The notes beneath the pieces were generated by a model. That model had not been told where the DNA came from, did not search any database, and worked only from the letters and a program-made list of their open reading frames with translations. From assembly GCA_029555025.1 (NCBI GenBank), contig JAKPTZ010000115.1, positions 24,898 through 88,897 of the forward strand: 64,000 nt of DNA, read 5' to 3'. Below are positions 1-64,000 of the stretch, one piece after another. Within the stretch, counting starts at the first letter, position 1; every line of letters starts with the position of its first letter. A program made the position numbers and the translations under genes. The stretch is from Deltaproteobacteria bacterium. GTDB taxonomy: Bacteria > Myxococcota_A > UBA9042 > DTJE01.

Positions 1-1432
1 CGTTATTCAGAACGTCAATCGTCACGATGGCGTCAATATCCAGGATTCTTGCCTGCGTGCGCCCACCAAGCCGGAGAGCGGCGATCGCCTTGAATTCCCG
101 GGCGAAGTCATCGAACTCGGTCATCTTCAGCGACAGTCCCGCGGCCATCGGGTGTCCACCGTTTCGAAGCAGCATTCGATCCAGTTCCGCAAGTGCCGCG
201 CCCAGGTCGAAACCCTCGACGCTTCGACCAGAACCGGTTGCGATGCCCCCGTCTATAGAAAGGACGATTGAAGGGACGCGGAACTCCTCGACCAGCCGCG
301 CGGCGACGATGCCGAGCACGCCGGGGTGCCATCCCTCACCAGCAGCCACGATGGCAAAAGAGTCTTCCGTTCGCTCCGAAAGGACAGCGCGGCGGGCTTC
401 CTCAAGAACCTGGGCGCCGACTTCACGTCGCAGTGAATTGTCAACGTTGAGCCTGTCGGCCCATGCGGCGGCCTCTCGGTCGTCGCCCGCGACCAGCAGG
501 CTGAGGCTGGTGTCGGGGTGGCTCATGCGCCCGGACGCGTTAAGTCGAGGGGCCATCCTGAAGCTGATGCTTCCGGAGGTGATCGGGCCCCGGATCTCGG
601 AAACCGACCTGAGGGCCGCGATACCCGGTCTTGGCGCCCCGTTCATGCGCTCCAGGCCGGCCCGGACAAGAATCCGGTTGTCCTGAAGAAGCGGCATGAC
701 GTCGGCGACGGTTCCGATTGCGACCAGATCAAGGAACTGCCGGATGTCGGGCCCCGGAGCCGCAAGCCGGCCAGTGTCGATCATGTGTCTGCGGAGCGCC
801 CCGCAGAAGTAGAACGATATCCCGACCGCGGCGAGATCCTTGAACGGGAACGGACAGTCGTGCCGATGAGGATCAACGACGGCAACCGCCCGGGGCAGGA
901 CGGTTCCCGGCATGTGGTGATCCAGGATGACCAGATCCATTCCCAGGGATCCGGCGAATTCAACCGCATCGACCGCCTTGATGCCGCAATCGACGCAGAT
1001 GACGAGCCTGGTTCCCGACGCCGCGAGTTCGGCCAGCCGTTCCGTGTTCAGTCCATATCCGTCGGCTTCCCGATCCGGAAGAAAGGTCCGGGCATCAAGG
1101 CCCAGTTCCGCCAGGAAAAGCTTAAGGAGCGCCGTCGAGGTCATTCCGTCGGCGTCGTAGTCGCCATATATGCAGGTCGATTCGCGCATGGCGATCGCCT
1201 GGGCCACGCGTGCCGCGGCCGCTTCCATGTCCTTGAACAGGAACGGGTTGTTCAGTCGGGACAGGGAAGGATCCAGGAACGCGGAAATTTCAGCGTCGGA
1301 AACCAGCCCCCTGGCAAGCACGATTGAGGCGAGCGTCGGTGAAAGCCCGAATTCCGATTGGAGGCGGCCGACGGCTTTGGAGTCCGGCCCGAAAAATCTC
1401 CAGGAGTGGCTGATTGCGGGCTCATCCGGCAT
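1..1432 (-). CDS. recJ: Single-stranded-DNA-specific exonuclease RecJ (C-terminus truncated by window start)
   Basis: The minus-strand translation from ATG at 1430-1432 reads MPDEPAISHSWRFFGPD... through the DHH motif DLVILDHHMPG and the DHHA1 motif RNGGHPMAAGL. The reading frame stays open to position 1. It was not in the ORF track because its stop lies outside the window. It sits in the conserved yajC-secD-secF-recJ neighbourhood. Confidence 0.8.
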   Translation of the reverse strand, partial: MPDEPAISHSWRFFGPDSKAVGRLQSEFGLSPTLASIVLARGLVSDAEISAFLDPSLSRLNNPFLFKDMEAAAARVAQAIAMRESTCIYGDYDADGMTSTALLKLFLAELGLDARTFLPDREADGYGLNTERLAELAASGTRLVICVDCGIKAVDAVEFAGSLGMDLVILDHHMPGTVLPRAVAVVDPHRHDCPFPFKDLAAVGISFYFCGALRRHMIDTGRLAAPGPDIRQFLDLVAIGTVADVMPLLQDNRILVRAGLERMNGAPRPGIAALRSVSEIRGPITSGSISFRMAPRLNASGRMSHPDTSLSLLVAGDDREAAAWADRLNVDNSLRREVGAQVLEEARRAVLSERTEDSFAIVAAGEGWHPGVLGIVAARLVEEFRVPSIVLSIDGGIATGSGRSVEGFDLGAALAELDRMLLRNGGHPMAAGLSLKMTEFDDFAREFKAIAALRLGGRTQARILDIDAIVTIDVLNN

Positions 1433-1467
1433 GGCCGGGATAGGTGGTGTTTCCCGCTCTATTGGCA

Positions 1468-2778
1468 TCAGACTTTTGCGGTGAGGCGGTTCCTGCGCAG
1501 GTACTTGTCGAGAACCAGCGTCAGCGGTGCCGCGACGAAGATCGATGAATACGTTCCAATCAGGATGCCCGTGAGCAGCACGAATGCGAAGTCGGAGGTC
1601 GTTCCGCCGCCCAGAAGCCAGATCGAAAGAACCGTAAGCAGGGTGGTTCCGGAGGTGATAATGGTTCTGGACAAGGTCTCGTTCAGTGCGACGTTGATAT
1701 GCGTCCTGAGGTCGTTGCCGCGACCCTTGCCGATGTTTTCACGGATTCGGTCATAAACGATGATGGTGTCGTTGATGTCGTAACCGATGAGTGTCAGCAG
1801 CGCCGCCACGATCGGCAGAGTGAACTTGACGCCGAAGACGATCATCAGGGCCATGACGATGATGACGTCGTGAACGATGCACAGGATCGCGCCCGGGGCG
1901 AATTTCATGTCGAAGCGGATCGCGATGTAGATGAGGATGCCGATGACGGCGTAGAACAGGGCCAGCATGGCGGTGTTGAACAGTTCGTGTCCGACGGACG
2001 GGCTCACCGATGCGGTCGATATGACGCTTACGAACTTGTCCCCGAACTCGGAAGCCATGCGATCCGAGACCATGTCCTTGATGGCCTGGACTTCAACGAT
2101 GAACCGCGAATCCGAAATGCCCGCAATCCTGCGGGTCGCGTCCGTCTCGACCTTTTCGGCCTCGGCCTTCATGTCGACGTCCGAAGACGAAAGAAGCAGA
2201 TCCTTTTCGCGAAGCATGTCGGCGCGGATCCGTTCCTCCTTGTCGGAAATGACGGAAACGTGCTCGTGGCCGTTGGCCGCGAAGACCTTGCCGATCTCGG
2301 TCATGGCGGCATCGCGTGGCCACTCGTTGTTCAGGTACAGGTAGAACTTGTCTCCAGCCTCGAAGGGCGACTCGACAACGGTGCCCTTGCCGAAATGCAT
2401 CTCAATCTTCTTCGACAGCGCCAGCTTGTCGGTGGGAGAAAGCAGGCTTGGCAGTTCGGTGAAGATCTGGAATTTGACAGTATCCGAAGAGCCGCCGGAA
2501 CCGACGTCGAAGTCCTGAACCTCGACCTGGCTGCCCTTGATGCTGGTGTTGCTCTGCACCAGTTCATCGACGACCTTCTTGATGGTGTCGCGGTCGATGT
2601 TGCCGTCGGCCTTGAACTCGGTGATGATCTTCGTTCCGCCCTTGAAGTCGATGCCCTGATCGAATCCGACACCGAAAATGATGCCGAGGGAGACGACCAC
2701 TGCAACGATGGATCCCGCGACGAAGTAGCGGGCAAGTCTCATGAAATCGATTTCGGAACCCGGTTTGATAAATTCCAT
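1468..2778 (-). CDS. secF: Protein translocase subunit SecF (long form with extended periplasmic domain)
   Basis: 436 aa. A C-terminal cluster of 6 TM helices carries SecF motifs (YDRIRE, TSGTTLLTV). It lies immediately downstream of secD. Confidence 0.88.
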   Translation of the reverse strand: MEFIKPGSEIDFMRLARYFVAGSIVAVVVSLGIIFGVGFDQGIDFKGGTKIITEFKADGNIDRDTIKKVVDELVQSNTSIKGSQVEVQDFDVGSGGSSDTVKFQIFTELPSLLSPTDKLALSKKIEMHFGKGTVVESPFEAGDKFYLYLNNEWPRDAAMTEIGKVFAANGHEHVSVISDKEERIRADMLREKDLLLSSSDVDMKAEAEKVETDATRRIAGISDSRFIVEVQAIKDMVSDRMASEFGDKFVSVISTASVSPSVGHELFNTAMLALFYAVIGILIYIAIRFDMKFAPGAILCIVHDVIIVMALMIVFGVKFTLPIVAALLTLIGYDINDTIIVYDRIRENIGKGRGNDLRTHINVALNETLSRTIITSGTTLLTVLSIWLLGGGTTSDFAFVLLTGILIGTYSSIFVAAPLTLVLDKYLRRNRLTAKV

Positions 2779-2793
2779 GCTATTGCTCCCGCC

Positions 2794-4647
2794 TTAGATG
2801 CCCGTTGAAATCTGACTGGGGCGGAACTTGTCCAGGTACCAGTCGTAAATAATGCGTGTCACGAACACCTGGGTCAGGAATGTGACAGCGATGCCGATGA
2901 GCAGCGTGACCGAGAATCCATAGACAGGTCCGCTCGAGAAGTTCAGAAGGATGACGCCGGCAATGGCCGTGGTGATGTTGCCGTCGAAAATTGCGGTGAA
3001 GGCACGGCTGTAGGCAGCCTCGACGACTGCCCGCGGGCCTTTGCCCAGGCGCATTTCCTCGCGCATGCGTTCCAGAATCAGGACGTTCGCGTCAACCGCC
3101 ATGCCGATGGTGAGCACGATACCGGCAAGACCGGGCATCGTGAGCGCGGCGTTGAAGCCGACCAGAATGGCGAGCGTGAAAAGGACGTTAAGAAGCAGTC
3201 CGATATCCGCGATGATTCCACCGGCGCGGTAGTAAACAACCATGAAGACGAAAACCGATATGATGCCGACGAGCAGCGCCACGATACCGGAATCGATAGT
3301 GTCCTGACCGAGGGAAGGTCCGACCTCGAAGTCGTGAACCTTGTGAACCGGGGCCTTGTAGGCTCCGTGCGTCAGAACGGTCACGAGAGACTGCGCGTCG
3401 GCGAGGATCTCGTTCGCCGCCCGGGCTCCGCCAAGCGAAATCCTGGCACGCCCGCCACCGATCTTTTCCTTGATCACCGGTGCCGAATTGACTTCCTCGT
3501 CAAGCATGATCGCCATGTACTCGCCGACGTTGGCCGCGGTGACCTGCTCGAACGCCTTTGCCCCCTGGCTGTCGAATTCGATGCTGACCGACGGCTCGCC
3601 TGTCGTTTCAAACTGAACCATGGCCTGGGTCAGGTGGTCGCCGGTGACGTCCGCCCGTGAAAACAGGTAATGGGTGCGGAAGAAGCGCCTGCGAACCTGA
3701 TTGCCGTCGCGATCCTCGACCAGTTCGTAACCGACCAGGTGATCGTCGTCAACGTGAAGCGTCTTGACGAACGAGATGAGCGCGTTTTTCGCGAGCGCGT
3801 CGCCCTTGCCCCTTGTCAGGCCGGCTTCGGCCGCCACGAAGAACTGGCCGGTGGTCGTATCCTGATCAAGTCGGAGCAGGTTGCCCTTCTCAGGGAACTT
3901 CTGCTGAAATTCGACCAGCTTCGCTGAATTGTTCTGGAAGAAGTTAACGGCCGTCTCGCTGCGATCGACGATGCGGAACGCCAGGCGCGCGGTCTGCCCG
4001 ATACGTTCCCTGACCGCGGTCAACTGGGTTCCCTTGACGCCGGGGAGCTGGATGTCGATATCCGTGTCCCCATTTTTTCGGACGTCCGGCTCGACCAGTC
4101 CGAATGCCTCGACGCGCTGGCGAATGACATCGACGGTCTGGTTGACGACTTCGTCCCGGATCTGGGCCACCCTCTGTTCCGACATCTTCAGAACGACGGC
4201 ATTTCCCGACGGAACCTGCCTGACCAGGTCGGGGCGGGCCTCGCGGACCATTTCGTTCGTAACGACATCGACGTCGTCTTCATTCGTGAAAGTGATCTGA
4301 AGGGAATCGAAATCGTAGCGTTCGACAGTGAAAAGCGCGGCGAGTTCGGCCTTCTGCTGATCCGTCAGGTTTTCCGCGTCCATTCCTTTTTCGGACGCCA
4401 GCCCTTCGGTGACCACCCCGGCAATCACGTCCCTGGCCCGCAGCATGTTGTCGCTGATGGCCTTCTTGTAATCGACGGTGTAGCGGAGTTCAAGGCCGCC
4501 CTGAAGGTCGAGACCGAAGGACAGGCTCTTCTTCAGAGGATTCCATGACGGATTAGAGTCGCCCAGCAGCGTCGGCGATATGTAAATCAACGCCAGCGTT
4601 GCCAGTGCTGCCACGAGGAGCAGCTTCCACATTTTCCACTTGTTCAT
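2794..4647 (-). CDS. secD: Protein translocase subunit SecD
   Basis: 617 aa. It has an N-terminal TM helix, a large periplasmic domain and a C-terminal 6-TM bundle typical of SecD. It follows yajC. Confidence 0.9.
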   Translation of the reverse strand: MNKWKMWKLLLVAALATLALIYISPTLLGDSNPSWNPLKKSLSFGLDLQGGLELRYTVDYKKAISDNMLRARDVIAGVVTEGLASEKGMDAENLTDQQKAELAALFTVERYDFDSLQITFTNEDDVDVVTNEMVREARPDLVRQVPSGNAVVLKMSEQRVAQIRDEVVNQTVDVIRQRVEAFGLVEPDVRKNGDTDIDIQLPGVKGTQLTAVRERIGQTARLAFRIVDRSETAVNFFQNNSAKLVEFQQKFPEKGNLLRLDQDTTTGQFFVAAEAGLTRGKGDALAKNALISFVKTLHVDDDHLVGYELVEDRDGNQVRRRFFRTHYLFSRADVTGDHLTQAMVQFETTGEPSVSIEFDSQGAKAFEQVTAANVGEYMAIMLDEEVNSAPVIKEKIGGGRARISLGGARAANEILADAQSLVTVLTHGAYKAPVHKVHDFEVGPSLGQDTIDSGIVALLVGIISVFVFMVVYYRAGGIIADIGLLLNVLFTLAILVGFNAALTMPGLAGIVLTIGMAVDANVLILERMREEMRLGKGPRAVVEAAYSRAFTAIFDGNITTAIAGVILLNFSSGPVYGFSVTLLIGIAVTFLTQVFVTRIIYDWYLDKFRPSQISTGI

Positions 4648-4706
4648 TCAGGACCCCCAGGCATACCGGTGGCTGGAAAGGCCACCGGGGGTGATCAACA
4701 AAGACA

Positions 4707-5105
4707 TCACTCCGGTTTATCGGTCTCGGCCGATTCCGTGAAGTGGCTGACAACCTGGTTCTTGACGATGCGGACGCGGACGTCCCTGGCCAGTTCCAGA
4801 GTCACGACGTCACCGGTCATGGTGACGATTCTTCCAATGAGACCTGCCGCAGTGACGACCTTGTCACCGTTCTTCAGCGAGGCAAGGAATTCTTCCTGCT
4901 TTTTCCGCTGCTTCTGCTGCGGGCGGATAATCAGCAGCCAGAATATCAGGATCATCACGCCGAAGAAAATCAGAGTCTGCCACCACTGGCCGCCCTGTCC
5001 ACCACCGAGAAGTCCACCCTGAGCCTGGGCGGGTTCGGCCGGTGCCGACGGGGTGGTTACCGGGGCCGTCTGGGCAACGCGCAAAACACTGGTAATGAAT
5101 GACAT
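4707..5105 (-). CDS. yajC: Preprotein translocase subunit YajC
   Basis: A small single-TM protein with a Q/G-rich N-terminus and the YajC core (GDKVVTAAGLIGRIV). It sits upstream of secD. I chose the start at the internal Met MSFITSV. Confidence 0.78.
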   Translation of the reverse strand: MSFITSVLRVAQTAPVTTPSAPAEPAQAQGGLLGGGQGGQWWQTLIFFGVMILIFWLLIIRPQQKQRKKQEEFLASLKNGDKVVTAAGLIGRIVTMTGDVVTLELARDVRVRIVKNQVVSHFTESAETDKPE

Positions 5106-5319
5106 GAAACCTCCGTCCACAAAACGGACGCAGTCTTGTAGCAGAAACATCTTGAATCGTCAATCACATATACTTTCGACACGACTTGACTTCCCAGGCC
5201 CGGGCGGATAGTTTTTGCGGCACGTGCCGACCGCGATCCGGATCGCTTCCGGGATTTGCCGGGACGCCCTTTGATGGCCTTCGGTTCCCATCCGCAACGG
5301 CCAGGAGGTTACAGACAGC

Positions 5320-5916
5320 ATGGAAACTGGTTGCCCGGAAAGGGAAGAAAAGGGTGAGCAGGGCTCGCCGGCCGTCCAGGCCAGGCTTTTCGACAACAGA
5401 ACCATTGTTTTCGGATCGGAGGTTTCTCCGAAAACGGCGACCGCCTTGATCGAGCAGTTGCTTGCGATGGATGCGGCCGATCCGGCCGCACCGATCACAC
5501 TGTTCCTCAACTCTCCGGGAGGCGAGGTCAATTCCGGTTTCGCCATCTACGACGTAATCCGGTTCATCCGCCCTCCGGTCAGGATAGTGTGTACCGGGCT
5601 TTCGGCCAGCATAGCGGCGATCATTCTGCTTGCCGCCAGGCCCGAGCACAGGCTTGCCATGGCGAACGCCAGGCTTTTGCTTCACCAGCCGCTTTACAGT
5701 GGCGATGTAATCGGTCCCGCATCGGATCTTGAAATAACCGCGAACGAGATTCTGAAGTCGCGCGCCCGGATCAATTCGATAATCGCGTCGGCAACCGGTC
5801 GCGACCCTGATCAGGTTGGCGAAGACACCCAGCGGGATTTCTGGTTGACGGCCCCGGAGGCCGTGGAATACGGACTCGTTTCAAGAATCGTGTCGAGTTT
5901 TTCCGAACTGGGCTGA
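5320..5916 (+). CDS. ClpP-family serine protease (orphan, no adjacent clpX)
   Basis: ClpP fold with a Ser/His/Asp triad candidate (GLSASIAA, LHQPL, Asp near the C-terminus). The N-terminus is atypical. Confidence 0.7.
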   Translation: METGCPEREEKGEQGSPAVQARLFDNRTIVFGSEVSPKTATALIEQLLAMDAADPAAPITLFLNSPGGEVNSGFAIYDVIRFIRPPVRIVCTGLSASIAAIILLAARPEHRLAMANARLLLHQPLYSGDVIGPASDLEITANEILKSRARINSIIASATGRDPDQVGEDTQRDFWLTAPEAVEYGLVSRIVSSFSELG

Positions 5917-5927
5917 CAGGCCCTGTT

Positions 5928-7280
5928 TCATCTGAAAAGTCCCAGCTTTCCAACAAGATTGGCAGCGACCTGCCTGCCCGGGACGAGCGGATGCGCCGTC
6001 AGCGCATCGATCGCCAGTTCGACCGCCCGCGCATTTTCGCCCCGCATCGCCGCGGTAACCGACTGGACGGCCAGCCTTTCGTATTCCTTGACCCTGACGG
6101 TCAGCGTAGCGTCGGCGGCCGGCATCCTGGCGTGTCGTCCAGGGATGATTCCGGCCGACCCAACGGTGCAGTCGGTTTCCACCACGTCATCGTCGTCCAG
6201 CTCCGGAATCGAGCCGCCATTCCGGACATTGAGCGCCATAAGCCGACCGTTCGTGGACGCCGACGACGCCAGGAGTTCCATCGCGACTTCGGCGTATCCG
6301 CCGATTTCCGTCTCAAGGTATTGAAGGGCCTCCGCCATGGTTGACGGCCCCGGCGTGCCGTGCCTGTGGCCCAGCGCATACGACATATACGTGTCGTTGC
6401 GGGAGAAGAGATATCTGGCGTAGTGGATGGTCTTTTCCCGCGATCCCATTCCGGGAAGGCTTTCAAGCAGTTCGGAGTTGCTTCGAAGAACGGCCTCGCC
6501 CCTGGTCAACGGTTCCGCGGCCATGGCTGCCAGGGCCTGATCCGCCCGAAGATAGTAGAAAAGATATTCGACCGGCACAGCCCCTGTCACGGCTGTCTCC
6601 TCCGCGTGCCAGGGGACTGTCCGTTCAAGAAACTCCCTGTCGGCCAGCGCCGCCGAAAGTATGTCCCGACCGCCGGCGGTAACCTTCCTGGTCCAGGACA
6701 GATGGTTCAATCCCCCGACTTCGAAGACAACGTCATGAAACGGGATCCCCGCCCATCCAGCGGCCTTCCTCGCCGCGCCCGTCGCCGAATCGCAGATGCC
6801 GACGGCCCTGTCGTGACCCTGATCGATCAGTGCCTGGGTCACCATGCCGGCCGGGTTCGTGAAGATGACCGGAAGGTACCCGGGGGCCAGCCTCTCGGCC
6901 AATTCGCAGTAACCCGTGACCGCCGGGATCGTCCTGGTCGCGAATGCGAGGCCCGCAGGCCCGGTCGTTTCCTGGCCAATGACTCCAAGGTCAAGGCAGG
7001 CCCTTTCATCAAGTGCCCGCTGCTTCTCGAAGCCGGGCCGAATCGTAAGGATCATGGCCTGGCAGCCTTCAATCGCGTCGCTCGCGCCGGAGGCGATCCG
7101 GAACGGCACGCTGGCGCCCAGGAACGCACACAGTTCAAGTCCGACCGGCATCAGCGCCTTGATGCGATCCGGACGTATGTCGAAAAGTGTTACCTCGTCG
7201 AAAGAGAAACCCGACCTGGCCACCGACGCCATCATCAGAGGAAGGCGGCTTGAGCCCGCACCGACGATACATAGTTTCAT
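5928..7280 (-). CDS. Glycoside hydrolase family 4 (NAD+/Mn2+-dependent glucosidase-like)
   Basis: An N-terminal Rossmann signature MKLCIVGAGSS, a GICD Cys motif and a GLNHLSW motif typical of GH4. I chose the start at ATG 7278-7280. Confidence 0.72.
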   Translation of the reverse strand: MKLCIVGAGSSRLPLMMASVARSGFSFDEVTLFDIRPDRIKALMPVGLELCAFLGASVPFRIASGASDAIEGCQAMILTIRPGFEKQRALDERACLDLGVIGQETTGPAGLAFATRTIPAVTGYCELAERLAPGYLPVIFTNPAGMVTQALIDQGHDRAVGICDSATGAARKAAGWAGIPFHDVVFEVGGLNHLSWTRKVTAGGRDILSAALADREFLERTVPWHAEETAVTGAVPVEYLFYYLRADQALAAMAAEPLTRGEAVLRSNSELLESLPGMGSREKTIHYARYLFSRNDTYMSYALGHRHGTPGPSTMAEALQYLETEIGGYAEVAMELLASSASTNGRLMALNVRNGGSIPELDDDDVVETDCTVGSAGIIPGRHARMPAADATLTVRVKEYERLAVQSVTAAMRGENARAVELAIDALTAHPLVPGRQVAANLVGKLGLFR

Positions 7281-7308
7281 TGGGTACTCCACCCCACGGG
7301 GTCGCAAA

Positions 7309-8175
7309 TCACCTGAAAAGCAGAAGCGGAGGGCCGTCGGGCGTAACCGTGATTCTGCTGCCGAAATCAACGGGAACCGCCGTTCGCCGGCCGTCAAGGT
7401 AAACCCCGGATCGAATCATGCGTGACTGCAAGACGATGCCTTCATCCCCCAGCATTCCGGAAACAAGCCGGTATCTGATCGAGTCCGGACGGCACCCGAA
7501 TGGTTCCCGGACAAGGTACTGCAGCCGGGTATCCTGCAGATCCTGAATCGAACCGCCCGCAGAGAGCATGGCGCCTGTTGAGCCGGCCGCCGTCGAGATC
7601 CAGACCCCCGAGCTCTTGTGGGTTTCGGACACCCCGGCCACCGTAATGACGTACCTGGATGTCGCCGACGGCACGACGTTGGCGAAAAGCACGTCGTTAA
7701 GGGCCGGCTGCGGGTGCCTTCTGCCGTCGATCGTGACGAAGGCGCGGGTCAGGCTTGCGGGCTGCTTCCGGTCGGAAAGGACAAGTTCCAGCAGCGACGG
7801 AAATCCTTCGGAGGTCGTGGCGCAGAAATGGCCGAAACTTGTCGATGGGGACGAGTTGACCGCCAGCAGCGGGGTGTTTCGGATGAACCTCGCGATGTCC
7901 AGGACGGTTCCGTCGCCGCCGACCGCAATCACGAGGTCGAATTTCTTCGACACGTTGTTTCTTCTGCGGGCGTGCGTGACTTCGATCCCGGCCTGCTCGA
8001 GTGTCCGCTTCACAACGGAAATCGTTTCAACAGTCTTGCGGTGTCCCGGTTCCTCGTCCGCCACCAGCGGATCCCCGGCATCAAGCAGCCGCTTCAGGGG
8101 CTGTGTCGCGTGCATGGATCTGCCCACGTCCATCAGCGTCGTCTTGGTGGCAAGCAGAACCCTTGAAATCTTCAT
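7309..8175 (-). CDS. nadK: NAD+ kinase
   Basis: GGDGT motif (VIAVGGDGTVL). The length and fold are consistent with NadK/PpnK. Its start codon lies 2 nt after the Lon-like gene stop. Confidence 0.8.
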   Translation of the reverse strand: MKISRVLLATKTTLMDVGRSMHATQPLKRLLDAGDPLVADEEPGHRKTVETISVVKRTLEQAGIEVTHARRRNNVSKKFDLVIAVGGDGTVLDIARFIRNTPLLAVNSSPSTSFGHFCATTSEGFPSLLELVLSDRKQPASLTRAFVTIDGRRHPQPALNDVLFANVVPSATSRYVITVAGVSETHKSSGVWISTAAGSTGAMLSAGGSIQDLQDTRLQYLVREPFGCRPDSIRYRLVSGMLGDEGIVLQSRMIRSGVYLDGRRTAVPVDFGSRITVTPDGPPLLLFR

Positions 8176-8177
8176 CG

Positions 8178-10610
8178 TCAGGTCGTTTTCCGCTTTCCGG
8201 CCTTTCCAGGTCGGTCCCGTTCGGGCTTTTCCTTCTCGCTCATCGCCTTGACCGCAGCGTCGGTCGCGGCGAAAACCGAACCTTTTTCCCAGGTTCCGTC
8301 TTCCTGCCTGGTTCCGGCCGGCAAGCCGGTCATGATTTCGACCACTTCCTCGATGCGGCGAGCCGCCCAGATGTTGAAGCGTCGTTTCCTGACGGCCTCC
8401 TCGACCTCCGGTTCCAGAACCAGGTTGCGCTGGTTCGCGGCAGGAATGATCACACCCTGGCGTCCGGTCAGTCCGCGTTCACTGCAAATCTTGAAAAAGC
8501 CCTCGATCTTCTCGTTGACGCCACCGACCGCCTGCACGTCTCCGGTCTGGTTCAGGCTTCCGGTGACGGCGACGTCCTGCCTCAGCGGAATCCGGGAAAG
8601 CGAGGACAGAACCGCGCAGAATTCCGCGCATGAAGCCGAGTCCCCGTCGATGCGTCCGTACGACTGTTCGACCGTCAGGCTGACCGTGATGCCGGGAACG
8701 CGATTCTTTGCGAACATGTCGCCCAGAAGGCCGGAAATGATGAGGACGGCCTTGTTGAAGGTGTTTCCGGAAAGCCTTGCCTCGCGTTCGACGTTGATGA
8801 TTCCGGCGGAACCCCGGAATGATTTGGCGGTGATCCTCAGAGGCATCCCGAAAGTCTGGTCGGCCATCTGATAAACGGCAAGTCCGTTGATGACGCCGGG
8901 AATCGCGCCCTCGGAATCGATGATGACGGTTCCGTTCAGGACCATCTCGACGCCCTTGTCCCAGGAGAGCGAAACGCGATCCTTGCGCTGGCGGCGCGCG
9001 GCGATGATGTGCCTGGCGTCGATGATTGCCGATCCTTCCTGGCGTGCCAGGTGATCCGCCTCGATCAGCAGGTTCAGAACCAGATTGAACTGAAGCGTGA
9101 GTCTGTCGGACGCGTCGGCCATCCGCATGGAGTATTCGATCACGTCCGCGACGCCGGCCGACGAAACGGGAAGCAGTCCGTCACGTTCACTGGTCGTGGC
9201 TATGAACCTTGCATATTCCTGGAGCATGTCGTCGGAAACGGCGACTTCCGAGTCGAACTCCGCCTTGATCTGGAAGGCTTTTCCAAATTCCTCGTCTGCC
9301 TCGTGCAGAAGCTGGTACAGGAAATTGCTGCCTACCAGGATTACCTTGCAGGACATCGGGATCGGATTCGGCCGGATGGTCGTGGTAGGCAGGAACTGGT
9401 AGGCCTCGCCCATCTCGGCAATCTCCAGCAGCCTTTGACGCAGCACGGTCTTCAAGGCCTCCCACGCAAACGGATACGACACCAGTTCCCGGGTATGCAG
9501 AATCAGGAATCCGCCGTTTGCCCGAAGCAGAGAGCCAGCCTTGATCATCGTGAAATCGGTTGAATAGATGCCGTTTTCAACGCGCTTCTCGATGCGCCCG
9601 ACAAGGTTGTGGTAAGTCGGGGTGTTTTCGAAGACGACCGGCGCGCCCCTGACTTCGGAGTTGTCCACCAGCAGGTTGACCTTGTATTCGGTCATTGCCG
9701 CTTCGATGAGTTGTTTGGTCATGCCGTCGTCGGAGTCCTCGGCCAGGAATCGCGGGATGTTTTCAAGAATGCTGGCCCTGACCGCCTCCAGGTGGGCTAT
9801 CACTTCCGGACAAGATGAGTATTCGGCCAGCAGGGCCTTCATCGACTCATCCATCGTTTCGGCACACAGGCGGTTGTTGGCCACCTGAACCTTCGCATGG
9901 ACAATCTGCTCCGCTTCCTTGTTCTTTTCGAAAAACGCCGCGATTGCAGGCTCGATTGCCCTGCGGTTTTCATCGATGGTCTTCTTCTGGGCGTCCGAAA
10001 GCTTCGCGTATTCCTTGTTGCTGATGGCCTCGCCGTCAACCACGGGTATGGTGACCAGGCCTTCCTTTGTCTGCTTCACCTGGAAGTTGTTCCTGCCTGC
10101 CACCTCGTCCAGCCGTTCGAAGGCCTCGTTTTCGATGGCCAGTCCCTCGTTCAGGATTTCCTGAAGCGTTTCCTGGTGTTTCTGGGTGTGAAAGGCCCTG
10201 GGCAGGTTCTTCTTCAGCGAAGAAATGAACTCGTCCATCTGACCGCGGAACTGAAGCCCCTTGCCTGCCGGCAGGCTGAAAACCCTTGGGGTTTCGGGGT
10301 GCTTGAAGTTATTGACCATGCACCAGTCGGGGGGCGTGGGCATCTGCCTGGATGCCTCATCGACAAGTCTTTTGAGAAGGCTCGACTTGCCGGTTCCGGA
10401 GGCACCTGAAACGTAGATGTTGAAGTTTCGCTTCTGGATCGAAAGGCCGAGTTCGAGAGCTTTCTGGGCCCGGGCCTGCTCAACGACCCCGACAAGCTTC
10501 TCGACGTGCCTTGTGCTCCGGAACTTGAATATGGAAGGGTTGATGTGGCGATGTACCTGCTTCCAGCCCAGGCGGCAGTCTTTTTCAGCGGACGGTTTTT
10601 TCGCGGCCAT
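8178..10610 (-). CDS. Lon-like ATP-dependent protease (AAA+ ATPase plus S16 peptidase domain; BrxL/LonC/YcbZ-like)
   Basis: 810 aa. The N-terminal Walker A is VSGASGTGKSS. The C-terminal S16 domain carries a catalytic Ser motif (GDSASCAEF) and a Lys (NEKIEGFF). The long AAA region resembles stand-alone Lon-like proteases. Confidence 0.75.
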   Translation of the reverse strand: MAAKKPSAEKDCRLGWKQVHRHINPSIFKFRSTRHVEKLVGVVEQARAQKALELGLSIQKRNFNIYVSGASGTGKSSLLKRLVDEASRQMPTPPDWCMVNNFKHPETPRVFSLPAGKGLQFRGQMDEFISSLKKNLPRAFHTQKHQETLQEILNEGLAIENEAFERLDEVAGRNNFQVKQTKEGLVTIPVVDGEAISNKEYAKLSDAQKKTIDENRRAIEPAIAAFFEKNKEAEQIVHAKVQVANNRLCAETMDESMKALLAEYSSCPEVIAHLEAVRASILENIPRFLAEDSDDGMTKQLIEAAMTEYKVNLLVDNSEVRGAPVVFENTPTYHNLVGRIEKRVENGIYSTDFTMIKAGSLLRANGGFLILHTRELVSYPFAWEALKTVLRQRLLEIAEMGEAYQFLPTTTIRPNPIPMSCKVILVGSNFLYQLLHEADEEFGKAFQIKAEFDSEVAVSDDMLQEYARFIATTSERDGLLPVSSAGVADVIEYSMRMADASDRLTLQFNLVLNLLIEADHLARQEGSAIIDARHIIAARRQRKDRVSLSWDKGVEMVLNGTVIIDSEGAIPGVINGLAVYQMADQTFGMPLRITAKSFRGSAGIINVEREARLSGNTFNKAVLIISGLLGDMFAKNRVPGITVSLTVEQSYGRIDGDSASCAEFCAVLSSLSRIPLRQDVAVTGSLNQTGDVQAVGGVNEKIEGFFKICSERGLTGRQGVIIPAANQRNLVLEPEVEEAVRKRRFNIWAARRIEEVVEIMTGLPAGTRQEDGTWEKGSVFAATDAAVKAMSEKEKPERDRPGKAGKRKTT

Positions 10611-10692
10611 CGTCTGGCTCCAGAACGGTTTCGCGAAAGCCTATCACGATTGACGGAAAGCGGGGGACTCTCAAAGTTTGCCTTCCGGGGGA

Positions 10693-12318
10693 TCACCTTG
10701 CGGAGCCCTGACGGAGTTCAGGTGGAAGGTATCGCGAAAAGGCCCCGGCACCGGAGTTGGAACCGAAGCTTGCCCCCGATTCCAGCCCGCTTCCGGCGGT
10801 GGCCTTGACAGCGACCCCGCCGCGGGAGGCGTCGGTGACCGTCCAGTTCCTGCCGCCGATGATGACGTCGGCACCGGCGGCCGTCCTGGCCGACACCATG
10901 CCGACGGTGCGCCCTGTCCCCGCATCCACGACTTTGATCGAGGCGGAGTCGGCGATATTGGAGTGTATGCGTCCCCGTTCGCCCATGTCCATCAATCTTG
11001 ACGAGGCCCGAAGCACTTCGCCGGCGCTTTCGTCCAGGAAGCCTTCGGTACGCAGGTGATCGACGATCGCGTCGATGACCGGGCCAGGTGCGACGGGGTC
11101 AAGGATTCTTCGGATCGTGGCGCGTCGAAGTCCCTTTCTGTTTTCAAACAGAAGGGAAAATATCTGCTGAACCGCGACCGACAGGTCTGGCAGCCTTTCT
11201 GACTGCGGGAATGCCTGTTCGACGACGTCATTCATCAGCATCGCGAATCTTCCTTCATCCCCCGGTCCGTCCGGAACGAATATGGCCCTCATGCCGTCGC
11301 GCCGCCTGCAACCGCGGCCGACCCTCTGCTGGAGCGATGCGACCGTTTCGGGCGCTCCGAACAGAACGACTGCATCGACGTCACCGATATCGACCCCGAG
11401 TTCCATGGTGGATGTCGAGACCAGGATGCCTGCCTCGAAGTACCTGAAAGCCTTTTCAACGTCCTCGCGTTCCCGGCGGGCGAGGCTGGCGTGGTGCACC
11501 ATGACTCTCTCGGCCGGCCACGGGCCCGTCCTGAGCACCAGGGCCGCGGTTTCCTCGGTCTTCTTCCTGGTGTTGCAGAATATTATGGCCTTCGTGAGCC
11601 GTTCCGAACGCAGAAGCGCGAGTGCGGACGGGATGTCGGGGGACACCGTGGCATCCAGAGGCCTTCTTCTGTCATCCCGAACGACCTCGGGCCTTTCACC
11701 GAAAAGTCGCGTTCCCAGGCCGGCGGGATCCCCGACGGTCGCCGTTACGGCAATCAGCCGGGGCCTGGCCGCCGACCGTTTCATCTGAATCCGTCGAATC
11801 AGTATCCGCAACTGGTCGCCGCGCGCGGTACCGTCCATCAGGTGCGCCTCGTCGATGACGATCGCGTGAAGGTTGTCGAAAGCCGCCGGATGGCGGCAAA
11901 GCAGCGAATCGAAAGACTCCGGCGTCGTAATCAGGAGGTCGGTGTGATCCCTTCCAACCGGTGAAGGGCGGTCGCCGGTCCTGACCCGGCTGCTCATCTT
12001 CATTGCCGCGGCCGGCTCGCGAACGCGGTTTTCGATGTCGTTAGCCAGCGCCCTGGTGGGAACGATGTACAGAATGCCAACCTGCGGACGGGGATCTTCA
12101 ATGGCGGCCATTTCCTCGAAAAGCGGGGCGAGCACGGCCTCGGTCTTGCCGGAAGCGGCGGGCGCGACAACGACGGCATCCCGCCCCGAGGCAATGACCG
12201 GAATCGCAAGTTCCTGGATCCCGGTAAGGTTGCCGAAGCGGGCCAGAAATGCCGGAAACGCGCGCGGAAGGGATCTGGCGGCATCCATCCGGCTGAATCT
12301 GTCGATGCCCGGTTTCAA
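10693..12318 (-). CDS. Lhr-like DEAH-box helicase (BrxHI-like)
   Basis: Motif I APAASGKTEAVLAP (Lhr-type GKTEA), DEAH in VIDEAH, helicase C motifs, and a C-terminal extension. The TTG start overlaps the stop of the upstream ATPase. Confidence 0.75.
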   Translation of the reverse strand: MKPGIDRFSRMDAARSLPRAFPAFLARFGNLTGIQELAIPVIASGRDAVVVAPAASGKTEAVLAPLFEEMAAIEDPRPQVGILYIVPTRALANDIENRVREPAAAMKMSSRVRTGDRPSPVGRDHTDLLITTPESFDSLLCRHPAAFDNLHAIVIDEAHLMDGTARGDQLRILIRRIQMKRSAARPRLIAVTATVGDPAGLGTRLFGERPEVVRDDRRRPLDATVSPDIPSALALLRSERLTKAIIFCNTRKKTEETAALVLRTGPWPAERVMVHHASLARREREDVEKAFRYFEAGILVSTSTMELGVDIGDVDAVVLFGAPETVASLQQRVGRGCRRRDGMRAIFVPDGPGDEGRFAMLMNDVVEQAFPQSERLPDLSVAVQQIFSLLFENRKGLRRATIRRILDPVAPGPVIDAIVDHLRTEGFLDESAGEVLRASSRLMDMGERGRIHSNIADSASIKVVDAGTGRTVGMVSARTAAGADVIIGGRNWTVTDASRGGVAVKATAGSGLESGASFGSNSGAGAFSRYLPPELRQGSAR

Positions 12319-13832
12319 ATCGCGTCGCCTTCGCCACCGGAAACGACCATCTGTTCCACGTCGCCATCGGGATAGAAGCGGACGTAGTCGAGGGCTTCGA
12401 TCACGGACTTGATGAACGTTCTGGTCGATTGTATCCGGTCGGCCGTGTACAGCAGCCTGAACAGCCTGTCCTGGCGCTTCTTCTCCAGTTTCACGCCGTA
12501 CGTGGTGTCATAAGTGCGGCATATCCTGCGGAAAAGCTCGCGAAGCTGATCCATTGAAAGGACATCGACCTGGACCCTTGTAATCGTTTCCCTGGTCCGG
12601 CTGAATTCATCCTGGAGCGTGCCCGGAGTAAGCGCGAACGCGACCTTCAGGGCACCGGGAATTCCGGTGGTGTATCTGACGGGGTGATGTGCCGAGTATA
12701 TCAGGCCGGATACCGCGCCCTGGATTGTTTCGGCTCGAATGAGTTCCTCGTCCATGAGTACGTCGTCATCGTTGGCTGTAAGGACAAGCCCGCGGAAGAA
12801 GTTCATTCCGCGCTGGGCCTGGTATCGGTACATTACGCTTCCGGCCACTTCCGCCTCGTCCAGAAGAACCAGCAGGCCCATCATTCCAAGGACTTCCGAT
12901 GCTGCCCTGGCAGTTGCCGAAAGTATGTTGCAGTAGATGTTGGCACAGGTCGAGTAATCGTAAAGCGTCTTCTTGCGCCCGATCCGGCCTTCCCCGCGGG
13001 CTTCGATGAAGTCCCATTCTTCCTCGGTAAGTCCTGGCCTTTCGTGCGGCTCCTCCTCCTGGAGCCGCTCCAGGACGCTTGCAAAAAGCCAGTGGTCGCC
13101 AAGGACATCCCGCCAGCCCGGCCGGGACGCCACTTCACGCCAGAATCCACGGAAGTTCAACACCCGGTCATCAACGACGGCCTTGAATCCGGTGACCAGA
13201 TGCCGGTAAGCCTTCTTGGGAAAAGCTGCCGATGCCTCGGATGGATCGAAACCCGCCATGGCGACCGCGTAGCCCAGTTGCTCCGCTTCGCCCGCCAGGA
13301 ATCGCAGCAGGTGGCTCTTGCCCGCGCCGTAGGCCCCTTCCACCAGGGCTGCGCCCTCGGCATGGTCGTGAAGGAATTCCATCAGTTGCCCGACTTCATC
13401 CTTGCGCCCGACCGTCCACTCCCCGATCGATGAAGATGGCACGATCCCAAGCCTGAAGGCCTCTATAGCCATGCTTGCACTGACCGGCCGGTTTTCCGGC
13501 AGCATTCGATACACCGGAGCCCGATGTTTCCTGGCTCCTGCAGGTTCCTCGCTCGCTGGAGCCTGTCCCCCAAGCAGGCGGAGGATTGCGTCAAGGGATG
13601 TGCTGGAGGGTGCCGTCGATCGAACAGCCGGAGCCTCGTCTTCGACGAGCTTCAGCCCTTCACCGGCACGGACAAGTTCCCGCGCCGGGATCCACAGGCT
13701 GTAAACCCCGAAGTTGACACGGAATTCAAATCCGCCAATCCGTGAACCAAGCACCGTGCCGTCGCCATATGTGGCATGCGTCACGGCATCGCCCTTTTCG
13801 AACCTATTCATAGATATCGTCCGGGTCGGCAT
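12315..13832 (-). CDS. P-loop ATPase, paralog 2 (BrxD/DUF2791-like candidate)
   Basis: Walker A EGAYGAGKSHLL and Walker B LLVLLDEAE. It is a clear paralog of the upstream ATPase. Its 3' end overlaps the helicase start. Confidence 0.65.
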   Translation of the reverse strand: MPTRTISMNRFEKGDAVTHATYGDGTVLGSRIGGFEFRVNFGVYSLWIPARELVRAGEGLKLVEDEAPAVRSTAPSSTSLDAILRLLGGQAPASEEPAGARKHRAPVYRMLPENRPVSASMAIEAFRLGIVPSSSIGEWTVGRKDEVGQLMEFLHDHAEGAALVEGAYGAGKSHLLRFLAGEAEQLGYAVAMAGFDPSEASAAFPKKAYRHLVTGFKAVVDDRVLNFRGFWREVASRPGWRDVLGDHWLFASVLERLQEEEPHERPGLTEEEWDFIEARGEGRIGRKKTLYDYSTCANIYCNILSATARAASEVLGMMGLLVLLDEAEVAGSVMYRYQAQRGMNFFRGLVLTANDDDVLMDEELIRAETIQGAVSGLIYSAHHPVRYTTGIPGALKVAFALTPGTLQDEFSRTRETITRVQVDVLSMDQLRELFRRICRTYDTTYGVKLEKKRQDRLFRLLYTADRIQSTRTFIKSVIEALDYVRFYPDGDVEQMVVSGGEGDAI

Positions 13833-15093
13833 CTTCGCCGGGCGAAAGCATTCGCGTGGCGAATTCCTCGTCGATCACGGTGTCCGGTTCGAACCGCAGC
13901 GCGTGCATTGCCCGCACGACGGCCTGGACGAACATTCTCTTGTACCCTATGTCGCCAAAGGCGCGTTCGGCGGTCGCATCCGCGAGAACCCTTACCAGAT
14001 TGCGGGTCTGATCGGCCGGCATGCGGAACTGGTAGGCGTTTTCATAGACGCCGCACAGTTTTCTTCCGATGTCGTTCATCAAGGTCTTCGGATCCCTTGC
14101 GATTCGATCAAGCCGGACTTTGACGCCGGTGGGGTTCGTGTAGTCGAATACCGTCTGAATTCTCTGGCGAAGCGCTTCGTAAGCCGGAGATCGGCCCTCG
14201 GTCAGGAACTGCTCGTTTGGAATGGCATAAAAGACCATCGTGTTCGCGAACGAGGAAGCCCCGCACTGATCAACCATCTCGCGCAGGTTGGCCAGCATCA
14301 GTTCCTTCTGCTTGGAAGTCATCGAGCCGGCCTGTTCGGCCTCGTCGAACAGGATGATGATGCCGCCGAAGCGCAGGTTCCGAACCCACGTCACCAGTGA
14401 TCTGATCGTGGCGAACGCCTGGGATCTGTCAATCGGCTGCAGAACCCCTCCAGCCTTGTGCGACAGCCGATCCCAGCCATCGACGGTAAGGTACTGCAGC
14501 ATTGCGTCGAACTGATCCTGGTCATTGCGGGTCAACGCTTCAATGGCAAGTCGGACGGCCTTCCCGAAATTCGGGTTTTCGCAGCCACGAACCGAATCGG
14601 CCGCAATTGCCCTGATGCGATCTTCCAGTTGTTCGCCGGCGATGCCTTCCTCTTCGGCGATGGCGGTCTTCATGTCGTGATAGACCGCCTTGATGAAGGC
14701 GCCGAGCCCGCGCTCCCCGCCGGTCAGGAGTTCATCCGGCGTCAGTGGACGCATCAGGTTGACCGCGATGGACTTGTAAACCATGTCCAGGCGGTGGAAC
14801 GGCGACGATTCCGCCGAAAGCGGGCAGTATGTGACCAGGTAGTCATGACGCCAGGCAAGCTCGCGGACGCTGTACAGGAAGTGTGTCTTGCCGCCGCCAT
14901 ACGTTCCGACGACGACTTTGAACGACGACCCGCCTTCGCGGACGAATGACTTGAGGTAATCGTCCTCGATCACCTTCAGGTACCCGTCAAGGCCCGAGGA
15001 AAAGAACTGGAAACCCCATTCGGGCGGGGTTCCGGACGAACCGACCACTTCGATAATGTGGCGGGCCTGCCTGGCGGTCAGGTTGTCAACCAT
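13804..15093 (-). CDS. P-loop ATPase, paralog 1 (BrxD/DUF2791-like candidate)
   Basis: Walker A VGTYGGGKTHFL and Walker B IIILFDEAE. I chose the start at the internal Met MVDNLTARQ to avoid a 119-nt overlap with the upstream gene. Confidence 0.62.
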   Translation of the reverse strand: MVDNLTARQARHIIEVVGSSGTPPEWGFQFFSSGLDGYLKVIEDDYLKSFVREGGSSFKVVVGTYGGGKTHFLYSVRELAWRHDYLVTYCPLSAESSPFHRLDMVYKSIAVNLMRPLTPDELLTGGERGLGAFIKAVYHDMKTAIAEEEGIAGEQLEDRIRAIAADSVRGCENPNFGKAVRLAIEALTRNDQDQFDAMLQYLTVDGWDRLSHKAGGVLQPIDRSQAFATIRSLVTWVRNLRFGGIIILFDEAEQAGSMTSKQKELMLANLREMVDQCGASSFANTMVFYAIPNEQFLTEGRSPAYEALRQRIQTVFDYTNPTGVKVRLDRIARDPKTLMNDIGRKLCGVYENAYQFRMPADQTRNLVRVLADATAERAFGDIGYKRMFVQAVVRAMHALRFEPDTVIDEEFATRMLSPGEDADPDDIYE

Positions 15094-15124
15094 CTGAAAT
15101 CTCCCGTTCCTGAGTCGTCCAAAC

Positions 15125-15988
15125 TCAGGCAGTAACCTTAACAAACCGGAGCGTTGCGAAGTTAACGCCCTCAAGGATTCCAGGTCTCGGCACCCAGAGG
15201 TGATCCCCGGCATTCCTTGTCTGGGACATCGTCGCCACGTCAAGCCTCAGTTCCATTCCCCGGATGATCCGGTTTCTGAGCCTTGACAGATCCGCCGCGA
15301 ATTCCACCCTTCCGTACGACCTGAAGGTCTCCTTTCGCGGATCAATCAGGAAGGCCGGCTTCTGGCGCATAAAGGCGATTTCCGGGATCAGCGACGTGAC
15401 CGGCACGCGGCCCCCGGACTCGGCACCGGTGCGTATCACGGCCAGCCGGTAAGCCTTTTCAAGTTCGGCAAGGAAAGCCGGCTCGTCGAAAGAATCCGGA
15501 AAGAGCCTGCCGTTCTGTTCCCGGATCTGCGCGCAGATGTCTTCGGGATCCAGAGAAGCCGCCGCCAGCCTGTATTTGCCGGGTCCAAGCCATATGGTGC
15601 ACAGGCCCTTTGAACCGAATGTGAATTCCAGCGAGAAAGGCCCGGCCGTCAGCGTGGGAAGGTTTCCGGACACCTTGAAGTCTTCTTCGTTCAGGCGTTT
15701 TGCGACCGCTCCCGCAAGCAGCGCCTTCTCGCGATCAAGGCGGCTGCGGGATTCCGACAGCGTCGCCGCAATCGCCGCCTTCATTGCCGCGGCGCCCGTT
15801 TCCAGCCCGGCGATGTCCCCGATTGCCCGCAACGCCCTTTCGGCCATGTCGATTGATGATGCCAGGTTCCCCTTGCGGTGTTCCCTGGAGAATTCCTCAA
15901 CCGACTTTCCGGCGTTGGCGGCAGCCTTGATGGCCTTCAGGAACGTCTTGACCTGTTCTTCCATGGGCTTCCCCCGGGGTTGCTTCAT
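15125..15988 (-). CDS. Hypothetical protein, first gene of the ATPase/helicase/Lon module
   Basis: 287-aa ORF with coding-like composition, co-directional and closely spaced with the ATPase genes. I recognise no motif. Confidence 0.5.
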   Translation of the reverse strand: MKQPRGKPMEEQVKTFLKAIKAAANAGKSVEEFSREHRKGNLASSIDMAERALRAIGDIAGLETGAAAMKAAIAATLSESRSRLDREKALLAGAVAKRLNEEDFKVSGNLPTLTAGPFSLEFTFGSKGLCTIWLGPGKYRLAAASLDPEDICAQIREQNGRLFPDSFDEPAFLAELEKAYRLAVIRTGAESGGRVPVTSLIPEIAFMRQKPAFLIDPRKETFRSYGRVEFAADLSRLRNRIIRGMELRLDVATMSQTRNAGDHLWVPRPGILEGVNFATLRFVKVTA

Positions 15989-16074
15989 CCGATCCGGGTC
16001 GCCCCGGCCGCGCAGTATTATAAGGCCAAATCAATTTATGGCGATTGAAAGCGTGTAACCTGTCGGGAACTTCG

Positions 16075-17076
16075 TCAGCGCGCGGCCTCGCGGGACAGGA
16101 GGTCTTTCCATTGATCACCGAAGAGTCCATCCAGCATCCTGCGGAAATCGCCCGGAAGCGGGGCGGTGATATCCATCTGTTGTCCGGTGACGGGGTGGGC
16201 GAAGCGAATGTTCCAGGCATGAAGGGCATGACGCTTGATCATTTCCAGGGCGGCCACCTCGGATTCGGGGCGGCTTCCCCTGCGGGGCCATCCGCGGCCA
16301 TAGACGCGATCGCCGACAATCGGGTGCCCGGCCTCGGACAGGTGAACCCTTATTTGATGTGTTCTTCCGGTCATCGGTTTGGCCGCCACGAGCGCGCACA
16401 GGTTGGCGCGCATAAGCGTCCGGTATCCGGTCACCGCGTCGCGGCCGTCGCGCACGCGCCCGGTGAACTGGCGTCTGTCCCCGGTTCGTCTGCCGAAGGA
16501 TGTCTCGATGAGTCCCTGGTCGTCGATGCCTGGTCCAAGCACCACGGCCAGGTACGTCTTGTTGATTGTGCGCTCGCGGAACATGTCCCCGAGAAGTTCG
16601 TGTGTGTGATTGTCCCTTGCGACGATCATCACGCCCGAAGTGTCCTTGTCCAGCCGGTGTACTATTCCCGGCCTGTCCGGTCCGCCGAAGTTCGAAAATG
16701 TGCGGCCGGACGCCAGGAGCTGGTTCACAAGTGTTCCCGAGCCGTGTCCCGCGCCCGGGTGAACGACCAGTCCGGCCCGCTTGTTGATCACCATCAGGAA
16801 TTCATCCTCGAAAAGGATTTCCAGTTCCGGGCCACCGTGTTCGGGAGCGGGACCGGCATGGTCGGACGGCGGCGGCGGAGTCAGTTCCACCTGCATTCCG
16901 GCTGCAAGCCTGAAGCCTGCCGGTCGTTGCCTTCCGTTGACCAGCGCCGCCCCGTTCTTGATCAATTTCTGGGCGAGCGACCTGGAGATGGCGGGGAATC
17001 TGGCCGCGATGACCATGTCAAGCCTTGCGCCGTTTTCGTGATCCCCCGTTTCAAATCGCAGCAGATCTTCTTTCAT
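16075..17076 (-). CDS. rluD: RluA-family 23S rRNA pseudouridine synthase (RluD-like, S4 domain)
   Basis: S4-like N-terminus and the catalytic motif HRLDKDTSG. Confidence 0.8.
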   Translation of the reverse strand: MKEDLLRFETGDHENGARLDMVIAARFPAISRSLAQKLIKNGAALVNGRQRPAGFRLAAGMQVELTPPPPSDHAGPAPEHGGPELEILFEDEFLMVINKRAGLVVHPGAGHGSGTLVNQLLASGRTFSNFGGPDRPGIVHRLDKDTSGVMIVARDNHTHELLGDMFRERTINKTYLAVVLGPGIDDQGLIETSFGRRTGDRRQFTGRVRDGRDAVTGYRTLMRANLCALVAAKPMTGRTHQIRVHLSEAGHPIVGDRVYGRGWPRRGSRPESEVAALEMIKRHALHAWNIRFAHPVTGQQMDITAPLPGDFRRMLDGLFGDQWKDLLSREAAR

Positions 17077-17309
17077 CGGCCAAATCCGGGTTGTCCATTT
17101 TCGGACAAGTGAAAAAGTACGTCGCGGATTGTAACATGGATCCGTCCGGGCCGGGCCGGACGCCTTCGCGCGCCATGCCGTCAGCCAGAGTGCCGGCCCT
17201 TGTCTGGCGGCGCGTTTCGGGCGATCATGCCGGCTGAAGCGGTCTGAATGTTGTGCGGGGATTGTCTGCCGGGCGTCGCAAGTCGATCGCCGGGCATCGG
17301 AGATTCCAG

Positions 17310-20300
17310 ATGCGAACCGGGTCTTCCGGGATGTTGCCGGTCGTTGCGATGGCGTGTCTATTTGTGTCGTCGTGCGGCAGCCATGTGGAGAAGGCCGATA
17401 TCGGGGGCTCCTGCCGGGAAGACTCCGATTGTCAATCCGCCCTCTGTTTCGCAGACGTATGCATCGATCCCCTGGCGGACCAGGATTGGGACGGTCTTTC
17501 GGCGGGCGATGAAGTTGAAATCGGGCTGGATCCGTTTCACCCGGACAGTGATCGCGACGGCATTCCCGACGGCCTGGAAGTGGGCCCCGAGCTTGCGACT
17601 CCGGCGGATTATGACGGGGACGGCGTCATCGACGCTCTTGAGTCCGCTTTTTCGGATTCTGACGGGGACTGCCTTCCGGATCAGTATGATCCTCTCGATG
17701 CGCTCGGGCCGGCCGGCTCAAGTCAGATGGTGCCGGTGCTGTGCATGACAGCCGGGGTCTGCGGGGCCGCAATGAACACCATTGTCGCTACCTGCGACGG
17801 CTCGAAGGTAACGTGCAGCTATGAAGGCGTGCCAGGCTGGAACGCCGCGGAATGGATGTGTGACGGAAAGGACAACAACTGCGACGGTCGAACCGACGAA
17901 GGTTTTCTTCACGAAGGCTTGTCCATCGGACTTCCCTGCCTTGGGGCAGGAAGTTGTGGCCCGGGTATCGTCGAGTGCGATGACTCGGGCTTTTCGACCA
18001 GGTGTTCGTCAAACCCCGGCGCTTCTGGCGACAGATCCATGCCCGAGGTGTGCGACGGTCTCGACAACGATTGCGACGGCTTGACCGACAACGGCATGTC
18101 GTGGAAGGGCGTGCCCCTCGGGGAACGTTGTGACGGCGAAGGCGAGTGCGGCATCGGCAAGGTCGAATGCCTGGCCGACAGGACGGCTTCCTGTTCAACC
18201 ATGAAGGGTGGAAGTCACGAACAGATCCAGGAGGAATCCTGTGACAACCTTGACAACGACTGTGATGGACGAACCGACGAGACATTTTTCGGCAACGCTT
18301 CCGAACTGTGCGTTCCCCGCGGCGTCTGCGCCCTGTTCCCCAACATGATTTCGTTGAAGTGCGAGCAGGGGATCCTGAAATGCGACTTCAGTGCTGTGCC
18401 TGGGTATTCGGGAAGTTCCGAGATGTTCTGTGATGGACAGGATGACGATTGCGACGGGCTGGTTGACGAGGAACTGTCGTTCGCGGTGACCGAACCTGGC
18501 GCCGTGATAAGGCTTCCCGGCCAGTCCTGCGGTTCGGGCGCCTGTGCCGGCGGGGTCGTCACGTGCTCGCCGAGTTCGATGTCCGGCATGTGTTCCACCA
18601 CGCCCCTTGCCGCGCCGGAGAAGTGCGATGGAATCGATGACGACTGCGACGGGTACATAGACAACGGTTTCGCCCTGAGTTGGAAGCCGGCGCTTGAAAC
18701 CATCATGGACAGGGAGCCGCAGGCGCTTGTTTCGTCGCGGATGGCCGTGGTCGAGTATTCCCTGGAGGATCCGCCTGAACCAGGTGAACCGCCTGCCGGC
18801 ATATATGTATGCGGCGGGGCCGTTGGAAGTCCTGAGAACGGTTCGTCCGGGATTTCAAGGCGTTGCTGGCTGTACAGCTTTGATTCGCATCGTTTCGATC
18901 GACTTCCCGACGGGCCCGAAGTCGATTCGGGGGCGATGGTTCATGACAGGGCGGGCGGAAGCCTGCTGATGGTGGGTCGTCTGTTCGCGTCCGGCGAAGT
19001 CGCCGTTTTCCGGATGAACGGAATCGATTTCGGATGGAGCAGGCTGCCCTGGGAACTGGAAAGTGGCGAGGTTCTTGCCGCCGGAGTGGATCCGGTTGAA
19101 AACACCCTGAATATCCTCACGAATGGTGATTCCGGGCTTCTGGTGAGCATGGTCGGGCTGTCCGATGGCTCCGTCCTGACCGTTCAGGCGGGCGAGCGCG
19201 TCTCTGCCGGCTCCTTTGCCGCCGGTTCGCCCTCCGGGGGGTTTGTCCTGTTTCATGCCTGCAACGAGCTTGCCGGCACTGTGGTCGAACATGTCTCGCC
19301 GGACGGGCAGGTCAACGGGCTGCCGCTTGCAGGACAGAGTCCATGCATGTCCTTCGGCGCGGCGGTCATGCCGATCCCGGGACGCATCGTCGCGATTGAG
19401 GGCAGGGCACTTGACGGCTCGGTCCAGGCCACAAGGGAATTCCTGCTGGGCGATGACCTGTGGCACCACGAAAGGATCACGGTTCCCGGCGGCCAGGGAT
19501 CCGTCATGCATCCCGCGATGGCCTCCTCTGGCGACACCGTCTATGCATTTTCCGGGGAGTATGGTGATGGAGGGGCACTGCGGCGTGTGATCCGGCTGGA
19601 TCGCGAATCGACGGAATGGCTGGTTGACAGCTTCGTAAGCGGTCCATCTCCCAGGGCGGGCGGCGTTGCGTTCGTTTCGCGCCTGACGGCGGCGGCCTAT
19701 TTCATTGGCGGCTATTCGGATGAACCGGGCGGGCCTCAGCCAGTCCAGGATGTGTGGAAGATTGATCTGGTCAATCCGCGGATTGGACAGATTGCGGTGT
19801 CGGGCGAACCAGGGGCGGTTATAGGTGCTGCTGCGGCCATCAATGATTCCGGCCAGACCGCCTACATTTTCGGGGGGCTCGATTCGCCGCCGGGGCCCGA
19901 CTCCAGGCCGGTTAGCAGGTTCCTTCGGTTCAACTGCATTCAGTCGAGGTTTGATTCGATTCAGTCGGGGGAAGGCGGTCCGACGGCACGTTATGGACAC
20001 TCGCTTGTCTGGGCCGGTGACAGGTTGCTTCTTTACGGCGGCCTGAACGACACCGGTTTCCTTTCCGATCTCTGGTCCTGGGCTCCGGACGAAGGCTGGA
20101 TCTTCATTGGATATTTCGAACTCAGCTATGGCCACCAGGCGTTCTGGGACAATCCCGGCAAGCGCATGCTGGTCGTCGGGGGCAGGCCAGGTGGGGGCCT
20201 TCGCGCATACTATCCCGCCACATCCACGTGGAAAAGCCTGCTGTCCGGGGTTCTGTTCGATTCGTATGAAGGCCACGGCTGGTTTGACGAGCAATCCGGC

Positions 20301-20522
20301 AGCGTGCTTTATCTTTCATCGACATCCAGCGACGCGGTGGTCGTGACTTTCCTTGAAGACGGGCTTGTCGATCAGGTCATCCCCGGACTGCAGCCGGATT
20401 TGATCGATGCGTTCGTGGTTTATGATCCGTTCGGGCGCCGGGCCATGATGCTCGGTGGCAGGGATCCCTCGAACGGGACCGTCGGAACCGTTTCGCAAAT
20501 CGATCAGTCCTGCGGGCGATGA
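17310..20522 (+). CDS. Large secreted lipoprotein with TSP3-like Ca-binding repeats, MopE-like Cys motifs and a Kelch/beta-propeller C-terminus
   Basis: Lipoprotein signal MRTGSSGMLPVVAMACLFVSSC and D-rich DxDxDG repeats. Five CDGxDNDCDGxxDE motifs (putative metal-binding motif type) are present. The C-terminal region has Kelch-like repeats. Confidence 0.68.
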   Translation: MRTGSSGMLPVVAMACLFVSSCGSHVEKADIGGSCREDSDCQSALCFADVCIDPLADQDWDGLSAGDEVEIGLDPFHPDSDRDGIPDGLEVGPELATPADYDGDGVIDALESAFSDSDGDCLPDQYDPLDALGPAGSSQMVPVLCMTAGVCGAAMNTIVATCDGSKVTCSYEGVPGWNAAEWMCDGKDNNCDGRTDEGFLHEGLSIGLPCLGAGSCGPGIVECDDSGFSTRCSSNPGASGDRSMPEVCDGLDNDCDGLTDNGMSWKGVPLGERCDGEGECGIGKVECLADRTASCSTMKGGSHEQIQEESCDNLDNDCDGRTDETFFGNASELCVPRGVCALFPNMISLKCEQGILKCDFSAVPGYSGSSEMFCDGQDDDCDGLVDEELSFAVTEPGAVIRLPGQSCGSGACAGGVVTCSPSSMSGMCSTTPLAAPEKCDGIDDDCDGYIDNGFALSWKPALETIMDREPQALVSSRMAVVEYSLEDPPEPGEPPAGIYVCGGAVGSPENGSSGISRRCWLYSFDSHRFDRLPDGPEVDSGAMVHDRAGGSLLMVGRLFASGEVAVFRMNGIDFGWSRLPWELESGEVLAAGVDPVENTLNILTNGDSGLLVSMVGLSDGSVLTVQAGERVSAGSFAAGSPSGGFVLFHACNELAGTVVEHVSPDGQVNGLPLAGQSPCMSFGAAVMPIPGRIVAIEGRALDGSVQATREFLLGDDLWHHERITVPGGQGSVMHPAMASSGDTVYAFSGEYGDGGALRRVIRLDRESTEWLVDSFVSGPSPRAGGVAFVSRLTAAAYFIGGYSDEPGGPQPVQDVWKIDLVNPRIGQIAVSGEPGAVIGAAAAINDSGQTAYIFGGLDSPPGPDSRPVSRFLRFNCIQSRFDSIQSGEGGPTARYGHSLVWAGDRLLLYGGLNDTGFLSDLWSWAPDEGWIFIGYFELSYGHQAFWDNPGKRMLVVGGRPGGGLRAYYPATSTWKSLLSGVLFDSYEGHGWFDEQSGSVLYLSSTSSDAVVVTFLEDGLVDQVIPGLQPDLIDAFVVYDPFGRRAMMLGGRDPSNGTVGTVSQIDQSCGR

Positions 20523-21565
20523 ATCCAGCACAGCAGTTGCTGCAAAGCCTGATCCACCGAACCCTTCATCGCGACCCGGCCCTTGATGAAAAGCGCGGCG
20601 CCGCCCGGAGTTCCAACGATTGCCGCATCGGCGCCTGCGGCTTCGCCCGGACCGTTCACCACGCATCCCATTACGGCGATAACCAGTTCCGGCGGTTCAC
20701 GGCTTGCGTCCAGTCCCTCAAGGGCCGCCTCGATTCCAGCCGCGATCGATTCGGTGTCCAGGCATGCCCTGCCGCAGGTCGGGCATGCCCGAACCTGAAT
20801 GCCCGGTTTCCGGAGGCCGATTGATTCCAGAATCTGCCTGGCGACCTTGACTTCGGGTAATGGCGAACCTGCAAGCGAAACCCTGATCGTGTCCCCGATT
20901 CCCCGGGAAAGCAGGGCGGCGATGACCGCGGCGGATCGAACCGCCCCCGAGGCCGGTGTGCCGGATTCCGTGACGCCTACATGAAGCGGGACGTCCAGCC
21001 GGGATGCCGCAAGTTCGCAAGCAAGCATGGTTACTGTCGGCGAACTGGACTTCACCGATACAACGATGTCCTCAACCCCCAGTTCCCGCATGTCCGAAAC
21101 GGCCCGCGTGGCAGCTTCGACCAGCACGGTCGCCGGATCTCCGGTTGCCGCCGCCAGGTCCTCGGGAAGGGAGCCCGAGTTGATCCCGATTCTTACGGGG
21201 GTTCCCGTGTCCAGAAGGGCCGCCGCCGTCTCGCGCAGGGCCGCTTTCCCCTTCAGGGTTCCCGGATTGATTCTGATCTTGTCGATGTGGCCGCACATGG
21301 CGATGGCGACCCTGTGATCGAAATGCACATCCGCCACCAGAGGAATGCCGGCCGTCATTTCCCTGACCCTGATGGCCGCCGGCACTGCGTCAAGGCGCGG
21401 AACCGATATCCGGACAATGTCGCACCCGGCAGCGTGCAACTGACGAACCTGAGCGGTTACCGCGTCATGGTCATAGGGATCGGCGTTGCACATGCTCTGG
21501 ATCGATATCGGGGCCCCCCCGCCCATCTCAATTCCGCCGATGTTCACCGTCCTTGTCGAACCCAT
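20504..21565 (-). CDS. ispG: 4-hydroxy-3-methylbut-2-enyl diphosphate synthase (IspG/GcpE)
   Basis: TIM-barrel N-domain and the C-terminal CPTCGR 4Fe-4S motif. The typical GcpE length is reached with the start at MGSTRTVNIGG. Confidence 0.85.
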   Translation of the reverse strand: MGSTRTVNIGGIEMGGGAPISIQSMCNADPYDHDAVTAQVRQLHAAGCDIVRISVPRLDAVPAAIRVREMTAGIPLVADVHFDHRVAIAMCGHIDKIRINPGTLKGKAALRETAAALLDTGTPVRIGINSGSLPEDLAAATGDPATVLVEAATRAVSDMRELGVEDIVVSVKSSSPTVTMLACELAASRLDVPLHVGVTESGTPASGAVRSAAVIAALLSRGIGDTIRVSLAGSPLPEVKVARQILESIGLRKPGIQVRACPTCGRACLDTESIAAGIEAALEGLDASREPPELVIAVMGCVVNGPGEAAGADAAIVGTPGGAALFIKGRVAMKGSVDQALQQLLCWIHRPQD

Positions 21566-21688
21566 CTGAAGACCTCGTGGCGTCAGTCCGACGCATGATC
21601 GGTTCGGCCAATCGTATATCATTTTGCCGGTTGCGTGCCCGCCCCCGACTGGAATATGCTGACCGGTGCCTCATCATCGGGGGCTTTC

Positions 21689-22381
21689 ATGCGCGGTCCC
21701 GCGGTTATCTTCGACCTTGACGACACGCTCTATCCCTCGAATTCATTCGTGGCCGGCGGCATTCGCGCGGTTGCTGTCCTGCTCCGGGATGACGGATTCA
21801 CCGATCCCGATCCTTGCGATGTCCTGATGGAGGTTCTCGAGACCGAAGGTCCATTTTCCCTTTTCGACTCGGCATTTGCACGTCTTGGAGTCCGAAGGAC
21901 GCCTGAACTGGTTTCCAGGCTGGTCGCGGCGTTTCGTGCCCACAGTCCGTCCATATCGCCGTACCCCGGCATCGTTGACCTGCTTTGCTCACTTCGAAAT
22001 CACGGCGTTGGCCTTGGGCTTGTTACCGACGGTTATCCCCAGGTCCAGAGATCCAAGTGGACCGCTCTTGGGCTCGGGCACCTCTTTGACGCGGTGGTTT
22101 TTTGCCGGGACATCGACGGAGGCGACCATCCAAAGCCTGATCCCTTCCCTTTCGCCAGGGCCCACCACCTTCTCGGGGAACCTGATTCCGTTGTCTTCGT
22201 CGGTGACAATCCGTCGGCCGATTTTCCGGCTCCCGATGCTTTTGGCTGGCGCACCGTAAGGGTGTGCTGGCCCGAAGCGACGCACATCCTTGACGGGGAC
22301 ACCGTAATAAACAGGCCGGTTGCCCGAAATGCGGCCGAGCTGCGGGCTATCCTTTCAAGAATCCTCGATTTTCCGTCCTGA
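21689..22381 (+). CDS. HAD-superfamily hydrolase
   Basis: DLDDTLY motif I immediately after the chosen start, and a later GDNPSAD-type motif. Confidence 0.6.
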   Translation: MRGPAVIFDLDDTLYPSNSFVAGGIRAVAVLLRDDGFTDPDPCDVLMEVLETEGPFSLFDSAFARLGVRRTPELVSRLVAAFRAHSPSISPYPGIVDLLCSLRNHGVGLGLVTDGYPQVQRSKWTALGLGHLFDAVVFCRDIDGGDHPKPDPFPFARAHHLLGEPDSVVFVGDNPSADFPAPDAFGWRTVRVCWPEATHILDGDTVINRPVARNAAELRAILSRILDFPS

Positions 22382-22419
22382 TCCGGATCGGTTGACCTGA
22401 AAAGGTTGTGGAATGGCAA

Positions 22420-23958
22420 TCAGTCCTCGACCGGCAATGGATCGGTGAACGCGGAGAATCCGGGATTCGCGACGGAGCACATGGTGAAGGTTGCCCGATA
22501 GTCAAGGTTGCCGGAAATCTGGATTGGTCTTTTGAGGCTTTCGGTCGATGTCACGAAAACCTCCCGGTCAATCAGGTGCTGCTGGGTCGCGGCGGTAAGC
22601 GGCTGGCCTGATGAATCGCGGATGGCCGTCCCGACAAATGACAGGAAGCGCCCGGACGGGGAAAGCGACATGCTGTCCGGCGACACCGAAATCATTTCCG
22701 GCGCCCCAACCTTTGGAAAGTCCGTGATCTTTCTGAATATGTCCGTAAGATTCGCGTCCGTGCCGATGTCGCTGACGGAGAATGCCAGGATGTTGGTCCA
22801 TGTCTTCCCGGGGGCGCCGTCACAGGTCGATGCCGCGGCGACGATCAGTTCCCGGCCGTCGCGGGAAAGCAGCAGGGGCTGCATGATCGAGGTGTACGGC
22901 CAGTCCCTGTTCAGGTTGTAACATGCGTTTGAAGCGTATCGCGACGGAGTCCTGACCAGCGTCACCGATTCAATTGAACCACTTTCCACGTCCATCTTCG
23001 CCAGCCGGAGTTCGCGCGCGTCGAAGACGTGGGCGAACAGCAGGGTTCGCCCATCCGCTGAAAGGATCGCCGGGATGTCGTCCGAAAGCTGGGGGGCATC
23101 CTGGGAATACATGCACTTGCCCTGAAGGTCAATCGCCTGGCACACCGGTACGCCGGCCTTTCTAAGGCCTGCCTTTTCGTTGAACAGGTAAAATGTCAGG
23201 GATTCAAGTTCCAGATTCTGCAGAACCAGCGTGACACCGTCCGCGCCGAGCCTGAACCTTCCGGTGTAGTTGGAGCTGCCCGCAAGATCCGGCCCCGGGA
23301 ACTCAAACAACTCCTGGATTTCAAAAACGGGATCATCAAGGTCGATCCGACCGAAGCGATAGCAGGTCCGTATTCCGCCATCCTTTGATTCGCAATCATT
23401 TTTTACCCTGGAAACGTAAAGTGACCTTCCCGAAAAGACTGCCTGGCGAACGGCCGGGATCGGCTGCTCCGTAACGATTGTCGGTTGTCCTGTCTCATCG
23501 ATGGCGATAAGCCTGGCGTCCTGTCCCGGTGTGCCGACGCCCGTTGTCGTCGCCACGAGCAGGAAGTTGAGGGCGGGTTCCGTCACGCAGCCCAGGGAGC
23601 AGTCGAGTCCCAGAGGGGCGAGGATCCTTGCGTTAACCTGGAAGTTGTCCTTCCATGCCGGGAAGCCGGGCTGCCCCTCGCCGTCGAGCGGGTTGGAAAT
23701 CCCGAGGTCGCCGGGCCTGTCGCCCGCCGTGGCCGCGTATCCGTAGATAACGCGAAAGTCTTCATCGACCTCGACCGGATCAAGGTTCGGAATGTCAGGG
23801 CCGGCGTCGGTAATCACGGTGTCCGTATCGCCGCCGACATCGCTTTCCGATTCCTGCCCGGCGCACCACGGGGCCGAAACAAGAGTGGCCGTGGCAAGCA
23901 GGAATGTCGGCCATGACGCGACCCTGCGGCCCGAAACGGTGGCAATGCGCTTCCTCAT
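22420..23958 (-). CDS. Secreted TolB-like beta-propeller protein
   Basis: Signal peptide MRKRIATVSGRRVASWPTFLLATATLVSA. Recurring S(A/R)DGR-L-F blade-like repeats are present. Confidence 0.5.
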   Translation of the reverse strand: MRKRIATVSGRRVASWPTFLLATATLVSAPWCAGQESESDVGGDTDTVITDAGPDIPNLDPVEVDEDFRVIYGYAATAGDRPGDLGISNPLDGEGQPGFPAWKDNFQVNARILAPLGLDCSLGCVTEPALNFLLVATTTGVGTPGQDARLIAIDETGQPTIVTEQPIPAVRQAVFSGRSLYVSRVKNDCESKDGGIRTCYRFGRIDLDDPVFEIQELFEFPGPDLAGSSNYTGRFRLGADGVTLVLQNLELESLTFYLFNEKAGLRKAGVPVCQAIDLQGKCMYSQDAPQLSDDIPAILSADGRTLLFAHVFDARELRLAKMDVESGSIESVTLVRTPSRYASNACYNLNRDWPYTSIMQPLLLSRDGRELIVAAASTCDGAPGKTWTNILAFSVSDIGTDANLTDIFRKITDFPKVGAPEMISVSPDSMSLSPSGRFLSFVGTAIRDSSGQPLTAATQQHLIDREVFVTSTESLKRPIQISGNLDYRATFTMCSVANPGFSAFTDPLPVED

Positions 23959-24080
23959 CCGGTCATGCTCCGCGCAATTCAAGGTCAATCTTACCGTTGT
24001 TTGCCATTTGAGTTCCATCTGAAAGGTGATATAATATCGACCCTTTTTCCCCTTTGGCCTTGCGCCTGGCACTGGAGTTT

Positions 24081-25583
24081 ATGACCCTTAACATCACTGA
24101 ACTTGAATCGGTTATCCCGGAGATTCAACTTGCCGTTCGCGGTTCCATTCTTACGGGTGTCGAAAGTCCCGATCAATGGACCTGCATTCTTTCCTTCTCC
24201 AGCGTTGACGGCGGGCCCGTGAAGCGGGTCTTCTTCTCAAGGCGTCCCAGGCTGACCAGGTTAAACCTGCTTCCGGACGGCTGGACCTCGCCCGCGCAGA
24301 ACATCGGTCGCCGGTCAATCGAGGCCGTAAAGTTCGTCGATGCCGTCTCCCGTGCATTGAAGGGCGCCGAGGCGGGTCCGATGAGGACCCGTTTCCGTGA
24401 CCGGGTCGTTTCGATGGAAATGTATCTGCCGAAGGATTCGGGCCGTTCGGACGGGTCGGATGACCAGCCGGTCAGGATGTTCCTGCTTTTCGAATGCACC
24501 GGAATGCATGCGAATCTGTTTCTTCTCGATGAGAGGCAGGTCATTCAGGCAGTGTTCGGGCGTTCGACGTCGCGCAGGCGTCCCCTGGACGTCGGCTGCA
24601 GGTACCAGCAGCCCGCCGAAATCGAAGGGCCCAGGCCTGTCGGGCGGCGTGTCGATGTGATGCGCTTCGTAAGGTCGGACATGTCCCTGGGACATCAGAT
24701 AAGCGAAATGTACGATCCCCTGGATCAGGTTGACGACCGCAAGCGCGAGCTTTCCTCGCTTGCCGAGGAACTGTCGTTCGTGGTCGAGGAAAGGCGCAAG
24801 GTTGCGGAGTCGGTTCGCAGGGATCTGGCCGAGCCGGTTCGTCCGGGGCGGCCTGCGGATCTTCCAGAGCGTCTGCGGGAACGGCTTGACCGCGTCGATT
24901 CAGAGGTGCGCGAGCTTCAGGAACTGCTTCATGGCGTACGCAAGGGCGACGTCAGCGTTTTTGATCGCGCGACGGAACTTGTTACAGAGTACCGCGCGAA
25001 GATCCAGGAAATCGAGCGTCGCAGGGCTGAACGTCCGGCCCGTCCCGACTGGAGGCCGCGTGAAGGCGGATACCAGCGCCGCGACGACTCGCCGCGTCCA
25101 CCCAGGGAAGGCGGTTACAAGCCGCGCGAAGCCGGACACCAGCGCCGCGACGATTCGCCGCGTCCACCCAGGGAAGGCGGTTACAAGCCGCGTGAAGGCG
25201 GATACCAGCGCCGCGAAGATTCGCCGCGTCCACCCAGGGAAGGCGGTTACAAGCCTCGTGAAGGCGGATACCAGCGCCGCGACGATTCGCCGCGTCCACC
25301 CAGGGAAGGCGGATACAAGCCTCGTGAAGGCGGATACCAGCGCCGCGACGATTCGCCGCGTCCACCCAGGGAAGGCGGTTACAAGCCACGCGAAGGCGGA
25401 TACCAGCGCCGCGACGATTCGCCGCGTCCACCCAGGGAAGGCGGTTACAAGCCACGCGAAGGCGGATACCAGCGCCGCGACGACTCGCCGCGTCCACCCA
25501 GGGAAGGTGGTTACAAGCCGCGCGACGGCGGCGCTCGCGGAACGCGGTCGGCTTCGGGCCGCACCGTCAGGCGGTCAAAGTGA
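24081..25583 (+). CDS. NFACT-N (RqcH/FbpA N-terminal-like) domain protein with coiled coil and C-terminal 22-aa tandem repeats
   Basis: The N-terminus aligns by eye to NFACT-N (HANLFLLDERQVIQAV...GCRYQQP versus HSNIILvD..IldA...G.Y..PP). It has a charged coiled-coil segment and then about 7 copies of PREGGY(K/Q)... units. Confidence 0.55.
   Translation: MTLNITELESVIPEIQLAVRGSILTGVESPDQWTCILSFSSVDGGPVKRVFFSRRPRLTRLNLLPDGWTSPAQNIGRRSIEAVKFVDAVSRALKGAEAGPMRTRFRDRVVSMEMYLPKDSGRSDGSDDQPVRMFLLFECTGMHANLFLLDERQVIQAVFGRSTSRRRPLDVGCRYQQPAEIEGPRPVGRRVDVMRFVRSDMSLGHQISEMYDPLDQVDDRKRELSSLAEELSFVVEERRKVAESVRRDLAEPVRPGRPADLPERLRERLDRVDSEVRELQELLHGVRKGDVSVFDRATELVTEYRAKIQEIERRRAERPARPDWRPREGGYQRRDDSPRPPREGGYKPREAGHQRRDDSPRPPREGGYKPREGGYQRREDSPRPPREGGYKPREGGYQRRDDSPRPPREGGYKPREGGYQRRDDSPRPPREGGYKPREGGYQRRDDSPRPPREGGYKPREGGYQRRDDSPRPPREGGYKPRDGGARGTRSASGRTVRRSK
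25056..25532 (+). repeat. Near-perfect 66-bp tandem repeat array (about 7.2 copies) inside the CDS
   Basis: Unit starts are at 25081, 25147 and 25213, and continue every 66 bp with only occasional synonymous or conservative changes. Confidence 0.9.
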
Positions 25584-25629
25584 CCACGTCATCTCCGATT
25601 GATCTTTTTTTTATTAATTTCAGTTTGAA

Positions 25630-26160
25630 TCAGTCGAGGGTCTGCCAGGACTTTCCAAGCGTTCCGTGCTTCACGGAAGTCCGCCGGCTTTCACCGTCCG
25701 GCCCCTTCAGAAGCAGGAAGTAGGTCACGTCAAGGCCATTCCTGCCCTGGCGGGCCTGGCTCGTCGTCACGCTTCCGGTCCAGTTCGCGTACTTGCCGCC
25801 GAGCAGTTTGACCGCGGCACCCTTCGGCACGATTGAAGCGGGCGCGACTGGTGTTGCCGAGCGTGAACCCTTTCTTCGGCGAACTACCGTCTTGTGGCCG
25901 GCAGTCGCCAGGTTGTCGATTGTCAGGAATTTTGATGCCGATTTGGAAAGGCCGCAGTCGGCAAGGGCATCAAGGAAGCTGGATTCTCCATGCGCGCCTT
26001 TGAGGAAGTCGATCAGGTTCCTGATTATCCGGCTTTTGGATCTTCTGGCCTCCGAAAGTTCGGTGAACTGCGCGTCGATGACATTGAAGTCCTCGATGTG
26101 CTTCTTCAGATCCTTCAGATAGACGTCGGCGATGGTGCTTTCAGGAGTATCGGGTTTCAT
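25630..26160 (-). CDS. Hypothetical protein (possible KOW-like C-terminus)
   Basis: ORF with coding composition, start chosen at MKPDTPE. The C-terminal KGAAVKLLGGKYANWTGSV weakly resembles a KOW motif. Confidence 0.4.
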   Translation of the reverse strand: MKPDTPESTIADVYLKDLKKHIEDFNVIDAQFTELSEARRSKSRIIRNLIDFLKGAHGESSFLDALADCGLSKSASKFLTIDNLATAGHKTVVRRRKGSRSATPVAPASIVPKGAAVKLLGGKYANWTGSVTTSQARQGRNGLDVTYFLLLKGPDGESRRTSVKHGTLGKSWQTLD

Positions 26161-26469
26161 CAATATTCCCCACGTGAGAAGTCGTTGTCGTGGCGGCCGG
26201 TTGCCGCGCATCCTGAATCATATTCTATTGGCTGACCGTTGATGTCTGTATATGTCAATTTTACAACTGCTTGGATTGACAACAGTATCACAGGCGGTCA
26301 ACTGTTTACCGTCCGGTCTGATTGACGGTTTGTTTACATTTGCATAACAAGGGTGAAGGTCGATTGACTGTGGGTTGTATTCCGGACTATTCTTCGGGCG
26401 GGAGCCCCATGCCGATCAAGGCGCGTTGCCATTGATTTCGCGGGGGTGTGAAGTCATCTGGAGGTTTTC

Positions 26470-27792
26470 ATGGACGGTTCCGGCGGCGGCCAGGGAAAAG
26501 GCGGGGACAGGGGCATCGGCAGCAGGCGCGCAACCAGGCTCATCCATGGTCGTTCGCAGTCGAGCATGTGGGAATACAGTCATCATGCGATTCCACCGAT
26601 CACCGCATCCACGACCTTCAGGCTTTCTTCGGTTTCCCGCGGGCAGAAGGGTTTCCTTGCTTTCGGCAGCCCGGATCTGGGCCATGGCGAAAGTCCGACC
26701 TACATCTATGACAGGCTTGACGAACCGACCACATCGATGCTGGAAGAAGTGCTGGCCGACGGGGAAGGCGGGGATCGCGCCGTCGCGTTCGCCTGCGGCA
26801 TGTCGGCGATCTCCTCGACTCTGATGGCCTGTTGTTCCGTCGGACAGTCAATCGTGGCACACCCGGTCATGTATGGGTGTACTTACAGCCTGTTGACCAA
26901 ACAACTCCCCAGGTTCGGAATCACGACGGTTTTTGCCGACATGAGGGATCCTGAAGCGATCCGACTGGCGATTACGGCCGATACAAGGGTCGTGTATTTC
27001 GAGACCCCGGCCAATCCGACGCTTGAGTGCATCGACATCCAGAACGTCGCCACGGTGGTCGGCGCCATAAACGCCGCCCGTCCGGTGGAACAGAGGGTCA
27101 GGATTGTCGTTGACAACACCTTCCAGACGCTGTGGGGACAGCGTCCAATCGAGTCCGGCGCCGATATCGTGGTGGCAAGCCTTACCAAGAACGTCGGGGG
27201 CTTCGGCGTCGATATGGGTGGCGTTGCGGTCGTTCCCCGGGAACTTTGCGGGCCACTGAAGGGGATTCGCAAGGATTTTGGCGGAGTACTTCCACCGGCG
27301 TCCGCCTGGGATTTCCAGGTTTACGGGCTTTCGACCCTTCCCGTCCGCCTTGCCAGGCAGGTGCAGACGTCCCGGGCCGTGGCCGAATTCCTTGCGTCGC
27401 ACCCGGCTGTCAGCAGGGTTTCCTATCCCGGTCTTCCTGATTATGAATTCAGGGAAATCGCGGAAAAGCAGATGCGGACGCCCGAGGGCGAGTTCTGTCC
27501 CGGTCACATGATTTATTTCGAGCTGGCCGGCGATCCCGAAATCTCCGCGAATCGTCGGGAAAGGTTCATCAACTACCTTGCCGAGCACGCCTACTCGATT
27601 ATGCTGGCTGTCAGTCTCGGCATGACCAAGACCTTGATCGAGGCCCCCGGACTGATGACGCACTCGTCGTTTGATCCAGAAACACAGATGAAGCTTGGCA
27701 TTCATCCCGGCGGAATCAGGCTGGCAATCGGACTGGAAGACGCCCGCGACGTGATTTCGGATCTTTCAGAGGCCCTCGAGAATTCAATTTGA
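26470..27792 (+). CDS. Cys/Met-metabolism PLP-dependent enzyme (methionine gamma-lyase / O-acetylhomoserine sulfhydrylase family)
   Basis: A PLP-lysine motif SLTKNVGG, a fold-type I pattern, and an N-terminal TRLIHGG-like box. Confidence 0.8.
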   Translation: MDGSGGGQGKGGDRGIGSRRATRLIHGRSQSSMWEYSHHAIPPITASTTFRLSSVSRGQKGFLAFGSPDLGHGESPTYIYDRLDEPTTSMLEEVLADGEGGDRAVAFACGMSAISSTLMACCSVGQSIVAHPVMYGCTYSLLTKQLPRFGITTVFADMRDPEAIRLAITADTRVVYFETPANPTLECIDIQNVATVVGAINAARPVEQRVRIVVDNTFQTLWGQRPIESGADIVVASLTKNVGGFGVDMGGVAVVPRELCGPLKGIRKDFGGVLPPASAWDFQVYGLSTLPVRLARQVQTSRAVAEFLASHPAVSRVSYPGLPDYEFREIAEKQMRTPEGEFCPGHMIYFELAGDPEISANRRERFINYLAEHAYSIMLAVSLGMTKTLIEAPGLMTHSSFDPETQMKLGIHPGGIRLAIGLEDARDVISDLSEALENSI

Positions 27793-27908
27793 AGCATTGC
27801 CGTTCAGGCGTTGAACATACCGACGAATCCAGTGAAGATGCGGTCGGGGAACCGAAACGGCCTGGCGCCCGGCATGAAGGCACCCACAAACGCGGAAATT
27901 GTCGCTTA

Positions 27909-27985
27909 AGCGACCCCAACGGGAGTCGAACCCGTGTCGCGGGCGTGAAAGGCCCGTGTCCTAGACCACTAGACGATGGGGTCAC
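27909..27985 (-). tRNA. tRNA-Glu (anticodon UUC)
   Basis: The reverse complement folds as a cloverleaf. The acceptor stem is GTGACCC/GGGTCGC, the anticodon stem CGGGC/GCCCG has a CUUUCAC loop, and the T-arm is GGGTTCGACTCCC. Confidence 0.85.
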
Positions 27986-27995
27986 GGAAAAAAAG

Positions 27996-28068
27996 TGAGC
28001 CCAGCGAGATTTGAACTCGCGACCAACGGCTTAAAAGGCCGCTGCTCTACCGGCTGAGCTATGGGCCC
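27996..28068 (-). tRNA. tRNA-Lys (anticodon UUU)
   Basis: The reverse complement is GGGCCCATAGCTCAGCCGGTAGAGC...CUUUUAA...GCGAGTTCAAATCTCGC TGGGCTCA, a canonical cloverleaf. Confidence 0.85.
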
Positions 28069-28138
28069 AGCAACGAAACGCGGGATATGGTATTTGCTGG
28101 GTCGAATTGTGTCAATGGAATTTTTCTGCAACAACGAA

Positions 28139-29533
28139 TTATTCTTCGTCGCCAAGTCCGTATTTTGCCAGTTTGTACCTGATCGACCTGAAGCTGATGC
28201 CCAGAAGGTCGGCAGCATTCTTGCGCACCCCGCCACATCGGGACAGCGCGTCGAGCAGCAGCCGCCTTTCAATGTCGGCCAGCAGCGCTTCCAGATCCAT
28301 TCCGTCCTCGGGAACCCTGAAGATGGAATCCTGCTGACTCCTGTCCGACCTGGATGATGTTCGGAGGCCTTCCGGAAGCGCGTCGGGGGTGATCCTGTCG
28401 TCAGAGGCGAACGTCATCGCATGCTCGACGATGTTTTCAAGTTCGCGCACGTTGCCCTTGAATTCGTGGGCGGAAAGGATGTCCATGACTTCCGGCGAGA
28501 CTCCCCTGATATCGTCCCGTCCAAGCTCCTTGCGGTACTTCTCGATGAAGTGCATGACAAGAACCGGGATATCCTCGCGTCGCTCCCGAAGGGGCGGAAG
28601 GTGGAGGCCGATGACGTTAAGCCGGTAGAACAGGTCTTCGCGGAAGGCGCCAGCCTGCACAAGTTGGGAAAGATCACGGTTGGTGGCAGCGACGACCCTG
28701 GTATCGACGGAGATTTCCTGCACCCCCCCGACCATTCGGATCTTGTGATCCTGCAGGAATCGAAGGAGCTTCACCTGCATGGCCAGGGACAATTCGCCGA
28801 TTTCGTCAAGGAATATGGTTCCGCCGTCGGCCGACTCGAACAGGCCGTGTCTGGTCGCGTGGGCACCGGTAAACGCGCCCTTGACGTGCCCGAAGAGCTC
28901 CGATTCCATCAACTGGTCGGGAATCGCGCCGCAGTTCACAACCACGAACGGCTTGTCCTTCCGGTTCGAGTTGAAGTGAACGGCGCGCGCGACCAGTTCC
29001 TTGCCGGTTCCGGATTCACCGGTAATCAGGACGCTGGTCTTGGTCGGCGCGACCTTGATGATCTTTTCGAATACCTTGTGCATCGTCTGGGACTTGCCGA
29101 CGATGTGGGCGAAGCTGTACTTGTCAGACAGCGCGATCCGCAGCCGGATGTTTTCCAGCGACAGATTGCGTCGCTCCAGGGCTTTCTGCAGGGTGATGCT
29201 GATTTCTTCGAGCTTGAACGGCTTGCCGATGTAGTCGAAGGCGCCCCTGCGCATGGCGTCGATTGCGGTTTCGACTGTCGAGAAGGCCGTCATCATGATG
29301 ACTTCGGTCTGGGGCGAATGTTCCTTCACGAACGTAAGAATTTCGAGTCCGGTCACCGCACCAAGGCGCAGATCGGTCAGAACCAGGTCGAATTCATCCT
29401 CGGATGCGACCAGTTTCAGGGCCTTGTCGCCTTCCCCGCAGACCGTCACGTCGTGACCGCTCTTGTTCAGGAACATCCGCAGGACTTCGCGCAGCGACTG
29501 GTCGTCCTCGACTACCAGAATGCGGGCCATCAT
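28139..29533 (-). CDS. Sigma54-dependent response regulator (NtrC family: REC + AAA+ + Fis HTH)
   Basis: REC domain with D54-like VLTDLRL. The AAA+ domain carries GESGTGKE and GAFREDLFYRLNV. A C-terminal HTH is present. Confidence 0.85.
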   Translation of the reverse strand: MMARILVVEDDQSLREVLRMFLNKSGHDVTVCGEGDKALKLVASEDEFDLVLTDLRLGAVTGLEILTFVKEHSPQTEVIMMTAFSTVETAIDAMRRGAFDYIGKPFKLEEISITLQKALERRNLSLENIRLRIALSDKYSFAHIVGKSQTMHKVFEKIIKVAPTKTSVLITGESGTGKELVARAVHFNSNRKDKPFVVVNCGAIPDQLMESELFGHVKGAFTGAHATRHGLFESADGGTIFLDEIGELSLAMQVKLLRFLQDHKIRMVGGVQEISVDTRVVAATNRDLSQLVQAGAFREDLFYRLNVIGLHLPPLRERREDIPVLVMHFIEKYRKELGRDDIRGVSPEVMDILSAHEFKGNVRELENIVEHAMTFASDDRITPDALPEGLRTSSRSDRSQQDSIFRVPEDGMDLEALLADIERRLLLDALSRCGGVRKNAADLLGISFRSIRYKLAKYGLGDEE

Positions 29534-29560
29534 TCCTCCAGGGGCGTGTCATGCGACGGT

Positions 29561-29638
<78 letters not shown>

Positions 29639-29917
29639 TTCCCGCGCAGTCACCAAAGCGAGGGATAAATTACATTCCGCGCATGCCTGCTGTCAAGAGA
29701 TTTTTGCGTGGCGAACGACTACTGGCGTGGAGTTATTGAAGGACGCGGTGCGTGCTTCCGGATACGCCCCCGCTTGCGGCGCCGCCAACCAGGTAGATGT
29801 ATCCGAAGGCACGGGTCAGTCCGTAATAGCCCGGCCTTCATTCCGGCCTCAAGATGTCCGTTGACACCATGCGTTACATGGAAGAATCTTTACACAGTCT
29901 TAATCAGGGGTGTCCCC

Positions 29918-31516
29918 ATGGCCTGCAAAGAGATTGACAGGGAACGTCAGGTGCTGGTGTCCATGAATCCGGCTACTTTCGAGACTCTTGGAGAGGTTCA
30001 TCTTTGTTCGGCCGACGAGGTCAGGGGCGCCGTCGATTCCGCGCAGGCGGCGTTTCCCGGGTGGGCGGCCCTTACGGTCCGTGAAAGGGCCGGGTACCTG
30101 CTGAAGGCACGCGATTACATGCTCGAGCATGCCGACGAGATAGCGATGCTGATTTCCCGCGAAAATGGCAAGCCGCTTTCCGAGGCCCTGAATGCCGAGG
30201 TGCTTGTCGCTTCGGAACTGATCACCCGCTATGCGGCCAGGGCCCCCGAACTTCTGCGGGATCGTCCTATTGAACTCGGCAATCCAATGATGAATTTTCT
30301 GAAGGAATCCAGGCTGGTCTATCGTCCGCTTGGCGTCATTTCGGTGGTTTCGCCGTGGAACTATCCGTTCTCCATTCCGATTGGCGGCCTTGTCTTTTCG
30401 CTTATCACAGGTAACACGGTGGTCTTCAAACCGGCCTCTGACGTCGCCATGGTCGGAATGAAGATTGACGAAATCCTCAATGTCGGCGGTCAGTTGCCAA
30501 AGGGTGTCCTTAACACGGTCATCGCATCAGGGCGCACCATCGGCGAAACCCTGTTTTCGCCGCCAGTCCGCAGGATAGTCTTCACGGGAAGTACGGAAGT
30601 CGGCCGGACAATCCAGGGAATCGCCGCGAAGAACTTCATTCCGACCTCGATGGAACTTGGCGGCAAGGATCCGATGGTGGTGCTTGAAGACGCCGACCTC
30701 GACCTTGCGACGTCTGGGGCGGTCTGGGGCGCCTTCACCAACTGCGGCCAGGTATGCGCCTCGGTCGAGCGTGTGTATGTCGCGAAAAAGATTTACGACA
30801 GGTTCGTCGAAATGGTCGTGCGGAAGACGCGGGCCCTTCGGGTCGGTGTCGGCCAGTCGTACGACATTGATATCGGCGCGATGGCGAACGAGGAACAGTA
30901 CAACCAGGTCCTGGACCACATCAGGGAAGCCGTCGAGATGGGGGCGAAGATTGAATGCGGCGGAAAGAGGCCGGAAGGCGCCGGGCCGGGCTATTTCATC
31001 GAGCCGACGGTGCTGACGAACGTCACGCACGACATGAAGGCCGTGCGGGATGAGACCTTCGGCCCGCTGATGCCGATCATCCCGTTCGATACCGTCGATG
31101 AAGCGGTTCGGATGGCGAATGATTCCGTCTATGGGCTCTGCGCGTCGGTCTGGACGAAGGATCGCCGTCTGGGGCGCGAGGTGGCGAAGCGCATCGAATC
31201 CGGAACGGTGGCGGTCAATGACGCCGTCTTCACTTTTGCCCTGGTCGAGACCCCGTGGCAGGGAATGAAGGAGTCCGGCGTCGGCCGTTCGCATTCCGAC
31301 GAGGGGCTGCTCGAGTTCGTATTTCCGCAGCACATCAACGAGGACAGGTCTCCCGGATTCATGCGCCGCAGGATGTGGTGGTTCCCGTACTCAGAGCATT
31401 CCTACAACCTTCTGAAGTCGGCCATGCACGCTTTCGCCAACATGGCGAAATTCCCGTCCCTGGGATGGCAGGTCATGACAAAGAAGTCCTACCGCAACAT
31501 GTTCCTGAAGGACTAG
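29918..31516 (+). CDS. NAD(P)-dependent aldehyde dehydrogenase family protein
   Basis: ELGGKDP and the catalytic Cys motif FTNCGQVCASVER. I chose the start at MACKEID because the upstream in-frame extension is Arg-rich and non-coding-like. Confidence 0.8.
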   Translation: MACKEIDRERQVLVSMNPATFETLGEVHLCSADEVRGAVDSAQAAFPGWAALTVRERAGYLLKARDYMLEHADEIAMLISRENGKPLSEALNAEVLVASELITRYAARAPELLRDRPIELGNPMMNFLKESRLVYRPLGVISVVSPWNYPFSIPIGGLVFSLITGNTVVFKPASDVAMVGMKIDEILNVGGQLPKGVLNTVIASGRTIGETLFSPPVRRIVFTGSTEVGRTIQGIAAKNFIPTSMELGGKDPMVVLEDADLDLATSGAVWGAFTNCGQVCASVERVYVAKKIYDRFVEMVVRKTRALRVGVGQSYDIDIGAMANEEQYNQVLDHIREAVEMGAKIECGGKRPEGAGPGYFIEPTVLTNVTHDMKAVRDETFGPLMPIIPFDTVDEAVRMANDSVYGLCASVWTKDRRLGREVAKRIESGTVAVNDAVFTFALVETPWQGMKESGVGRSHSDEGLLEFVFPQHINEDRSPGFMRRRMWWFPYSEHSYNLLKSAMHAFANMAKFPSLGWQVMTKKSYRNMFLKD

Positions 31517-31549
31517 TCCGGATTTTCGGTAATATCCGGTGGTCGTCTG

Positions 31550-33742
31550 ATGAATGAACGCGCAATGAACGAACTTCAAGAGATCCGATCGTTGACGTCG
31601 GGATACATGCCGGGCGCCGATCTGCAAAGGGTCGAGGATGTCCTTGAACTGGCGCGGGTCGAATCCGGCGGCGATCCGTCGGTGCTTGCTGCCGCGATGC
31701 GGATTGTTCGACCGGTGTGCCGTTTGAAGCTGGACGTGCCGTCGATATGCGCCGCCATCGCGCTGGCAATGCCGCCCGGGCCGGACGGCGGTCCATCCAC
31801 GCGTGGCCTGGACGAGGATTCGGCGCGCCTGGCCGAGGGCGTCATCGGTCTTGGTCGTTTCCAACTCCTTTCCAGCAAGTCCGGGCAGGCGGAGGCATTC
31901 AAGAGGATGCTGGTCGCGCTTGCCGGCGACATCCGCGTGTTGCTGGTCAAGATGGCCATGCGCCTGGCGGAGCTTCACCAGACCTCGGACGATCCAGGGG
32001 CCGAGCAGATCCGGGTCGCCGAGGAAGCGATGATGATTTACGGCCCGCTGGCGGAAAGGATGGGTATTTCCTGGCTGCGGACCGAGATCGAGGACGAGGC
32101 GTTCCGCGTCATGAGGCCGACCGAATACGCTTCCCTGAAGCTGGCGGCGGATCGGCGTCTGGCCGAGCGGCAGGAATTCATCGCGGGCGTCGTCGGGCGG
32201 CTTCAGGCGATGATCGTTCAGGGCGGGCTGGCGGGGTTCGAGGTTTTTGGACGCCAGAAGAACCTTTACGGCATCTGGAAGAAGATGCAGATCCAGGGCA
32301 TCGAGCTTGAACAGGTCTATGATTTCGTGGCCTTCCGCGTGATCGTGCAGAAGCCGGGCGACTGCTGGCAGGTGCTTGGGCTGGTTCACGATACATGGAC
32401 GCCCATTCCGGCGCGCTTCAAGGATTTCATCAACGTTCCAAAGCCGAACGGCTACCGGTCGCTTCATACGTCGGTATTCGGCCCGCTTGGCGAGCCGATG
32501 GAAATCCAGATCCGTACATGGGAAATGCATCGCGAGGCAGAGTCGGGAATCGCCGCGCATTGGTCGTACAAGGAGTCGGGCCGAATCGAGGTTCGGGATT
32601 CCGAGCGCCTGGGCTGGATGAAGCAGGTTGTTGAATGGGCCCGCGAGATTCAGTCGGGCCGTGAGACCGAGCAGGGGCCGCTGATCGAGGAAGCGCGGGA
32701 AGGACTGCTGGTCGATCAGGTGTTCGTGTTCACCCCGCAGGGCGACCTCAGGGTTCTTCGGCAGGGGGCCACCTGCCTGGATTTCGCGTACGACGTTCAT
32801 ACCGAGGTCGGTCATTCGTGCACCGGCGTGCGGGTTAACGGCCGGCTGGTGCCGTTGTCAACCGAACTGGTTTCAGGAGACGTGGTCGAGGTGATGACGT
32901 CCAGGACGGCCAGGCCCCGCAGGGACTGGCTGAATTTCGTGGTTTCGTCCAAGGCCAGGGCGAAGATACGAAGCTGGTTCCTGGAACAGGACAGGCGCGA
33001 GGCGCTCGAGGTCGGCCGCCAGCTCCTGGAAAAGGAGTTCCGTCGGGCCGGCGCCCATGTAGTCAAGTATTTCAAGGAACTGCTTCTTGACGAAGAAAAG
33101 GGCCGGAAGGTTGCCGAGTCTTTCCGCATCGGAAGCCGTGACGAACTCATCAGGGCGGTCGGTCACGGTCGCGTGTCGGCGGCCGATGTCGTAAAGGCGG
33201 TTGTTCCAGTCGCCGCCCCGGGGGTTCCCGAACCGGAAAGGCCCGAAATCCTTCCGAAGAAGCTGCGCAGTCCGACTGGGATTGAGGTTGACGGGATTGA
33301 CGGCATGATGGTGCACATTGCGCGTTGCTGCAACCCGATCCCGGGCGACGGAATTGTCGGATACGTCACCAGGGGAAGGGGGGTGACAATTCACACGGTT
33401 TCCTGCCGGTCGGTTCTGGACGGTGATCCGGAGAGGGTGCTTCCGGCAACCTGGAACAGTGGCTCTGGCGGTACCTTCAACGTGCCGGTAAGGATTACGG
33501 TGCGCGATGTCCCGGGCATTCTGGCCGGCGTCACCACCGAGATCGGCAGGCAGGGCGCGAACATCGCCGGGGTCTCGACGAAGCGGGACGACAGTGGATT
33601 GCAGCAGGTTGACGTGGTTCTGCAGGTTGCCGATCAGTCCATGCTGGACGGAATCGTCCGTTCGGTTCGACGGCTGCGCGGGGTCGTCGAGGTCATGCGG
33701 GTTCGCGGGCCCGGTGTCTCGGCGGTCGCCGAACGGCGCTGA
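31550..33742 (+). CDS. relA: RelA/SpoT-homolog (p)ppGpp synthetase, apparently hydrolase-inactive (RelA-type)
   Basis: Synthetase-domain motifs (YGIWKKM, GYRSLHTSV, EIQIRT) plus TGS and C-terminal ACT regions. The N-terminal HD domain lacks the conserved His and HD residues. Confidence 0.8.
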   Translation: MNERAMNELQEIRSLTSGYMPGADLQRVEDVLELARVESGGDPSVLAAAMRIVRPVCRLKLDVPSICAAIALAMPPGPDGGPSTRGLDEDSARLAEGVIGLGRFQLLSSKSGQAEAFKRMLVALAGDIRVLLVKMAMRLAELHQTSDDPGAEQIRVAEEAMMIYGPLAERMGISWLRTEIEDEAFRVMRPTEYASLKLAADRRLAERQEFIAGVVGRLQAMIVQGGLAGFEVFGRQKNLYGIWKKMQIQGIELEQVYDFVAFRVIVQKPGDCWQVLGLVHDTWTPIPARFKDFINVPKPNGYRSLHTSVFGPLGEPMEIQIRTWEMHREAESGIAAHWSYKESGRIEVRDSERLGWMKQVVEWAREIQSGRETEQGPLIEEAREGLLVDQVFVFTPQGDLRVLRQGATCLDFAYDVHTEVGHSCTGVRVNGRLVPLSTELVSGDVVEVMTSRTARPRRDWLNFVVSSKARAKIRSWFLEQDRREALEVGRQLLEKEFRRAGAHVVKYFKELLLDEEKGRKVAESFRIGSRDELIRAVGHGRVSAADVVKAVVPVAAPGVPEPERPEILPKKLRSPTGIEVDGIDGMMVHIARCCNPIPGDGIVGYVTRGRGVTIHTVSCRSVLDGDPERVLPATWNSGSGGTFNVPVRITVRDVPGILAGVTTEIGRQGANIAGVSTKRDDSGLQQVDVVLQVADQSMLDGIVRSVRRLRGVVEVMRVRGPGVSAVAERR

Positions 33743-33834
33743 CTCCCGCATTCCTCGATTATCAGCAAGCTTTTGGGATTTATAGAAGTGGTCCGTTTGT
33801 GTACAATACACCGGACCGGATTTCGGGGTCATAA

Positions 33835-36567
33835 ATGAAGCGTTTTCAATATGTCATCTGTCTGACCTTTGCGGTGTCTGGATTTGCCGGCTGCGGTGGC
33901 GGCAATCAGATTGGCGACGTGGTCGGGGATGTTCCGGACGAGGATAGGATTGTCGAGTTGGACGTCACGCATGACGAAGGTCAGCCTGACGAAGGCAGGG
34001 ACATCGGAAGGGACGAAGGCGAGCCTGGCGATTCCGTGGATGACCGCTTCGTGGATGATTCCGACGTAAACGGCGATATCGACGACATCGACGGCGGTGA
34101 CGAGTCCGGGGGCGATACCCCTGAAACGGACGGGTGCCCCGGCGAGACGTGCGAGCCGTGCCCGGACGACGGCCTGTTCTGCACCGAGGAGTATCGCGAT
34201 TCGCTGGGCGAATGCCAGATTCGCGTGAAGCCCGAATTCTGCATGATTGGCGGCGAATGCCTTTTCGAGAACCAGCCTTCCCCCGATGACATGTGCCTGG
34301 CTTGCAGGCCGGCCGTCAGCGGTTCCGAGTATTCCCCCGCGGAAGGGATGCCGTGCGACGACGCGGATCCGTGCACTGCCGGCGACACCTGCGATGCGGA
34401 CGGCATTTGCCAGCCGGGCGCCGGTTTCGGATGCGATGACGACAACGAGTGCACCATCGACCGTTGCGACCCCAATTTCGGATGCACGAACACCCCGCGG
34501 GCTTCCACGTGCGACGACCACGATTCGTGCACGTACCAGGATCAGTGCAATGTCCAGACCGGCGTCTGCAAGGGTTTCCCGGTCAACTGCAACGATGGTA
34601 ACGAATGCACCCGTGACTATTGCGATTCGTTCGACGGTTGTCAGCACGAGCCCATTTCGAAGGCTTGCAACGACTTCGACGGGTGCACCTTGAATGATAT
34701 GTGCAATGAAGACGGCGTCTGCCAGGGCACTCCGATGGACTGTTCGGACGGTATTGAATGCACCGTCGATTCCTGCATGTCCGGCGTCTGCCTGAACGAC
34801 TGGCATTACGGCCCGTGCAACGACGGCGACATGTGCACGGATAACGACTTCTGCAATGGTTATCACGAGTGTGCCGGCATCCCGAAGACATCATGCGACG
34901 ATTACAACGTCTGCACCACGGACTACTGCGACCCGGCGGTCGGATGCGTGAACGAATTCAATACGGTCGAGTGCGAGCCCGATTCGGCATGCGAGATAAA
35001 CGGCGTGTGCGCCGGCGGCGTGTGCGTCGGCCAGCCAAGGAACTGTGACAAGGGCAATCCGTGCATGATCTATTCGTGCAATCCGGACACGGGCTGCAAG
35101 GAAATTCCGACAACCGGCGTGTGTGACGACCACAACGCATGCACCATCAACGAAAATTGTTCGACCGGAGCATGCATTCCGCCTGAAGGGCCGGCCGGCG
35201 TCACGAACTGCGACGACTTGAACGACTGCACCGTTGACAACTGCGTTCCGGCCGTCGGTTGCGTGCATACCCCGCAGGAAGGCGAATGCCAGGATCCGAA
35301 TCCGTGCAGCCTGACCGGAACCGGTTTCTGCAGGAACGGCGAGTGCATTTCGAACGTCAGGGACTGCGATGACAACCAGCCGTGCACGCTCGACACGTGC
35401 GACGGCGCGGGCAACTGCATCCATCCGCCGATTTCGGGATTCTGCGATGACGGCAATCATTGCACGTTCGACGAGGTCTGCATCGGCGGCGACTGCATCG
35501 AGGGAAAGAAGGTAGATTGCAACGACTCAAACGTATGCACGCTGGACGAATGCAACCCGGATTACGGATGTGTCTATACGCCGACCGGCGGTTCGTGTTC
35601 CGACGGTGACGTCTGCACCATCAACGACGGGTGCGCAAACGGCACCTGCGTCGGGACGGTCAGGGCATGCGAGGACTACAACGTCTGCACCGACAACGGC
35701 TGCAACAAGACTTCGGGATGCTTCTTCACGCCGAATTCGGTGGAATGCGACGACTTCAACATCTGCACATTCGACGACATCTGCGGCGCCGGTGAATGTC
35801 ACGGCGTGTCGGTGTTCGAGGATCCGGCGACCAAGGCCGCGACTTTGACTTATGGCGTCAACGGCAATCTCGGCCAGGGCGTCGATGTTGATGACGACCC
35901 GTCCACATGCGCGCCGAAGGGCAGTTGCGTCCAGGGTATCGACAACGCGTTTTCCAGGCTGCACTGGCTGTTCAACACCGAGATGTTGAACGCGTCGTCG
36001 GACGGCTCGTGGTCGCTGCTGCTGGAACACGACGGGTTGAAGGTGAACGGCACTGCGTATAACCTGAACCTTTACTGGGGCGCCAGGATTGACCCGGTGA
36101 CCTGTGACCCGACGACTTCCGGATGCAACTACGGCGTCTATACGTCGTCGTTGTCGCCAACCTGCGGGCCGCTTGACGTGTTCGACAACGCGGTGATCAA
36201 CGGCACGAAGCTGAAGGCGGGGGGTGCCACTTACGAAGTCCCGGTCAGCATCGTCTTCGGCGACACCAGGCGCGAACTGGTGCTTTACCGGGCCAAGGTC
36301 ACTGCCAACGTGTCGCTTGCGGGCGGCAAGGTCGTTGGCGGGGCCGGCGCGCTTGGCGGGGCATTCGTTGTCCAGCAGTTGGTCGAAGCGCTTGAATCGA
36401 TGCCGGAAAGCGCGTTCCTGCCGCGTTACAACAAGGAAATCATTCTTGCGTATATCGACATATACCTGAAGCCGGACATCGATCTTGACGGTGACGGAAC
36501 CGATGAGTCGGTTTCCGTCGGAATGCCGTTTTCGATTGTGACAGGTCACCTCATTGGCCCGATTTAA
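33835..36567 (+). CDS. Secreted lipoprotein with about 16 myxo-type cysteine-rich repeats (CxDxNxCTxDxCxxxxGC) and an unknown C-terminal domain
   Basis: Lipobox FAVSGFAGCGGG and an acidic linker. Repeats such as CNDGNECTRDYCDSFDGCQHEP and CDDYNVCTTDYCDPAVGCVNEF recur every 40-45 aa. Confidence 0.68.
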   Translation: MKRFQYVICLTFAVSGFAGCGGGNQIGDVVGDVPDEDRIVELDVTHDEGQPDEGRDIGRDEGEPGDSVDDRFVDDSDVNGDIDDIDGGDESGGDTPETDGCPGETCEPCPDDGLFCTEEYRDSLGECQIRVKPEFCMIGGECLFENQPSPDDMCLACRPAVSGSEYSPAEGMPCDDADPCTAGDTCDADGICQPGAGFGCDDDNECTIDRCDPNFGCTNTPRASTCDDHDSCTYQDQCNVQTGVCKGFPVNCNDGNECTRDYCDSFDGCQHEPISKACNDFDGCTLNDMCNEDGVCQGTPMDCSDGIECTVDSCMSGVCLNDWHYGPCNDGDMCTDNDFCNGYHECAGIPKTSCDDYNVCTTDYCDPAVGCVNEFNTVECEPDSACEINGVCAGGVCVGQPRNCDKGNPCMIYSCNPDTGCKEIPTTGVCDDHNACTINENCSTGACIPPEGPAGVTNCDDLNDCTVDNCVPAVGCVHTPQEGECQDPNPCSLTGTGFCRNGECISNVRDCDDNQPCTLDTCDGAGNCIHPPISGFCDDGNHCTFDEVCIGGDCIEGKKVDCNDSNVCTLDECNPDYGCVYTPTGGSCSDGDVCTINDGCANGTCVGTVRACEDYNVCTDNGCNKTSGCFFTPNSVECDDFNICTFDDICGAGECHGVSVFEDPATKAATLTYGVNGNLGQGVDVDDDPSTCAPKGSCVQGIDNAFSRLHWLFNTEMLNASSDGSWSLLLEHDGLKVNGTAYNLNLYWGARIDPVTCDPTTSGCNYGVYTSSLSPTCGPLDVFDNAVINGTKLKAGGATYEVPVSIVFGDTRRELVLYRAKVTANVSLAGGKVVGGAGALGGAFVVQQLVEALESMPESAFLPRYNKEIILAYIDIYLKPDIDLDGDGTDESVSVGMPFSIVTGHLIGPI

Positions 36568-36586
36568 GTTTCGGCGCAAGCCGTCA

Positions 36587-37201
36587 GTGGGGGTTGCATT
36601 GCGAGTCCAGAACGGATCAATCCTGGCTGTTCTGCCTTTGCTGGCGGTCATCGGGGCGTCGTGCGGCGGCAGTTCGGACGCCGATCTTGTCGAGGCTGCC
36701 TTTCTGGAGTTCCAGACCGGGCTTGCCGAGGCCAAGGGCGACGTACTCTGGGGCATCGTCGATGATTCCACCAGGACTTACTTCGAGGAACTGGCCAAGT
36801 CGATTCGCGAAACCTGTCGTCTTGTATCCGAGGCCTACCCTTCGGACGATCGCGCGGCAACGCTGCGATCCGTCGGCGGGGACATCCTGGCGTCGGCACG
36901 GGATGGAAAATCCCTGTTTGTTTATATGCTTGACGCGAGAAGGCTGGTTCCACCGAAGGATCCAGATTCCGCGAAGGTCCTGGAGATCAAGTTGAACGGC
37001 CGGGATGCGACCGTTGTGACCAGATCCGGCGAGGTCGTCGCATTTGCCAGGAACGCCGACGGCAAGTGGGGAACCAGGATGTTCCTGGAGGCCTTCCGGG
37101 AACTGCCGGCGATTGCCACGCTTAAGGACAACATACGGACGGCCCACGAGAACTGCCGGATGCTTGGAATCGACGTTGACGCTTACGTCACCGGCAAATG
37201 A
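36587..37201 (+). CDS. Hypothetical lipoprotein (start uncertain; GTG/TTG start likely)
   Basis: Lipobox LLAVIGASCGG. The ATG-initiated ORF at 36554 would overlap the upstream gene by 14 nt. Confidence 0.5.
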   Translation: MGVALRVQNGSILAVLPLLAVIGASCGGSSDADLVEAAFLEFQTGLAEAKGDVLWGIVDDSTRTYFEELAKSIRETCRLVSEAYPSDDRAATLRSVGGDILASARDGKSLFVYMLDARRLVPPKDPDSAKVLEIKLNGRDATVVTRSGEVVAFARNADGKWGTRMFLEAFRELPAIATLKDNIRTAHENCRMLGIDVDAYVTGK

Positions 37202-37231
37202 CGTCACGTCGCGTCGGGGCGGTATATCCAG

Positions 37232-38146
37232 TTGCAAAAGCCTTCATGCCTGCGACAGGGCGACACCGTAAGAATCATCGCCCCGGCTTCCCCCTTTTCA
37301 CGCCAGAAGTTCATGGCCGGTGTCACGATTCTTCGCGAGCTTGGGTTGAAGCCGGTCTGGCGTGACGACATCTTTTCTTCCTGCGATTATCTGGCCGGGG
37401 ACGATGCCCGTCGCGCCGGTGAAATGGTTCAGGCCTTTCGCGACCCTGACAGCGCCGCGGTCTTCCCTGCCCGGGGCGGGTTCGGGTGTGCCAGGACGTG
37501 CATCGCGATCGGAAACGAAGTCGAATTGCCGCCAAAACTGCTGGTCGGGTTTTCGGACATCACCGCGCTTCATGCATTTTTTGGTCGCAAGGGTGTTGTC
37601 ACCATTCATGGCCCGAACGTCACGACGCTGCCTTCGATGGAACCGGACACGCTTGAGCAGTATCGCAGAACCATCTTCGGCCTGGATCGTGGAAGGGATC
37701 AGGCATGGGACGGGCTTCGCCCCGTTACCCCGGGCAGGGCCGCGGGCAGCGTGCTTGCGGCGAATCTCACCGTTCTCGTTTCCCTGGCCGGGACGTCGCT
37801 TATGCCTGACCTTCGAGGCAGGATCCTGGTGCTGGAAGACCTGAACGAAAAGCCGTACAGGCTTGACAGGATGCTGTTCCAGCTTTCCCTTCAGCCGGGC
37901 TTCGGTCAGGTCGCCGCCGTCGTTTTCGGCGATTTCATGCTGGAAGGCGACGATATCCCCCTGTTTGAAAGGACGGTGGCAGGATTTGCGGGCAGGTGGG
38001 GCGTCCCCGTGGTGACCGGCTTCCCGCTGGGTCACGGGCGGGCCAACGACTGTATCGGGGAAGGTGTCGATGCCGAGCTCGACGCCGCCGACGGCCGGCT
38101 GGTTGCCCGGGCGCCGGTCAGCCCCCGGGGGCCGGTGAATTCATGA
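37232..38146 (+). CDS. ldcA: LD-carboxypeptidase (peptidase S66, LdcA-like)
   Basis: GFSDITALH nucleophile motif and an S66 fold pattern. Its stop overlaps the next start (ATGA). Confidence 0.75.
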   Translation: MQKPSCLRQGDTVRIIAPASPFSRQKFMAGVTILRELGLKPVWRDDIFSSCDYLAGDDARRAGEMVQAFRDPDSAAVFPARGGFGCARTCIAIGNEVELPPKLLVGFSDITALHAFFGRKGVVTIHGPNVTTLPSMEPDTLEQYRRTIFGLDRGRDQAWDGLRPVTPGRAAGSVLAANLTVLVSLAGTSLMPDLRGRILVLEDLNEKPYRLDRMLFQLSLQPGFGQVAAVVFGDFMLEGDDIPLFERTVAGFAGRWGVPVVTGFPLGHGRANDCIGEGVDAELDAADGRLVARAPVSPRGPVNS

Positions 38147-39285
38147 AGTTCGACGAAGTCGCGACGATACTTCAGTCGTTCACTGGTGTCGCTTGTCCGG
38201 GATATGCCTTCGAGGCCAGGCGGAACGGTGACGTCCTGGCCCGCATCTGCGGCGGCTTTTCGGCTGGCATCGGGTGTGGCGGGCGCAAGCCTGTTGACGA
38301 GGAAACGGTTTTCGACCTGGCGTCCCTGACCAAGCCCCTTTCGACGGCGCTGCTTGTGGCGATTCTTTGCGATCGCGATGCAGTCGTTCTTTCGACCACG
38401 CTTGACGACTTTTTCGGCGCGGATGACCTGGGCCACCAGTTGTCAGCCGGACAGATGTCGGCATGGCGGTCATGCGACGTTTCGGCCCTTCTGGGCCATC
38501 GTGCCGGATTCGTTCCATGGCTTCCTTTCGCGCGTGAACTTTCGGCCAGCCTGGGCATTTCGGCGGCTGGAAGTCCGCAGGCCGAGTCGGGCGTTATTCG
38601 GATGGCCCTGGACTCGCTGCCGGTGGAACCGTCCGATCGTATCGTCTATAGCGATGTCGGTTATATCCTGCTGGGCATGATCCTTGGCAGGGTCAGCGGC
38701 CGAAAAATCGCCGGGCTCTTTCATGACCTTGTGGCCGGGGAACTGGGGCTTGGTTCAACCGGATTCAGGCCGATTGTTCCCGTTGTCGGTTCGGTCCCGT
38801 CCGATGCCCGGTTTGCGGCAACAGCCTGGTGCGGAATGCGGGGGCGGATCCTGCAGGGCGAGGTGCATGACGACAATGCCTGGTTCCTTGGCGGCGCGGC
38901 CGGCCATGCCGGACTGTTTTCGACGATTTTCGGGACCGCATCGTTGGTCGATGAATGGATTAAGGCCATTCAGGGGCGATCCGCAATCCTTGGCAGGGAC
39001 ACGGCAAGACGGTTCGTGTTCGATGATTTCGGGCCTCGGGACGCGCTTCGCACACCCGGTTTCGACAGGCCGGCGGCCATCGGATCGAACGCGGGCGACC
39101 ATGCCCCGGCAGGCACCGTCGGTCACCTTGGATTCACGGGGACCTCTTTCTGGTTTGATCGAGATTCCGGCTTGTCGATTACCCTTCTTACGAACCGGGT
39201 AAACCCGGAAATGCATGGGCGCAAGGATGAAATCAAGGCCATGCGCAGGGCCGTCTATGATGCGGCCTGGAAGGCGCTTGCGTGA
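38143..39285 (+). CDS. Beta-lactamase-family serine hydrolase (class C/PBP-like)
   Basis: An SxxK motif (ASLTKPL) near the N-terminus and the later conserved HxGxxG region (HAGLFS). I chose the start at MKFDEV, which is coupled to ldcA. Confidence 0.7.
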   Translation: MKFDEVATILQSFTGVACPGYAFEARRNGDVLARICGGFSAGIGCGGRKPVDEETVFDLASLTKPLSTALLVAILCDRDAVVLSTTLDDFFGADDLGHQLSAGQMSAWRSCDVSALLGHRAGFVPWLPFARELSASLGISAAGSPQAESGVIRMALDSLPVEPSDRIVYSDVGYILLGMILGRVSGRKIAGLFHDLVAGELGLGSTGFRPIVPVVGSVPSDARFAATAWCGMRGRILQGEVHDDNAWFLGGAAGHAGLFSTIFGTASLVDEWIKAIQGRSAILGRDTARRFVFDDFGPRDALRTPGFDRPAAIGSNAGDHAPAGTVGHLGFTGTSFWFDRDSGLSITLLTNRVNPEMHGRKDEIKAMRRAVYDAAWKALA

Positions 39286-40853
39286 TCTGAAACGGCGTTT
39301 TTCCCCGTGGCCCCAAGTCCCCTGAATATCTGGCCGGAAAGGCCGCGTCCCGTTGTCGAGAGCGTGCGATAGACGATATTCGGTGCAAGCACCGATGTGA
39401 ATCTTGCCCCGGCCCTTTTCAGGGCGTGACCGTCCCTTCCTCCGGCGCGGGCGTACCTTGCGGCGCGCCGAACGATCGCAAGCGGCGAATAAATCTGCGA
39501 AATCATGCGTGAGTACGCGGTCTCCAGATCCAGCGCGTTCAGTCGATCCGGCTTGATGACGACGTGCGTGATGTCATAAAGCGACCAGTCGTCGCAAAGA
39601 ATGCGTTCGTCCCGATGAAGCTGGTAAAAAAGCGGTGTTCCGGGATAAGGGGTAAGGACGCTGACCTGTGGAATATCGACATGCCGCTCGATGAAGTCCA
39701 GGGTCGGCTGGAAGGTCTCGGGGCCATGTCCGTCAAGGCCCATTATGAAGCAGCCGATATTCGATATCCCGTGGTCGTGCAGAACTTCAAGCGATCTTGC
39801 GTAAGTATCTGATTTCATGCTCGCCTTTCCAAGTCGTCCCAGGCCTGCCGGGCTCACCGTCTCAAGGCCGACAAGAAGGGTGTGACAACCGGACTCGGCC
39901 ATCATCGCAACAAGGCCGGGATCCTGGCCGACCGTGATTTCCCCCTGTCCGACCCACGTGATTCCAAGAGGCTTCAGGGCCAGAAAAAGGCTGCGCGCAT
40001 ATCGGGTGTCCCGGATGCCGTTTCTGTGGTCGCTGTCCGAGACGATGTTGTTGTCGGTGAAGAACACGGTCTGGTCGGGGCCGATGACTCCATTTGCCTT
40101 CAGCGTCCGGATTTCGTCCGCAATTTCGGCCACCGGCCGGTGGCGCCTTGCCGCGCCCTGGAACCTGGTCGTCGAGCAGAAAGCGCATGCGTTCCTGCAG
40201 CCGCGACTTGTCTGCACCGGCACGACCCACTGGGCGTATGGAACCGCTTTTCCCGTCCGCCTGGTTCTTCCCGGACCTTTCACAAGGGGGGTAACCCCGA
40301 GTTCCCACGCCGGAACCGGCAGCCCTTCAAGCGTGGTTCCGTGCCCACCGTCATAGATTGGTGCAGGCGTTCCGGAGTCGTAGTCGTCAAGCATCCGGCC
40401 AAGGATCGTCTCGGCTTCCCCCCGTGCCACAGAGTCCGCGTGGGCAAGGCATTCTTCCGGCATGACCGAAGGGTGGATGCCGCCCATGACCACCTTCACG
40501 CCAAAGTGCCTTGCACGATCGGCGACACGGAAAGTCGCCGGTGCGTTCGATGTCGAAACGGTGAACATCGCCATATCGACGTCCCAGTTCCAGCCGGAAA
40601 AGCCTGCCTCCGGTTCGTCGACAAGGATGTACTCGCGCCTGATTCCCCGGGCGGCATCGGCCTTGCCGCACAGTGCTGCAATGTATGGAAGCGCCATTGC
40701 CGGCATGTACGTCCGGCCTTTTCCGGCCTTGACCAGCCTTCCGATGCGCGAAAGCCCGAGAACGGGCGACAGCGCCGTTACAAGCGCCGACGGCGCGAAT
40801 TCAACGTCCTGGCTGCCCCTGACCCTTACGATTGCGATTTTTTTCAATTTCAT
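39255..40853 (-). CDS. B12-binding-domain radical SAM enzyme (class B)
   Basis: An N-terminal cobalamin-binding-like domain, then TSRGCRNACAFCS (CxxxCxxC) and a radical SAM core. Confidence 0.75.
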   Translation of the reverse strand: MKLKKIAIVRVRGSQDVEFAPSALVTALSPVLGLSRIGRLVKAGKGRTYMPAMALPYIAALCGKADAARGIRREYILVDEPEAGFSGWNWDVDMAMFTVSTSNAPATFRVADRARHFGVKVVMGGIHPSVMPEECLAHADSVARGEAETILGRMLDDYDSGTPAPIYDGGHGTTLEGLPVPAWELGVTPLVKGPGRTRRTGKAVPYAQWVVPVQTSRGCRNACAFCSTTRFQGAARRHRPVAEIADEIRTLKANGVIGPDQTVFFTDNNIVSDSDHRNGIRDTRYARSLFLALKPLGITWVGQGEITVGQDPGLVAMMAESGCHTLLVGLETVSPAGLGRLGKASMKSDTYARSLEVLHDHGISNIGCFIMGLDGHGPETFQPTLDFIERHVDIPQVSVLTPYPGTPLFYQLHRDERILCDDWSLYDITHVVIKPDRLNALDLETAYSRMISQIYSPLAIVRRAARYARAGGRDGHALKRAGARFTSVLAPNIVYRTLSTTGRGLSGQIFRGLGATGKNAVSDHASAFQAAS

Positions 40854-40996
40854 GATGACATCCCCTGTGCGTGGTGGTCCTTGCCGCCACGACCGCGTCA
40901 ATGGCGGTCGAGTCCATGTACAGAGTCTGGATCTTCGATGTCATCGACGTGTCACGGGATGTCCGGATTGTGCGCGATGGCGGACGGATCCGCGGC

Positions 40997-41707
40997 TTAT
41001 GGCCTGCCGCCGGGCCTGAACATGTATCCGGCACCGAATACCGTCACGAAGAATTCAGGGTCGGTCGGGTCGGTTTCAAGGCTGGCCCTGATTGCCCGGA
41101 TGAAGTTATCGACGGTCCGTTCGGTTCCCTCGTAGTCCCATCCCCAGACCGCCTTCAGGATCTGGTCCCTTGAAAAGACGTGATCGGGATGGGTTGCCAG
41201 GAACATCGCGAGATCGAATTCCCTGGCCGACATTTCCTTCGGGATTCCAGCCTTCTGCGCGGTTCGCGACGCGGGATCAAGCACGACGTCCTTGAATGTC
41301 ACAGGTCTTGCCGCGTGTTCGGCGCGTTCCAGTCGAAGGCGCCGCAGCAGGGCGTTGACCCGGGCCACAAGCTCCCGAACCGAGAACGGCTTCGTCATGT
41401 AATCGTCGGCGCCCAGGCCAAGTCCGCGCACCTTGTCTTCGTCGGTTCCCCTGGCGGTCAGCATCATGATCCGGAGTTCAAGGCCGGCGCGCCTGATTTC
41501 TGCCAGGACGTCGAATCCGTTCATTCCCGGAAGACCCACGTCAAGGATCACAAGATCGGGACGTTCGCTGAAGGCAAGGGTCAGGCCCTTGTCACCGTCC
41601 CGGGCGATCAGCACGTCGAAGCCTTCGTACTTCAGGTTGTGGACAAGGCCCATCGCCAGCGATGCGTCGTCCTCGATAACCAGGATCTTTTCAAGTTGCG
41701 GTTTCAT
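40997..41707 (-). CDS. OmpR/PhoB-family response regulator
   Basis: REC domain (LVILDVGLPGMNG) plus a winged-helix output domain. It is coupled to the upstream HK by a 4-nt overlap. Confidence 0.85.
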   Translation of the reverse strand: MKPQLEKILVIEDDASLAMGLVHNLKYEGFDVLIARDGDKGLTLAFSERPDLVILDVGLPGMNGFDVLAEIRRAGLELRIMMLTARGTDEDKVRGLGLGADDYMTKPFSVRELVARVNALLRRLRLERAEHAARPVTFKDVVLDPASRTAQKAGIPKEMSAREFDLAMFLATHPDHVFSRDQILKAVWGWDYEGTERTVDNFIRAIRASLETDPTDPEFFVTVFGAGYMFRPGGRP

Positions 41708-42729
41708 TCATGTTCACCGTGGCCCTGGCAAGCAGCGGTTTCGCCGCTGTCGGCCTGGTGCGCCGGAAGCGTCAACCTGAAGGTTGCCCCGCCCCCCGGA
41801 GTGTCTTCAACGGTCACAATCCCGCCGGACGCCCGGGCGAATCCGCGAACTATCGACAGGCCGAGCCCCAGTCCGGGAACGTCGGTCTGGCTTGCGGCCT
41901 TTCCGCGGCAGAAGCGGTCGAAAATCATGCTGGTCTCGTCAGACGCCACCCCGGGGCCCTGGTCGGCAACCGAAATGACGACCTCGCCGAACGGCGCAAG
42001 GACTTCGTGAAGCCGGACACCGGGAAAGAAAACCTCGATTCCGACGCGCACCGGCTTTTCGTGATTCGCCCGTCCGTGCGTAAGGGCATTTGAGACCATG
42101 TTGACGACTGCCCCGGCAAACGCGTCGAAATCGACCGATACGTTGTCATTGCATGGGCCTTTGATGTCATGCGCCGCAAGAAGGACGACCGAATCCCTTG
42201 TGGCCGGGGACGCCAGGATTCCGGCCAGCGCGTTTTTGACAAGTTCCGATGCGCACCCGCTTGTCGCCGCGTTGGGGGCGGCCTTTCCCGATTCCCGGTC
42301 CGCCGACAGTTCGTAACCGACCGCCTTTTCCACCAGCGACGAAAGACGGCGCGATTCGATCTCCAGCATCTGCAGAAATTCGCGGCGTTCGTCTTCCGAA
42401 TGGAACCTTTCGTCCCTCAGGGTTTCGATGCCCATCCGGATGGATGCCATCGGGGTGCGCAGTTCATGGCTGACGAACGCGATGAAGTCGGCCTGGGCCC
42501 GCGCCATCCTGTTCTGACGAAGAAGAAGCCCCAGGCTGGTGAACGTGCCGGCGATGACGGCAAGACCCATCACGATGACAAGGACGCCAAGCGCGATGTC
42601 CCCGGCCTGGCGCCAGAACACAAGGACAAGTATGCCTGCCACCGCGGATCCGGCGGCTGGAAGCAGCACGGATCCGAAAAGCAGCCACGGAATCGCCCTT
42701 ATGACGGCAGCCCTGAAAGCACCGGCCAT
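41704..42729 (-). CDS. Sensor histidine kinase (2 TM, HisKA + HATPase_c)
   Basis: H-box FVSHELRTPMASI, and the N and G boxes (DQGPGVASDE, GLGLGLSIV). Confidence 0.8.
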   Translation of the reverse strand: MAGAFRAAVIRAIPWLLFGSVLLPAAGSAVAGILVLVFWRQAGDIALGVLVIVMGLAVIAGTFTSLGLLLRQNRMARAQADFIAFVSHELRTPMASIRMGIETLRDERFHSEDERREFLQMLEIESRRLSSLVEKAVGYELSADRESGKAAPNAATSGCASELVKNALAGILASPATRDSVVLLAAHDIKGPCNDNVSVDFDAFAGAVVNMVSNALTHGRANHEKPVRVGIEVFFPGVRLHEVLAPFGEVVISVADQGPGVASDETSMIFDRFCRGKAASQTDVPGLGLGLSIVRGFARASGGIVTVEDTPGGGATFRLTLPAHQADSGETAACQGHGEHE

Positions 42730-42838
42730 GCCATACCCCCGCCAGCAATCATCCCGCACCGATGTCATGCAATTGTAACCGGGCCGGCGGAAATGCCGTA
42801 GTGCGGAGCTTCAGGGATTGGGGCAGGAGTGCTGAACC

Positions 42839-42942
42839 GCTGCGGGCGGATGTAATCCGCCCATACAGGGACAGTCGTGCCAGGCGCTGCGGGCGGATGT
42901 AATCCGCCCATACAAGGCGTACGGGCGAATGAAAATTCGCCC
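42839..42942. repeat. Two 29-bp direct repeats (42839-42867, 42886-42914), each holding a 7-bp-stem hairpin GGGCGGA-TGTAA-TCCGCCC, plus a third hairpin GGGCGAAT-GAAA-ATTCGCCC (42923-42942) in a divergent intergenic region
   Basis: Read directly from the sequence. The region lies between the HK start (42729) and the CNNM start (42965). Confidence 0.6.
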
Positions 42943-42964
42943 GGGGCGGTGACGTTGACCGCTG

Positions 42965-44329
42965 GTGCCTGACGGTGATAGCATTGACACGACTGAGTAC
43001 GGGGGCAGCCTGCAACGCGTGGGCCCTACTGAATTTCAACTTCTTGTCGTTTTTATCCTGATCCTGCTTTCCGCGCTGGCATCGGCCACCGAGACCGCAT
43101 TGTTGTCCCTTGGGCAGGCCGACATTCATGCCATTCTGAAGGTGGAAAAGCGCAGGTCGCGCATGCTCGCCTGGTGGGATGAAGACCCGAACCGGGTGTT
43201 GACGGCCATCCTTATCACAAACAACCTGATTAACATCCTGGCCTCGTCGCTGGCGACCGGCATTACGCAGGACTACCTGCACCGGATGGGCGTCGATGCC
43301 TCGATTGGACTTGGTGTCGCGGTGGCGGTCGGCGTCATGACGTTCATGATCGTGATGTTTGGCGAAGTAGTGCCGAAGACGTTCGCCAGGAACAATCCCA
43401 GGTCGATGCTGCCTTTCCTTCCTTTGATGTGGCTTCTTTGCAAGTTGTTTTCGATGCCGGCACTGGCCCTGCAGCGCGCCAGCAGTCGTTTCATCAGGGC
43501 GGTCGGCGGGTCGGTCGACAACCGTGAAAAGGTGACCGAGGCCCAGATCGATTCGCTTATCCGCATCGGGGCCGAGCAGGGCTCGCTGGCCGGCGAAACC
43601 GGCGACCTTCTTTCGTCGGTGATGGAATTTTCGGAAACCCGATCCATGGAAATCATGGTTCCAAGAACCGACGTCGTGGCGTTCGAAGTCAACGATTCCC
43701 TTCAGGAAGTGCTTCGCGTGATGAACGAGCAGAAGTACTCGCGCTATCCGGTCTATGAGGAAGACCTGGACACTATACTGGGCATCCTCACCACCAAGGA
43801 CGTGCTCGAGTTCCTGTCGAAAGGCCCCGAGGGCAAGTTCAGCGTCCGCGAAATGGCCATGCGCCACAAGGCGATGATATTCCCGGAAGTGATCAAGATT
43901 GGCGCGCTGCTGAAGGATATGCAGAAGGAGCGCGTGCAGATGGCCTTCGCGTTCGACGAGTTTGGCGGGATGGCCGGCATCGTGACCGTCGAGGACATTG
44001 TCGAGGAAATCGTCGGCGAGATCTGGGATGAACACGAAAAGGCCGAGGAGCCGGTCAAGTCTTCGGCCGATGGATCCTGGATCGTCAAGGGCAGGGCGGC
44101 CGTCGAGGAACTTGCCGAGGAAACGGGCATCGAGATTCCCGATCAGGATCTGTACGAGACGGTCGGGGGAATGGTGATGACCCTGGCCGGCAAGGTTCCG
44201 TTGAAGGGCGACAGGGTTTCCTTTGCCGGTTTCGAGTTCGAGGTGCTGGATCGAACCAGGACCAGGGTGATATGCCTTTCGGTTCGAAAGGTTCCGGACA
44301 CCGGACAGGATCCGGATGAGCAGGACTGA
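42965..44329 (+). CDS. CNNM/TlyC/CorC-family transporter (DUF21 + CBS pair + CorC_HlyC)
   Basis: An N-terminal 4-TM DUF21 region, tandem CBS domains and a C-terminal transporter-associated domain. Confidence 0.8.
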   Translation: MPDGDSIDTTEYGGSLQRVGPTEFQLLVVFILILLSALASATETALLSLGQADIHAILKVEKRRSRMLAWWDEDPNRVLTAILITNNLINILASSLATGITQDYLHRMGVDASIGLGVAVAVGVMTFMIVMFGEVVPKTFARNNPRSMLPFLPLMWLLCKLFSMPALALQRASSRFIRAVGGSVDNREKVTEAQIDSLIRIGAEQGSLAGETGDLLSSVMEFSETRSMEIMVPRTDVVAFEVNDSLQEVLRVMNEQKYSRYPVYEEDLDTILGILTTKDVLEFLSKGPEGKFSVREMAMRHKAMIFPEVIKIGALLKDMQKERVQMAFAFDEFGGMAGIVTVEDIVEEIVGEIWDEHEKAEEPVKSSADGSWIVKGRAAVEELAEETGIEIPDQDLYETVGGMVMTLAGKVPLKGDRVSFAGFEFEVLDRTRTRVICLSVRKVPDTGQDPDEQD

Positions 44330-44380
44330 CGGCGGCGTCGCGGGGGCGGGCCGCATCTTTCATTTTCTTCCTGGTGAATC

Positions 44381-45697
44381 ATGAAAGTCGGTGTTATCGG
44401 TACCGGGTATGTTGGGCTTGTGCTTGGCGCGGGGCTTGCCGAAACCGGGAATCACGTCATCTGCGGCGATATTGATGCCGAAAAGATCCGGATTCTTAAC
44501 GAGGGCGGCATCCCGATATGGGAGCCCGGCCTTGACGGCATGGTGCTGCGTAATCGCGAAAAAGGCCGGTTGCGCTTCACGACGGACATCCAGGGGCTTG
44601 TCCGGGACTCCACCGTCGTGTTCATTGCAGTCGGAACCCCACCGCAGGAAGACGGAAGCGCCGATCTTCACCATGTGCTGGGGTGCGCGCAGACGATTGC
44701 CACGACGATGGACGGTTATCGACTGATTGTGGTCAAGTCAACGGTGCCGGTCGGGACGTGCGACAAGGTTCGCGATATTGTTGCCGCAAACACGACACAT
44801 CCGTTCGATATCGCGTCCAATCCGGAATTCCTGAAGGAGGGGGATGCGATCCAGGACATGATGAAGCCCGATCGCATCGTGTGCGGCGTCGATTCGCCGC
44901 GTGCCCGTGAGCTTCTGGAAGACGTCTATCAGACGTTCATGAGAACCGGAAATCCAATCCTTTTCATGGACGTGAAATCGTCCGAAATGACCAAATACGC
45001 CAGCAACGCAATGCTCGCGACCAGGATTTCCTTCATGAACGAGATGGCCGCCCTCTGTGATTCGCTGGGTGCCGATATCGACTGCGTTCGGCGCGGGATG
45101 GGCGCGGATCCCAGGATTGGTTCGAAATTCCTTTTTGCCGGCGTGGGATACGGTGGATCGTGTTTTCCCAAGGACGTAAAGGCCCTGGCATCGACCGGCC
45201 GTGAATGCGGTCTTCCCATGAAGGTGCTCAACGCGGTCGAGGAAGTGAACGCGGCGCAGAAGAGGCTTCTTGTGGAAAAAGTCGTCGGTCATTTCGGGCC
45301 GGATCTTTCCGGGTTGAAGCTGGCGGTCTGGGGGTTGGCCTTCAAGCCGAATACCGACGACATGCGCGAGGCCCCGTCGATTGAAGTGATTTCAGGTCTT
45401 ACGGAGTTGGGCGCGACCGTTTCGGCTTACGACCCCGTTGCTTTGACGACTGCGGCACGTGTTCCGGAAATTGGCGGCAATCGAGGCTGCACGATAGTGA
45501 CGACATGCGCCGAGGACGCCCTCGACGGCGCGGACGCGCTTCTTCTGGTGACTGAATGGGGCGAGTTCAGGAATCCGGATTTCGACGAACTGAAACGTCG
45601 AATGAAGGGTAACGTCATCTTTGACGGGCGAAACATATTCGATTCGTGCCGCGTCAGGGATGCCGGGTTCCGTTATTACAGCATCGGCCGCCCCTGA
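44381..45697 (+). CDS. ugd: UDP-glucose 6-dehydrogenase / nucleotide-sugar dehydrogenase
   Basis: MKVGVIGTGYVG Rossmann motif and a catalytic Cys region GGSCFPKD. Confidence 0.85.
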   Translation: MKVGVIGTGYVGLVLGAGLAETGNHVICGDIDAEKIRILNEGGIPIWEPGLDGMVLRNREKGRLRFTTDIQGLVRDSTVVFIAVGTPPQEDGSADLHHVLGCAQTIATTMDGYRLIVVKSTVPVGTCDKVRDIVAANTTHPFDIASNPEFLKEGDAIQDMMKPDRIVCGVDSPRARELLEDVYQTFMRTGNPILFMDVKSSEMTKYASNAMLATRISFMNEMAALCDSLGADIDCVRRGMGADPRIGSKFLFAGVGYGGSCFPKDVKALASTGRECGLPMKVLNAVEEVNAAQKRLLVEKVVGHFGPDLSGLKLAVWGLAFKPNTDDMREAPSIEVISGLTELGATVSAYDPVALTTAARVPEIGGNRGCTIVTTCAEDALDGADALLLVTEWGEFRNPDFDELKRRMKGNVIFDGRNIFDSCRVRDAGFRYYSIGRP

Positions 45698-45835
45698 CAT
45701 ATCCTGAAATCTGTTCACCCCCGGCCGGGCATTACTCCAGCTCGACGATTCCTGATTCCAGTCCGTGAAGACGGTTTGAAACGACTTAAGTGGCCGGGAT
45801 TACACAGGGATGCGATTTGGATCGGGCCGGTGCGG

Positions 45836-48800
45836 TTACTGGCAGGCGGCGACGCCCATTCCGGCGAAGTAGTTGTTGCCGTAGCTGGTCCACTGGAGGG
45901 CCGGGTCGAACACGTCGTTGATGATTGTATCCGGAACGCGCACGGATCTGCACAGGGTGTCGTCAGCCGTCGTAGGCCCAGGCGTTGTTCCCCATTCGGT
46001 TCCAGGGTCGAAGCCGACCTGCCCGAACGAGTCGATGACCTCGCCGTCGCAGCGCAGGACAACCGCGTCGTCCCCGTTGAACTGAAGCACGGTGCCGGCG
46101 ACCTGGTCGCAGTTCGGAAGCGCCGTCGCGTCCAGGCCGCTGTGGCAGACGACCCAGGTGTCCCCGGCCGCAAGTGACGATGCGGTCAGGTTGATCGTGT
46201 ATCCGACCGTTGAAGCCCCGTTCTGGTATCCGGTAATGGTGCAAGAGGTCAGGTCGGTTGCAACGGTGCCGATGTTCAGGATCTCGATGAACTTGTTGCT
46301 GCTGGAACCTTCCCCGTATTCGCTGAAGATCAACTGCGGCGGGGGCGTGCAGATGTCGGTTGTGGCGCATTCGGTTTCGTCGCAGTCGGATATGCCGTCG
46401 AGATCGTTGTCCAGGCCGTCGGAACAGCACGCATCGGTGGCCTTTTCATGTCCGTCCTGGTAACAGGCGTCCGAACATTCGTACGTTCCAAGTCCAAGAT
46501 AGTTGTCGGCCGCGAAGTGAATCCAGCCCGCTGTCGGAATGAAGGCATCGTCGCGCACCCTGTCGCCGACCGAAACATAGCATTCCCGACGCATGGTCGT
46601 GTCAACAGTGGTCTTCCCGGAGTCATCCCAGCCACCGGCGCCGGGATCGGTGCCGATCTGGCCGAATACGTCCATCAGGGAGTTTTCGCACCTAAGGACG
46701 ATCGTGTCGTTGCCGTTGACCGAGAAGAGGCCTGACAGGGCGTCGCAGTATGGCGCCAGCGCAAGGTCGGCGTCGTCGTCGCAAACGACCCATGTGTCGC
46801 GGTCATGCAATATTCCGTCACGCGCGATCGCCATCGCGTAAGCCATTTCCGATGTTCCGTCGGGGTATCCCTCGAGGACGCAATTGTTCAGCATCACGTC
46901 GCGTCCCGACAGGTTGGTGATTTCAATCGCATTGTTGACCCCGGTGCCTTCCACGTATTCGCTGATCACCAGGTTGGGGGCGTCGTTGGCGACAATCATC
47001 CGTCCAGCCTGGTTATCCTGGTCGAAGCCGGTGTCCGAACCGTCAAGGTCGCACAGGGTCCATGAACGGCCGCTGTCGGCGCTGAAACGGATGGCGAAGT
47101 CGTATTCGCCGGCAGTCGTCGGCAGGAAAAGGTTGTAGTAGTAAGTATCGGCGTCCTCGTACGGGGAATTGTTTCCCAGGCCGACGAATGCTGCCGTCCA
47201 GGACCATGTGTCGGGAGAACTGCCCTTCGGGCCATATCCGACTTCGGCCTTGACCGCTGGCGGGTTGTCGTTGCCTGTGGTCACATCCGTCATGCCCGCC
47301 TCGATGATCCAGCCGAAAACCTGGAAATAGGTTCCGGTCTGGGAGATGAACGGCGAGTCGGCCTTCAACTGGCAGAAATCAACCGGTTCCTGGCATACGG
47401 GATCGTCGTCGCAGTCGGAATCGTCGCAGTCGGTTACCCCGTCGTTGTCCTCGTCCGTGCCATCATCACAGTCGGTTTCCTCGGTCGGTTCGATGCAGTA
47501 AGGATCAGTCGCGCAGTCCGGGTCGTTGCAGTCGGTCTGGAGGTCGCCGTCGTTGTCCGCGTGGTCGTCGCATGCGGTTTCGACCCCGGCGGTCACAACG
47601 ATCGAACCGGTGGTCGCCGCCGAGTAGCCGTCGATGGTGCCGGCCGGTTCAAGATCCGCGTAAGTCCACGTGTCGCCGCCGTCGGTGCTGAAACGGAACG
47701 CGTAGTCGAAGGTTCCGACCGGAACGTCGTCGAAGGAAACCCCGTACCTGTCGTCCGAACCGTCAATGTCGTCGAAATAGACCGCGTCGTACCAGGACCA
47801 CAGGATATGTCCGTCGGGGTTGCTGCCGTCAGGGCCCCATCCACCCTGGGCCATCACTCCCAGGCCCTGGCCCGCGACGTTGGTGATGCCCTGCACGAAT
47901 ACCCTGCCGAAAAGTACTTCAGGGATCTCGGCGAAGACCCAGGCGCCGGTGCCGGGCATCATGACGGCCGCGTACCCGATGACCGGCGGCAGGCATTCGA
48001 CCGCCTCGTCGCAGTCGGGATCCATGCAGTCCTTCAGTCCGTCAAGATCGTCGTCATTCAGGTTGTCGCAACAGGTTTCCCTGCCACCCACATGGCATGC
48101 CTGGGCGCAGAGGTTTGAACCAAGATCCAGGAAGGAGTCCCGCGGGAAAGACCACCATTCGAGCCCGGGATCGAACTCGTTCGAAAGGTCGGTGTCCCCG
48201 AAGATTACATCACAATGACGGCGCAGGGTGTGTCCGACGCTGGTGACTTCGCCCGTTCCCCATCCCGAGGCGCCCGGGTTTTCCCCGCGCCGGCCGAACG
48301 AATCCATCAGCTTGTCTTCGCACGTCAGGCTGATTGTGTCGTTGCCGTTGAAATTCAAGAGGGATCTGAATTCGTCACAGTAAGGGGTAAGGTCGGTCGA
48401 GACCCCGGTCTGGCACATCACATAGGACGCCGCATCCTGAAGAACGCCGTCCTCGACATTGAAGATGGTCGATGGGCTGACCGCCCCGTCGGTGTAAATG
48501 GATATCGCGCAGTTCTCAAGGTTGAGGTCACGGCCGCTCAGGTTCAGCAACTCGATCGCCTTGTCGTTCCCCGTGCCGTCAACGTATTCGGTGATGAGCA
48601 CGATCGGATCCGACACGATTTCCAGCTTGCCGGCGTCCGCCACGTCGTATCCGTCGTCGGTTCCGTCAAGATCGCAGTACTTCCAGGAATATCCGCCGTC
48701 GGCCGAGAACCTGAAAGCCATATCGTAATGGCCTTCATCCGCGACCGGCACCACGAATGAATACCGGTAGCTGTCGGCGTCGTCCCTTCCGCTCAGGTTG

Positions 48801-51199
48801 CTTGCGGTCGGAGAAGCGTTGTCCCATGTCCAGTCGTTGCCGGGAATCGAGTCCGCCGGGCCGTAGCCGTACTGTCCAACCAGGCCGGCCGGGTTGTCGT
48901 TGCCGTTCGTGACATCGGTCTTGCCAGCGACGAAGACGTACCCGATGGCGTTGACCGTCATTCCCGTGGAACCGCGAACCATGGCCGGCTCGAAAGTCCT
49001 GCACCAGTCAACCGGAATGAAGCAGGTCTCGGTCGCCTTGCAATCCGGATCGTCGCAGTCGGCAAGGCCGTCACGATCCGAGTCAAAGGTGTTGGCGCAG
49101 CAGGTTTCCTTTTCGTTGGCATAGCAGTCGCCCTCACACAGCCGGAATCCGAATCCCTGCCACACATCCTGGGGAAGGGACATCCATTCCACGGCTTTGA
49201 AGGCCGTTGCCGCGGCGCCGGTGCCGGCGGTGACCGAGCAGTCACGACGCAGCGTGTGATTCAGGGTGGTCAGCGGCTCGATTCCCCAGCGGTCGCCTGG
49301 ATCCACGCCAATGACGCCGAAGACGTCCTGAACCGCTTCACCGCACTTGAGTTCGATTGCATCGTCACCGTTGAAGTTGAGCCGGCTTGAAAGCAGGTCG
49401 CAGAATACGGCGGAGCCGGCCGCAAGTGCATCGTGGCAGACTGTGAACATCGCGCCCGGGGCAAGATCAAGAGCCGGCAGCGTGATGACGCTGCTGGTCG
49501 TCAAGGCACCGTTGAAGAACACCGACACGGTGCATTCGCCCAGCGGTGCCGGGAAAGCCCCCGCGTTGATGATTTCGATTGCCTTGTTGTTGCCGGATCC
49601 TTCCATGTATTCCGAAATCAGCAGTTGGTGCGGCGGCTTGATGGTGATGCTTCCGGCATTTTCGGCCGCGTATCCGTTGTCGCTGCCATCGGTGTCGCAG
49701 TAAATCCACGTTGCGCCGTCGTCGCCCGATACCCTGAACGCGAAGTCGCGGGCCAGCGACATGTCGGTGATGGCCGGAACGGTCACGACACCGTTCCAGA
49801 TGTCCGAAGACGCATCGACCGCGTCCATGTCGGGGGTTGCCGGAAGCCAGTCACCCCAGGCGAATCCGGTCGGATCGCCAGCATCCGGCCCAATCCCATA
49901 CTGAACATGTACCTTTGGATGGGCATCGTATTTGTCCGTCGTGTCGGTGATTCCGGGCGCCGTCACCTTGACGACCGCGGTGAACGTGTCCCCGGAAGGT
50001 CCGGTATGGGTGGTTGGCGATTCAACGATGCAGGAAACATTATCGACCGGGCATACGAATTTGCAGGATTCCTCCTCGCAGTCGGTTTTGCCGTTTTCGT
50101 CGTTGTCCATCTCGTCTTCGCAGCACGTCTCGAACCGGGCAAGACAGGATCCTTCCATGCAGTAATCGCCGCCGGTGCAGTCGTTTCCGTCGTTGCAAAG
50201 GGAATCGACCAGGTTTTCGTGAACGCATCCGGTTTCCGTGTCGCAAAGATCGCTGGTGCATTCGTTGCCGTCGTCGCAATCAATGTCGGTTCCGGCAGAG
50301 CATGAACCGTTCAGGCAGAAATCGTTTTCGGTGCAGGCGTTTCCATCCTGGCAGGCCCCGTCGTTGAAGACCATCGTGCAACCGGCCTGGGCATCGCAGG
50401 CATTATCAGTGCAGACGTTGCCGTCATCGCACAGAAGCGCGTCCGGCACCCCGACGCATTCGCCGTCGGCGCATGAGTCGCCTGTCGTGCAATCGACGCC
50501 ATCCTGGCAGGGTTCGCCCTGGTGGATGCTGATGTTGATGCAGTCGCCGGTTTCAGGATCGCAGCCGACAGTCCGGCAGAAAAGGCCGAGGGTATCTTCG
50601 CAGACCGGGATGGTTTCTGCCGGAATGTGGCAGACAGAAGGTGTCACGGCCAGGTTGCACCTGTACGAACCGTTGCACTTGTTTTTGTCGTCGTACCACG
50701 CGCAGTCGCTGTCAGTGCTGCAGTTGCAGTTGTTCTGGCCCGGCTGGCAGACGTGATCCGCATCGCACTTGTCGTCTATGGTGCAAAGGTCGCCGTCCTC
50801 GCATGTCGCGTCCGCTTCAAGCCAGACACGAACACACGCGCACCGGTCGCAGGATGCCCTCTCACACAGGCCGAGGTCGTCGAACGCATCCTCGCATTCC
50901 TCATCCTGCGTGCATTCGCACACTTCGGGCATTTCAAGGGGGACATCGGTGACGCCCTCGTCCGGCACGTCCTGGACTGCATCGGGATCGATCGTTTCCT
51001 GGAAAATTTCTTCCCTGGGCTCGTCGCCGGTGTCCGGAATCAGGATTTCCGGCGCGGTGTCCAACTGGACATCCGGCATAACGTCATCACCCGGAAGTTC
51101 GGATACATCCGGCTGACCGCCGCCGCCGCCGCATGAAAGCAGCATTGAAGCAAGGATGAGCGCGGTGACTCTGGCTGTTGATTTCATCTGTTCCCCCAA
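45836..51199 (-). CDS. Giant (1787 aa) secreted lipoprotein with N-terminal myxo-type Cys repeats and four beta-sandwich + lamin-tail-domain-like modules
   Basis: Lipobox LLSCGGG. Four modules recur with motifs (F/Y)AFR(F/V)SxDxGxxW-YCDLDG-D followed by (L/V)I(S/T)EY(M/V)(E/D)GxGNxKAIE(I/L)xN. Acidic CCxDxxDNDxDGxxDCxDxDC linkers lie between modules. Confidence 0.68.
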   Translation of the reverse strand: MGEQMKSTARVTALILASMLLSCGGGGGQPDVSELPGDDVMPDVQLDTAPEILIPDTGDEPREEIFQETIDPDAVQDVPDEGVTDVPLEMPEVCECTQDEECEDAFDDLGLCERASCDRCACVRVWLEADATCEDGDLCTIDDKCDADHVCQPGQNNCNCSTDSDCAWYDDKNKCNGSYRCNLAVTPSVCHIPAETIPVCEDTLGLFCRTVGCDPETGDCINISIHQGEPCQDGVDCTTGDSCADGECVGVPDALLCDDGNVCTDNACDAQAGCTMVFNDGACQDGNACTENDFCLNGSCSAGTDIDCDDGNECTSDLCDTETGCVHENLVDSLCNDGNDCTGGDYCMEGSCLARFETCCEDEMDNDENGKTDCEEESCKFVCPVDNVSCIVESPTTHTGPSGDTFTAVVKVTAPGITDTTDKYDAHPKVHVQYGIGPDAGDPTGFAWGDWLPATPDMDAVDASSDIWNGVVTVPAITDMSLARDFAFRVSGDDGATWIYCDTDGSDNGYAAENAGSITIKPPHQLLISEYMEGSGNNKAIEIINAGAFPAPLGECTVSVFFNGALTTSSVITLPALDLAPGAMFTVCHDALAAGSAVFCDLLSSRLNFNGDDAIELKCGEAVQDVFGVIGVDPGDRWGIEPLTTLNHTLRRDCSVTAGTGAAATAFKAVEWMSLPQDVWQGFGFRLCEGDCYANEKETCCANTFDSDRDGLADCDDPDCKATETCFIPVDWCRTFEPAMVRGSTGMTVNAIGYVFVAGKTDVTNGNDNPAGLVGQYGYGPADSIPGNDWTWDNASPTASNLSGRDDADSYRYSFVVPVADEGHYDMAFRFSADGGYSWKYCDLDGTDDGYDVADAGKLEIVSDPIVLITEYVDGTGNDKAIELLNLSGRDLNLENCAISIYTDGAVSPSTIFNVEDGVLQDAASYVMCQTGVSTDLTPYCDEFRSLLNFNGNDTISLTCEDKLMDSFGRRGENPGASGWGTGEVTSVGHTLRRHCDVIFGDTDLSNEFDPGLEWWSFPRDSFLDLGSNLCAQACHVGGRETCCDNLNDDDLDGLKDCMDPDCDEAVECLPPVIGYAAVMMPGTGAWVFAEIPEVLFGRVFVQGITNVAGQGLGVMAQGGWGPDGSNPDGHILWSWYDAVYFDDIDGSDDRYGVSFDDVPVGTFDYAFRFSTDGGDTWTYADLEPAGTIDGYSAATTGSIVVTAGVETACDDHADNDGDLQTDCNDPDCATDPYCIEPTEETDCDDGTDEDNDGVTDCDDSDCDDDPVCQEPVDFCQLKADSPFISQTGTYFQVFGWIIEAGMTDVTTGNDNPPAVKAEVGYGPKGSSPDTWSWTAAFVGLGNNSPYEDADTYYYNLFLPTTAGEYDFAIRFSADSGRSWTLCDLDGSDTGFDQDNQAGRMIVANDAPNLVISEYVEGTGVNNAIEITNLSGRDVMLNNCVLEGYPDGTSEMAYAMAIARDGILHDRDTWVVCDDDADLALAPYCDALSGLFSVNGNDTIVLRCENSLMDVFGQIGTDPGAGGWDDSGKTTVDTTMRRECYVSVGDRVRDDAFIPTAGWIHFAADNYLGLGTYECSDACYQDGHEKATDACCSDGLDNDLDGISDCDETECATTDICTPPPQLIFSEYGEGSSSNKFIEILNIGTVATDLTSCTITGYQNGASTVGYTINLTASSLAAGDTWVVCHSGLDATALPNCDQVAGTVLQFNGDDAVVLRCDGEVIDSFGQVGFDPGTEWGTTPGPTTADDTLCRSVRVPDTIINDVFDPALQWTSYGNNYFAGMGVAACQ

Positions 51200-51318
51200 A
51201 AGATTTCCACAATGACCAGAGGATGATAACCCCGTGCACGCGCGCGTTCAACAACGGCGGGGAAAAATGCGTTGATCTCGGCAGGCTTGCGATACGGAAG
51301 TAGTTCGGGGTGAGCCGG

Positions 51319-51726
51319 TCAGCGCCTTCCCTGAAGTGCCCTGGAAGCAAGCCTGGTCACTGATTCCTCGGGATCCTCGGCCGCAAGCCTGGCAAGTTCG
51401 GCGCGTATCTGGGGAACATCGCGCAGCGGCCTCATGCAGCGGACGGCGAACATCCTTACCGCGACGGCCTCGTCCCTGGAAAGAACCTTCAGTATTCCGA
51501 TTTTTTCAAACAGGGGCTGTCTTTGAAGGATTTCACGCGCCTGGGCTGGGCGCTTGTCCGCCAGGGCGGCCGACACCCGATTCAGGGATTCGCCCTTGAA
51601 GCTGACGTGGAACATGGCGATGCGATCCAGGCTTGTCTCGTGCCACCAATAGACCGCGTATCCGGCCCCCGCGCAGATTGCGAAGAAAAGCAGGATCAAA
51701 GCCATCTGTCTGTTGCTGACCGTCAT
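51319..51726 (-). CDS. Hypothetical membrane-anchored protein
   Basis: An N-terminal TM (ALILLFFAICAGAGYAVYWW) and coding-like composition. It lies immediately upstream of, and co-directional with, the giant lipoprotein gene. Confidence 0.4.
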   Translation of the reverse strand: MTVSNRQMALILLFFAICAGAGYAVYWWHETSLDRIAMFHVSFKGESLNRVSAALADKRPAQAREILQRQPLFEKIGILKVLSRDEAVAVRMFAVRCMRPLRDVPQIRAELARLAAEDPEESVTRLASRALQGRR

Positions 51727-51860
51727 CCCAGCAGCCTCCGTCGGCGCGCGCATTATAGCAGCACGATGCGTTCGTGTTCAAATCACCGGTGCCGGTCAAA
51801 GGCGGTTGGGCGGTACGTCACTTTGTCATGATGTTCGATGTGCGTGCAGAATAGGTTGCC

Positions 51861-53255
51861 ATGATGCGCCCTTATTACAGCATTGCCGCGGTTTTTTTGA
51901 TGTTCCTGGCCGGGGCCGCGCATGCTTCCCAGAATCCGGGGTCCGACAAGTCGGCCAAATCCGGTTCGAGTGAATCCGAATGGGGTCGGCCCTTTGCCGA
52001 ACTCCAGTTTTCCGGGGTCGCCGGCGGCAGCCACGAATCATGGCGAGCCGGTTTTGACTTCGCGCTTTCCGGCGGCAGGGATGGTTTCGAGGTATCCGTA
52101 ATCGCGCCGATACGTTTCGATCCGGACGGCTTTCGGATGCGGGAATGGGATGAGCCGAACGACTTCGGCCGTCTTCTGTCCAGATTCGGCTGGACCGACA
52201 GAACCGGTCAATTCGATGTTTCCATCAAACCAGTCCAGAATTTCAACCTGGGCATGGGTAACCTTGTTTCCATGTTCAACGGAGTCATCGACGGGGATCA
52301 TTTCAGAACCGGAGTCAGCGCCAGACTTCACTGGGATGTTGCTGGCGGAGACCTGTTTCTTGACGGTGTCGCCGGGCCGTCCGTGATCGGCGGTCGGGTC
52401 TATTTCAGGCCGCTGTGGTTCGTCGATCGATCGGGACAGATCGGGCGGCTTGAGATCGGTGCTTCGTTTGCCGGCGATATCAACGCACCTTCAAACCTGG
52501 GAGCGTCCACCCCGGAAAACCCGACGTCATCGGTTCCCGGTCCGAACGGCCTGGTTGCGACCGACCCCTCGCCGTTGACCGCCTGGTCGATCGATGTTTC
52601 CTGGCCGGTTCGGCCGGCGCGGGCCATCCAGATAAAGCCCTGGGCGTCATGGTCAAGGATCGGATGGTCGGATGCATCCCACGTCGGCCTTGAACTCGCG
52701 TTCAACATCAGGTCGAAGGTCGTCCTTACCGTGACAGGCCGGTACGACTTCATGGAATCCGGGTTCGTGACCGGTTATTTCGACAATATCTACATGGCCG
52801 ATCGATACGACTTCAATGCCTTCAGGGACGCGGCGGAAGGTCCGGTGTCCAAGAGGGTAGTCACCGGGACATCACGTCCCGCGAGGCATGGGGGCGCATT
52901 TGGAGTGATGGTCGGCTGGGATCCCTGGCTGACGACGTGGATCGGTGCCGACGTCGATCAGTACGGGGCATTTTCCAGGATTCGCGCGGGCCTGACGGTC
53001 AAGGTGCCGGACAGGCTCCTTCTGACCGGAACCGTCTATGCAAGGGGATTCGGGATTGACGGCCGCCAGCGCCTGGCGGACAGGATCTTCTGTTCCGTGG
53101 CCGCCGACGTCACCGTCTGGAAGTACATCGGTGTGTTCGCCCTCTACTCCCGGGATCTGTTCGTTCCCGACTCCGGTTCCGATCGCTTCAGGTACGTTTC
53201 CGGAAATACCGGCCTGGCCGGAGTACGCTTTTCATTTGGACTGCTGAAGGATTGA
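51861..53255 (+). CDS. Secreted protein, possible outer-membrane beta-barrel
   Basis: Signal peptide MMRPYYSIAAVFLMFLAGAAHA and alternating amphipathic beta-strand-like segments. There is no recognisable catalytic motif. Confidence 0.45.
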   Translation: MMRPYYSIAAVFLMFLAGAAHASQNPGSDKSAKSGSSESEWGRPFAELQFSGVAGGSHESWRAGFDFALSGGRDGFEVSVIAPIRFDPDGFRMREWDEPNDFGRLLSRFGWTDRTGQFDVSIKPVQNFNLGMGNLVSMFNGVIDGDHFRTGVSARLHWDVAGGDLFLDGVAGPSVIGGRVYFRPLWFVDRSGQIGRLEIGASFAGDINAPSNLGASTPENPTSSVPGPNGLVATDPSPLTAWSIDVSWPVRPARAIQIKPWASWSRIGWSDASHVGLELAFNIRSKVVLTVTGRYDFMESGFVTGYFDNIYMADRYDFNAFRDAAEGPVSKRVVTGTSRPARHGGAFGVMVGWDPWLTTWIGADVDQYGAFSRIRAGLTVKVPDRLLLTGTVYARGFGIDGRQRLADRIFCSVAADVTVWKYIGVFALYSRDLFVPDSGSDRFRYVSGNTGLAGVRFSFGLLKD

Positions 53256-54989
53256 CGGCCATTCACCCCCGGCAGGCGCCCATTCCCAGATCTGGCGCCC
53301 GGCAATCTGGCGAACAAGCCGCAGACCGTCGGCGCGCGGCATTTTTCCAAGTTGCATCTCGCGTGGCCCGTAAAGAATCCACCTGATTCCGGCGTTGTTC
53401 AGGAAGCCGGCCGTCCGCGCCTCATCCGGTTCATCGGAATAAAACCAGCGCACAAGGGCGGCCTTTTCCTGATACCGCGTCGAAAGGAACCACTGGCCGA
53501 CAAACACAGGCTTCCCGGCTTTCCACGGAACAATCTGGGCATCGAAAGGGTCGCACAGGACCCCACCGTCCGGAAGCGTTTCAAGTTCCTTCAGGAGTGC
53601 AAGGTGATCCTTTCCGGCCCGCGCCGCCGTCCTTGTCGCCGTCGGGTTGACGTCCAGCACCAGCCCCGCGGCCGAATTCAGCGACGCCAGAACCACGAAG
53701 GCGGCAATGGCGCCGCCCGGCCATGAAGTCCGCCCGCCCGCCGCCTGCCGCCTTTGAACCAGGGCGAACAGTCCGGCAATCTGCAGGATCAGGAATGGAA
53801 CCAGGAACGAAAACTGAAATTTCACCCCGGTCACAAACGGGTTGGCCATCATCGCGAAACCGGTGACGAACCACAGCAGCAGCCATCGCATGACGTGGCG
53901 ATCAATCGTGTTGCGGCGCATCACCAACCCCAGCGGAAGCAGCATCCACGGTCCATAGACTATCGGATAGATTATCGGGGGATAGCCCAGCTTCCACAGA
54001 CCGGTCTGTGCGTTTGACGCCGCGACCACCGGATCCTGCTGGGACCAGGTGATGAAGACGGCCACCAGTGCCGGTCCGGCGAGCGCCGGCAAGTTGATGA
54101 ACAGCGACCTTTTAAGGCTGGTGCCCATCGGCGGAACGACCACCGCGACAGCGACCAGCAAGCCCCAGACGATTGCCGAATATGGGTGTATGAACCACAG
54201 TGCCGCGAACACCATTCCGCGAACCACTCCGGGCAGAAAATCGGCCGGTTTCGAGACGGTGTCCATGCTTCCGACTCGATGATCCCCGGTCTGCGCGCGA
54301 ATCCTGGCAAGCTCGGCCGATCTGTCGGCATTCTTCACCGCGGCCTGTTCAAGCCACCTGATTTCCAAAAGGATCATCAGGGTAATCAGTGTCATCGGGA
54401 TCGCCCAGACAAGGTTGGTCGAAGCCCAGAACACGCTGAAATTCCAGGGGTTGTCAATGAAATTGACCCAGTCCAGCCCGGTCGATGCCATCCTGTCCCG
54501 GAAGAATGGACGGACAAGCCAGTCCAGCCCGCCGGCAAAGAGAACAAATGCGTGGGCCGCGACGGCCTTCCTGCCTTCCTTGAAGACGGCCTGGACAAGT
54601 TTCCACAGCACCAGGCAGAAAGCGGCCAGAACCAGCAGCCGGAGTCCGTGCCATACAACCGGGTCGGGAAGGCCGGTGATGCCCCTGACCGCGCCCGCGA
54701 TAACCAGGCCGACCATCAGGAATCGTCCGTCCTGCCTGGCGGTGGTAAATAAATTTTTTGTCAGCAGCGACCCGTCGCGGGCGGTCTGGGTCGAATACAT
54801 CATATAGGCGAAATGGTCGGTCGGAAGATGCCTGAACCCCAGGAAGGATGAACTTGAATCGTGGGTTCCTGCAAGGGGGGCAGCGCAGATCCAGGCCTGG
54901 GCGATGATGAACGTGGCCGAAAGCGCCAGGGCGATATTACGGTACCGACGGGGAGAGGCCACTGTTACCCCCTGCCTGGTTTGCTGCAT
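53232..54989 (-). CDS. Polytopic inner-membrane protein (about 12 TM, possible GT-C-like glycosyltransferase or DUF membrane protein); start uncertain
   Basis: Many hydrophobic helices across the first 400 aa and a soluble C-terminal domain. The N-terminus overlaps the upstream lipoprotein gene under any ATG start. Confidence 0.5.
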   Translation of the reverse strand: MQQTRQGVTVASPRRYRNIALALSATFIIAQAWICAAPLAGTHDSSSSFLGFRHLPTDHFAYMMYSTQTARDGSLLTKNLFTTARQDGRFLMVGLVIAGAVRGITGLPDPVVWHGLRLLVLAAFCLVLWKLVQAVFKEGRKAVAAHAFVLFAGGLDWLVRPFFRDRMASTGLDWVNFIDNPWNFSVFWASTNLVWAIPMTLITLMILLEIRWLEQAAVKNADRSAELARIRAQTGDHRVGSMDTVSKPADFLPGVVRGMVFAALWFIHPYSAIVWGLLVAVAVVVPPMGTSLKRSLFINLPALAGPALVAVFITWSQQDPVVAASNAQTGLWKLGYPPIIYPIVYGPWMLLPLGLVMRRNTIDRHVMRWLLLWFVTGFAMMANPFVTGVKFQFSFLVPFLILQIAGLFALVQRRQAAGGRTSWPGGAIAAFVVLASLNSAAGLVLDVNPTATRTAARAGKDHLALLKELETLPDGGVLCDPFDAQIVPWKAGKPVFVGQWFLSTRYQEKAALVRWFYSDEPDEARTAGFLNNAGIRWILYGPREMQLGKMPRADGLRLVRQIAGRQIWEWAPAGGEWPSILQQSK

Positions 54990-55875
54990 CGGTGCCGGTC
55001 GGTTCGGTCGAACCGGAATCGAGGCCCGAAAGTATTTCGTCCGCAGCATCCTGGTTGCCAATCTGGTTCAGAAGATCGCTCAGGTCGCGAATCCAGGCCT
55101 GGTGCCTGATCCCCCAGCTTCCGGCCCTCAGGGAATCCGCCGCGGCTTTCGCAATCTCAAGCGCGGAGTCCTCGTCCTCGTCGGCTTCCCAGAGGCCCCT
55201 GGCAAGATAAATCCGGTTCGGCGGATAATCGGGAAACTGCTCGACTGCCTTGCGAAGCATCTCGATTCCCTTTTCGGGATCGCCGATTCCGGCCGGCCAC
55301 GGCGGCGCCTTGATCAGGAGGTAACCCATGGTCCGCAGGGGCCCGCCGCTGTCGAGTTCCGGCGCCTCGCGCACGGCCCTGCCAAGGTGGCGCTGAAGTC
55401 TTCCCAGATACTTCATTGCGGTCAGAATGCTGTCACGAACCGCGATTCCAAGGTTGATCGAGTAGTAATACGATGTCGCAGGGTCGATGGCCAGTCCTGT
55501 TCCCATCGAGTATTCGGCCCACGCGACGCCTTCCCAGGCAAGCGACTTCCTGCGTTCGTCACCGGCTGCCCCCGCCGGGCTGGATTCCGCAAGGAGGCTG
55601 CAAATCCGGGATGCCGTCAGCGCCTCGTGCGCACGGGGCTGCCTTTCGGGCGGCTGCATGTTCCTGACTGCCTGCAGGGCGCAACGCAACTGATCCTGGC
55701 CTGCCGTCAACGGATCCGTCCTGTCACGGGTCAGTGCTTCTTCGTTCCCGGGACAATCGTCCGGAAGATCAAGTTTGAAAAGGTTGCCTTTGTAGGCCGG
55801 GCTGCAGCCGGCGAGGAAAAGAACCGTGACGGAGAAGATGAACAGAACGGCGTGCCTTCCGGGAGCTATTTCCAC
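54937..55875 (-). CDS. Lipoprotein with TPR-like helical repeats
   Basis: Lipobox VLFLAGCSP. The remainder is helical and repeat-like. Confidence 0.5.
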   Translation of the reverse strand: MEIAPGRHAVLFIFSVTVLFLAGCSPAYKGNLFKLDLPDDCPGNEEALTRDRTDPLTAGQDQLRCALQAVRNMQPPERQPRAHEALTASRICSLLAESSPAGAAGDERRKSLAWEGVAWAEYSMGTGLAIDPATSYYYSINLGIAVRDSILTAMKYLGRLQRHLGRAVREAPELDSGGPLRTMGYLLIKAPPWPAGIGDPEKGIEMLRKAVEQFPDYPPNRIYLARGLWEADEDEDSALEIAKAAADSLRAGSWGIRHQAWIRDLSDLLNQIGNQDAADEILSGLDSGSTEPTGTDAANQAGGNSGLSPSVP

Positions 55876-56681
55876 AGTCCTCTCGCCTCGTTAAGGAGAG
55901 CGTTGTCGGCTTTGACGAATCCGGAAATTCCAAACAGCTTGCAGAACTGCTTTCCTTCCTTGTCGTCGCAGAATCTTTCCATGGTCCTGATGAAACCTTC
56001 CCGATCCTTCGCCGTGGTCTTTGCCTTGCTGGCAACCAGAGGCATGATCGGCAGGGCCTTCGATGTGAAGATTACTTCAAGGTCGCGTGCCCAGTCCAGA
56101 GACTTTGACGCGTTGAACTGCTGCTCGGTCACCAGCACGGCGTCAATCTTGCTTCCGGTCAGGTCGCGCAGTGCCTTGATCGAGCCGCGCGCCTTTTCCG
56201 CGACGAACGAGGAAAGCGGGTATTTCCCGGCCAGAACGACCTTCTCGACGAACGCGGGCTCGGCCAGCGGCGTGCCGCTGATCTTTTTTCCCTTCAGTTC
56301 GTCCATCGTCTTGAACGTGCCCTTGCGGACAAGGACGCGGAATGTTTCCGTCGTCTTGCCGTCCATCTTCGGCTGGACGACCGGCTCGAGGCCTTCCGGG
56401 TTCTGAAGCAGGAATCCAAGCGAGACGATGGCGTAGTCGGGCTTTGCGGCCATCAGGGCGCCACACTTCGTCATGTCCGAAGTGAACTCGGAAGTGAACG
56501 AGCCGGAATCCCAGCCCGACATCTTCTCCATCACGCGCAGCATCTGGTCGGTGGCCGGTTTGGCGTCGGCCTCGCGGACGCTGCCGCCGGGATAGCAAAG
56601 GACAAGTGTCTTTCCGGCTGCCGGGACACAAGCCGCGACCGCAATCAACGCAACAATGGATGCCGTGAAAAACCTGTTCAT
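55866..56681 (-). CDS. Periplasmic solute-binding-like protein (signal peptide, PBP-like fold suspected)
   Basis: Signal peptide MNRFFTASIVALIAVAACVPAAG. Its start overlaps the MMPL stop (ATGA). Confidence 0.5.
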   Translation of the reverse strand: MNRFFTASIVALIAVAACVPAAGKTLVLCYPGGSVREADAKPATDQMLRVMEKMSGWDSGSFTSEFTSDMTKCGALMAAKPDYAIVSLGFLLQNPEGLEPVVQPKMDGKTTETFRVLVRKGTFKTMDELKGKKISGTPLAEPAFVEKVVLAGKYPLSSFVAEKARGSIKALRDLTGSKIDAVLVTEQQFNASKSLDWARDLEVIFTSKALPIMPLVASKAKTTAKDREGFIRTMERFCDDKEGKQFCKLFGISGFVKADNALLNEARGLWK

Positions 56682-59437
56682 TTCTTTCTCCTGTCGGTCA
56701 GTTGTGCCATCAGCGGCGCAAGCAGAAGCGCGCACGCAAGGCAGCATGCAAGGCCGATCGTAACACCCAGGCCAAGCGTCGAGATGCCCCTGTATTCGGC
56801 AAGCGAAAGGGCACCGATACCGGCTATCGTGGTCAACGCAGCCACAAGTATAGGAATTCCCGCGACGCGGATGATCTGCCAGGGTCCGTACTGGCGCATT
56901 TCATCGAACCGGTGGGCGAACCAGATGCCGTAATCCAGCGCCAGCGCCATCAGCAGCGGCAGGGCGATGATATTCGCGTAGTTGTACATGTAGCCATGAG
57001 TCTTGTTCAGGATTGCCAGGATTCCCAGCATGATTCCCTCGCCAATCAGAAGCGGAAGAGAGGCGACGAGGAAGACCGGGATGCTGCGCAGAACCAGCAT
57101 CAGGAATGCCATCGCAACAATAATCGCCAGGGCCGTGCCGCTGAAGAAGCTTGAACGCGCAAGCTCCGCCTGGACGTTGTGCGTGGTCGGGAAACCGGTC
57201 GCCGCCGGGTTGATTTCGTAGATGTCCTTCATCAGGCGCTGAAGGAACGAAATGTTATAGACGGAATCGGCCGGATAGACGTAGGTGGCGATACTTCCGT
57301 CATTTCCGAAGAACCTTGAACGAAGGTTGTCGGGAAGATCAGTCGGTTCCAGAACCTTGGCGTCCTTCCACTTCGCCAGTTCCCGAAGCATGTATCTGGC
57401 GTCCCCGACGATCGCGGTCAGGAAAGCCTGGTTAGCCGTCCCCGCCTTCTCCGGATCTGCCTGGAGCCTTTCGATGATCCTGGCAAGGCGATCCCGGACG
57501 CCGTCGATGGCCCCGACCAGATCGGCATGTCCGGCGCTGGAGGCTGATTCCTGGTAATCGTCAATCATGTCCATAACCTTTTCAAGGATTGCCGCAATCC
57601 GCAGCGGCGCGCCGTTTTCCGGCAGCACGAAGTTCTTTTCGTCCATGATGTATCTGGCCACGTCCGATTCCGACAGGATTCGGCCGACCTTGCGGGCGGG
57701 TTCCACCCTTTCTGCCGCATCGGACGGGAAGAACTGCATCGGGCTCTGCACCTTGGCAACGGTGTTCAGCTTCTGGGCCTTATCGCCGATCTCGCGAGCT
57801 TCCTCCTGGGTCTTCGCCACAAGGATGACGACTTCCGACTGGTAATCGCTTTCCTTGACCATCCGTTTGGAATAGATCGCGGTTTCCGAATCCGCTGGCA
57901 GCATGTTAAGGACGTCGTAATCAAACGGCAGGTTGATGCCCTTGTAGGCACCGACTGCGGCGAGAATGACGGCCACCGTGACGATTGCCGCCGCGATCGG
58001 CTTCGGGATTTTCTTTCCCGGGTCGTCCTTTCCTTCCATGCCGGTGTCCTGTCCGAGTGCCTCGGCAGGCCTCGGCTTCAGCAGCGCGAACAGCGCTGGA
58101 AGCAGGGTGAACGTCGAAATCTGGACGGTTGCCACGCCGCACAGGGCAACGATTCCCAGTTCTGAAAATCCGGTGAATTCAACGGTTCCAAGTGCCCCGA
58201 ACACCATCATCGAAGCAAGTCCGGAAGTCACGACCGGTCGGGCCGAAGCCCCGGTTCCGACGCGGATGGCGTCCATCAGCGGCAGTCCGCGCTTCATCTC
58301 CTCGATGATCCGCGATGAGATGAAAACCCCGTAGTCAACGCCAAGCCCGAACAGCACCGCCGTGAAGGCGGTGGTAACCATGTTCATGTGGCCGACGGTG
58401 AAGTACATCATCGAGAAGGCCCAGACCGACCCGAAGCCCATGGCGCCGAATACGACCAGTCCGCGGCGGAACGAACGCATGACGAAAGTGATGATCAGAA
58501 GGATCAATATGCCTGCGCCGGCGATTGTCCAGGTGACGCCCTTCTGGATGTAGCTGAATTCCTCGTAGATTGTGGCAGGCATTCCGGCAAGGCCCGTCGT
58601 CGGAACCGCGCGTCCGGCCGCCTTCCATTCCGCCTTCAGCGCGTCGTTGGTTGATCTTACGTTCTCATAGAAAGGCTTGATTGCGGTGAATTCCTCGGAG
58701 CCGATGGCCTTTCGTACGAACACGAAAAGCATCGAACCGTCGTGGGAATCGTAGAAGCCGTTGCCGGTGACCATCTTGCGTGCTTCCGGCTGATCGGCCA
58801 GCATCTTTTCCCACGCGATCCTGGTCGCCTTGCTGTCCGGTTCAAGCCAGCGCAGCCATTCGTCCAGGAAGAACTGCATGCCGTTCAGTGAAGCTCTGGC
58901 CGAATCCATGTCGATTTCGCCCATCGGGATGGCCGGGGGCTCCTCGAAATAGCGGTTGGCCGCGTCAAGCGCCTCGTCCAGGCTTGACGGCATCTTTCCA
59001 TCCATCGACAGGAGTCCGTCCATGAATGTCGCAGCCTTGTCGAACTGCTCGTGGGGAAGGATGGTGTATGCATGGGAAACGAAAAAGTTCAGGTCAAGAC
59101 GGCTGTCGGCGGCGGACACCTCGGGAAGCTCTTCAAGTCGGGACGCCAGTTCCGCGGCGTACTTCTCCAGTTCCGGCCGTTCGATGCCTTCGATTGCGAT
59201 TATCAGGTCCGAGGCGGCGCCGAAGTTTTCCATGTAGTGTTCGAAACGTTCAACTTCCGGGCTGGTTCTGTCCAGCAGCGCCGTGCGTGATGTAAGGAAA
59301 GGCATCTGGCTCAGCAGATAGAGGGACAGCGCGCACAGGGCCAGGCCTATACCCACAAATACAAGTGGACGTCTCGAGGAGGCCGCGGCAATCGTCTGGA
59401 AAAAATGCTCGAATCGCTTTTCGAAATTCTTCAACAT
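56678..59437 (-). CDS. MMPL/RND-superfamily transporter (HpnN-like, 12 TM with two periplasmic loops)
   Basis: Two 6-TM bundles of SSD type, each preceded by a large periplasmic domain. This is the typical MMPL architecture. Confidence 0.8.
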   Translation of the reverse strand: MLKNFEKRFEHFFQTIAAASSRRPLVFVGIGLALCALSLYLLSQMPFLTSRTALLDRTSPEVERFEHYMENFGAASDLIIAIEGIERPELEKYAAELASRLEELPEVSAADSRLDLNFFVSHAYTILPHEQFDKAATFMDGLLSMDGKMPSSLDEALDAANRYFEEPPAIPMGEIDMDSARASLNGMQFFLDEWLRWLEPDSKATRIAWEKMLADQPEARKMVTGNGFYDSHDGSMLFVFVRKAIGSEEFTAIKPFYENVRSTNDALKAEWKAAGRAVPTTGLAGMPATIYEEFSYIQKGVTWTIAGAGILILLIITFVMRSFRRGLVVFGAMGFGSVWAFSMMYFTVGHMNMVTTAFTAVLFGLGVDYGVFISSRIIEEMKRGLPLMDAIRVGTGASARPVVTSGLASMMVFGALGTVEFTGFSELGIVALCGVATVQISTFTLLPALFALLKPRPAEALGQDTGMEGKDDPGKKIPKPIAAAIVTVAVILAAVGAYKGINLPFDYDVLNMLPADSETAIYSKRMVKESDYQSEVVILVAKTQEEAREIGDKAQKLNTVAKVQSPMQFFPSDAAERVEPARKVGRILSESDVARYIMDEKNFVLPENGAPLRIAAILEKVMDMIDDYQESASSAGHADLVGAIDGVRDRLARIIERLQADPEKAGTANQAFLTAIVGDARYMLRELAKWKDAKVLEPTDLPDNLRSRFFGNDGSIATYVYPADSVYNISFLQRLMKDIYEINPAATGFPTTHNVQAELARSSFFSGTALAIIVAMAFLMLVLRSIPVFLVASLPLLIGEGIMLGILAILNKTHGYMYNYANIIALPLLMALALDYGIWFAHRFDEMRQYGPWQIIRVAGIPILVAALTTIAGIGALSLAEYRGISTLGLGVTIGLACCLACALLLAPLMAQLTDRRKK

Positions 59438-59686
59438 GTTAAGACCTGGGCGAGTTAATAATTTCAAATGGTTGTGCGACCTGCCGTGTTCATTGAACCG
59501 ATCCGGCAGGTCGGAATTCGGTGCAGATTGTCACCGTTCTGGCGGTCGAAAGTCAAGGAAGGCACCCCCAGTCCGGTCAGCGCCATCAAAGGCCATATCG
59601 ACCCTGACCATGTTAGTCCCCGAAATCACTTGTTGACTGGCGTCGGCATGCAAAATACCCTCTTCCGGGTCTTTGTCCTGGAGCAG

Positions 59687-61492
59687 ATGATGCGACATCA
59701 CCCCCTTCCAACGCTTCTGATTCCCCTGATGATGATGGCCGCCTGCGGTTCCGCCGGTTCAAGCCCGGATCTGGCCGGGGATGTCCCCGACGTGGGCGTG
59801 CCCGATTCGATCCAGGGAGACTTGATGCCGGACGATCCCGGCGGGCCGGACGTTCCGGTCGTTTCCGACGCATCCGATGCCGTCGAGCCGGTCGATTCAC
59901 TTGACGCGGTCGATGCCGCCGATTCGGTCGGGGATGAGGGCGCTCCGTTCGACTTCAGGGTTCGGTGGAATGCGCCGGCCGGTCCGTGGCCGGTCTGCGA
60001 CGAGGTGGCTGGAACATCGAAGACGCTGGCCGCCAAGGCCGCCTATTACGACTGGATCGGGCCGAAGCTGCACCAGGAACCGAAGTCCGGATCGCACGAA
60101 GACACCGCAAGGATGTACAACGTGGATTGTGACGGCCCGGTACCGGTGGAAATCGTGCCGGACGACCAGTTGCCGAACTGCGTTCTTCGCAGCAGCGAGA
60201 ACAACGGGCTGTGGACGTCGATGTACGTTGCGTCCCAGTGCTTCAGGTACGGCGCGACCGGGGATGCGGAAGCACTTGCAAATGCGCTGCGCACCCTGAA
60301 GGGCACGTACGAGTTGATGCAGATCACCGGGCGTCCCGGTCTTTACGCCCGCGAGGCTTCGGATCCCGGGATCGCCCCAATCCAGACTTGTCCCGAAGAC
60401 CCGATGGAGTACCGACCGCCCGAGGAAGGCACCAGGAAGGGCAATTACTGGGTGAAGGTCGATACCGACGGGTGCATGCTGGATTACCACTCGGACTCGG
60501 CGGAATGGGTGAAGCACCCGGATGTCTGCACGGACGTCAAATATGCCGGGCGCTGCTGGAAGCGCAACGTGTCCAAGGATGAATACAGCGGCCATGCATA
60601 CGCGGCCGGCGTGTGCGCCAAGGTTGTCGATGATCCCGCCGTTCGCGGGCTGGCGACCGAAATCCTTTCGAAGATTGCGCATCATCTTAAGGACAATGCC
60701 TACTGGCTGACAGATTACGACGGTCTCGAGACCAGGTACGGTTCGATCCATGCCATGTCCCTTGACCACATCCCGGGTTTCAACGCGAAGCTGGCGCTTG
60801 TCTGGGTCAAGTCGGCCGCGATGGCATCAGGCGAGCAGGAACTGATTGACGAATACTATAAGTGCCTTCTCCAGTCCGACGGCGAACTGCGGTGTATCGA
60901 AAGGGAGACCGAATTCCCGGTCGATTACACCACCTTCCTGGACGAACTCGGGTTGAAGATTGGTTGCCAGACCAACTTCGACAACGTCAGCATGATGATG
61001 CTTGCGTACCTGAACGAGATCTGGTTCGAGCCGTCGAAGGCGGAGCGTGCGCGTTTCCGTGCCCTGTTCGAACAGGCCAGTCGAGGCCCGGATACCGATG
61101 ACAGGGACATCTGGTCGATGAAGGTGCCCTTTTACAATTTCATGATCGCCGCGGCCGAAGGCGATGAAGCGATGACCGCGGAACGAAGGAACCTTATCGA
61201 GTCCATGGTCAACGATGGAATCTGCGTCCTCAAGAATTTCCAGGAAACCCAGATCGAGCGAGATGAAGACACCACCGTGCTTGAATCGGTGTGCGAGTCC
61301 GACCGCCACGGTTCGTTGATTGACGGCATAGTTCCAATCGAGGATCGCTGTCCGGCGACGTTTGAATGGTGGGGCGACCCTTCATCGGTTGAAAAGTGCA
61401 GCTTCAACCCGAACGTCGCCGACAACCCGGCCGGCTTCCTTGCCCCTTACTGGATGGGGCGATACTTCGGGTTCATTTCGGAAGACATGTGA
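59687..61492 (+). CDS. Lipoprotein, paralog A of an unknown-function family (C-terminus ...PYWMGRYFGFI)
   Basis: Lipobox LMMMAACGSAG after the start at MMRHHPLP, and a D/P/V-rich linker. The core is homologous to the next gene. Confidence 0.6.
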   Translation: MMRHHPLPTLLIPLMMMAACGSAGSSPDLAGDVPDVGVPDSIQGDLMPDDPGGPDVPVVSDASDAVEPVDSLDAVDAADSVGDEGAPFDFRVRWNAPAGPWPVCDEVAGTSKTLAAKAAYYDWIGPKLHQEPKSGSHEDTARMYNVDCDGPVPVEIVPDDQLPNCVLRSSENNGLWTSMYVASQCFRYGATGDAEALANALRTLKGTYELMQITGRPGLYAREASDPGIAPIQTCPEDPMEYRPPEEGTRKGNYWVKVDTDGCMLDYHSDSAEWVKHPDVCTDVKYAGRCWKRNVSKDEYSGHAYAAGVCAKVVDDPAVRGLATEILSKIAHHLKDNAYWLTDYDGLETRYGSIHAMSLDHIPGFNAKLALVWVKSAAMASGEQELIDEYYKCLLQSDGELRCIERETEFPVDYTTFLDELGLKIGCQTNFDNVSMMMLAYLNEIWFEPSKAERARFRALFEQASRGPDTDDRDIWSMKVPFYNFMIAAAEGDEAMTAERRNLIESMVNDGICVLKNFQETQIERDEDTTVLESVCESDRHGSLIDGIVPIEDRCPATFEWWGDPSSVEKCSFNPNVADNPAGFLAPYWMGRYFGFISEDM

Positions 61493-61549
61493 CGCCGGCC
61501 TTTTTCCGGCGCGTGTCCGTCCTGGCATTCAATGACGCTGGAGGTACCA

Positions 61550-63391
61550 ATGTTCAGGTTTGGCCCGTCGGTTGCCGCGATTGTAGCTACCCTTGTCCTT
61601 GGCTGTTCCGGCGGGCCTGGAAACCCGGATGCGGTTGAACCGGACGATGTCCCGGGCGACATTTCCGGCGATGACGTTCCTTCGGTTCCCGACACCGGTA
61701 ATCCAGCGGATGCGTTCGATGCCGGTTCGGATTCGGAGCCGGGCGATCTTCCGCGAAATGACGGCCAGGAAGTCGCCATCCCTGATGATGGCTCATCTGA
61801 AGATGTCCCGGTTCTGCCCGAGCTGGTTCTTACAAGGACAGTCGTGCCCGTCGTGGATGCCGGCTTGTCATTGAACCATGCCCTCGAAGCGACGGGTGGC
61901 CAGCCGCCTTATTCAGACTGGACCATAGTGAAGGGGAGCCTGCCTGCCGGCGTCGAACTGGATGCCGAAACGGGGATCATTTCAGGGGTGCCTTCGGAAA
62001 GGGGGTTTTCCTGGTTTGTCGTCGAGGTTGGTGACTCGGCCGGCAACCGCGCCTCCGAGCTCTTCGGCATCCGGGTCGGGGATCCCGTTTCGACAGGCCC
62101 GCTGCGCGAAAGGGCGGACGCATACCAGGCCGTCTATGAAGCCAGGCACGACTGGGGCGGCTTCAGCTACAACTGCAACACGCCCGACGATCCGGACGGC
62201 AACCTGCGCCTGACTACCCTTGGCGACGCGACTTTCCAGTCTGGTCAGTGCACGATGGCGATGGCTTACAGGGACGCGGTCGAACGTACCCAGCAGACTT
62301 CGGCTTACCTGAAGAAGCAGGTTGACGGCTGGCGGTTTTTCCAGAACCTGACGGGTGTTCCGGGGCTTATCGGAAGAAGCTGGGGCAAGGTCGATTATCC
62401 GTGGGAAGACAACCACCACCGTGACGGATTCTGGCCGGACAACCCGGATTCGCACAGTTACCGCGCCGAAGGCGATTACGAAGGGTACATATGGGTTGGC
62501 GATGTCAGTCGGGATCAGGCAAGCGGCGCCGTGCTCGGTGTCGCGGCCGCGTACGACCTGGCCGACGACCCGGAGACGAAGGCGACCGCGGCCGCCTTTC
62601 TTACCGATCTGGTCGATCATGTCTGGGAAAACAATCTCGATTTCAAGGACAGGAACGACAAGCCGCCAAGGTACGGGAACATCGACGGCGACAACTTCGA
62701 AGGCTGGCCGTATCCAAACGGCCTGAACGCGGCGTGCTCGCTTGCATGGTTCAGGATCGCGGCACACGTGGCCGAGGCTGAAGGGCTCGACGATGCGGGC
62801 CGGTTCCGCGAAAGGTACCAGGAACTGGTGTCTCGCGGGTATATCGGATACATGCGCGACTACATGTGGGTTTATGACGGATACAACACGAAGCACTACA
62901 ACACTTACATGGCGTATGAAAATCTTTTCCATCTGGCACGTCTTGAAGACGACCCCGTTCTTGGCCCCCAGATCGACGACATCTTCCGGGACACGCTGTG
63001 GCTGAACCTGGACGACAACACGCCGAACCGCAAGGGCGTGAAGGAAGGAAATCCGGTCAAGACCACATGGTACCTGTATTCGACCGGGGATCGGGATCCG
63101 GTTGCCCTCTGGGATGCGCTCTGGCAGGTAGTCGTCTTCCCGGACGCGCCGCTTCGCGACCGTTACGTGAAAAACAGCGACGACCCTGAAATCGTGGTCA
63201 ACCCGGATGAGCCGACGGAATCCCTTTACCCGCTTCCTTCAAACCGGCTTCAGCCCGACATGGTCATCTGGCACCGCAGCACGTTCCTTCTGGACGGCGG
63301 AGTCGATTCGGGCGAGGAAAGAACCGGTTGCGATTACCTTCTGCCTTACTGGATGGGGCGTTACTACGGCTGGATCGATGCGGCCTGGTGA
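61550..63391 (+). CDS. Lipoprotein, paralog B with a putative Ig (He_PIG-like) domain; C-terminus ...PYWMGRYYGWI
   Basis: Lipobox LVLGCSGG and a motif LPAGVELDAETGIISGVPSERG. The C-terminal 400 aa align with paralog A. Confidence 0.6.
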   Translation: MFRFGPSVAAIVATLVLGCSGGPGNPDAVEPDDVPGDISGDDVPSVPDTGNPADAFDAGSDSEPGDLPRNDGQEVAIPDDGSSEDVPVLPELVLTRTVVPVVDAGLSLNHALEATGGQPPYSDWTIVKGSLPAGVELDAETGIISGVPSERGFSWFVVEVGDSAGNRASELFGIRVGDPVSTGPLRERADAYQAVYEARHDWGGFSYNCNTPDDPDGNLRLTTLGDATFQSGQCTMAMAYRDAVERTQQTSAYLKKQVDGWRFFQNLTGVPGLIGRSWGKVDYPWEDNHHRDGFWPDNPDSHSYRAEGDYEGYIWVGDVSRDQASGAVLGVAAAYDLADDPETKATAAAFLTDLVDHVWENNLDFKDRNDKPPRYGNIDGDNFEGWPYPNGLNAACSLAWFRIAAHVAEAEGLDDAGRFRERYQELVSRGYIGYMRDYMWVYDGYNTKHYNTYMAYENLFHLARLEDDPVLGPQIDDIFRDTLWLNLDDNTPNRKGVKEGNPVKTTWYLYSTGDRDPVALWDALWQVVVFPDAPLRDRYVKNSDDPEIVVNPDEPTESLYPLPSNRLQPDMVIWHRSTFLLDGGVDSGEERTGCDYLLPYWMGRYYGWIDAAW

Positions 63392-63467
63392 TGGCACGCC
63401 CCAGCATGGATCCCGCTTCAACGCACATGTATAATGAACCGATTCTTTACAATACAAGGGGTCGCCC

Positions 63468-64000
63468 ATGGACAGAGTCCTGCCTTTCGAAGTGTCTCCG
63501 GCTTCCGCCCGTGTCGCGCTGACTTCACGTCATCGGCCACGCAACTGCGTCTGGGAACTGACCCTTGACTGCAACCTGAACTGCGTTCATTGCGGTTCGT
63601 CGGCCGGCAGGGCACGCCACGCCGAGCTTTCGACCGAAGAGGCCCTCGACGTGGTTCGGCAGCTTCGGGATCTGGGCTGCGAACTGGTGACGCTTTCCGG
63701 CGGCGAGCCGCTTCTGCGGCCTGACTGGTTTGAAATCGCCCGCGCGATTGCCGATTCCGGAATGTACGTCAACATGGTCACCAACGGCCTGCTGGTTGAC
63801 GACGAGGTCGCCGCGAAGATATCGCGTTCCGGGATGTGCAACGTTGGCGTAAGCATCGACGGGCCGCGTGACGTGCACGACAGGATCCGCGCCCCCGGAT
63901 CGTTCGACAAGTCGATGGCCGGCATCCGGACGCTGGTGAAAAACGGCGTCAGCGTCGGCGTGATGACCACAATCAACCGCTGGAACATGGCCAGGCTCGA
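63468..64000 (+). CDS. Radical SAM enzyme (CxxxCxxC; SPASM/PqqE-like family suspected), 3' end beyond window
   Basis: The translation from ATG 63468 reads MDRVLPFEV...WELTLDCNLNCVHCGSS...TLSGGEPLL...MVTNGLL. It is open to the window end. It is absent from the ORF track only because no stop lies within the window. Confidence 0.7.
   Translation, partial: MDRVLPFEVSPASARVALTSRHRPRNCVWELTLDCNLNCVHCGSSAGRARHAELSTEEALDVVRQLRDLGCELVTLSGGEPLLRPDWFEIARAIADSGMYVNMVTNGLLVDDEVAAKISRSGMCNVGVSIDGPRDVHDRIRAPGSFDKSMAGIRTLVKNGVSVGVMTTINRWNMARL

What the first reader, a model, noticed from the sequence alone, without database searches (positions are those of the whole stretch)
59687..64000. Tandem paralogous lipoproteins with a conserved C-terminal PYWMGRY(F/Y)G(F/W)I motif, immediately followed by a radical SAM gene
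The two lipoproteins (602 and 614 aa) share a core of about 400 aa and an almost identical C-terminal decapeptide. They differ in their N-terminal linkers, and B has a putative Ig-like LPAGVELDAETGIISGVP domain. Both carry a WY/GDVSRD-type signature of acidic and aromatic residues that could be an (alpha/alpha)6-type glycosidase-like fold.

A radical SAM (CNLNCVHC) gene starts 76 bp downstream, behind its own TATAAT box, and runs off the window. Radical SAM maturases often modify co-encoded proteins, so a maturase-substrate relationship is possible but speculative.
Basis: partly seen in the sequence, partly recalled or inferred. Interest (0 to 1): 0.5.

Follow-up and report, generated by a model that had tools for sequence, protein, structure and literature searches.

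The report
Barrel lipoprotein pair beside self-substrate radical SAM
The two lipoproteins are old paralogues of an undescribed sugar-enzyme-like barrel family and are probably not what the neighbouring radical SAM enzyme modifies. That enzyme carries its own likely substrate, a lipoprotein-like tail of repeated Asp/Glu-Tyr-Gly motifs, fused to its C-terminus just beyond the window.

Summary
There are two tandem lipoprotein genes (601 and 613 aa) with a shared C-terminal PYWMGRYxGxI motif. A radical SAM gene starts 76 nt downstream, behind a conserved -10-like box.

The maturase-substrate idea is not supported. The trio is syntenic only in four close lineages. Four more distant lipoprotein loci lack the rSAM, and 79 of 80 rSAM-family loci lack the lipoproteins.

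The full rSAM (600 aa, recovered from identical metagenome contigs) is an rSAM/SPASM domain followed by a hydrophobic segment with a lipobox-like Cys and then Cys-rich repeats. Across 93 family tails, 82% of Tyr precede Gly, giving the consensus [DE]YG[VI]xP. In four genomes the same kind of tail is a separate neighbouring gene.

The nearest curated families are TIGR04103 and TIGR03913, both below cut-off. Spliceases excise tyramine at XYG motifs, so I propose a fused, self-contained splicease-like lipoprotein system. This chemistry is inferred, not shown.

The parts
59687..61492 (+). lipoA: a 601-aa lipoprotein. It has a signal peptide with lipobox Cys20, an acidic disordered linker of about 65 aa, and an (alpha/alpha)6-barrel core (aa ~95-601).
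61445..61477 (+). lipoA C-terminal motif PYWMGRYFGFI (aa 587-597), the last helix of the barrel.
   Evidence: It lies in helix 582-594 at pLDDT ~95. Y588, W589, R592 and G595 are invariant. The motif is found at the C-terminus of 86 of the 148 superfamily representatives examined.
61550..63391 (+). lipoB: a 613-aa lipoprotein (619 aa if started at 61532). It has lipobox Cys19, an acidic linker, a He_PIG Ig-like domain and a paralogous (alpha/alpha)6-type core.
   Evidence: ORF. Alignment A3. hhalign against the lipoA family gives probability 100%, E 3.4e-49.
61895..62077 (+). He_PIG (putative Ig) domain of lipoB, aa 116-176.
   Evidence: Pfam PF05345, E 3.1e-8, 34.4 bits against a cut-off of 24.
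63344..63376 (+). lipoB C-terminal motif PYWMGRYYGWI (aa 599-609).
63430..63435 (+). -10-like TATAAT, 32 nt upstream of the rSAM start codon.
   Evidence: Sequence. TAnnAT is kept at the same position in L001, L006, L009 and L013. No -35 partner was found by the consensus scan.
63468..64000 (+). First 177 aa of a 600-aa radical SAM/SPASM protein, with CNLNCVHC at 63570-63593. The rest lies beyond the window and is read from L001:11937-13739. It comprises the SPASM Cys cluster (to ~aa 362), a basic and Ala-rich hydrophobic segment ending in the lipobox-like GSAAC (Cys397), an acidic linker, and four CCxC(D/E)YG repeats running to the C-terminus.

Best explanation
The region holds two unrelated things that sit side by side in one lineage of uncultured Myxococcota.

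**1. The lipoproteins.** lipoA and lipoB are an anciently duplicated pair of cell-envelope lipoproteins. Each is tethered to the membrane by a lipidated Cys and a long acidic disordered linker; B adds an Ig-like He_PIG domain. Each ends in an (alpha/alpha)6 barrel from a large, uncurated superfamily. The shared PYWMGRYxGxI decapeptide is the last helix of that barrel. By fold, and because a distant relative is fused to a Melibiase domain, they most likely bind or cleave a glycan or similar polymer outside the cytoplasm. That function is inferred.

**2. The radical SAM gene.** It encodes a self-contained enzyme-plus-substrate protein. An N-terminal cytoplasmic rSAM/SPASM domain is most similar to the TIGR04103 and TIGR03913 peptide maturases. 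It is followed in the same polypeptide by a basic stretch, an Ala-rich hydrophobic segment ending in a lipobox-like Cys, an acidic linker, and four repeats of CCxC(D/E)YGIIP.

Proposed mechanism (inferred):
- The rSAM domain acts in cis, before export, on the [DE]YG motifs of its own tail.
- The tail is then threaded across the membrane by the hydrophobic segment.
- It may be lipidated, and cut off, at the lipobox Cys. The result would be a disulfide-rich, envelope-anchored product carrying several ketoamides, possibly a protease inhibitor.

The rSAM does not mature the lipoproteins.
For: **Lipoproteins**
- Paralogy over 358 profile columns.
- The superfamily has 2061 clusters at E<1e-3. Many distant members match only the C-terminal ~300 aa, always reaching their own C-terminus.
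- One distant member carries a Melibiase domain.
- The C-terminal motif is family-wide.

**No link between the rSAM and the lipoproteins**
- The lipoA-lipoB-rSAM order occurs only in L001/L002, L006-8, L009 and L013, where the rSAM is at least 67% identical.
- Lipoprotein homologues at about 50% identity stand in unrelated contexts.
- The rSAM genes 8 kb downstream in L003 do not belong to this family.
- None of the other 79 rSAM-family loci holds a lipoA or lipoB homologue within 10 kb.
- No neighbouring gene family is conserved across 28 tail-bearing loci.

**The tail as cognate partner of the rSAM**
- The fusion is conserved in three species at 70% identity.
- Nearly all of the 120 best family clusters are full-length fusions, out of at least 600 at E<1e-30.
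- In 93 tails, 449 of 546 Tyr are followed by Gly, against 7.7% expected. Position -1 is always D or E, +2 is V or I, and +4 is P in 91%.
- Cys-free variants keep the xYG[VIM]xP repeats.
- In L046, L037, L054 and L083, a tail-less rSAM of the same clade sits beside a separate gene. That gene encodes a leader, a hydrophobic segment, a lipobox Cys and YG repeats.
- CxxxCxxC starts at residue 35, which leaves no room for an N-terminal recognition (RRE) domain.

**Chemistry**
- The top curated hits are TIGR04103 (288 bits) and TIGR03913 (267), against 172 for AhbD.
- A cyanobacterial near-member of TIGR04103 (721.6 bits against a cut-off of 725) is 38% identical to this rSAM.
- PlpX-type spliceases are rSAM/SPASM enzymes that excise tyramine at XYG motifs, including DYG, LYG and MYG. 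Their splice tags read ..PLYGLPI and ..GYGVVFP (PMC11414181, PMC10533398, PMC11626197, PMC11002830).
- RiPP precursors that use the lipoprotein pathway are documented (PMC13056109).
- The model's nearest solved folds are the peptide maturases SkfB, PqqE, SuiB, anSME and ChlB.
Against: - No chemistry was tested.
- The enzyme is below the curated cut-off of every NCBIfam model and is equidistant from TIGR04103 and TIGR03913. That TIGR04103 equals the PlpX family (IPR026482) rests on my memory, not on a tool result.
- X is Asp or Glu here, whereas most characterised sites have Met or Leu; DYG is reported only as a motif in RcsA.
- An internal lipobox 370 residues into a protein is not a classical signal peptide. 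Export, lipidation and cleavage are all conjecture.
- The Cys-rich repeats could instead be thioether or metal sites.
- The tail region of the AF2 model is low confidence (pLDDT 35-80), and I could not inspect coordinates to see whether a YG site docks in the active site.
- No terminator was detected between lipoB and the rSAM, so co-transcription in this lineage is not excluded.
- lipoB's C-terminal motif does contain Y-Y-G.
- No catalytic residues could be assigned for the lipoproteins. Similarity to glycosidases is at fold level only (5-12% identity).
Confidence: 0.6

Rival explanations
1. One reading: the rSAM is a maturase that modifies lipoA and/or lipoB, for example at the conserved C-terminal PYWMGRYxGxI peptide, before their export.
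For: The three genes are adjacent, on the same strand, with short gaps and no detected terminator. The order is kept in four related lineages. lipoB's motif contains Y-Y-G, formally an XYG site. Both families keep a conserved R/x-Y-G in the D-x-D-G...T-R-Y-G segment.
Against: Synteny disappears at about 50% identity and is absent from 79 of 80 rSAM-family loci. The lipoprotein superfamily has more than 2000 clusters and many domain contexts. The residue before Gly in the C-terminal motif is H (28), Y (22), F (10) or L (5) across the superfamily, so no Tyr is conserved there. The motif is a confident barrel helix, not a flexible peptide. The rSAM has its own conserved -10-like box and its own repeat tail.
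Confidence: 0.05
2. The fused tail is the rSAM's substrate, but the chemistry is not tyramine splicing. It could be a Tyr-centred C-C, C-O or cyclophane crosslink within Y-G-(V/I), or Cys-to-Asp/Glu thioethers in the CCxC(D/E)YG repeats, as in other SPASM maturases.
For: The enzyme is below the cut-offs of TIGR04103 and TIGR03913 and equally far from both. Its nearest solved folds, SkfB, PqqE and SuiB, make thioether or C-C crosslinks. The local subtype is very Cys-rich and has an acidic residue at position -1.
Against: Cys-free tails keep the YG[VIM]xP repeats with the same enzyme layout, so Cys is dispensable for the partnership. In the split precursors the residue at -1 varies (A, E, P, D, L), so an Asp/Glu acceptor is not conserved. 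The invariant pair is Tyr-Gly, exactly the splicease site (PMC11414181, PMC10533398).
Confidence: 0.2
3. The tail is not a substrate. It is an exported, membrane-anchoring or metal/disulfide-rich domain that positions the rSAM at the membrane, and the enzyme acts on an unidentified small molecule or protein.
For: The hydrophobic helix 363-396 and the preceding basic residues fit an N-in/C-out anchor. The tails are acidic and low-complexity and vary in length. No transporter or protease is conserved nearby.
Against: A short motif repeated up to 12 times, with 82% of all Tyr in a YG context, is typical of multi-core RiPP substrates. The same tail occurs as a separate gene next to tail-less enzymes in four genomes, where it cannot anchor the enzyme. 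The enzyme clade consists of peptide maturases.
Confidence: 0.12
4. In this lineage only, the lipoproteins and the rSAM-tail product cooperate outside the cell. For example, the modified lipoprotein tail might regulate or protect the (alpha/alpha)6 enzymes, without any enzyme-substrate relation.
For: The block MMPL / Phosphonate-bd / lipoA / lipoB / rSAM / Cys-rich giant protein is conserved in four lineages. All products are predicted to be in the envelope.
Against: Conservation is restricted to close relatives, which is what simple inheritance of gene order would give. There is no independent evidence of interaction.
Confidence: 0.05

Closest known systems
Spliceases (PlpX/PcpX/RhaX/RcsX rSAM-SPASM enzymes) and spliceotide RiPPs
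   Same: The enzyme is an rSAM plus SPASM domain whose best curated matches are TIGR04103 and TIGR03913. The cognate peptide carries X-Tyr-Gly sites followed by a hydrophobic residue and Pro, as in the PlpA tags PLYGLPI and GYGVVFP. Sites are multiple and often Cys-flanked (PMC10533398, PMC11626197).
   Different: Enzyme and substrate form one polypeptide. There is no PlpY or RRE partner and no conserved neighbour. The leader is replaced by the enzyme plus a hydrophobic lipobox segment. X is Asp or Glu. The score is far below the equivalog cut-off. The hosts are uncultured Myxococcota. The chemistry is untested.
DAG-RiPPs (lipoprotein-pathway RiPPs made by MNIO enzymes; PMC13056109)
   Same: The substrate carries a hydrophobic segment and a lipobox Cys, so a cytoplasmically modified peptide would be handed to the lipoprotein pathway. 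The split precursors in L046, L054, L083 and L037 look like long-leader lipoprotein precursors.
   Different: The modifying enzyme is radical SAM, not MNIO. In the fused form the lipobox is internal, about 395 residues from the N-terminus. Lipidation is not shown.
Borosins (OphMA-type N-methyltransferase fused to its own core peptide); comparison from my own knowledge, not checked with a tool
   Same: The architecture is enzyme followed by its own C-terminal substrate, acting in cis.
   Different: The enzyme class and chemistry are different, borosins are fungal or cytoplasmic, and there is no membrane or lipobox element.
GH76 alpha-1,6-mannanases and other (alpha/alpha)6-barrel glycoside hydrolases and epimerases
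   Different: Identity is 5-12%, with no Pfam or PDB sequence match. There are beta-hairpin inserts and about ten conserved Cys. The signature motifs differ (S-K/R-D-E/Q, DxDG..T.YG, C-terminal PYWMGRYxGxI). The catalytic residues are unassigned.
TIGR04133 'rSAM_w_lipo' radical SAM/SPASM family
   Same: It is an rSAM/SPASM enzyme whose curated name links it to a lipoprotein. It is a constant third-rank hit (164 bits; 151-163 bits).
   Different: The score is far below the cut-off of 425, and it is a different clade. I did not examine the partner lipoprotein of that family.

Membership tests
Radical SAM / SPASM peptide-maturase superfamily | CxxxCxxC cluster motif in a partial TIM barrel, plus a C-terminal SPASM Cys cluster for auxiliary Fe-S clusters | tested here: met
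   CNLNCVHC lies at aa 35-42 and Pfam Radical_SAM gives E 2e-30. Cys 261/265/283/332/335/341/347/362 are conserved. NCBIfam alignments run through the SPASM region. PF13186 is precomputed on many homologues. The nearest folds are SkfB, PqqE, SuiB and anSME.
Splicease, TIGR04103 equivalog (nif11-class maturase 3; PlpX type) | Whole-protein score at or above the curated cut-off (725 bits) | tested here: not met
   288.5 bits. It is the best hit but far below cut-off. TIGR03913 follows at 267 bits against a cut-off of 592.
Splicease / spliceotide system | Cognate precursor with X-Tyr-Gly splice sites encoded with the enzyme | tested here: met
   There are four (D/E)YG sites in the fused tail. Family-wide, 82% of tail Tyr are in a YG context, with consensus [DE]YG[VI]xP. 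Separate YG-repeat genes sit next to tail-less enzymes.
Splicease / spliceotide system | [quoted passage not shown] | not testable with these tools
   This needs mass spectrometry of the expressed protein.
Splicease / spliceotide system | Activating helix from a Y protein or from the precursor leader | tested here: inconclusive
   No Y-like gene is conserved nearby. A long helix (aa 363-396) follows the SPASM domain, and the split precursors have a helical-looking N-terminal leader of 35-45 aa. No docking could be examined.
DAG-RiPP / bacterial lipoprotein pathway (tail of the rSAM) | N-terminal signal peptide ending in a lipobox [LVI][ASTVI][GAS]C | tested here: inconclusive
   A basic stretch, an Ala-rich hydrophobic segment and a Cys are found in 93 of 115 family members, with endings such as AAGC, VSGC, LAAC and VTGC. 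In the fused proteins the element is internal, not N-terminal. In the split precursors it follows a leader of 35-45 aa.
Bacterial lipoproteins (lipoA, lipoB) | N-terminal signal peptide with a lipobox Cys | tested here: met
   A has MMRHHPLPTLLIPLMMMAAC and B has MFRFGPSVAAIVATLVLGC. The Cys is invariant in 28 and 42 homologues. Lipidation itself was not tested.
GH76 / (alpha/alpha)6 glycoside hydrolases (lipoA, lipoB core) | (alpha/alpha)6 barrel fold | tested here: met
GH76 / (alpha/alpha)6 glycoside hydrolases (lipoA, lipoB core) | Sequence membership (Pfam or CAZy family model) and the catalytic acid pair | tested here: not met
   No Pfam or NCBIfam family matches at E<=1. There is no PDB sequence hit for the core. 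Invariant D298/E299 in A corresponds to D322/Q323 in B, so a shared acid pair is not evident.
   Co-occurrence is seen only in four close lineages. It is absent at four distant lipoprotein loci and at 79 of 80 rSAM-family loci.
Heme/cofactor housekeeping rSAM (AhbD, NirJ, PqqE, MftC, MoaA) | Score at or above the curated cut-off of the equivalog | tested here: not met
   AhbD 172 against 500, NirJ 143 against 515, MftC 143 against 265, PqqE 114 against 381, MoaA 89 against 325.

The most novel reading that the evidence does not exclude
The rSAM is a single-polypeptide, self-processing RiPP factory. A splicease domain converts up to 4-12 [DE]YG sites in its own C-terminal extension into alpha-keto-beta-amino acids. 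The extension is then exported through its internal signal-like segment, diacylglyceryl-modified and cleaved at the internal lipobox. This would release an envelope-anchored, disulfide-rich, multi-warhead ketoamide lipoprotein, probably a protease inhibitor, in Myxococcota. It would be the first radical-SAM member of the lipoprotein-pathway RiPPs and, as far as the literature I could search shows, the first natural enzyme-substrate fusion among spliceases.
Probability: 0.3. Interest if true: 0.8.

Novelty: new variant of a known kind. Interest (0 to 1): 0.55.

Why it matters
**If the splicease reading is right**
- Hundreds of uncultured Myxococcota would encode beta-amino-acid (ketoamide) lipoproteins made by an enzyme fused to its own substrate.
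- That would extend spliceotides from small secreted peptides to membrane-anchored proteins.
- It would add a radical-SAM branch to the recently described lipoprotein-pathway RiPPs.
- It would offer a naturally leader-independent, single-gene splicing system of the kind that has been engineered artificially (PMC11414181).

**Lipoproteins**
- They define a large (alpha/alpha)6-barrel domain family (more than 2000 clusters at 50% identity) with a hallmark C-terminal helix and no Pfam model. This family is worth curating as a candidate new glycan-active family.

**For the scan itself**
- Adjacency to a radical SAM gene is weak evidence of a maturase-substrate pair. Reading past the window edge changed the interpretation.

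Tried and rejected
- **Housekeeping rSAM (AhbD/NirJ/PqqE/MftC/MoaA).** All are far below their cut-offs.
- **TIGR04133 'rSAM with lipoprotein'.** 164 bits against a cut-off of 425.
- **Tat signal in the tail.** The RRF in L001 and L006 looked like a twin-arginine motif, but it is HKF in L009 and absent in most relatives.
- **Internal translation start at Met369, making a separate lipoprotein.** The Met is invariant only in the three closest species and is not conserved family-wide.
- **Known family for the tail.** There is no NCBIfam hit, and Pfam gives only a chance DUSP match at E 0.0086.
- **lipoB's YYG, or the conserved RYG, as splice sites.** The position before Gly in the C-terminal motif is mostly His, Phe or Leu elsewhere in the superfamily.
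- **The 535-aa ORF after the lipoB homologue in L003 as a third paralogue.** It is not detected by either profile.
- **The two rSAM genes 8 kb downstream in L003.** They are not members of this family.
- **A conserved partner gene (protease, transporter, RRE) around tail-bearing rSAMs.** None was found in 28 loci.
- **Sigma-70 promoter and intrinsic terminator scans between the three genes.** Nothing above shuffled background.
- **Exact-sequence lookup of the 601-aa lipoA.** It failed because the public gene call uses the upstream ATG and gives 674 aa.
- **Foldseek against AFDB50.** The library was not available.
- **Model coordinates.** They are not exposed, so I could not measure whether a YG site docks near the Fe-S cluster.
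- **Scott et al. 2022 (Chem), which catalogues 939 predicted splicease systems.** The paper is not held, so I could not check whether fused forms are already listed.
- **Literature searches for TIGR04103 or TIGR03913, or for rSAM + SPASM + Myxococcota + lipoprotein.** They found nothing.

Full report
**What is at the coordinates**

Two same-strand ORFs fill 59687-61492 and 61550-63391. Both begin with a lipoprotein-type signal peptide: LMMMAAC in A and LVLGC in B. The Cys is invariant in 28 and 42 homologues respectively.

Both proteins end in PYWMGRY(F/Y)G(F/W)I. After the lipoB stop codon there are 76 nt containing TATAAT (63430-63435). An ORF then starts at 63468 with CNLNCVHC and runs off the window. 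Pfam calls it Radical_SAM (E 2.8e-30) and calls aa 116-176 of lipoB a He_PIG Ig-like domain (E 3.1e-8). The description in the finding is therefore accurate. The lengths are 601 and 613 aa.

**The lipoproteins**

Pairwise BLASTP joins the two proteins only over 143 aa (28% identity, E 3e-12) plus the C-terminal motif. Each has its own family of homologues, named only 'hypothetical' or 'Ig domain-containing protein' in Myxococcota and Bradymonadia MAGs. The two family profiles align over 358 columns with probability 100% and E 3.4e-49.

- Neither core matches any Pfam, NCBIfam or PDB sequence.
- An AlphaFold2 model of lipoA built on 28 sequences is confident (mean pLDDT 83.8, pTM 0.83). Residues 1-84 are disordered, matching the Asp/Pro/Val-rich tether. 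The core is made of helical hairpins with a few beta inserts.
I could not assign catalytic residues. The invariant S-K-D298-E299 of A corresponds to S-R-D322-Q323 in B.

An exhaustive profile search finds 2061 clusters (50% identity) at E<1e-3 and 179 at E<1e-30. Many are 450-800 aa proteins that match only the C-terminal ~300 positions, always up to their own C-terminus. In nine of these, Pfam sees only the N-terminal partner domains: Melibiase, Reg_prop propeller, TIG, and a ceramidase N-terminal fragment.

The decapeptide is the hallmark of the whole superfamily: LLPYWMGRYxG(F/L/V)I lies within 12 residues of the C-terminus in 86 of the 148 representatives examined. The residue before Gly is H (28), Y (22), F (10) or L (5). 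In the model it forms helix 582-594 at pLDDT ~95. It is thus a structural element of the barrel, not a free peptide.

**The radical SAM gene beyond the window**

An exact-sequence lookup of lipoB returned two JGI metagenome contigs identical to the window that extend past its end (L001, L002). The rSAM there is 600 aa (L001:11937-13739).

- Residues ~20-365 are an rSAM plus SPASM-type domain, with Cys at 261/265/283/332/335/341/347/362.
- The best curated matches are TIGR04103 (nif11-class peptide maturase 3, 288 bits, cut-off 725) and TIGR03913 (GDL-motif peptide maturase, 267 bits, cut-off 592).
- AhbD reaches 172 bits and TIGR04133 164. Every cofactor enzyme is far below its cut-off. It is not a housekeeping enzyme, and it is not a member of any curated equivalog.
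- After the SPASM domain come NRRFRD, an Ala-rich hydrophobic stretch ending in LIMGSAAC, an acidic linker, and four repeats: C(E/A)xVCCxC(D/E)YGIIPxEV(W/Y)xECC. The last copy is CCECDYGTPPPPQCC at the extreme C-terminus.
- Neither Pfam nor NCBIfam knows this tail.
- The fusion is conserved at about 70% identity in two other species.
- A database search gives at least 600 relatives at E<1e-30. Nearly all of the best 120 clusters are 480-700 aa proteins with the same layout.

**Test of the maturase-substrate idea**

The block lipoA-lipoB-rSAM is kept in L001/L002, L006-L008, L009 and L013. It is flanked upstream by a divergent MMPL / Phosphonate-bd operon and downstream by a convergent Cys-rich protein of about 1200 aa. 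In these four lineages the rSAM is at least 67% identical.

- Lipoprotein homologues at about 50% identity, in genomes of 2.7-6 Mb, stand in unrelated contexts. The two rSAM genes 8 kb from one of them do not belong to this family.
- Conversely, I scanned one genome per species with the rSAM family profile and kept 80 loci with 10-kb flanks. Only L013, the closest relative, contains lipoA or lipoB homologues.
- Among 28 tail-bearing loci, no neighbouring gene family is shared beyond the four close relatives, apart from the Cys-rich giant protein in one more locus.
- A TAnnAT element about 32 nt upstream of the rSAM start is kept in all four lineages. The simple scans found neither a two-hexamer promoter nor a terminator.

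**What the rSAM's partner is**

I extracted 93 family tails (16,057 residues).

- 449 of 546 Tyr (82%) are followed by Gly, against 7.7% expected.
- The residue before Tyr is always Asp (54%) or Glu (46%). Position +2 is Val or Ile, and +4 is Pro in 91%.
- There are 1-12 copies per protein. The consensus is [DE]YG[VI]xP.
- More distant relatives keep the same layout (SPASM, basic stretch, hydrophobic segment, Cys, acidic linker) and keep xYG(V/I/M)xP(D/E) repeats without any Cys. The invariant feature is therefore Tyr-Gly.

In four genomes the tail is a separate gene next to a tail-less enzyme of the same clade:

- L046: a 163-aa ORF ends 11 nt upstream of the rSAM.
- L037: an ORF lies just downstream of the rSAM.
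- L054 and L083: divergent ORFs of 294 and 255 aa.

Each of these ORFs has a leader of 35-45 aa, a hydrophobic segment ending in a lipobox-like Cys, and YG(I/V/A)P repeats. This fusion-versus-split pattern argues that the tail is the enzyme's cognate partner. The enzyme has no room for an N-terminal recognition domain, because CxxxCxxC begins at residue 35.

**Likely mechanism**

- Natural sites include MYG, LYG and DYG. Splice tags read ...PLYGLPI and ...GYGVVFP.
- The products inhibit proteases, and their cores can be disulfide-bridged.
- 27 systems have been validated and 939 predicted.
- These points come from PMC11414181, PMC10533398, PMC11626197, PMC10849128 and PMC11002830.

PlpX is assigned to IPR026482 (PMC11002830). 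From memory, that entry is the InterPro counterpart of TIGR04103; I could not verify this with a tool. A Lyngbya enzyme scoring 721.6 bits on TIGR04103 is 38% identical to the rSAM here.

RiPP precursors that carry a lipoprotein signal peptide, and that are lipidated after cytoplasmic modification, were recently demonstrated for MNIO enzymes (PMC13056109).

Putting these together, I propose the following. The rSAM domain modifies the [DE]YG sites of its own tail in cis in the cytoplasm, most likely by tyramine splicing. The tail is then exported via the hydrophobic segment and perhaps lipidated and cleaved at the lipobox Cys.

- Shown: the architecture, the motif statistics, the split and fused gene pairs, and the nearest curated enzyme families (TIGR04103/TIGR03913, below cut-off). 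That these place it among spliceases rests on the unverified TIGR04103-PlpX link.
- Inferred: the chemistry, the order of events, export, lipidation and function.

The AF2 model of the full protein has a confident rSAM domain, a long helix at 363-396 and low-confidence repeats. Its nearest solved folds are the peptide maturases SkfB, PqqE, SuiB, anSME and ChlB.

**Rivals**

- The tail could be a substrate for different chemistry, such as Tyr crosslinks or Cys thioethers.
- The tail could be a mere exported anchor.
- The lipoproteins could still be modified. I rate that last reading at about 5%.

**Novelty and limits**

The lipoproteins are members of an uncurated but large (alpha/alpha)6 family, which is ordinary in kind. 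The rSAM looks like a new architectural variant of a known kind: splicease-like, fused to a lipobox-bearing substrate.

I could not read Scott et al. 2022, so fused forms may already be listed there. Nothing in the searchable literature mentions them. Most of the interesting part lies just outside the 64-kb window; only the first 177 residues of the enzyme are inside it.

Noticed in passing
L001:13789-17565 (-), just beyond the window end; also L006, L009, L013, L016: A lipoprotein-like protein of about 1200-1260 aa lies convergent to the rSAM gene. It is made almost entirely of Cys-rich DGNPCTxDxC repeats (15 stretches match Pfam Dicty_CTDC, E 1e-68). It is the only neighbour also found next to a more distant (45% identical) tail-bearing rSAM, in L016. 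I did not test whether it relates to the Cys-rich tail.
   Followed up: partly
window 45836-51199 (-): A 1787-aa ORF has four Lamin Tail Domain stretches (E 2e-39) and Dicty_CTDC Cys-rich repeats. It is a second giant Cys-rich repeat protein in the same window.
   Followed up: no
window 53232-59467 (-) and 51861-53255 (+): A gene block divergent from lipoA is conserved with the lipoprotein pair in the four close lineages. It comprises an MMPL-family transporter (929 aa), a Phosphonate-bd-type periplasmic binding protein (293 aa), a TPR-like 312-aa protein, a 609-aa polytopic membrane protein with no Pfam hit, and a 464-aa protein with no Pfam hit.
   Followed up: partly
window 59468-59686 (+): Public gene calls start lipoA at the upstream ATG (674 aa), which adds 73 residues before the lipoprotein signal peptide. 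The family alignment supports the start at 59687, since homologues begin at the signal peptide.
   Followed up: yes
L054:8917-9801 (-) and L083:9021-9788 (-): The split precursors in Polyangiaceae MAGs carry a different Cys/Asp-rich repeat, CxxxxDDDxDGxTDCxDxDCxxAPxC, before each xYG(I/V)P site. It resembles calcium-binding or thrombospondin-type-3-like repeats. The repeat scaffold around the YG site therefore varies between lineages.
   Followed up: partly
L020:203-1996 (+), L022, L023, L028, L031, L032, L039: Some family tails mix Cys-rich CCxCDYG repeats with many Cys-free PDYGVEP/PEYGVEP copies, up to 11-12 YG sites per protein. Others have very long Asp/Thr or Pro-rich linkers.
   Followed up: partly
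window 27910-28068 (-) and 29571-29645 (-): There are three tRNA genes (Glu-TTC, Lys-TTT, Gly-GCC). No other Rfam family reached its gathering score in the window.
   Followed up: no
L009:11836-11935 (approx.): The public record GCA_964522105.1 has a run of N between lipoB and the rSAM, so the intergenic length in that lineage is unreliable.
   Followed up: no
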